Below are positions 1-30,529 of a DNA stretch of 30,529 bases, piece after piece (within the stretch, counting starts at the first letter, position 1; every line of letters starts with the position of its first letter). Location of the stretch: assembly GCA_965220745.1 (NCBI GenBank), contig CBDCQT010000009.1:1-30529 (forward strand), in the 5' to 3' direction. Origin of the DNA: Alphaproteobacteria bacterium (lineage in GTDB: Bacteria; Pseudomonadota; Alphaproteobacteria; UBA828). The position numbers and the translations under genes are program-made. A model generated the notes under the pieces. That model did not search any database. It saw only the letters and a program-made list of their open reading frames with translations, and had not been told where the DNA came from.

Positions 1-12
1 CCCGGTCGTACC
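1..12 (+). repeat. Terminal direct repeat CCCGGTCGTACC, left copy
   Basis: Identical to the last 12 nt of the window (30518..30529). Confidence 0.95.
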
Positions 13-878
13 ACAGGCAACCGGCTGTGGGGGAGATCGTGGTCTCCTTCACCAGAGGGGCAGGGTGCGAGGCCTGGCATTGGGGATGCGCGACATCGAG
101 CACAAGCAGTTCGGGAGAGATCACCGCAGGCGAGGTATGGATCGACTCCACCCGACCGGACGGGCGCAACGAACGGCTGGGCATTCTGATCCACGAGATC
201 ATGCACATCCTGGGCCGGGGCCATCCCGATCCTTACGCCTTCCCCGACACGATCATGGTGGCGACGGGAACGGAGAACAGCGGATTTATCCTGAGCCAGC
301 TTGACCGGGAGGCCTTGCTCGCCGTGTACGACAGGCTCGATCCCGGAACCCGCGAACAGGATGTCTATCTTGCACTGGGTGATTGGGAGGATACGTCCGT
401 TGTGGTCGGCGGGGTTTCGGATATCCCCGGCGGGACGGTTGCATTCGGCGCGGCGGAGATGAACGGCCACGTTCAGGCCTGGTCCTCCGGTCCGACCCCG
501 TGGGAGTGGCTGGAGCACAACGAGACGCTCCTGGGCAGTGCACGATGGTCGGGCCGCCTGGTTGGCTTGACGCCGCGGGCCGAGACTGTCGCGGGCGCTG
601 CCGACCTCTCCATTCGTCTGGCGACCCTTGACGGCCGGCTCGACTTCACGGGTCTGGAATTGTGGGCTCCCAATGCGGCACCCGGCGCGGTCGGCACGGG
701 GTCACGCTGGGGTGACGGCGCCCTGCGCTACGGAATCGAGGTCGGGGGCAATCGGTTCTGGGCAACCAGCGGCGATGACGGCATCGTCGACGGCTCCTTC
801 TTCGGTATTGCGCATGAGGGCATGGGCGGCGTGGTCAAGCGCGAGGACCTCACGGCCGCGTTCGGCGGCTCGCGCTGA
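1..878 (+). CDS. 3' part of a surface lipoprotein: metzincin-like Zn-protease domain plus C-terminal TbpB-like beta-barrel (continues 30010..30529)
   Basis: HEIMHILGRGH fits HExxHxxGxxH, with a downstream Met-turn-like DTIM. The C-terminus GSFFG..HEGMGGVV....LTAAFGGSR is typical of TbpB-type barrels. The frame is open from base 3 and in register with the ORF at the window end. Confidence 0.8.
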   Translation, partial: RSYHRQPAVGEIVVSFTRGAGCEAWHWGCATSSTSSSGEITAGEVWIDSTRPDGRNERLGILIHEIMHILGRGHPDPYAFPDTIMVATGTENSGFILSQLDREALLAVYDRLDPGTREQDVYLALGDWEDTSVVVGGVSDIPGGTVAFGAAEMNGHVQAWSSGPTPWEWLEHNETLLGSARWSGRLVGLTPRAETVAGAADLSIRLATLDGRLDFTGLELWAPNAAPGAVGTGSRWGDGALRYGIEVGGNRFWATSGDDGIVDGSFFGIAHEGMGGVVKREDLTAAFGGSR

Positions 879-1053
879 GTCTGCGCGGTTGAGACAGGAG
901 ACTTGGCAAGCGTCCCATGCATGGCTTCCTCGCAGCCCCGCTCCTCATATTCGCGCTTCCCGCCTCCGCGCTCGCGGCCATGCACGACCGGACGCAGGAA
1001 AAGCGTCAGCCTCTCTTTCCTTCCAATCGGGTTTCAACCGAGGATGTACCGTA

Positions 1054-2451
1054 ATGCACCGCCGCTCGCTCTGCCGTGTTTTCGCCATTGCCGCCTGCGC
1101 TCTGATTGCCGTTCCGGCCTGGGGCGCAGACAAAGAGGCCGATGCCCCGTCGCCGTCTGCCCCGGTGGAAGACGCCGCCGGCACTGGCGACGCGCAGGCT
1201 CTGCTTGACGCTGGCCGCTTCGAGGAGGCGATCGTCGCACTGCGGCCGCTGCTCGGGCAGGAGCCAGTCGACGGCAACGTGCTGTTCCTCTACGGCCTGG
1301 CATCGCTGGAGGCATCTCAGCGGCCCAGCCGCACGGACGATGAACGTGAGATCCTGCTGAACGAGGCCATTGCCGCCTTCCACGCCATGCTGGTGGAAGC
1401 GCCGGGGCTGGTGCGGGTGCGTCTGGAGCTGGCGCGGGCGTTCTATCTCAAGGGCGAGGACGACCTGGCCCGGCGGCACTTCGAGGCCGTGCTGGCCGGT
1501 GGCGTGCCCGACGAAGTGGCCGCCAACGTCAACGTCTTCCTCAACGAGATCAGGTCGCGCGGACGCTGGAGCTTCAACGTCGGCTTCGCGCTGGCGCCGG
1601 ACTCCAACATCGGCGCGGGCTCGGAGGAGCGGACCATCTACATCCCCGTCTTCGGCCAGCCCCTGCCCTTCCAGCGGGACGCGGCGCAGTTGACGACATC
1701 GGGTATCGGGGTCTCGGTCTGGAGCGGGGCGGAGTACCAGGTGCCGCTGGCGGAGCGCTGGCGCCTGCGCGCGGGCGGGCAGGCGTCGCGGCGGGAGTAC
1801 GAGGGCTCGCAGTTCGATCAGCTCTACCTCGGCACCCATCTCGGGCCGCGCTGGCTGGTGGACGGGAACACGGAAGCGAGCCTGCTGGCGAGCGCGCGGC
1901 AGCGCTGGACCGGCACCGTGCCGGACAACCGCGAGTTCGGCGCTCGCCTGGAAGTGGCGCGCCGGCTGACCCCACGAGTGACGGCATTCGCAAACGCCTC
2001 CTGGCACGACCGGCAGTACCGGGCGCGGAGCCATCTGGACGGCCCGGTGTGGGACACATCGCTCAGGGGCTCCTGGGTGGTGACGCCGACGGTGCGGGCG
2101 GACCTCTCGGCGGGCTACGGGCGGGAGCGGCCGGAGAGCCTGCGCGAGCGCAGCCGCAGCCGCTGGCTGGGTGCGGGGGTCACTGTGATCCTGCCGGCGG
2201 GCTTCACTGTGGGCGGCGGCGGCGAGGTGCGCTGGGCCGACTTCGAGGACGAGTGGTTCCCGCACACGCCGACCGGCGAGGACCGGGCGGACCGCACCCG
2301 GAGCGTGCACCTCTCCATCCACAACCGGGCCTTCACGCTGATGGGCTTCAGCCCGGAGCTTGTGGCGGTGCACGAAGAGCGCGACACCAACGCCCAGCTC
2401 TACGACTACGAGCGCACGTCGGGCGAGTTGCGCTTCGTGCGACAGTTCTAG
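1054..2451 (+). CDS. Surface lipoprotein assembly modifier (Slam / DUF560, type XI secretion translocon)
   Basis: Signal peptide (..IAVPAWG/A), TPR region (VRVRLELARAFYLKGEDDLARRHFEAVL), PDSNI motif at the barrel start, alternating beta-strands and terminal Phe (..RFVRQF). ATG at 1054 follows GAGG. Confidence 0.88.
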   Translation: MHRRSLCRVFAIAACALIAVPAWGADKEADAPSPSAPVEDAAGTGDAQALLDAGRFEEAIVALRPLLGQEPVDGNVLFLYGLASLEASQRPSRTDDEREILLNEAIAAFHAMLVEAPGLVRVRLELARAFYLKGEDDLARRHFEAVLAGGVPDEVAANVNVFLNEIRSRGRWSFNVGFALAPDSNIGAGSEERTIYIPVFGQPLPFQRDAAQLTTSGIGVSVWSGAEYQVPLAERWRLRAGGQASRREYEGSQFDQLYLGTHLGPRWLVDGNTEASLLASARQRWTGTVPDNREFGARLEVARRLTPRVTAFANASWHDRQYRARSHLDGPVWDTSLRGSWVVTPTVRADLSAGYGRERPESLRERSRSRWLGAGVTVILPAGFTVGGGGEVRWADFEDEWFPHTPTGEDRADRTRSVHLSIHNRAFTLMGFSPELVAVHEERDTNAQLYDYERTSGELRFVRQF

Positions 2452-2595
2452 CTCACGGATATCGCCGTGCGGCTCCCCGCGGCAGTTGACTCAACAGAGC
2501 AACAATGGGTTCAACACCCGCGGCCCGTAGCACGAATCCTATGTGGCGCAGATTGGACATTTCCACAGAAATGCCTCCCTTACAGACACTTGCGC

Positions 2596-2673
2596 CCGTC
2601 GTCACCCGAAACAGGGACACTTTCCCATCAAACTCCTGCGTAGCATTGAGGGCTCTGGCGTAGCCCGGCGTAC
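2596..2673 (+). other. Putative integrase arm/att-like site C
   Basis: CCGTCGTCAC ... CATCAAACTCCTGCGTA (2626..2642, identical to 27563..27579). CGTAG/CGTAC at 2639, 2659 and 2669, in 10-bp phase. Confidence 0.5.
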
Positions 2674-3867
2674 TCCTGACCCCTCAAGTAGCTCTGCACC
2701 TTGGGGTGCGTCAGGTGTGAGAGCTCAAAACGCCTCAAGGCGTAGGAAAGGGACTACAGAATGCGAGAAAATCGTTCAGGGCCAGCCCTTTAGGTGGCAC
2801 CATAAGGGCACCATAGCCAAATTCGAGGAGCTATGGATGTTGCACCACAAGACGGACACAGTGACGACACAAGATCGCGGAATGTCACGCGGATACAGTG
2901 GCTTGATCCAGCGACATTCAAGCGAATGTCGTGCGCAGGTCAATGTGATGCACCGGAATTGGCCATGTCACGACATGACGCGCAGGGTGGTCGAGCTGTG
3001 CCGGCTATCTCGGCCGAAGAGGCCGGCGACGATGGCGACTTCGGGAGGCGCTGCAGAGAGAGATTGTCATGTGTCGAGCCTGTGTCCCGAACAGAGTGGG
3101 CCGGATTTCGAGCACGAGGCGGGTCTCGGTGTCCGGGCATCGGCGCAGTTGACCAATCGCATTGCGGGCCGGCACTGACGAGGGGTTGGAACACACTGAG
3201 CACACATGGCGGAACAGAGATGCCGTCATGACTGATCGGCAAGCTGTCGGGATGATCGTCAGAGCTGCGGACGGCAAGCGCGGGGCTCGCGATCATGGTC
3301 AGCACGTCTGACGGATCACTTCCGTCGGCGGTCGTGCCGAGGGGAGCGACGGATCACGGATTCGAAACGGCGGTATCGATGACCGCGATGGCTGCACGCC
3401 GCTCGTCGGCATTGTCGACGGCGCGGGTACGAGCTTCGCACAGAGGCGGTCGCACTCGTGCTCGGACTGGTGCGGCGCCTGATAATAGTCACAATGTCTG
3501 TACGGGAATTCATGGGCGCCGCTCATGGTCGGCACGGGCTGTGCGCGGCGAGCTCACGGGTAGAACCGCAAGTGCGCCGGGTAGAAGCCCGCTCGCCTTC
3601 GTCGAGCGCGCGCAGGCGGCGAACGCCGCCGACGCGCGCGATGACGGTGGCGATGTCGATCACGATGGCGAAGTCGGGGCGGCTCGCGCCGAGGGCCATA
3701 CGGATTTCGCTGCGGCGGTGTCCGGCGATGGCGCTCACGCGCCGAGCCGGACGCGCGGCGGAGGTTCAGAGCAGGAAGGGTAGCCGGCGCAGAGTGCGCG
3801 AGCGCCGCCAGCGCGAAGCGCGGCGGCGAGGGACACCGCTCGTGACGCCCGTGGTGAAACACGAAGA

Positions 3868-3901
3868 AAGCGGCCGATCCCGCATCGGGGATCGGCCGCT
3901 T
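3868..3901 (-). terminator. Hairpin / probable intrinsic terminator after DUF2493
   Basis: 14-bp perfect stem AAGCGGCCGATCCC/GGGATCGGCCGCTT, T-rich tail on the minus strand, 18 nt after the stop. Confidence 0.7.
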
Positions 3902-3919
3902 CGTCGAGGCGCGCGCCGC

Positions 3920-4834
3920 TCACGCGGCCTTGATCTCGAGGACGGGTATGCCGAGCGTCTTCGCCTTGTCGACGAGGTTGCCGGTGATGCCGCTGCCGGG
4001 GAAGGCGATGACGCCCTTGGGCAGGAAGTTCAGCAGCTCGTCGTTGCGGCGGAAGGGCGCGGCCTTGCCGTGCGCGCTCCAGTCGGGGCGGCAGACGACC
4101 TGGTTGACGCCTCTGGCCTCGGCCCAGCTCGCGGCGATCTTCTCGACGCCGGGACCGCCACCGTGGAGCAGGACCATGTCGCCGTACTTCGCACGCGCCA
4201 TGTCGAGCGTGCTCCAGACCGCGTCGGCATCGGCGACGGTCTTGCCGCCGGTGATCGCGACCAGGGTGCCCTCGGGCAGGTGCGCCCTCGTCTCACGGTC
4301 CTTGCGTGCGCGCCTGAAGTCGCGTGCGTCGATGGCAGCGGAGGTCAGCGTGCCGGTCTGACTCGCGTGCGATCCGTGCCTTGGGCGCCATGTGTCGCCG
4401 GTCTCGACGCGGTAGGCGTCAGCGGCGAGGTCGCGCATCTTCTCGAAGGCGTCGCGCCGGTCGCCGAGGTTGCGCGCCCGGTCGGTCAGCGTCTCGAGCT
4501 CGTGCGCCTTCACCTCCGATCCGTCCTGCGCCTTCTCGAGGTCGCGCATCTCGGGCGCGATGCGGTCGACGGCGCGGTCGAGGCGGGTGACCTGGGAGTG
4601 CAGCATGTTGGTCAGGCCCCACATCAGGGGCTCGCGCTCGTCGGCCATCTGCGTGCCGTCTACGGTGATGCCGCCGACGATGACGCGGATGGCTTCGTTG
4701 AGCGCATCGATGGCGTCGTCCTCGTCCCAGACGACCCTGCTGTCGAGCTCGCCGCGCTCGGGCGCTGCGCCGTAGAGGGCCATGCTCTCGCAGACCGTGG
4801 CAGTGGAAGAAGCTGATGCGGTGGTGTCGATCAT
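3920..4834 (-). CDS. DUF2493 (YspA-like SLOG) domain protein, ICE/plasmid-associated
   Basis: GTLVAITGG, MVLLHGGGPGVEKIAASWA, PDWSAHGKAAPFRRNDELL and GVIAFPGSGITGNLVDKA motifs. AGGAG precedes the ATG at 4834. Confidence 0.88.
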   Translation of the reverse strand: MIDTTASASSTATVCESMALYGAAPERGELDSRVVWDEDDAIDALNEAIRVIVGGITVDGTQMADEREPLMWGLTNMLHSQVTRLDRAVDRIAPEMRDLEKAQDGSEVKAHELETLTDRARNLGDRRDAFEKMRDLAADAYRVETGDTWRPRHGSHASQTGTLTSAAIDARDFRRARKDRETRAHLPEGTLVAITGGKTVADADAVWSTLDMARAKYGDMVLLHGGGPGVEKIAASWAEARGVNQVVCRPDWSAHGKAAPFRRNDELLNFLPKGVIAFPGSGITGNLVDKAKTLGIPVLEIKAA

Positions 4835-5392
4835 GACGATCTCCTGTTGGTTCAACCTCCGGGACCCTGTGCCCCGTCGTGATGTCCTTTGTGATTCACG
4901 CGCGCGCAGTGGAAGCACCTTCCCCTAGAGCTCCTTGGACCGGTCTTGGTGCGGAAGATGCCCGATGGTGCGGAAGTCGGCGCTCGTTGATCCTGGGAGG
5001 CCCGGCGCGCGGCCTTGGAGACTGGCCGCGTTTCGAGTTGGCCTTCTCAAGAACTGCTAGCGCCGGGCCGACGCGCCGGCCCCGCGCGAGGGGCCGGTGC
5101 GCCTCAGGCGAGGCGTTGGAGAGTTCGGGCGAGCCGACTTCACGGTCGGGCATCTTCACGGCCGGTCTTAGGAGGTCTTGGGGAAGGCCGGAAGGAGCGG
5201 AGCGACTGGAGGACCCGCAGGGTTGCTGCCGCGAGCACGCGTGGCAAAATCCGACATCACGACGGACGGACCCCAGTTTCTGTTTCCTGCGAGAGCGGCG
5301 TGGCACCGTCGAGGCGATGGGAGGCGCGGTGCCGGTCGCGGGCCGGGCAACGGGATGGAGGGCGAGCCGCTGCCGGTGCCGCTCGTTACCGC

Positions 5393-5620
5393 TCACAGCA
5401 TCGGATGGGTGTCGAGGAGGTGGCGGGCGACCTCACGGACGCGATGGCGCTCGTGCACCCTGACGGGGCCACGGGGGTCCTCGCTGAGATGCACCACGTA
5501 GAACACTTCGCCGGGGCTGAGGATGTCGTCCTGGCGATAGACGTCACCGACGTGGTCGCCGTCCTGATAGACTCTGGCCTCGTTCTCGCCCACCCGCCTG
5601 AACCTGATGTCGCTGCTCAT
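5393..5620 (-). CDS. Small hypothetical protein (75 aa)
   Basis: MSSDIRFRRVGENEARVYQDGDHVGDVY... has globular-looking composition, a GGAG RBS and is co-oriented with the backbone genes. Confidence 0.65.
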   Translation of the reverse strand: MSSDIRFRRVGENEARVYQDGDHVGDVYRQDDILSPGEVFYVVHLSEDPRGPVRVHERHRVREVARHLLDTHPML

Positions 5621-5696
5621 GGTGCTCTCCCCGTAGCGTGATGCCGGCGCGGAGAGGACTCTCTCTCCTCTCCATGCGGCTTGCCCCTTGCCCGCT

Positions 5697-6680
5697 TCAC
5701 TCGGGCTCCCGGTCTGCGAGCGCGGCCGCCGTCCAGGCGGCGAGCGCGGCGGGACCGAACGCGAGGAGATCGCTGTTGAAGTCATCGCCCCTGGGCGAGA
5801 TGACGGTGGCGGCGACGCCCGCCCGCGCGCAGCGCCGGGCGAGGCGGAGAGCCGCGCGCTCGCCTTCTTCGTCGTTGTCCCTGGCGATGACGAGGCGGGC
5901 TGTGCCGGCAGGCGGCGCGAATGCGCCGAGGCTGCCGGCGGACAGCGCGGCGGCGGCGGTGATGTCGGGTGAGGCGGTCACCAGGGAGAGCACGGTCTCG
6001 ATGCCCTCGCCGACGAGGAGCGAAGCTCCGTCGGCGGGGCGGCCGAAGCGGACGGCATGTCCGAAGATTCGTCCGAGGGCCTTGCGCGGCGATGAGAGAT
6101 TTGCCTTCGCGGGATGCCGAGGGTCCAACCATGTGCGATGGACGCCGGTGATGATGTTGCCGTCGTGAGCGGTGACGGCGGCGACCAACGCGGGCAGGCG
6201 GCGCACGCCGCCGCCGTCCCTGTAAAGCAATGCTGGGTGGTAGCGCAGCGCGGCGAAGCGGCAGCGCGCGAGACCCCTGGCGTGGAGGTAGGCCTCGGCA
6301 TGGGTGCCGTCGATGGCGCGGCAGCGGCGCCAGAGGCGCCGTGCCGCCTCGGTGGCGTCGTAGGCGTCGCCCGAGCCCGGAGCCGGCGCAGCCGGCCGGG
6401 CGAGGAAGGCGCGCGCTTCGTCGAGCGCCGCGCGAAGCGTCGGCGCGTTGATGCGGTGGCGGATGATGTCGAGAAGATCGCCATGCTCGGCCGTGGCCGC
6501 ATCGCTGAATTTTCCGGGCGCACCGGGGGGAGCGAGGCGGACGTAGAGGGATCGCCCGCGCCCGCCGTCGAGGTCGCCCGCGACCCAGTACCGGCCCCGG
6601 CGGCGCCCGTAGGGCAGGTATCGGCGACAGACCTCCTCGGCGCGCTCGGCCAGCGCGGCGGCGACGGCGGCCGCGTTCAT
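5697..6680 (-). CDS. Toprim-domain primase-like protein (ICE/plasmid type)
   Basis: N-terminal GRYWVAGDLDGGRGRSLYVRL..GDLLDII, then GVHRTWL, toprim VGEGIETVLS, IARDNDEEG and GDDFNSDL. Confidence 0.88.
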   Translation of the reverse strand: MNAAAVAAALAERAEEVCRRYLPYGRRRGRYWVAGDLDGGRGRSLYVRLAPPGAPGKFSDAATAEHGDLLDIIRHRINAPTLRAALDEARAFLARPAAPAPGSGDAYDATEAARRLWRRCRAIDGTHAEAYLHARGLARCRFAALRYHPALLYRDGGGVRRLPALVAAVTAHDGNIITGVHRTWLDPRHPAKANLSSPRKALGRIFGHAVRFGRPADGASLLVGEGIETVLSLVTASPDITAAAALSAGSLGAFAPPAGTARLVIARDNDEEGERAALRLARRCARAGVAATVISPRGDDFNSDLLAFGPAALAAWTAAALADREPE

Positions 6681-6884
6681 GGCGCACACTTCTGGATCAG
6701 GCGGGAACCGGCGAAGCCGGGACCGTCGACGGTCATGGAGAGCATGAGAGACCTCGCTGGATGCAGCATGGGACGCGCCCCGGTCCCGGCATCGCTCGAC
6801 CTCCTGTCGGTGCCGGGACGGCGGGCGGCGCGCGAAGCGCGAGCCCCGCCGTCCGGCCCGTGAGGGACTCGGACCGGGCTGCAT

Positions 6885-6928
6885 AAAAAATGGCCGGACC
6901 CGCGCGGGAGGGACGCGGGTCCGGCCAT
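6885..6928 (-). terminator. Intrinsic terminator after ssb
   Basis: 15-bp perfect stem ATGGCCGGACCCGCG/CGCGGGTCCGGCCAT followed by a T run on the minus strand. Confidence 0.8.
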
Positions 6929-6968
6929 GGGGCGGGCGGGCCGAGGGAGCCCGCCGCGGGGTCTTGGC

Positions 6969-7421
6969 TCAGAAGGGCAGGGGCGAGCCGTCTGCCGTCT
7001 CGGCGGCGCCGGTTGCGGCCTCCGCCGCCTCGCCGTTCGTCGGCTGGGCGCCGTTGCCGTTGGCCCCGGCAGGCTTGTCCAAAAACTGGACGCGCGAACC
7101 AGGCACCAACAGGATCTCGGTGGAGAACCGGTCGCTGTCCTCGCCGTCCTTGCGCCACTTCCTGGTCTGCATCTTGCCCGCGACGTAGACGAGCCGGCCC
7201 TTCTTCGCGTGCTTCTCCAGCATGTCGATCAGCCCGCTCTGGAAGCTGACGACCCTGTGCCACTCTGTCTTGTCGATCCGTGTCCCCGAATTTTTCTCCA
7301 GGTAGCTTTCGTCGGTCGCCACGCTCATATTGGCGACGCGCCCGCCGGAGGCGAGGTTGCTGATGGTGACGTCGGCGCCCAGGCGCCCAATGACTTCCGC
7401 CCTGTTCAATCCGAAGCTCAT
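6969..7421 (-). CDS. ssb: Single-stranded DNA-binding protein
   Basis: LNRAEVIGRLGAD, TEWHRVV, KGRLVYVAGKMQTRKW and a C-terminal tail ending LPF. Confidence 0.95.
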   Translation of the reverse strand: MSFGLNRAEVIGRLGADVTISNLASGGRVANMSVATDESYLEKNSGTRIDKTEWHRVVSFQSGLIDMLEKHAKKGRLVYVAGKMQTRKWRKDGEDSDRFSTEILLVPGSRVQFLDKPAGANGNGAQPTNGEAAEAATGAAETADGSPLPF

Positions 7422-7668
7422 GATCGTCTCCTAAGGTTCCTGGTTGATGACGAAGGTTGGCGAACGGATCGATCACTCTCGTGACCTCCTCCGTTCACCC
7501 TCCTTCAAGCTCTCCTTCCCTCTTGCCTGCGGCCTGGTCCGGTGGTGGCCGGCTTCCCGAGGGCCCCGCGAACCGCACCGCCTGTGGCCGCCGGTGCGCC
7601 GAAGCCGATCCTGCATCGGGAAGTTGCCGAACGACCTGGCCCACGGCCCGTCTGCGGCAAGGCCGCGT

Positions 7669-8478
7669 TCACGGCGGCAGGAGGGCCATCAGCGGCACGT
7701 TGGAGAGGAATTCCACCTGGTCGGGCCGCAGCTTGGCGAAGGCGATGCAGGCGGCGGCTTCGGATTCGGTCTCGAAGGTCCCCAGCTCCTGCGAGGTCTG
7801 CACCTCGATCACGGTGATCTGCGGCGGCCAGAGCGCCGCCAGGTGACGCTCTGGCGCGCGGGAGTTGGACCGATATGCGCAGCGCTCACAGCGGGCTGCG
7901 CCACCGGTGCGGACTCCACAATCCACACACGCGCCCTGCGCGCGCCTCGCGACATAGCGTCTCTTCCCGGCGGCGCTCTTTTTCTCGGCAGAGACGCGCT
8001 CCTTCTCCAGCGCGAGGCACCGGCCGCAGCGCGACAGGCCGCCGACCGTGGGCTGCGTGCAGCGCACGCAACGGCCGGTGGCCTTTCGCGCGTCATAGCG
8101 CCGGCGGTCGCGTGCGCGCCTTGCCTCGCGGCACGGCTCGCAGACGGAACGGTCGTCCTCCGGCCGGCGGCGGCCGCATGACGTGCATAGTCCCGCCTCC
8201 TGCCGCGCCCTCCGCCGCCGCCTGTCGCCGGCGCGGTCGGCTCTGCGGCACAGTTCCGGATCGCGGCCACCGTATGGCACCCCCTGCTGCCGGGCCCTGT
8301 CGCGGCGGACCTTCTCGGCGGCGCGGCGCTTCTCGGCACAGCCAGCACATACCTTGAGGCCGGGCTCGGGAGGAACGCGGCCGCATCGGGTGCAACGGCC
8401 GCTCGCGGCGCGCGCGGCGTGGCGCTGGCGGAGGCGGCGATCCCGCGCCTGCTTATTCACCGGGTCCTTGAGCGGCAT
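7669..8478 (-). CDS. Arg-rich protein with four tandem CxxC...CxxC (zinc-ribbon-like) repeats
   Basis: CTRC..CAGC, CTSC..CEPC, CVRC..CGRC and CVDC..CERC separated by basic helices. Confidence 0.75.
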   Translation of the reverse strand: MPLKDPVNKQARDRRLRQRHAARAASGRCTRCGRVPPEPGLKVCAGCAEKRRAAEKVRRDRARQQGVPYGGRDPELCRRADRAGDRRRRRARQEAGLCTSCGRRRPEDDRSVCEPCREARRARDRRRYDARKATGRCVRCTQPTVGGLSRCGRCLALEKERVSAEKKSAAGKRRYVARRAQGACVDCGVRTGGAARCERCAYRSNSRAPERHLAALWPPQITVIEVQTSQELGTFETESEAAACIAFAKLRPDQVEFLSNVPLMALLPP

Positions 8479-8493
8479 GGCCGGCCACCCCGG

Positions 8494-8817
8494 TCAGCGC
8501 GCATAGCGCGCGGCGAACAGAGAGGTCGCGCGCCAGCCCCAGATTTGCATGCCGGAGTCCTTCAGCGTGACCCCCGTGCAGACGATGATCTGGTCGCGTT
8601 CGGGCCGCAGCTTCTTCACGGTGGCCACGCTCGCGATCGTGCGCCGTTGCTTGCGGCGGCCCTTCGTCCTGGACTGCTCAGGCTCAATCGGTTCGATCTG
8701 GCCGTCGGGACGCGAGCGGTATTTCTCGACCACATAGCGCTTGTCCTCGAGGCCTTGCCCGAACAGGTGGATCAAAAACGTCTGCGCGTCGCGATGGAAC
8801 ATCCGGCCGGTCCGCAT
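8494..8817 (-). CDS. Hypothetical protein (107 aa)
   Basis: MRTGRMFHRDAQTFLIHLFGQG...; GGAG RBS; stop lies 15 nt before the next co-oriented gene. Confidence 0.6.
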   Translation of the reverse strand: MRTGRMFHRDAQTFLIHLFGQGLEDKRYVVEKYRSRPDGQIEPIEPEQSRTKGRRKQRRTIASVATVKKLRPERDQIIVCTGVTLKDSGMQIWGWRATSLFAARYAR

Positions 8818-9724
8818 GGTGCCGTCTCCCCCGGTGATGGTTGCCGACGGCGGAGACACGCTCCGCAGCGCCGCTCCCGCCGCCCCGGTCCCGGCCGACC
8901 TCACGCTCTCGGCGGCGCACGGCGCGGGCGCGACGAGGAACGGCTGATGGTGGCTGTCCGGACCCGCGTGTGTCGGTGATCGTCAGAAACGCGCACAGTC
9001 GATCATTCCGGCCGGCAGGGCGATGAGGCGCCCGCCGCCGGTTGGGCAGTTGGTGGCATCCCTCGGCCGTGGGCGAACGGCTCGGCGCAGCGACCGCCGA
9101 CGAGCCTTGGGGGCGGCGGCTATGTCCCGCCCACCGGAGGCATCCACAGGGCCGCTGGAGCGCCCCTGGTGCCGCTCCGCCGAGTCCGGCACCCTCAAAG
9201 CCCTGGTGGAGCGGCAGGCAGTGCCGGTCGCGCCGGCGGCGCTGAAGACCGAGCCGGCACCGCCATCGAACGAAGCGCATCCGGCGGGCGCAAGACGAAC
9301 GTGAGCTTGCACCCGGAGAGCACGGAGTCTACAGATCGGAGCGATGACGACGGACGCTCGGCTGGCGGATGCCGATGAACGAATTGCCGAAGCGGCGCCG
9401 CCGTTGCCGCTTGCGCCCGGCACCGGTAGAGGCCGGGCCGGTGCCGCCGTCCGTCACTTCCCTGTTGTCCGGTCACCGGGACGTTTTTCGGCCGGCCCGA
9501 CTGCGATCTCGCCCCGGCCGTCCCCTGACACGTTCGACATCGAGCGCGACGGCGCGACAGTTGACGCCATTGGCCGCGACCGCGCCAACACCGGTGCCAT
9601 GATCGTCGGCGAAGCCTCTGTCTTGGAGGCGGTCCCGGCCTCCACCGGAGAGCCTGAGCGGATCGTCAACGCCGGCACCGGGCGACGCTGAGCGCCGCGC
9701 TCTGCAGCGGGAGGACAGCTCGGA

Positions 9725-10491
9725 TTGAAGAGGATCACCGCAAACAGAATCCGTCGTGCGATCGGCGAGCCGTCCTACTCACGGGGCGAGAAGTATTTCG
9801 AACGCGGTCGGGTGCAAAACGTCCACTTCGAGGCGGACTCCAAGGTCATTGGCCTGGTATTGGGCAGCAACTCGCAGGTGTACGCGGTCTCGGCGAAATT
9901 CAGGTCGGATGCGAGCGCCTTCTCGCTTGAGGGGCGTTGCTCATGCCCGGTGGGCTACAACTGCAAGCATGTCGCGGCGGTGCTGCTTGCCGCGGCAAAC
10001 TCGATGGCGGATGGGATCGGCGATGACGGCGCGGCGACGTCCGTCGCCGTGTCGCACGAGGTCAGCCGGTGGCTGGATCTCTGGCCCAAGAAGCTCGGTA
10101 CTCCGTTGGAGGTTCGGCCGCCGGGCCTGCCGTCGCCGGGCCAGGATCATCTGTTCTACGTCATCCACCGGGACACGACGTACGGCATGCGCGTCTCGCC
10201 CTACCGGGCCTATCTGAAGAAGGACGGCACGATCGGCAGCAATTTCCGGAGTTTCGACCGGCGCTCCACCTGGACGCGGCGGAACCTGACCGTGCAGGAT
10301 GCGGGGCTGATCGGAAAGCTCGACTTTTTCTCCGACTACGGTTTCGACTCGAGCTACGACTGGCCGGAGGGCGACGCTCTGGTCGAACTCTTGCGCGAGA
10401 TCGTGGAGACGGGCCGCGCCCGGGCCCACGAAATCGACGGCGAGGCTCTCTGCTGGAGACCGCCGCGCCGCTGCAAGCTGGTCTGGAGTGT
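9725..10491 (+). pseudogene. 5' fragment of a SWIM zinc finger-SNF2 helicase gene, interrupted by IS66
   Basis: YSRGEKYFERGRV and SWIM motif CSCPVGYNCKHVAAVLL. GGAGG precedes a TTG start. Truncated at the IS end. Confidence 0.88.
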
Positions 10492-10571
10492 GTAACCGTT
10501 CGGGTCCAGGGGGATGAGGAGTTGGCTATCCGCTCGTTGGCAAGCTCACACCGGCGGCGGTAGGCGTGATT

Positions 10572-11453
10572 CTACCGATTGAGGGTGCGTTGCCAATCTT
10601 TTCGGAGGGTGCGGAGCCAGATGTCCTTTTTCGGCTGGGCTCGTTTCGAGTGCCTGTCGTAGCGGCCCCGGCCCTGGGTGGTGCCGACGCGGGTCCAGCC
10701 CGACGCCCGGTAGACGGCGCCGGTGTATCGCGGGGTCTCGACGAAGGTCTCGATCAGCACGGGGGTGGTGCCGTAGCGCTCGGTCCAGTCGGTGGGCAAG
10801 CGCCGGCGCACGATGGCGAGGATGTGCGAGCCGAGGTTGGGGATCTCGATCCAGGGCAATATCAGGAAGCGCGGGTTGTCGACCACGAGCGGCAGGTTCT
10901 TCTCGCGCATCTCCGGGGTCCACCCGATGAAGTTGTCGCGCGGGGCGAGCTTCCAGGCGGCGGTGGAGAAGCCGAGCATGGCGACGGGCCAGCCGTTTCG
11001 GTCATGGACGGCATAGCGCATCTGGGCGCCGACCAGGGTCTTGTGACCGAGGTAGTGGTAGCGGGCGACGAACTCGTTCCAGAGCCTGCCCTCCCGGGTG
11101 CTGTGCACGACGGTGCGGAAGTCGAGGGGGCGGACCTCGTCGAGGGTAGTCGGCGCGGGGAACAGCGGCGGCTCGGTGTCGGGTCCGAAGACGATGGGCT
11201 TGGGCCGGCCCCGCTGCCACCTGGGCGGCGGCAACTCGATGAGGCCGTCGCGGTGCATGGCCAGCATGGTGACGCGGGCCATCATGTCCTTCAGCCCGCC
11301 ATCGGGCTTGAGCCAGCCGATGCGCCGGCAGAACTCGATCGACAGGGCCCGGCGGGAGAGCGGGGCGGGACCGGCGATCAGCGCGCGCAACAGCGCCATT
11401 TCCTCGGTGGTGAAGTCGCGCCCGTAATAGCGGCACGCGGCCGCGCCGGTCAT
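10572..11453 (-). CDS. DUF4338 (Druantia DruA-like) domain protein
   Basis: RYYGRDFT, WNEFVARYHYLGH, AAWKLAPRDNFIGW, VVDNPRFLILPW, LIETFVE and YRASGWTRVGTTQGRG. The start overlaps the transposase stop (ATGA). Confidence 0.85.
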   Translation of the reverse strand: MTGAAACRYYGRDFTTEEMALLRALIAGPAPLSRRALSIEFCRRIGWLKPDGGLKDMMARVTMLAMHRDGLIELPPPRWQRGRPKPIVFGPDTEPPLFPAPTTLDEVRPLDFRTVVHSTREGRLWNEFVARYHYLGHKTLVGAQMRYAVHDRNGWPVAMLGFSTAAWKLAPRDNFIGWTPEMREKNLPLVVDNPRFLILPWIEIPNLGSHILAIVRRRLPTDWTERYGTTPVLIETFVETPRYTGAVYRASGWTRVGTTQGRGRYDRHSKRAQPKKDIWLRTLRKDWQRTLNR

Positions 11454-13615
11454 CCCGACGCCGCGAGTTCGCGCCGGCGCGCCTCGTTCATCGACCACGG
11501 CAGCCAGGGCGACAGGTCTTCCGGCGGCTCGCCGCCGTTCTCCGCGCACGCGGTCAGCCATTCCTTGAGCCAGCGCCGGACGTCGATGCCGTTGATCGCC
11601 AGCGTGCCGGCCACCGAGTACATCGTCGCCGTGAACCCGGCACCCTTCACGCTGTCCGAACCGAAGCATAATCGGCGCCCAATGACGAGTTCGCGCAGGG
11701 CAAGTTCGCCGCGGTTGTTGTCCATGGGCACGAACGGCTTGTCGACGAAGACGCACAGACCCTCGCGGTGGTTGAGAAGCGAGCGCAGCGGCTTGGCCCT
11801 GCGCGCCCTGTCCGTCAGTCCGGCCAGTTCCGCCTCGGCGGCTGCGAACAGCTCGTCGACCGCCTTCTTCAGTTTGGCGTGCGCGACGTCGAACGCCGGC
11901 GACTGTCGTTCGAGAGGGTGAGCGGGGTCGTAATGCTCCAGCCGCGCGTCGTTGAGCCGGTAGATCTCCGCGATCCGCTCGATCCATCTCTGGCACCAGC
12001 GCCTGAGCCGCACACGCCCGGCCGCGCAGTCGATGAACGAGCGCCTTTGATGCGCCCAGCACCATTGCAGGATCACCTTGCCGGCGAGATCGCGGGCCAG
12101 CTTCTTGTAGGTCGAGAGGCGGTCGCAGACCAGAACCATGATGCCCTTCGTCGAACCGAACAGCTTCATCGCAACCTCGGCGCTGCGCGAGGGATCGATG
12201 TGGAAGTAGACGGCGTCCGGGCTCACCGAGGTCCACAGCCAGGCGCGGCTCGAACGGCCTTCCTCGCGATAGGCCTGAACGCGCCAGGATGTTTCGTCGG
12301 CATGGCGCAGTGCCGCCTCGTTCTGGTGCGCGAGGATCGCCTCGGCCAACGGTTTGAACAGCGGCACGAAGCGCTTGATGCTGTCGGCCAGGGTCCCCGG
12401 CGAGATCGCCAGCCCCATGTCGGCCAGCCACGCCGCGACCCGATGCAGCGGCCGGCAGCAGACGAAGCGTTCATAGAGCATGCACGTCCAGACGCTGATC
12501 CCGTAGGGCGTGGTCTCGAACAACCGCGTCACCGGCGGCGCAGTCACCTCCCGCGGCGCGGAGGCGCAGTCGCAACTGCGGCGCCAGCGCGACCGGACGA
12601 TGGTGCGCTCGTAGGCCTCGACATCGATCTCGAAGAGGGTGGTGCAGCGCTCGCCGTTGGCGGCATAGGGCTTGCCGCAACGCGGGCAGATGCGCGCATC
12701 CTCCGGCGGGTCGCGCGGCTCCTTCTTCTGCCTGAGCCCGGCGCGCTGGGTGCGGCCGTGTCCGGCGGCGCCGCGCTGCTGGCCGCGCTTGCGCCCGGTG
12801 CCCGGCCTCTTCTGCCGCTCGCTTCTGCTGCCGTAGAGCGCCTTCGACAGGACGCTGCGGGTCGAGCGCAGCTTGTCGAGGTCGCCTTCCAGCTTCTCGA
12901 CACGCGCGGTCAGCGCCGCGTTCTCGCCCTTCAGATCCCGCACCTCGGCGCGCAGCCGGGTGTTCTTCTCCCGCAGCGATGCAATCAGCTCCGTGGCCCG
13001 AACGACCGCGGAACGCAGCCGGGCGTTGCGCTCGTGCAGCCACGCGATCGTGCCCTCCCGGACCCCTACCAGGCGCTTGGCCGCCGCGAGCCGCCGGTCG
13101 AACTGCTTTCGCAGAGATTCGGCCACGCGCTCGCCCTCGCGGTGCACCTTCGCGATCCGCGAGCGCTCCCGGTCGATGTCCTGCTTCAGCCAGTTGATCT
13201 CGTCCTGGTGGCGCACCTCGATGCGCTCCCGGCGCTCGTCAGACCTGCGCAACGAGAGGTAAAGATCGGCGATCTCGTCGTCCTGGGACTCAACCCTGCG
13301 CTCCAACGCCTTCATGGCCCGCGACGCGGTCTTCGGTGCGGCCACCTTGAGCTTGAACCGGCAGGTGTCGAGCCGCCTCGTCAGCGAGTCCGCAACCGCT
13401 CGGGCGTCCCTCTCCGATTGACGCAGTTCCTCGCGGCGCACCTCCGCCACAGCCGCGCGGCCCCGTTCCTCCTCGACGCGTGCCTCTGCCTCTTCAAGCA
13501 GAGACGCCCAGTCCGGCGGCTCGCACGCCGGCACCACGATGGCAGGCGACCACAGGGTGTCGCCGCCCTCGGCAGGCGTCAGGTCGGTGCAGATATCCGC
13601 GTCGAGAACCGCCAT
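11450..13615 (-). CDS. tnpC: IS66-family DDE transposase (TnpC) with a long N-terminal coiled coil
   Basis: LYGSRSER, CPRCG zinc finger, HADETSW, VLVCDRLSTY, CWAHQRRSF and MDNNRGELALR. Confidence 0.92.
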   Translation of the reverse strand: MAVLDADICTDLTPAEGGDTLWSPAIVVPACEPPDWASLLEEAEARVEEERGRAAVAEVRREELRQSERDARAVADSLTRRLDTCRFKLKVAAPKTASRAMKALERRVESQDDEIADLYLSLRRSDERRERIEVRHQDEINWLKQDIDRERSRIAKVHREGERVAESLRKQFDRRLAAAKRLVGVREGTIAWLHERNARLRSAVVRATELIASLREKNTRLRAEVRDLKGENAALTARVEKLEGDLDKLRSTRSVLSKALYGSRSERQKRPGTGRKRGQQRGAAGHGRTQRAGLRQKKEPRDPPEDARICPRCGKPYAANGERCTTLFEIDVEAYERTIVRSRWRRSCDCASAPREVTAPPVTRLFETTPYGISVWTCMLYERFVCCRPLHRVAAWLADMGLAISPGTLADSIKRFVPLFKPLAEAILAHQNEAALRHADETSWRVQAYREEGRSSRAWLWTSVSPDAVYFHIDPSRSAEVAMKLFGSTKGIMVLVCDRLSTYKKLARDLAGKVILQWCWAHQRRSFIDCAAGRVRLRRWCQRWIERIAEIYRLNDARLEHYDPAHPLERQSPAFDVAHAKLKKAVDELFAAAEAELAGLTDRARRAKPLRSLLNHREGLCVFVDKPFVPMDNNRGELALRELVIGRRLCFGSDSVKGAGFTATMYSVAGTLAINGIDVRRWLKEWLTACAENGGEPPEDLSPWLPWSMNEARRRELAASG

Positions 13616-13706
13616 GCGCGAGACGGTAGCGCATGCGCGAACTAGTTACCAGCGAAAACCAGTGAAAAGCTACGATCCCCCTGGACCCGAACGGTTACTG
13701 GAGTGT

Positions 13707-16335
13707 CGGCGCAGACGGTGAACAGCGCCTCATGGCACACGATGCCGCCGGGGCCATTCTGACGCTGCTGCCGTTTCCGACCCCGCTATTCCTCGATGAA
13801 GGGACCGGCGAGACCGGCGTCGCGGAAACGGAGCTGTCTCCTCACATGCTGTCGTGGTTGGCCGACGCGCCGGAGGTGCCGCATGAATCGGTTGGCGCGG
13901 TCGAGGCCAAGCTGTCGCGGATCGGCCAGCGCTCGCCCGTGCCCAGGCTGCATCGTGTAGAGCCGCGCACCGACGTTGCGCCGAAGCCTGTGCTGATCCT
14001 GTACGGCCGAGAGCAGAACGCCAGGCGCTGGAATGCCGGGGAAGACCGCAGCGGGCCCGGCGAGGACCTTTCTGCCGTCTTTCCCTGTGCCCTCCTGGAG
14101 ATTGCCTACGACGGCGTCGAGCGAAGGCTGCGCCCCGGCACGCCCGGTAACCACTTGAGCGACGCGCATCCAGGCGGCGATTCCCCGGTCGTCGTCCGGC
14201 GCGATCCTGAGCTGGAATCAGAATACCGGCGGGCGTTCGTGACGGCAGCGAAGCGCCATGGCGGCAAGCATCCTGACGCGTTGCGCTTCGACATCTCGCC
14301 ACCCGCCGGAGTGCAGGACGCCGATATCGTCTTCGGGCCGCTCCGGCCGGGCGAAGATGAAGAAGTTCCGGGAGGTCTCGACTTCGCCGGGCAGGAGGTT
14401 CCCGCTCTGCGCGCCGGGGGCTGGCGCGTCGAGATCGACAAGACCTGGCCGTTTCGCATCTACGAGGGGCCCGTCGCGTTCACGACCTCCCTGGAAGCGT
14501 CTGATTCCGACTGGTTCTCGCTTGCCCTTTGGCTTGAGGCGAACGGGCGGAAGTTCGCCGTCGCGCCGATCGTGCTGCAGTTTGTCGAGACGTTGCCGGT
14601 GGACGACCTGGGGCGGCTGGAAGAGGGCTTCGACGTCGAGAGGCATCTCGCGGGCCGGATGTTCTATGCCCGCTTCGAGGACGGGAGCTATCTCGCGATC
14701 GACGGCGCGCGGTTTGCGCGGTTCGCCGAGGCGTTCCTGGAAGCGCAGGGGCTGATCGGTTTCCATCCTGCGGAGGCGCGGCGCCTGTTCGAGTTGGCCG
14801 AGGCGCTGGAGGGCTGCGGCGCGCCGTGGACGGGCAGGCGCGAGCTGCTCGATCTCGGGGCCCGGCTGCGGTCCCTCGCAGAGGCGCCGGAAGTGCCGGT
14901 CCCCGGCGCGCTGCACGGCGAACTGCGCCCCTACCAGCGCGTCGGCTACGGCTGGCTCAAGCTGCTTTCGGAATGCGGCTTCGGCGGTGTGCTGGCCGAC
15001 GACATGGGGCTGGGCAAGACCGTGCAGACCCTGGCCTTGCTGGCGCACCGGCATCTCGAAGAGAAGACCGATCGCCCGAGCATTCTCGTGGTGCCGACCA
15101 GCCTGGTCGGCAACTGGCGGCGGGAAGCCGCCCGCTTCACGCCCGACCTGAAGCTCCTGGTCCTTCATGGGCCGGGCCGGCTCAGGCACTTCGGCGCCAT
15201 TCCCGAGCACCATCTGGTGGTCACCACCTACCCGCTGGTCAATCGCGATCACGAGGCGCTGTTCCGCCATGAGTATGACACCGCCGTGCTGGACGAGGCG
15301 CAGACGGTGAAGAACCCGGCGGCCGGGATCACCAAGCGCATCCGCGGCATCCGCGCGCGTCAGCGACTGGCGCTGACCGGAACGCCGATCGAGAACAGTC
15401 TCCAGGAGCTGTGGTCGCTCTACGACTGGCTGATCCCCGGCCTGCTGGGAAACCGCAAGTCCTTCGCGAAGCACTATCGCACGCCCATCGAGAAGGAGGG
15501 AGACCGGGCGAAGCAGCGCCTGCTGTCCACCCGGATCAAGCCCTTCCTGTTGCGGCGCACCAAGGAGGAGGTTGCCGCCGAGTTGCCGGAGAAGACCGTG
15601 ATCGACGAGTTGATCCCGCTCGAAGAGGGCCAGGCCGCTCTGTACGAGAGCATCAGGGCGGCAATGGATGCACGGATCCGCGAGGCCATCGCAGAGCGGG
15701 GCCTGGACGCATCGCGCATCACGATCCTCGATGCGCTGCTGAAGCTGCGCCAGGTCTGTTGCGACCCGCGTCTCGTCAAGCTGGACGCGGCCCGCAAGGT
15801 GGTGGAAAGCGCCAAGCGGGCGCGGCTGCTTGCGCTTCTGGAGGAACTCGTCGCCGAGGGGCGGCGGGTCCTGATCTTCTCCCAGTTCGTCGAGATGCTG
15901 CGCCTCGTGGAGGCCGATGTCGCGGCCCGCGGCTGGGACTACGCCATGCTGCATGGAAGCACGCAGGACCGGGACGCTCAGATCGCGAGCTTCCAGTCGG
16001 GAGCGCTGCCGCTCTTCCTGATCAGCCTCAAGGCGGGAGGCACGGGCCTCAACCTGACGGCGGCCGATACCGTGATCGTCTACGATCCGTGGTGGAACCC
16101 GGCGGTGGAACGCCAAGCCATGGACCGGGCGCACCGGATCGGCCAGGACAAGCCCGTGTTCGTTCTTCGCCTGATCGCCGAGCACACCGTCGAGACCGCC
16201 ATCCACAAGATGCAGCTGCGCAAGCAGGCCCTGGCCGACGCTTTGTTCGAGGGAACCGCCGGCGGTCCTCTGACACTCAGCGACGGGGATATCGATTCGC
16301 TCTTCGGTGCCTCGCCTGCCGCACCTTCGAGTTGA
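13707..16335 (+). pseudogene. 3' part of the SWIM-SNF2 helicase gene (complete SNF2 ATPase and helicase-C domains; open ORF 13732..16335)
   Basis: LRPYQ, LADDMGLGKT, VLDEAQ, LTGTPIEN, LKLRQVC, SLKAGGTGLNL and QAMDRAHRIGQ. In frame with 9725..10491 once the IS and one TSD are removed. Confidence 0.92.
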
Positions 16336-16519
16336 GGATGAGCGATGGCCCGGCAGAAGGGGGAAGGCGGTGGCGAAACCGACCTGCCGAGTTCGTTGTT
16401 GTGCGACGGGCTCGGCCCACCTCGCCGCAGAGCGCTGATCGGCGCCGCCGCTCACCGGCGACGAGCGTTCGGAGACGACCTATTCCCGCGATTGCCCGGG
16501 TCAGTTCAGTGGCACAGGC

Positions 16520-16744
16520 TCAGTCATCGGTGCCGAATAGTCGGCGACAAGCCTCTTCCGCCTCTTGCAAGCCGGCTTCCGTGAACACGACCGACTTGGC
16601 CTTGGTAGCGGGATTCGAAATCAGGCCCTTGCGGTGAAGCCGGTCCGTGGCATCCCAGTCGAAGGACTTCCACGCGCGCACCCCGTCATGAAGGCCCAGG
16701 TAAAGCAACGCCAGGACGGCCTCGTCGATCTTGGCCTCGTTCAT
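16520..16744 (-). CDS. DUF6429-like small protein
   Basis: IDEAVLALLYL..RAWKSFDWDATDRLHRKGLISNP..KAKSVVFTEAG pattern. Confidence 0.8.
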   Translation of the reverse strand: MNEAKIDEAVLALLYLGLHDGVRAWKSFDWDATDRLHRKGLISNPATKAKSVVFTEAGLQEAEEACRRLFGTDD

Positions 16745-16873
16745 GGGGGATCCACTCTGCGGACCGGACTGTTGGTGACCGGACAGGGCGCGCGCCCGGC
16801 CGTGTGGGCAGTGACGGCGATAGGTGTGGCTGGCGCAAGCTGCGGCTCACCCCGCGTTCACCGCGTGGTGCAG

Positions 16874-17185
16874 CTACACGAGCTTGATGAGCGCCACGAT
16901 CAGGGCCACGGCGCCCACCATCATCGCACCCAGGCGAACGGTCATGCGCTGCTCAAGCTCGCGCATCTCGCCTCGCACCGCCTTGATATCAGCCCGCAGT
17001 ACAGTCTCGGTCTTCTCCAGGTCGCCGCGCAGCACCTCAAGGTCGGCCTTGGTGGCAAGCGTCTCGCCCATGCCTTCGGCGAAGGTGTCGACGAGGATCG
17101 CGGCCTGCTTCTCGTCGAAGCCGCCTTCGTCGCGCAGCTTGCGCGCCGCCCTGAGCGTGTCGAACGCCACCATCATGACGCTCAT
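16874..17185 (-). CDS. DUF1640/CCDC90-like coiled-coil protein with a C-terminal membrane anchor
   Basis: AFDTLRAARKL...GFDEKQA..LATKADL, a coiled coil and hydrophobic tail LGAMMVGAVALIVALIKLV. Confidence 0.82.
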   Translation of the reverse strand: MSVMMVAFDTLRAARKLRDEGGFDEKQAAILVDTFAEGMGETLATKADLEVLRGDLEKTETVLRADIKAVRGEMRELEQRMTVRLGAMMVGAVALIVALIKLV

Positions 17186-17365
17186 CCTATCGCCGTCGCC
17201 GGCGGGCGCAACCGCACGCCAGCCACCATGCGCGCAGCGGACGCCGTCGCGCCGGCCTGACCGGCCGCACCGCCCCGCCGCGGCGAAGGCGTTCCGGCGC
17301 GGGCCGTTTTGATTCCGGTTTCGGGGGCGCCGTCGGCGGGCTCTTACAGGGTTTCGGCCCGAATC

Positions 17366-17429
17366 GCTACGGGTTGCTACGCGGGGCTACGCTGGGCTTG
17401 GAATTCACTCGCTTCCGAAGTGATGACGG
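17366..17429 (-). other. Putative integrase arm/att-like site A
   Basis: GCTACG x3 at 17366, 17376 and 17386. The reverse complement aligns without gaps to 27538..27590 at 36/53 nt. Confidence 0.55.
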
Positions 17430-18512
17430 CGGGCTTTTTCAGAGTCAGCGAGAGTCCGGTAGACAGCAGAAGACGGGCTCGAAGGGTGGGAGGGAAATAA
17501 CGCTATGTCAGTGGCTTAGAGAGTCTCCCGGCGGGTGAAAGTGGGGTGTAGCGAATGTCCTAACGCCCCTGTGGCCCCCAGGCTCTCCTCTGCTTGAAGA
17601 GGCCTCAGCCCGAGGCCTCGCTGGGTTCATCAATTCGGCCGTCAACGTACCTGACGACTCGGCAACTGTCCATAGCCCATGAACTTCACCACATCACCCC
17701 AAAGTTGTCCACTCAAGAGATGTGCCTCGGCAGGCCGAATACCCGACCCATGCGGCGATGAACCATGCTGCGTTCCCGATCCCGTCCGGGGCTTCCGCCC
17801 CCGTCGTTGCAGCCTCCCTGCACGTCACCGCGACATCCTCCGTGCCGCTCAACGTGCCGGGACGAATTCTCGCCACAATTCCGCAGCCTTTGCAAGCCCG
17901 AAATTCATGCCGCGAGACAATGGCTTGGGGTTAAAGCGTGCAACAGGCATCGGCACTTCATGCCCCACCACCACGCAATCGTCATGCGGCTCTGGCGCGG
18001 CGTCCTCAAGGGCTGCGCTCGCATCGGCAACCCGGATCGCCTGTATCGCCGCAGCCTGCGGGCCGCCGGCACACCGATGGCGCGCCCCCATATAAAGGTG
18101 TCGGCGTACTGGCCGAGCGTGGTGGAGCCGCCGCTCGGCTGCCAGGACCCGGATGATTTTTTCGTCGTCCTCAATTGTTTGAACGCGGCGGGCGAGCGCC
18201 CGCGCGCGCCCGAGCCAGGCGGCAGCGGGGCTTGCATTCTTCGTCGCCATGCCGCGGTTTTGATGCCGGCGGCTTCCGGAGAGCACCCGGCCGCGGCGGC
18301 GAATTCCGCCATCAGGGCGCGCCACGGCGCGTCGCAATTGGCTCGTCCCGGCGCCATCGGCTTCATCGGCCATGCCGCCGCCCTGAACCCGGAAGTGCGT
18401 CCGGTACTCGACGGCCGGCGATTGCCTCTCGCACGCACGCCCTCCGCGTAGCAAGATGGGACCTTCCCGGAACGGCAGCCGACGCCGAACGACTTCAGGG
18501 AGCATCAACAGC

Positions 18513-19499
18513 ATGAGAGCAACGTTGATAGTGTTCGCGGCCGTTCTCGCGACCGGAGGGTGCCACCTGGTCGGGGACTCGGACCCGATGACCGAGGAGA
18601 TGGAGGAGGGACTCATCGACTTCTCCCGAACGACGTCGTTCGACGGCGACAAGCTCACCGTATTCGTGCGTGACGGAGAAGACGGGAAGCTGCACCTGAA
18701 CACGGCGCGCGACGCAGTGGAGACGAACGAGTTCCGCCCTCAAATCCCGAACCACTCCGGCCGGTCCTGGGTGCTGCGCAACGCCGCCCACGAGAGCACC
18801 ACGCAGGTCTACGCGCTTGTAAGCTGGAACAACGAGAACCCCGCCGACTATCTCGCCGCCGGGTGGTGGCTGCACCAGGGGGAGGGACAACAGCGCCTCG
18901 AAAGGGTCATCTTCGTCGACGGCCCCGAGATCGACCCGCTATTGAACCCGCCCGATCTGCCGGTGACGGGTAGGGCGCGCTACGTCGGGCGCAGCAGCGG
19001 GATATTCGGCTACGCCTTCGGCTCGGACTGGGCCGAGCTGGAGGGCGGCTACACGTACGACGCATACCGGGGGACCATGGACGTGGTCGCAGACTTCGAG
19101 GCCGGCACGCTCGGCGGGTGCCTGGGTTGCACGGGCGACCTCGTCGCCGACCGCACGCACCTCGAATACCGCTTCGAGCAGCTCCCGGAGCAGTACCTGC
19201 CGAAGGCGGATGCTCCGATGAAGGACTACGAGATCCACTTCGCACCCGTGGCGTACAACGCCGACGGCAGCTTCGAGACCGAGTTCGACAGCGCTGCGGC
19301 GAGCGTGCGCCATCCTGAGCGCGAAGTGACGGGGTCGCACGGCTTCTGGGGCGGGAGCCTTTCGGCCTTCGACGACGCGGCCGGCACCCCGAGGCTGATC
19401 GCGGGTTTCAAGGATGCGGGCTTCGAGGAGGAGGATGGGAGCCGGGGGTTCTTCTGGGGTGTGTTCACCGTGCTGAGCGAGAGCTTCGGAACGGAGTGA
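18513..19499 (+). CDS. Lipoprotein with a TbpB-like handle/barrel (probable Slam substrate)
   Basis: Signal peptide ending LATGG-C. DYLAAGWW, LPVTGRARYVG and VVADFEAGTLGG motifs are typical of TbpB-like domains. Confidence 0.75.
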   Translation: MRATLIVFAAVLATGGCHLVGDSDPMTEEMEEGLIDFSRTTSFDGDKLTVFVRDGEDGKLHLNTARDAVETNEFRPQIPNHSGRSWVLRNAAHESTTQVYALVSWNNENPADYLAAGWWLHQGEGQQRLERVIFVDGPEIDPLLNPPDLPVTGRARYVGRSSGIFGYAFGSDWAELEGGYTYDAYRGTMDVVADFEAGTLGGCLGCTGDLVADRTHLEYRFEQLPEQYLPKADAPMKDYEIHFAPVAYNADGSFETEFDSAAASVRHPEREVTGSHGFWGGSLSAFDDAAGTPRLIAGFKDAGFEEEDGSRGFFWGVFTVLSESFGTE

Positions 19500-19697
19500 C
19501 GGGCCCCGGACGGCCCCGACGATCAGGGCGAACTCGTCTGCCAAGGCCATGATCGCCGCGCTCACATGACCCGCTCATCCGACCCTCTGTGACGACCCTC
19601 CGCGCCATGGAATTCTGGCCTCCCACCACGCCCTCGGATACCATCGCCGGCGACGGTTGCAGCATGAGCACGCGGCCGCCCCGAAGAGGACGCGGCC

Positions 19698-20753
19698 ATG
19701 CGCTACGACGAATGCTACAAGTCGATTTTCTCTCACAGGATTTCCGTCGAGCACCTGCTCCGCTTCGTCGAGGGCATGATCGACGATGGCCCGGCGTGGA
19801 TCGCGGCCTTCGACCCCGAGACCCTGGAGCCGGTGCCCACCGAGCGCATCGACGACACCCTGCACCGCCACCTGAGCGACCTGATCTGGCGCGTGCGCCT
19901 GCGCGACGGCGGCGAAGACGATTGGGCCTACCTCTTCGTGCTGATCGAGTTCCAGTCTGCGGTGGATCACCTGATGGCGCTGCGGGTTCGGACCTACGTG
20001 GACCTGCTCTATCGCGGTCTCTGGGCGGATCGCCGCTTCGGCGCGTCCGACCGTCTGCCGCCGGTGCTTCCCGTGGTGCTCTACAACGGGAAGTCTCCGT
20101 GGACGGCTGCGGCGAGCGTGGAGGAGCTGGTTGCGCCGGAGGCCCGCCCCCCGAGCCGCATCGCCTCCGTGCCGACATATGCAGGCTCGGGCTACGTGAC
20201 GCTTGACGTTGGCCGGGTTGAAGCCGGAGATTCCGCACCAGTCGACGTGCTCTCACTTGTGATCGGCATTGAGCGGATGTCGTCGTATAGTGAGGGATAC
20301 GCGACGCTGCGTGAGGCGTTCTCCGCCCTTCGCGGCGCCGAGCACCGGCAGTTGCGCCGGACGCTTTATGACTGGTTCACTTTGCTTGCCGGGCAGGGCG
20401 CCGCAGGCGCTTTGATCGAGGGGTTCGAGGAGATGGAACGGATTCCTGAAGAAGGAGAGATGCGGACGCCGGTTCAGGACCGCGTGCGCGCATGGCGCGA
20501 AGCCGACCGTGAGCAGGGCCGCGAACAGGGCCGTGCGGAGGGCGTCGAGAAAGGCCGTGCCGAGGGCGTCGAACACGAACGCCTGCTGTTGCGGCGCCTC
20601 ACCGAGCGGAAGTTCGGCGCAGACATCGCCGAGCGCGCCGCCGCACTGTTGGCCGGGATCGGGGAGCCGGGGCGGCTGACCGACGTCGGCGAGTGGATCA
20701 TCGACTGCGCCACGGGCGACGAGCTGATCGCGCGGCTGGAGAACGCAGACTAA
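19698..20753 (+). CDS. Rpn family recombination-promoting nuclease / YhgA-like putative transposase
   Basis: DECYKSIFSH, SDLIWRV, YLFVLIEFQS, LPPVLPVVLYNG and C-terminal GREQGRAEG repeats. Confidence 0.88.
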   Translation: MRYDECYKSIFSHRISVEHLLRFVEGMIDDGPAWIAAFDPETLEPVPTERIDDTLHRHLSDLIWRVRLRDGGEDDWAYLFVLIEFQSAVDHLMALRVRTYVDLLYRGLWADRRFGASDRLPPVLPVVLYNGKSPWTAAASVEELVAPEARPPSRIASVPTYAGSGYVTLDVGRVEAGDSAPVDVLSLVIGIERMSSYSEGYATLREAFSALRGAEHRQLRRTLYDWFTLLAGQGAAGALIEGFEEMERIPEEGEMRTPVQDRVRAWREADREQGREQGRAEGVEKGRAEGVEHERLLLRRLTERKFGADIAERAAALLAGIGEPGRLTDVGEWIIDCATGDELIARLENAD

Positions 20754-21000
20754 CGCGAGCCGCCGTCCCCTCGCTGGACTTGGCGAGGGCTCGACACCGC
20801 CTCACGCCGCGTTGAGCGGAGCCGGTCATATTCTCGCTCCCATTCCGGCCATCAGCGCGGCGGGCAGGACGATCTTACCGGTGCCGGCGCAGAGGCGACA
20901 CCGCATCACCGAGCTTCCCTCCGGTCGATCTGTTCAGGCCCGGCATGGGTGCCGATGCCGTCGGCCACCGGCGCGACGAATGAGGATACGTGCCCACCGC

Positions 21001-22848
21001 TCATCCACTGCGTACACCGAAGCCGAGGTCGCGAACGGCCTTGCGGAACGCCGCCTCGGCCCTCGTCTGGACCACCAGGTGCTTATTCCCCGCACGCAGG
21101 CAGAGCTTCGCCAGGCGCTCGTCATCAGCGATTCTCGCTGCAACATCCTCGTCGACGCACTCGATCAACAGCGCCGTGCCGCGCGCCTTGAGCGCATCCG
21201 CGCCGCGCTCGACGTTGCGCAGGAAGCCCTCGACCCTCTCGGGCAGGGGCTGCTCGTCCCGTGCCGCCAGGAACGCGCGCAAGCCGTCGCCATCGTGCCC
21301 GCTCTCGAACGCCGCCAGCGTCCTGTCCCGCGCCAGGCGCCAGACGCCCTCCGCCTCGGCCTCCGCGAACGTCTCCAGCATCAGCCTCTCGTCCGCCGAC
21401 AACGCCCCGCCGGCGCACACCCTCAGGTCGGGGAAGACCGTCAGGGACGTACGCTCCAGAAACGCGCCCGGCTCGTAGGTGTCGGCGAGCCCCAGGCAGT
21501 AGGCGCCGAGCGCGTTCAGTCGGAAATACTGCAGCCCGTCATAGCGGCTGAGCCAGGCCAACTCGTCGCTCCCCGGCAGCCCCGTGAAATCCACTCGCGC
21601 TCCCTTGGGGTGGATATAGGCGACGTCGATCAGGCCCAGCGTCGCGGCGTACTCGAACAACACGCACAGAAGATAGCGGCCCTGCAGGATGTTCCAGCCG
21701 TGACAACCGTCATAGCCAAGGCTGTCGTAGTGAGAATCGAAGAGGTAGAGCTTCCACGGATCGCGCGTGATACCGAAGTCGAAGGACGCCGCCTGCATGA
21801 AGCGCGAGAACTCGTCGAAGCGCACCCAGCGGCCCAGCGGACATTGCTCCAGCGCCTCGGTGACCACCGGGCGGCGCGTCGATACCGCAGTCATCGCGCG
21901 CTTGCCCTTGCCGCGGCTCTGGCCCTTGATGGCGTCGATGCGGCTGAACTCGTCGAGCAAGTTGCTCTTGATCCAGCGTTGCCAGAGGTGGCGCAACGTC
22001 TCCGCTGCTGGCGCGCCCAGCGCTGCATGGCCCTTCTTCGTCAGCGCCAGCTTCGAGCCCCTGAGCTCGGCCAGCTTGCCCGCCTGCACCAGCCACGGCC
22101 AGGCGTGCGCCTTGATGGGGCCGACCGCCTGCTCCCAGCTCTCCCGCTTCTCGGCAAGGTCGTAGAAATCGCCCCCATCCAGCTCCCCGGCGATGGCCGC
22201 CGCCGAGGCCGCCGAGGCCCGCCGCGTCTTCGCGCTCACCGCGACCCGGCCGAGATCGATCAGGCGCAGCACAGCGACCAGGTCCCTCTGCGCCGCGCGC
22301 TCCATGTCGCGCCGAACCAGCGCGACCCGGTCGAACTTCGGTGTCTCACCTTTGGGCACGTAGCCGCGCTGCCGCCGGTCGACCGCCTCCGGCAGCTCGT
22401 CCTCGGCAGCGAGCGCCGCCTCGGGCGGCGCGGGCACGAACCCACGCAGACGCTCCGCCAGATCGGGCGGGATGAACGGTGCCGAGCCCACGTGACCGCC
22501 GCGGAAATGAAGAAAGAGGCGTAAGGGCAATGCACCGGGGGCGCCGATCCCGTCGAAGCCCGCAGGAAAAGCGTCGTACTTGGCCTCGAACCGCGCGGCA
22601 TCGAAGCCCTCGGCATCGTGCAGCGCCTCGCCCACCGCCAGTCGTTGAATCTCGTCGAGACCGTCCCACAGGAGGCCAAGCGAGGCCCCGCTGAGACGAC
22701 CCTCGATGGCCGCGATCATGTCGGCCTTGCGCGTGGGCCGCGGCTTCGGCACTGAGAGCCAGTTCACCATGACCGTGAGGTCGCTGTTGTTCAGCGCGGC
22801 GAGCGCCTTCGCCAGGGTAGAGGTCCAGTCATCGGCGATACGGACCAT
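21001..22848 (-). CDS. Hypothetical protein with a C-terminal XPB/Ssl2-like helicase-associated domain
   Basis: 615 aa, GAGGGA RBS. C-terminal VWRLARDRTLAAFESG....LRAFLAAR..QPLPERVEGFL resembles Helicase_C_3. No Walker motifs. Confidence 0.65.
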   Translation of the reverse strand: MVRIADDWTSTLAKALAALNNSDLTVMVNWLSVPKPRPTRKADMIAAIEGRLSGASLGLLWDGLDEIQRLAVGEALHDAEGFDAARFEAKYDAFPAGFDGIGAPGALPLRLFLHFRGGHVGSAPFIPPDLAERLRGFVPAPPEAALAAEDELPEAVDRRQRGYVPKGETPKFDRVALVRRDMERAAQRDLVAVLRLIDLGRVAVSAKTRRASAASAAAIAGELDGGDFYDLAEKRESWEQAVGPIKAHAWPWLVQAGKLAELRGSKLALTKKGHAALGAPAAETLRHLWQRWIKSNLLDEFSRIDAIKGQSRGKGKRAMTAVSTRRPVVTEALEQCPLGRWVRFDEFSRFMQAASFDFGITRDPWKLYLFDSHYDSLGYDGCHGWNILQGRYLLCVLFEYAATLGLIDVAYIHPKGARVDFTGLPGSDELAWLSRYDGLQYFRLNALGAYCLGLADTYEPGAFLERTSLTVFPDLRVCAGGALSADERLMLETFAEAEAEGVWRLARDRTLAAFESGHDGDGLRAFLAARDEQPLPERVEGFLRNVERGADALKARGTALLIECVDEDVAARIADDERLAKLCLRAGNKHLVVQTRAEAAFRKAVRDLGFGVRSG

Positions 22849-22904
22849 CGGCCAGTTATCCCTCGTTGATGCCGATGCGGCCATGACGATCGATCCGGCC
22901 GCGC

Positions 22905-23064
22905 TCACGGCATGATATCGGCGGCGATGCTGGCCGCCACCAGGGCCGCAGATTCCTTCACCGAGTCCTGTGCCGGGTGCGCGTACCGCGCGGTGCTCTG
23001 CAGCTTCCTGTAGCCCAGGAGTTCGCCGATCATCGTGAGTTCATGGCCCAGGACCAGAGCCCGC
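22905..23064 (-). pseudogene. Degenerate duplicate of the last 160 nt of integrase 2
   Basis: Ungapped match to 24971..25130 with about 18 mismatches (~89%). Translates RALVLGHELTMIGELLGYRKLQSTARYAHPAQDSVKESAALVAASIAADIMP*. Confidence 0.92.
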
Positions 23065-23128
23065 AAAGGCCTTCCCGATGTGCACCCAAACTTGCGGTCG
23101 ATACCTGATGGATGGACTACGGATCAGT

Positions 23129-24007
23129 CTAGGCATGAGGAAGACTCTGCCGCATGTCCGGGATGCCGGTCAGAAAGATCGCCTCATGCCGATGACCGGA
23201 ATACGCGCAGAAGACGTATTCGTTCCAGTGGTTGGGACCCGGACCGTACTTCATCAGATGACCGTGCGGGTCATCCGTCCTGGGCGGCTTCTTTGCCATC
23301 ATCCGCGCGAGCTCGCGCTCCAGATAGTCGACAAAGGCTTGTTCGGGCCAGTCCCGGAAGACGTAGGGCGTGTTGAACACGATATGCCGGCGGCACAGGC
23401 TGTTGGGCGGTGGAAGCACACGCACGAACCAGACCTCCCCCTCGCGGCCGGCATAGCCGGCGGGAACCGTGCAGGAGACTATCTCCCGCGTGCCGACCTC
23501 GCGCAGCAGGACCCCCTCGCCCTTGCTGCCGCAATGGACGTAGAAGCCCATCCTCGAGTGCTGCATCCGCTCAATGGCGTCGATCAGCCAGGACGGGCAA
23601 TCGAACTCGGGCGCGATCCGCAGGATGCAGTTGCCCATGGTCTCCCGACTGCTTCCGAACTGGACGTCGAAGAACGCCCACATCGTGAAATAGCTGGCGG
23701 TCAGCGGACTCATCGGCGGCCCGGACGGCAGGTACTCGTCCTCGGCGTCGCCGACGATCCTGACGAAGCCCTTCGCCTCTCTCATCCCGGAAATAGATTC
23801 GGCCATGAGGGAGACGACGTTCTCCGCCAAAGCGTAGATGCCGTGACACGGCTCAAGGTCCGCGAACTTGCCGGGGACCGGCCCCTCGCCACCGAAACCG
23901 GCTTCGAGGGCCATCTTCCTGCCCTCCCGCCAACCCGCCAGATCGACGACCTTCGAGCCGCGGGACGTGAGAATCTTCCTTGCGATCTTGTCGGAAACGG
24001 AACCCAT
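23129..24007 (-). CDS. Hypothetical protein (~292 aa)
   Basis: Globular-looking ORF (EDEYLPSGPPMSPLTASYFTMWAFFD..., YWNE-like HWNEYVFCAY). Start is uncertain and could be further upstream. Confidence 0.7.
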   Translation of the reverse strand: MGSVSDKIARKILTSRGSKVVDLAGWREGRKMALEAGFGGEGPVPGKFADLEPCHGIYALAENVVSLMAESISGMREAKGFVRIVGDAEDEYLPSGPPMSPLTASYFTMWAFFDVQFGSSRETMGNCILRIAPEFDCPSWLIDAIERMQHSRMGFYVHCGSKGEGVLLREVGTREIVSCTVPAGYAGREGEVWFVRVLPPPNSLCRRHIVFNTPYVFRDWPEQAFVDYLERELARMMAKKPPRTDDPHGHLMKYGPGPNHWNEYVFCAYSGHRHEAIFLTGIPDMRQSLPHA

Positions 24008-24209
24008 GGCGTTCTTCCGGCAGTCTTCTCTCGTGGGCCTCGCCCGTCTACACGGAAACTTGGCGGGTGCGGGCGTGCCCACGGCTCGAATGTCTCCCTC
24101 CCCGCCGTCGGCGAAGAACAGCTTGGAGAGGGGCGGGCGGCGCGTAGCATTTTCGGCGATCCGCGCCATTCCAGAAACTGTTCAGTGCCCAAGCCCCTCA
24201 CCAGATGGC

Positions 24210-24536
24210 TCAGGCCACGGGACGAGCGCCGTACACCGCCACCTTCCCAAGTCTGTCGGCGAGACGGTCCTGTTCCCGCTCCAGATCGTACTGGCTTTGC
24301 AGACCCATCCAGAACTCCGCCGAGTTCCCGAAGAAGCGCGAGAACAGCAAAGCCGTCTCAGCCGAGATGGAGCGCTCGCCGCGCACGATGGCGTGGATGC
24401 GGCGGGGGTCGACACCGACCGACCGCGCCAGCCGATACTGAGTGACCTTCAGCGGAACCAGGAACTCCTCATTGAGTATTTCACCGGGATGGATGGGGTG
24501 CAGCTTGCGGCCCTGTTTCCGTGTCGACTTTCCCAT
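24210..24536 (-). CDS. higA: HigA family antitoxin (HTH)
   Basis: PIHPGEILNEEFL, ISAETALLFSRFFGNSAEFWMGLQSQYDL. Confidence 0.93.
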   Translation of the reverse strand: MGKSTRKQGRKLHPIHPGEILNEEFLVPLKVTQYRLARSVGVDPRRIHAIVRGERSISAETALLFSRFFGNSAEFWMGLQSQYDLEREQDRLADRLGKVAVYGARPVA

Positions 24537-24571
24537 CCGCCTGCGTCCTTCCCGTCGCGCCCGTCACGACC

Positions 24572-24853
24572 TCAGTGGTAGTCCACCATCTCAACGTCGT
24601 ATGCGTCTCCCTGCCTCCACGAAAAGCAGATCCGCCAGCGATCGTTGATCCGAATGCTGTACCGGCCCCTTCGGTCCCCCGACAGCGTTTCCAGCCGGTT
24701 CCCCGGAGGCACACGCAGGTCGTTCAGGCTCCGCGCGCTGTTCAGCATCATCAGCTTCGCCTGTGCGCGCCGCTGAAGGTCGGCGGGCAGACGCCTCAGA
24801 CGCTCCCGCCTCGCGACCGCTTCGGTGTCGGCGTTTCTGTAGCTCTTGATCAT
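24572..24853 (-). CDS. higB: HigB (RelE/ParE superfamily) toxin
   Basis: MIKSY.., [40 protein letters not shown]. Lies upstream of the antitoxin. Confidence 0.93.
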
Positions 24854-24875
24854 TACCGATGGCCGCACCACGCTA

Positions 24876-24902
24876 TTAGCGCGTGGCGCTAACTCATGTC
24901 AA
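24876..24902 (-). promoter_or_regulatory. higBA promoter/operator
   Basis: Perfect -35 TTGACA (24897..24902, minus strand) followed by palindrome TTAGCGC-N3-GCGCTAA (24876..24892). The -10 is weak. Confidence 0.6.
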
Positions 24903-24970
24903 ATCTCACCCGCATCACGCCAATGGTCGGGGCGGGCCAGTGATCGTCAGGCGGGAGGATCGGGCCACTC

Positions 24971-26140
24971 TCACGGCATGATATCGGCGGCGATGCTGGC
25001 CGCCACCAGTGCCGCGGCCTCCTTCACCGAGTCCCGCGCCAGGTGCGCGTACCGCGCGGTGCTCTGCAGCTTCCTGTGCCCGAGAAGCTTGCCGATCATC
25101 GTGAGGTCATGGCCCAGCGCCAGGGCGCGCGACGCGAAGCTGTGACGCAGGTCATGAATCCGCACGTCGTCCAGACCGGCGTGCTCTCTCACCTTGTACC
25201 AGTAGTAGGTGAGCTGCATCTGCCGCTCGCCCGCCTCCGGGCCCGCGATCACCCAGGGATTGCCCGCGAGGCGCGGCAGCCCGGCCAGCACACGCGCAGC
25301 CGCAGGCGAGAGCGGAACGATCCGGGGACCGGTCTTGCTATCGGCCAACCTGATCTCGTTCCGCTCCAGCGCCACGTCCCTCCAGCGAAGCGTCAGCACC
25401 TCGCCGGACCGGCACCCCGTCAGCGTCAGCAGCCGGAACGCCGCCGCGACGTGGATGGGTAGCCGGCCCTCGGCTTCGAGATCGTCCAGGGTCTGGCCGA
25501 GACGGCGGAACTCGTCTTCGGTCAGGAAGCGCTCGGGCCGCCGCGTCCGGTAGGGCTTCACGAAGCGGCAGGGGTTGCTGCCGCCCGGCAGCAGCCCCCA
25601 CGCCTGCGCTCGGTTCAGCATCCGGGACAGCGCCCCAACCGCGTCGTTTGCCGCCGTCGGCCTCTTGCGCAGGCGATACTGAAGCTCGGCAACGTGCGTG
25701 CGGTCGAGCTCCGTGATCGGCAGCTTGCCCAGCCTCGGCAGGATGTTCCGCTCGATCGTCCGGCGGTAGCCCATGGCGGTGGCCGGCTTGCAGTGAACCG
25801 CCACGTGCTCGCGGAGGTAGCGCTCCGCGAGCTCCGCCACCGTCGGCCCGCCCTCTGCATCGGGTTTCCCGCCCCGCTCGTCGCCGGTCTCCATGCGGGT
25901 GAGGATCACGGCCGCCTGCCGGCGCGCCTCGTCCACGGACAGGGTGCCGTGGCGGCCTACGGCGATCCGCTTCGAGCCGCGCCGGCCCCTGCGCTGGACC
26001 ACGTAGGTCTTGGACCCGTTGGGATAGACCCGGACCCCGAAGCCCGGCAGGTCCCGGTCCCAGCACATGATCTCCTTGTCCTCTGGGGTCAACGCGTCGA
26101 CCACACGGTTGGACAGCGATCTCTTCTCCAGTCGCGGCAT
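24971..26140 (-). CDS. Tyrosine recombinase/integrase 2 with an N-terminal arm-binding (DUF4102-like) domain
   Basis: WDRDLPGFGVRV; catalytic LTGCR, SKTG, HDLRH, LGH and RYAH are intact. Confidence 0.95.
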   Translation of the reverse strand: MPRLEKRSLSNRVVDALTPEDKEIMCWDRDLPGFGVRVYPNGSKTYVVQRRGRRGSKRIAVGRHGTLSVDEARRQAAVILTRMETGDERGGKPDAEGGPTVAELAERYLREHVAVHCKPATAMGYRRTIERNILPRLGKLPITELDRTHVAELQYRLRKRPTAANDAVGALSRMLNRAQAWGLLPGGSNPCRFVKPYRTRRPERFLTEDEFRRLGQTLDDLEAEGRLPIHVAAAFRLLTLTGCRSGEVLTLRWRDVALERNEIRLADSKTGPRIVPLSPAAARVLAGLPRLAGNPWVIAGPEAGERQMQLTYYWYKVREHAGLDDVRIHDLRHSFASRALALGHDLTMIGKLLGHRKLQSTARYAHLARDSVKEAAALVAASIAADIMP

Positions 26141-26151
26141 GTCCCGTTCTC

Positions 26152-27372
26152 CTACGCCGCCTCGACCGGCGTCATGCCGTCGGCGTCGGCCTGGGCGGCG
26201 GCACCCTCCATGCGCAGGATGTCGTCCTCGATGCTGCCGCCCACGCGGGCGGCAGCCACCTTCTCGGCCTCCTGCGACAGGTGCGCATACCGCGCCGTGC
26301 TGCTCACGTCCGTGTGGCCGAGAAGGCGGCCGATCATCGGCAGCTGAAGACCGAGAGCCAGGGCGCGAGACGCAAAGCTGTGACGCAGGTCATGGATGCG
26401 CACGTCCTCGATCTCTGCCTTCTCGCGCACCCGGTGCCAGTGGCTGGTCAGCGTCGCCAGGTGGCGGTTGGGCTTGCTCCCCGTGATCACCCAGGGGCTG
26501 CGCCTCACCCGCTTGATCCCCGCCAGGACCTCCAGCACGGCGGGCGTCAGCGGCACCATGCGCGCACCGGTCTTCGCGTCGCGCAGGCGAATCTCACCGG
26601 CCTTGCGGTCGATGTCGCTCCACCTCAGCGTCTGTATCTCCCCGAGCCGGCACCCCGTCAGCATCAGAAGCCGCAGCGCCGCCGCAGCCCGAGCCGACAC
26701 CGGGCCCTCCGCCTCAAGCTCGCACAGTGCACTACCGACACGCCGGTACTCGTCCTCCGTGAGGAACCGCTCGCGCCGGCCCTCCCTGTAGCGCTGCACG
26801 AACCGGCAGGGGTTGCCGTCGCGTGGCCCGACACCCCACGCCTCGGCCAACGAGAACATCTTCGACAGCACCATCAGCGCCCGGTTCGCGGCACGCGGCG
26901 TCTCCCGCAGTTCGTAGTGCAGCGCCGCCACCTCGGCACGCCCCACCTTGTCCAGGGGCAGGGTGCCCAGCGCCGGCAGGATGTGGTTCCTCAGAGAGCC
27001 CTTGTAGATGCCCTGCGTGTGGGCGTTGCAGTGCACCATCACATGGGCCTCCAGATAGCGCTCGGCCAGTTGGGCGATGGTGAGCGCAGGGAGGGGTCTC
27101 GCCACCGGGTCCTCGCCCTTCTTGATACGGGTGATGGCGGCAGAAGCCTTCTTGCGCGCCTGCTCAGGGGTGACGTCGCCGTGGCGACCGAGCGAGACGC
27201 GCTTGATGCCCACCGGCCCGCGGGACTGCACGATGTAGATCTTGCTGCCCGAGGGATAGACCCTCACGCCGAAGCCCGGCAGCTCCCTGTCCCAGAAGGT
27301 GGTGTCCTTGCCCTCGACGGCGAGCATGTCGACGGTGCGCTTCGAGATCGAGAGTTCACTTCGCCTGGGCAT
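26152..27372 (-). CDS. Tyrosine recombinase/integrase 1, paralogue of integrase 2
   Basis: WDRELPGFGVRV; LTGCR, AKTG, HDLRH, LGH and RYAH are intact. Stop is 11 nt before integrase 2. Confidence 0.95.
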   Translation of the reverse strand: MPRRSELSISKRTVDMLAVEGKDTTFWDRELPGFGVRVYPSGSKIYIVQSRGPVGIKRVSLGRHGDVTPEQARKKASAAITRIKKGEDPVARPLPALTIAQLAERYLEAHVMVHCNAHTQGIYKGSLRNHILPALGTLPLDKVGRAEVAALHYELRETPRAANRALMVLSKMFSLAEAWGVGPRDGNPCRFVQRYREGRRERFLTEDEYRRVGSALCELEAEGPVSARAAAALRLLMLTGCRLGEIQTLRWSDIDRKAGEIRLRDAKTGARMVPLTPAVLEVLAGIKRVRRSPWVITGSKPNRHLATLTSHWHRVREKAEIEDVRIHDLRHSFASRALALGLQLPMIGRLLGHTDVSSTARYAHLSQEAEKVAAARVGGSIEDDILRMEGAAAQADADGMTPVEAA

Positions 27373-27537
27373 CGGGTATCTCCCTGGTACGCGCCGCCCT
27401 GCCGGCCGGGGTCGTCGGCGGGGCGCTGATTCCGCAGTCGCCTCTCACCGTCACCCGACGACCGAATGAATTCGGATTCCGGGCTTCCGCCGCCTCGCGG
27501 CGGGAAAATTCGGGATCGGTCGGAATGGCCAAAATTA

Positions 27538-27664
27538 CCGTCATCACTGCGGACGCCCGCGACATCAAACTCCTGCGTATTGGATCGTAGGATTGTCGTC
27601 TCGTCAAGAGCGGAGGTTCTACCTAGCTAACGGAAACAACGTAGAGAATCGTACCCTAGCGTAG
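27538..27664 (+). other. Putative integrase arm/att-like site B upstream of the integrases
   Basis: CCGTCATCACT...CATCAAACTCCTGCGTA, with CGTA(T/G/C) at 27576, 27586 and at 27640, 27650, 27660 (10-bp phase). Confidence 0.55.
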
Positions 27665-27726
27665 CTCTGACGTCAGAATTAGAACAAACGCTACACGCAC
27701 CTGTGGAAAAGGAGAGCCTCGAAGCC

Positions 27727-29883
27727 ATGAAGAAGACGAAGCTGACTCGCAGTTTGCTGGCGGCGTGCTCGATCGTCGCCCTCTCGGCCGTCATGTACGG
27801 CTGCACTCACAGCGGGGACGATCCGGTGGTGATGGAAGACCCGTCGGAGCCGACGCCTTACGAGACGGCCATGACGGAAATTGCAGCGGCCGATACGGCG
27901 GAGGCAGCTCAGGCGGCCTACGACGAGGTGGACCAGACCGCAATTACCGGCGAAGAGGCCCAGAGTCTTCAGATGGCGCTCGCCAGCCGGCTGGAGACGC
28001 TCGCGACGGCCGCTCGTGAGGAAGCGCAGAAGATGGATCTGGCGGACGCCGCCGACATGATCGACACGTCCGACCTGTCGACTGCGCAAGCCATCGCCGA
28101 CGCGACCACCGCGATCAACGCGCTTAAGGCCGCGATCGCCGCAGCGGTCGACGTCGACGACACGTCGATGTACCAGACGATGGTCGACAACGCCGAGACG
28201 GCCGTGATGACGGCGCAGGGTCATCTCGACACCCAAGGGCGCATGATGGCGCAGCGCATGGCGATCTCGAACGCCGTCACGATGGCCCGGACGGCAGTCG
28301 CCGGGGTCGACGATGACTCTACCGATTCCGAGGTGGCGGCGGCCGACAGCGCGATTACCGCACTTGAGGCTGCGATCGAGGGCGCGGCCGATCTCCCGGC
28401 GGACGATCCCGACGTTGCCAGCGCCCGTGGAACGCTCGCCACGCTCAAGGGCACACTTTCCGTAGCCAAGGATAGCCGGGATGATGCGCTGGAAGACGCT
28501 GACAAAGCGGCGGCGGAGGCCGCCGCCAAGCTGGGCAAGGCCATGCACGCGGCGCTGGGGGGGCCCACTGCGGCTGGTAACGCGCTGGACAACATCGGCA
28601 GGGACACCCCAGCGAATTTTGGCCTGCAGGCTAACGGTACCCTCAGGATTGATGCTGCGGCAAACGCGGGGTCGTTTGCGCCCGTGGGGGGCACAGACAC
28701 TGATCCGGATCCCGTGACACTTGAGGCCGGCGCTTCCCCCGGGGCGCTCGGTTCGTGGAACGGTACAGACTACATGCACATGGAGGGCACCGGCGACGAC
28801 AAGGTGGTCAACGAGGCCCGGGTATACAACAACAAGGGTCCCGGGAAGAGGGAGGCGTTCGCCGATGCCCTTCCTAGTGGTGTGACGATCGCAGAAGCTA
28901 ACGTTGGCGGCGCCGTGCCCGCCCAGATCAGCGATCTTACCACCGCCATAAAGGGGTATATCGCCGTGAACAGCGGCACAACCTTCACAACGGAGCTCGA
29001 TATCGACAAGGTGATGGCCGCCGCCTTCACGCACTCGGGAACGCAGACCCACGCGATACCAGAGCAGCGAAATTCTGTCTCCTTCCGCGGCACTTACGAC
29101 GACGCACCGGGCGAGTACCGTTGCGTTACAGGTTGCTCTTCGACCAACGACGGAACCGGAAGCCCGAGCGGTTTGGGCGGCACTTGGTTCTTCAAGCCCG
29201 ACGCGGGCGCGATGGTGCAACAGCCCGATGCCCACTACCTGTATTACGGATGGTGGGTGAGCAAGGACAATGACGGCATGCCGACGGCGGCCAGCGCGTT
29301 CGTGGGTAGATTTGGGACCGCCGGTGATGACTCCGCCACTGACGATGATGGCCTCAACGCTGGTTGGAGCGGTACTTACACCGCCGGCACCACCCTCACC
29401 GGCTCGGCGAGGTATGAAGGCAACGCCGCGGGCAAATACGCCATCGACAATGTGCTCGACGGCACGGGCCATGGCGGCCACTTCACGGCGGATGCCGAGC
29501 TGACCGCCACGTTCAGCGCTGCTGACGCTGACGATGTGGGTATCACCGGCACGATCGACAACTTCCGGCTCAACGACGGGTCCGACGATCCGGGCTGGAG
29601 CGTGTCGCTGCATCAAACCGGATTTGGGAGCGGCGGGGCGATCGATGCGACAACGGCCACAGCCACCAACGCTAACGACAACAATGCCGACGGCACGACT
29701 TGGTCCTTCGGCGATAACGCGGCGCCGGAGTCCGGCGCCTGGAGCGGCATGATGTACGACGAGGCTGTGACCGGGGATGATGACGACGGCAGCAACATCC
29801 CGACCACGGTCACCGGCACGTTCTATTCCGAGTTCAGCACCATCGGCCGGATGGTCGGGGCCTTCGGCGCTGACAAGCAGTAG
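27727..29883 (+). CDS. Large surface lipoprotein: Ala-rich helical stalk plus TbpB-like handle/barrel (probable Slam substrate)
   Basis: MKKTKLTRSLLAACSIVALSAVMYG-C lipobox; YLYYGWW, LTGSARYEGNAAGKY, GHFTADAELTATF, ITGTIDNF and MVGAFGADKQ. Confidence 0.85.
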   Translation: MKKTKLTRSLLAACSIVALSAVMYGCTHSGDDPVVMEDPSEPTPYETAMTEIAAADTAEAAQAAYDEVDQTAITGEEAQSLQMALASRLETLATAAREEAQKMDLADAADMIDTSDLSTAQAIADATTAINALKAAIAAAVDVDDTSMYQTMVDNAETAVMTAQGHLDTQGRMMAQRMAISNAVTMARTAVAGVDDDSTDSEVAAADSAITALEAAIEGAADLPADDPDVASARGTLATLKGTLSVAKDSRDDALEDADKAAAEAAAKLGKAMHAALGGPTAAGNALDNIGRDTPANFGLQANGTLRIDAAANAGSFAPVGGTDTDPDPVTLEAGASPGALGSWNGTDYMHMEGTGDDKVVNEARVYNNKGPGKREAFADALPSGVTIAEANVGGAVPAQISDLTTAIKGYIAVNSGTTFTTELDIDKVMAAAFTHSGTQTHAIPEQRNSVSFRGTYDDAPGEYRCVTGCSSTNDGTGSPSGLGGTWFFKPDAGAMVQQPDAHYLYYGWWVSKDNDGMPTAASAFVGRFGTAGDDSATDDDGLNAGWSGTYTAGTTLTGSARYEGNAAGKYAIDNVLDGTGHGGHFTADAELTATFSAADADDVGITGTIDNFRLNDGSDDPGWSVSLHQTGFGSGGAIDATTATATNANDNNADGTTWSFGDNAAPESGAWSGMMYDEAVTGDDDDGSNIPTTVTGTFYSEFSTIGRMVGAFGADKQ

Positions 29884-29940
29884 CACCTGACACCAGGAGG
29901 GGCTTTCACCCACCAGACCTTCTGTCCCTCCTTCTTTTCC

Positions 29941-29979
29941 CCCCGGCGTTGGCGCGAAGCTGGCGCCGGGGTTTTCTTT
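29941..29979 (+). terminator. Intrinsic terminator
   Basis: CCCCGGCG...CGCCGGGG stem followed by TTTTCTTT. Confidence 0.7.
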
Positions 29980-30009
29980 GCACCCACCTTCAAGGCCTGG
30001 AGACAAGGA

Positions 30010-30529
30010 ATGGCCGGCCGGACGACTGCGGCGCTTACGGTCGCGATCTGCTTGCCGTTCCTTGCGGGATGCGTCGGCGGGGGTGCGCCCGCAGTCCATC
30101 TCCATGACGACGCGGTTCGGACGGAGCCGCTTGGCACCGTCGGCATCGATAACTGGTCTCCGGTCTTGACGGTCGACAACACGACCTACGTTGGCTCGGG
30201 CGTCGTCGAGAGCTTGGGGATCGCGCTGGCGACTGGCGGACAGGAAGGCATCGAGAGTTTGCGCGCGGGGCGCCATGGCGATACCCGTGTCTTCCACGGC
30301 CGCGTTCGCAACGGCGTCGGCCGCGACAGGCTCGTGCAGTACCTCAGAGAGGACGCGAGGTTCGACGGGACCGACGAGATCGAGCGCTTCGGTGTGCGCC
30401 CGCCCGTGGTGAGGGCCCTGGTCGGCACGAGCGACGAACAGTGGTACGAATTAAGGCTGGCCGTGCAGATGGTCAACGCGGCCCTGCCGAGAGACTACCA
30501 GCTGCGCACCGACACCGCCCGGTCGTACC
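30010..30529 (+). CDS. 5' part of the lipoprotein that continues at 1..878
   Basis: ATG at 30010, MAGRTTAALTVAICLPFLAG-C lipobox. No stop before the window end; the last codons (ARSY) overlap the window start in frame. Confidence 0.8.
   Translation, partial: MAGRTTAALTVAICLPFLAGCVGGGAPAVHLHDDAVRTEPLGTVGIDNWSPVLTVDNTTYVGSGVVESLGIALATGGQEGIESLRAGRHGDTRVFHGRVRNGVGRDRLVQYLREDARFDGTDEIERFGVRPPVVRALVGTSDEQWYELRLAVQMVNAALPRDYQLRTDTARSY
30518..30529 (+). repeat. Terminal direct repeat CCCGGTCGTACC, right copy
   Basis: Identical to 1..12. Confidence 0.95.

Follow-up and report, generated by a model that had tools for sequence, protein, structure and literature searches.

How do cargo genes come to lie in series behind an integrase gene, with remnants of that gene's own 3' end between them? 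The question is raised by one array in the window, which here means the whole stretch of 30,529 nucleotides that was analysed, and the array is compared with related loci (labelled L001, L002 and so on; 80 were taken from 512 confirmed relatives). In the preliminary description it was read as a self-targeting, integron-like gene-capture system. The reading that we favour, with a probability of about 0.5, is a record of C-terminal displacement anchored on the integrase gene, for which homology-anchored recombination within the second integrase gene, int2, would be responsible.

Two tyrosine integrases of the P4 type are encoded in tandem on the reverse strand, int1 (26152..27372, 406 aa) and int2 (24971..26140, 389 aa), and the array is anchored on the 3' end of int2. 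Both have Pfam matches to Phage_integrase (7.5e-27 for int1 and 4e-23 for int2) and to Arm-DNA-bind_3 (5e-13 and 2e-10, respectively). PF13356, PF14659 and PF00589 are above the cut-offs in both proteins, and the layout is that of P4-type (Arm-DNA-bind_3/DUF4102) integrases, with an arm-binding N-terminal domain, a SAM-like core-binding domain and a catalytic C-terminal domain. The two proteins are 53% identical. The translations of both contain HDLRHSFASRAL, LLGH and ARYAH; we take HxLRH, LGH and RYxH to be the catalytic residues in the C-terminal part of P4-type integrases. A tandem integrase pair is present in 29/80 related loci. The usual placement of P4-type integrases beside a tRNA or tmRNA gene is not seen in the window, which has no tRNA gene; a tRNA gene occurs in 3/48 related loci, in only one of them at 400 nt or less from the integrase. 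An Rfam search of the window gave no match.

The end of int2 is present twice on the reverse strand. Copy 1 (24958..25130) is the current int2 tail, codons 338-389 with the stop codon and 13 nt beyond it, and copy 2 (22892..23064) is a decaying orphan of the same extent, located 2066 nt downstream of int2, behind the higBA genes and a hypothetical gene. The two are 87.9% identical over 173 nt (blastn E 3e-56, in agreement with self-blast), so that the repeat is slightly longer than the 160 nt at ~89% identity reported earlier from 22905. In the alignment the left end lies within the SFAS|RAL codons and the right end 13 nt beyond the stop codon, and the described change of LGH to LGY in copy 2 is also seen there. 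The translation of copy 2 matches int2 residues 338-389 over 52 residues at 86.5% (tblastn E 6e-22), and the copy is recovered at E 8.8e-33 by a nucleotide profile derived from int2 tails in 25 other loci. The same copy 2 structure is present in L001 and L002, two other assemblies with ~95% identity to the window, and is therefore not an assembly artefact. In L001, copy 2 has an in-frame stop; in L002, copy 2 is 93-94% like int2, probably as a result of gene conversion. Identical runs between copies 1 and 2, judged by eye on the alignment, are ~35-40 nt long, which suffices for homologous pairing. As single-stranded DNA, copy 2 and copy 1 fold no better than shuffled sequences (z -0.70 and +0.14, respectively).

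Two weaker traces of the int2 tail had been proposed further downstream, at 20941..20979 and 19643..19663. A general int2-tail nucleotide profile, run on the window at E<=10, returned the three expected sites only and neither of the traces. The nearer trace (20933..20981, reverse strand), which spans about the last 46 nt of the int2 coding sequence, is marginal by its own sequence: the ungapped match at 20933 is 25/39, the third best among 60,982 positions. Comparison with L003 identifies it as an older, strongly decayed orphan int2 tail of the L003 type. The window from 20981 to 20846 aligns with L003 2960..3095, across the end of the L003 int2 gene, at 72.3% of 137 nt, and the lost stop codon is common to the trace and the L003 tail. 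When a 93-nt L003 tail is used as the query, the trace is the top tile of the window once the integrase tails and copy 2 are set aside, with a score of 25, which none of 2000 shuffles reaches (maximum 17). Next to it on the reverse strand lies the stub of a small zinc-ribbon (zf) gene (20826..20912), with one CxxCxGxG remaining in its translation. In L003 and L005 the full zf (CxxCxGxG) gene overlaps the stop codon of int2, and that of L005 has a weak match to DnaJ_CXXCXGXG (1.9e-4), under the Pfam cut-off. The order of trace, zf stub and Rpn gene in the window is thus the int2-zf-Rpn order of L003. In the case of the farther trace (19643..19663, reverse strand), the claim does not hold, and the site is placed outside the feature. 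The match is 16/21, the same 21-mer matches at least 16/21 at three other places on the same strand and two on the opposite strand, 24 of 256 random 120-nt regions (9.4%) match some tail 21-mer equally well, and none of the related loci supports it. For the two real relics, the proposed arrangement of one module per interval, with similarity falling with distance from int2, is correct.

The module next to int2, module 1, has two parts. The first (24210..24871, reverse strand) consists of higB (24572-24871) and higA (24210-24536), with matches to HigB-like_toxin (PF05015, 3.7e-17) and HTH_3 (PF01381, 1.3e-8); the HigB toxin gene precedes the HTH antitoxin gene, as in HigBA type II toxin-antitoxin systems. 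The second part (23129..24169, reverse strand) encodes a hypothetical protein of 346 aa, which has no Pfam or PADLOC family and whose Atlas neighbours are all hypothetical proteins without names. PADLOC assigned no family to any gene of the array. Among the related loci, module 1 was found only in L001 and L002, besides the window. Module 2 (21001..22848, reverse strand) encodes a helicase-associated protein (Helicase_C_3, 2.7e-10); the frame is open as far as 22908, and the start codon is assigned to the ATG that also occurs in L004. It is 85% identical in nucleotide sequence to L004 12153-13986, and the homology begins at the start codon. Module 3, which belongs to the old backbone (19698..20753, forward strand, convergent with int2), encodes an Rpn/YhgA-like nuclease (Transposase_31, 7.5e-17). 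A megablast of 19500-27500 against a plasmid collection gave no match.

The related loci show nested states of this array. L003 has an uninterrupted int1-int2-zf-Rpn order, with no insert and with Rpn directly after int2-zf, and L004 has a different first module, then the helicase-associated gene, then Rpn. The synonymous divergence of int1/int2/Rpn is 0.30/0.32/0.30 between the window and L003 and 0.59/0.58/0.63 between the window and L004, and in each of the three pairings the dS of these genes is equal. For module 2, dS is 0.38 as against 0.58-0.63 in the flanking genes. Expressed as pS, the values are 0.298 (475 synonymous sites) for module 2 and 0.412 (896 sites) for the backbone, and the difference was reversed in 0/5000 bootstraps. 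Module 2 is younger than the int1/int2/Rpn backbone, although stronger codon constraint could account for a part of its lower dS. Because int1, int2 and Rpn have diverged equally and module 2 less, the integrase pair has not been replaced, and the modules entered within the 3' end of int2, between the pair and Rpn. The argument is drawn from just three close relatives (L003, L004 and L005). The L003 backbone, the order of the relics and the dS values support the earlier proposal of serial displacement at the int2 3' end, each addition bringing a new tail and moving older cargo outward. Neither sliding identity nor dS by segment revealed a crossover point within int2.

Repeated tails are not peculiar to the window: orphan int2 tails occur in 9 further loci. 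Orphan 3' ends make up 13 rows of the comparison (11 if the window, L001 and L002 are counted as one), as against 4 rows of orphan 5' ends, two of which are frameshifted near-complete genes. An excess of 3' orphans is what an anchor of homology at the 5' side predicts. The common left breakpoint that had been expected is not found, the left ends falling at int2 residues 85, 100, 148, 162, 269, 322, 338, about 366, 372 and 376; those of the window and L010 agree within about 7 nt. The right ends are much more uniform: window copy 1, window copy 2, L004, L005 and the L003/second-trace pair all diverge 13-16 nt beyond the int2 stop, and in nearly all related pairs the homology ends within -18 to +30 nt of codon 389.

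From the relics, their order, the nested relatives and the youth of module 2 we infer a recombination event of the following kind. The ancestral island backbone would have been int1-int2-zf-Rpn, the L003 state. At least twice, DNA starting inside the 3' end of a donor int2 and continuing into the donor's downstream cargo would have recombined into the resident int2. The 5' part of the resident gene would be kept, the incoming tail would bring the second catalytic His and the Tyr, with the new cargo behind it, and the old resident tail, stranded as an orphan behind this cargo, would then decay. The helicase-associated module may have come first, pushing the zf gene and the tail of L003 type outward; later the higBA-hypothetical module, with its own int2 tail, may have displaced the 173-nt tail. 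Such an event could proceed by homologous crossing-over within the conserved integrase gene, combined with an illegitimate far join (homology-facilitated illegitimate recombination), or by a single crossover with a circle bearing a partial int2, and would not require that int1 or int2 act at a site inside the integrase gene itself. The illegitimate join may land within the resident tail or past it, which would leave junctions free of tails, as in L004.

The uniform right ends are a difficulty for displacement by homology, as a sharp common junction would be expected from a site-specific event; homology alone also leaves unexplained how cargo first reached the int2 3' end. An event of this kind would be the site-specific insertion, by int1 and int2, of integrase-less circles with an attachment site resembling the int2 tail at the int2 3' end. 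Such integron-like, self-targeting capture would fit the precise junction past the stop in five contexts and the general end of homology at the end of int2, as well as the tight module boundaries (module 2 resembling L004 from its start codon), the position of the younger module 2, which in two lineages lies between int2 and Rpn, the similar left breakpoints of the window and L010, and the same-strand downstream tails in L010, L012, L019, L027, L028 and L069. We nevertheless consider it unlikely, and slightly less likely its fuller form, in which an att site overlapping the int2 stop captures and releases integrase-less modules recognised by their piece of int2, a second and unrelated integron-like invention in symbiont-type genomes labelled as several phyla. 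Of the capture proposed in the preliminary description, the serial addition stands, whereas the left breakpoints elsewhere are scattered over 290 codons, the X|module 2|Rpn junctions of L004 (X being its different first module) have no int2 tails, the fold is ordinary, and the third trace is due to chance. Orphan tails decay freely, as judged by the stop in L001 and the 12% divergence of copy 2, and are thus not kept as sites. A post-stop motif is conserved in the closest relatives only, none being found beyond them, and neither a core motif nor a hairpin was found at the repeats. The L028 repeat reaches 600 nt into a duplicated porin gene, which is not cassette-like, and no module occupies two different array positions among the loci compared.

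Each module could instead be the cargo of a separate integrase-bearing island, the inner integrases having later been deleted from the 5' side. The accretion of islands and integrase-less elements at att sites is established, truncated integrases with many breakpoints are common in the family, L028 and L069 each have what resembles a partial second copy followed by a downstream gene of its own, and L024 and L067 have orphan tails without a complete integrase within 10 kb upstream, all of which speak for tandem accretion. We find it improbable, more so than capture by the integrases, since the equal dS of int1, int2 and Rpn makes the present integrase pair an old resident and not a newcomer, and the same lipoprotein gene region lies upstream of int1 in the window, L003, L004 and L005. 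Moreover, deletion of redundant genes should leave 5' and 3' stubs equally, against the excess of 3' stubs. Nor is the pair flanked by direct repeats, as a mini-element might be (mean longest exact match 7.6 nt, as against 7.9 nt in controls). That no process is recorded at all, the 173-nt piece being the stump of a randomly deleted third integrase and the other traces noise, is already disfavoured and in our view very improbable. It accords with the third trace, which is noise, and with the second as judged by its sequence alone; it does not accord with the significance of the second trace against L003 and the zf stub following in the right order, with the nested gene content of L003, L004 and the window, or with the younger module 2 and the excess of 3' stubs.

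The closest known pattern to the displacement that we favour is found at Rhs, CDI and T6SS effector genes, whose orphan arrays arise by C-terminal displacement. In PMC5361080, the same pattern is described for T6SS effector-immunity arrays and Rhs loci, homology-facilitated illegitimate recombination is proposed with the conserved part as the anchor, and Jackson 2009 and Poole 2011 are cited. Such loci are similar to the window in that the 5' part of a conserved gene is retained while a new 3' end is acquired together with downstream genes, that old 3' ends and their companion genes are shifted downstream, the relics being older with distance, and that the modules are acquired horizontally. 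Displaced 3' ends followed by their companions are found here as copy 2 with module 2 and as the second trace with the zf stub and Rpn, and later acquisition is seen in the lower pS of module 2 and the restriction of module 1 to the window, L001 and L002. In contrast to those loci, an integrase gene takes the place of the toxin gene as the anchor, the exchanged tip is a conserved catalytic tail and not a polymorphic toxin tip with an immunity gene, the cargo consists of separate genes, and a site-specific recombinase that could take part is encoded on the spot. Islands inserted in tRNA, tmRNA or protein genes restore the 3' end of the target, and their far boundary is recognisable by the fragment that was displaced (PMC4383910). 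They likewise bring a replacement 3' end and, by serial events, leave repeated fragments, whereas here the target would be the integrase's own gene, the units have no integrase and no tRNA gene is nearby.

With integrons the array shares a tyrosine recombinase beside mostly co-oriented, tightly bounded modules, the newest next to the recombinase. IntI, however, has no arm-binding domain, and attI lies upstream of intI, whereas here the arm-binding domain is present and the insertions are at the int2 3' end; in place of attC hairpins there are gene fragments without hairpin potential, the L004 junctions are free of repeats, and the modules hold up to three genes. CIMEs are also integrase-less modules flanked by repeats beside an integrase module. 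Their repeats are att sites in the 3' end of a host gene, while the repeat here is the integrase's own tail, with a putative att role. In phage Mx8 and SSV-type elements attP lies inside int, and the C-terminal end of the integrase is altered or split by recombination. Here, too, a recombination inside the coding sequence would change the C-terminus of the integrase; unlike in those elements, which integrate themselves into a host site, int2 is complete and the cargo accumulates behind it. Within the titles and abstract openings covered, the literature yielded no description of an array whose anchor is the 3' end of the integrase gene itself.

If the integrase gene is a landing pad, this would explain why toxin-antitoxin and defence-type genes collect directly behind integrases, and orphan integrase tails could serve annotators as a marker of the order of acquisition. 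The displacement known from polymorphic toxin loci would then also act on a quite different kind of gene, and every event would rewrite the catalytic tail of the integrase, coupling the gain of cargo to integrase evolution. Should the integrases themselves catalyse the events, the array would represent a new gene-capture system.

Some minor features of the window were also considered. An invertible segment was suggested by the inverted contig ends of L003; self-blast of the window gave no such repeat. The exact 10-mer GCCGCGCTCA was rejected as a signal; it occurs twice in the window, and equally in 7/100 shuffles. A fuzzy stop-codon junction motif has 18 matches in the window, compared with 20 on average in simulated sequence, and one of these 18 uninformative matches, a look-alike at 19555-19568, lies beside an indel boundary with L002.

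The two integrase genes lie in tandem on the minus strand, int1 (27372..26152, 406 aa) first and int2 (26140..24971, 389 aa) 11 nt after it; both encode the arm-binding, SAM-like and catalytic domains of P4-type tyrosine integrases and the two share 53% identity. Past the point where int2 stops, int1 has a 19-codon extension (26152-26208), which in the related locus L003 holds a perfect 32-nt palindrome (1782-1813) just ahead of the int1 stop and the int2 start. Directly next after int2, on the same strand, is module 1, with higB (24871..24572), higA (24536..24210) and a gene for a 346-aa protein (24169..23129), for which the family searches gave no recognisable family. Module 2, a helicase-associated protein gene (Helicase_C_3, minus strand), ends at 21001, and beyond it, on the plus strand, are an Rpn/YhgA-like gene (19698..20753) and a lipoprotein-like gene (18456..19499). 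The latter is contained in a 1.2-kb stretch (18342-19571) that is absent from the related locus L002 (position 7664 jumps to 7712), which makes this stretch one more presence/absence module, on the outer side of the array. No tRNA genes and no Rfam matches were found in the window.

The 3' end of int2 (the tail) is repeated between the two modules. Positions 22892-23064 and 24958-25130 share 87.9% identity over 173 nt, comprising int2 codons 338-389, the stop codon and 13 bases beyond. A profile of tails from 25 loci other than the window has three hits in the window at E<=10 and no more: the tails of int2 and int1, and the copy (E 8.8e-33). Two further assemblies, L001 and L002, show the same repeat structure; both are about 95% identical to the window, and the three are counted as one locus. 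The L001 orphan copy has an in-frame stop, and that of L002 matches int2 at 93-94% apart from its edges, a pattern suggestive of gene conversion. The large repeat of the preliminary description is thus borne out. Of its two weaker traces, that at 19643-19663 is a chance-level match with no comparative support found among the related loci, and is not retained as a tail copy.

The other trace (20933-20981) is marginal by itself and gains its support from L003, whose integrases are 86% identical to those of the window in DNA. Window 20981..20846 aligns with L003 2960..3095, spanning the end of the L003 int2. When the L003 tail (93 nt) serves as query, 20933-20981 is the top site in the window (integrase tails and their copy excluded), with a score reached by 0 of 2000 shuffles. 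The int2 stop codon is lost in L003, and the window relic has the same change. In L003 (3032-3271) and L005 (8972-9313) the int2 stop overlaps the start of a small zinc-ribbon gene, whose product has two CxxCxGxG motifs and may assist the integrases as an accessory factor. The window retains only the first 27 codons of this gene, as a stub (20826-20912) immediately after the relic.

The gene orders of the relatives are nested. L003 has int1, int2, the small zinc-ribbon gene and Rpn without any insert; in L004, int1 and int2 are separated from Rpn by about 1 kb with two small unassigned ORFs and, next to Rpn, the helicase-associated gene; the window has int1 and int2, module 1, the tail, module 2, the tail relic, the zinc-ribbon stub and Rpn. 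int1, int2 and Rpn agree in synonymous divergence (0.30, 0.32 and 0.30 for window-L003; 0.59, 0.58 and 0.63 for window-L004; 0.57, 0.49 and 0.64 for L003-L004, respectively), so the integrase pair and Rpn form one co-descending backbone, to which the present integrases are no recent addition. The helicase-associated gene is less diverged between the window and L004 (dS 0.38; pS 0.298 over 475 sites, compared with 0.412 over 896 sites for the backbone; gap 0.060-0.169, reversed in 0 of 5000 bootstraps) and therefore entered between int2 and Rpn after the backbone lineages had split. Since an old L003-type tail and the stub lie beyond this gene, the entry point was within the int2 coding sequence, and int2 took up from outside a tail that ends in an ordinary stop codon. 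Another displacement, tied to module 1, is recorded by the 173-nt copy; it may have occurred in this lineage or in a donor of both modules as one piece. This history is drawn from three close relatives, and every related locus comes from a draft or metagenome assembly. The array itself is real, and the serial displacement proposed in the preliminary description is largely right.

Among 80 loci fetched from 512 confirmed relatives, 29 carry a tandem integrase pair, in genomes binned as Alphaproteobacteria, Gammaproteobacteria, Binatia, Syntrophobacterales and Acidobacteriota, labels that may be in error. DNA homology between related pairs stops between 18 nt before and 30 nt after int2 codon 389; among the listed pairs it runs on only between the window, L001 and L002 mutually, and between L003 and L005. 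Upstream, it stops at the int1 start or at most 240 nt from it. Mainly ordinary metabolic genes lie upstream of int1, whereas int2 is followed by transposases, porins, toxin-antitoxin pairs, CRISPR-Cas, reverse transcriptase and similar genes; the island cargo therefore starts directly after int2. One genome record holds two pairs (L013 and L016, 85% identical), each after an enoyl-CoA hydratase gene, which may point to the natural integrase target.

A scan of all loci with profiles of the 213 nt at either end of each integrase gave 13 orphan tails (11 with the window group counted once; the others are in L010, L012, L024, L028, L067 and L072, and twice each in L019 and L069), as against 4 orphan heads (L007, L024, L029, L031), those of L024 and L031 being parts of frameshifted, nearly complete genes. 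In remnants, the 3' end is thus kept far more often than the 5' end. At L019 12100-12300 and L027 2560-2760, the second integrase continues in frame into a repeat of its last helix (...AARIAxxIGxDILP), with a Pro-rich linker in between, so that the tail is duplicated inside one reading frame.

The features listed below against a fixed site match the arrays formed by displacement behind Rhs, CDI and T6SS effector genes, for which a homologous anchor in the conserved gene with an illegitimate far-end join has been proposed (PMC5361080). By analogy, incoming DNA would be anchored by homology within the conserved int2 and joined illegitimately at its far end. Such an anchor explains the dominance of 3' stubs, their differing lengths and the joins that leave no stub. 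The sharp junction after the stop codon is not explained by it, which keeps alive the integrase-catalysed capture at a site in the int2 3' end that had been put forward earlier: five different downstream sequences part 13-16 nt past this stop, and the left breakpoints of the window and L010 differ by about 7 nt at most. The other left breakpoints, however, are scattered, at int2 residues 85 (L027), 100 (L019, L067), 148 (L072), 162 (L069), 269 (L028), 322 (L024), about 366 (L012), about 372 (second copies of L019 and L027) and about 376 (window relic). Moreover, the L004 modules are joined without a tail, the L028 repeat continues 600 nt into a second porin gene, the repeats have no hairpin potential and the orphan copies are in decay. 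Judged from these sequence patterns, fixed-site capture appears rather unlikely, and catalysis of the displacement by the integrases is less likely than the homology-anchored route. A tandem arrival of whole islands with subsequent deletion is consistent with L028 and L069; for the window it is made less likely by the dS values, which are equal for int1, int2 and Rpn, and by the conservation of the flank upstream.

An IS66-family element (10492-13698) with perfect 24-nt terminal inverted repeats (10492-10515 and 13675-13698) and a DruA-like (PF14236) coding stretch behind the transposase splits a SWIM/SNF2 helicase gene (9725-10495 plus 13732-16335), which in PADLOC matches DpdE and ZorD best; L010 and L020 hold related copies of the element. 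A YspA/SLOG-domain protein and a DUF7146-Toprim primase-like protein are encoded at 3920-4918 and 5697-6884, which suggests that the entire window lies within a larger integrative element.

Slam (surface-lipoprotein assembly modifier, PF04575) and large lipoprotein genes are present at 628-2451 and 27703-29883, and such genes occur together with the integrase pair in several related loci (L004, L005, L006, L014). Upstream of int1, the gene for a 726-aa lipoprotein has a 5' region that is conserved in L003, L004 and L005. A conserved non-coding block (window 17572-17906; L003 4940-5444 and 1-218) is common to the window, L002, L003 and L004. In L003, it passes through a hairpin and a ribosome-binding site straight into a lipoprotein gene, and in the window, L002 and L004 the block homology stops exactly at that lipoprotein start. 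The L003 contig ends are 218-nt inverted repeats (99% identical) made of the 5' end of the same lipoprotein, which could be two divergent paralogues or an invertible segment.
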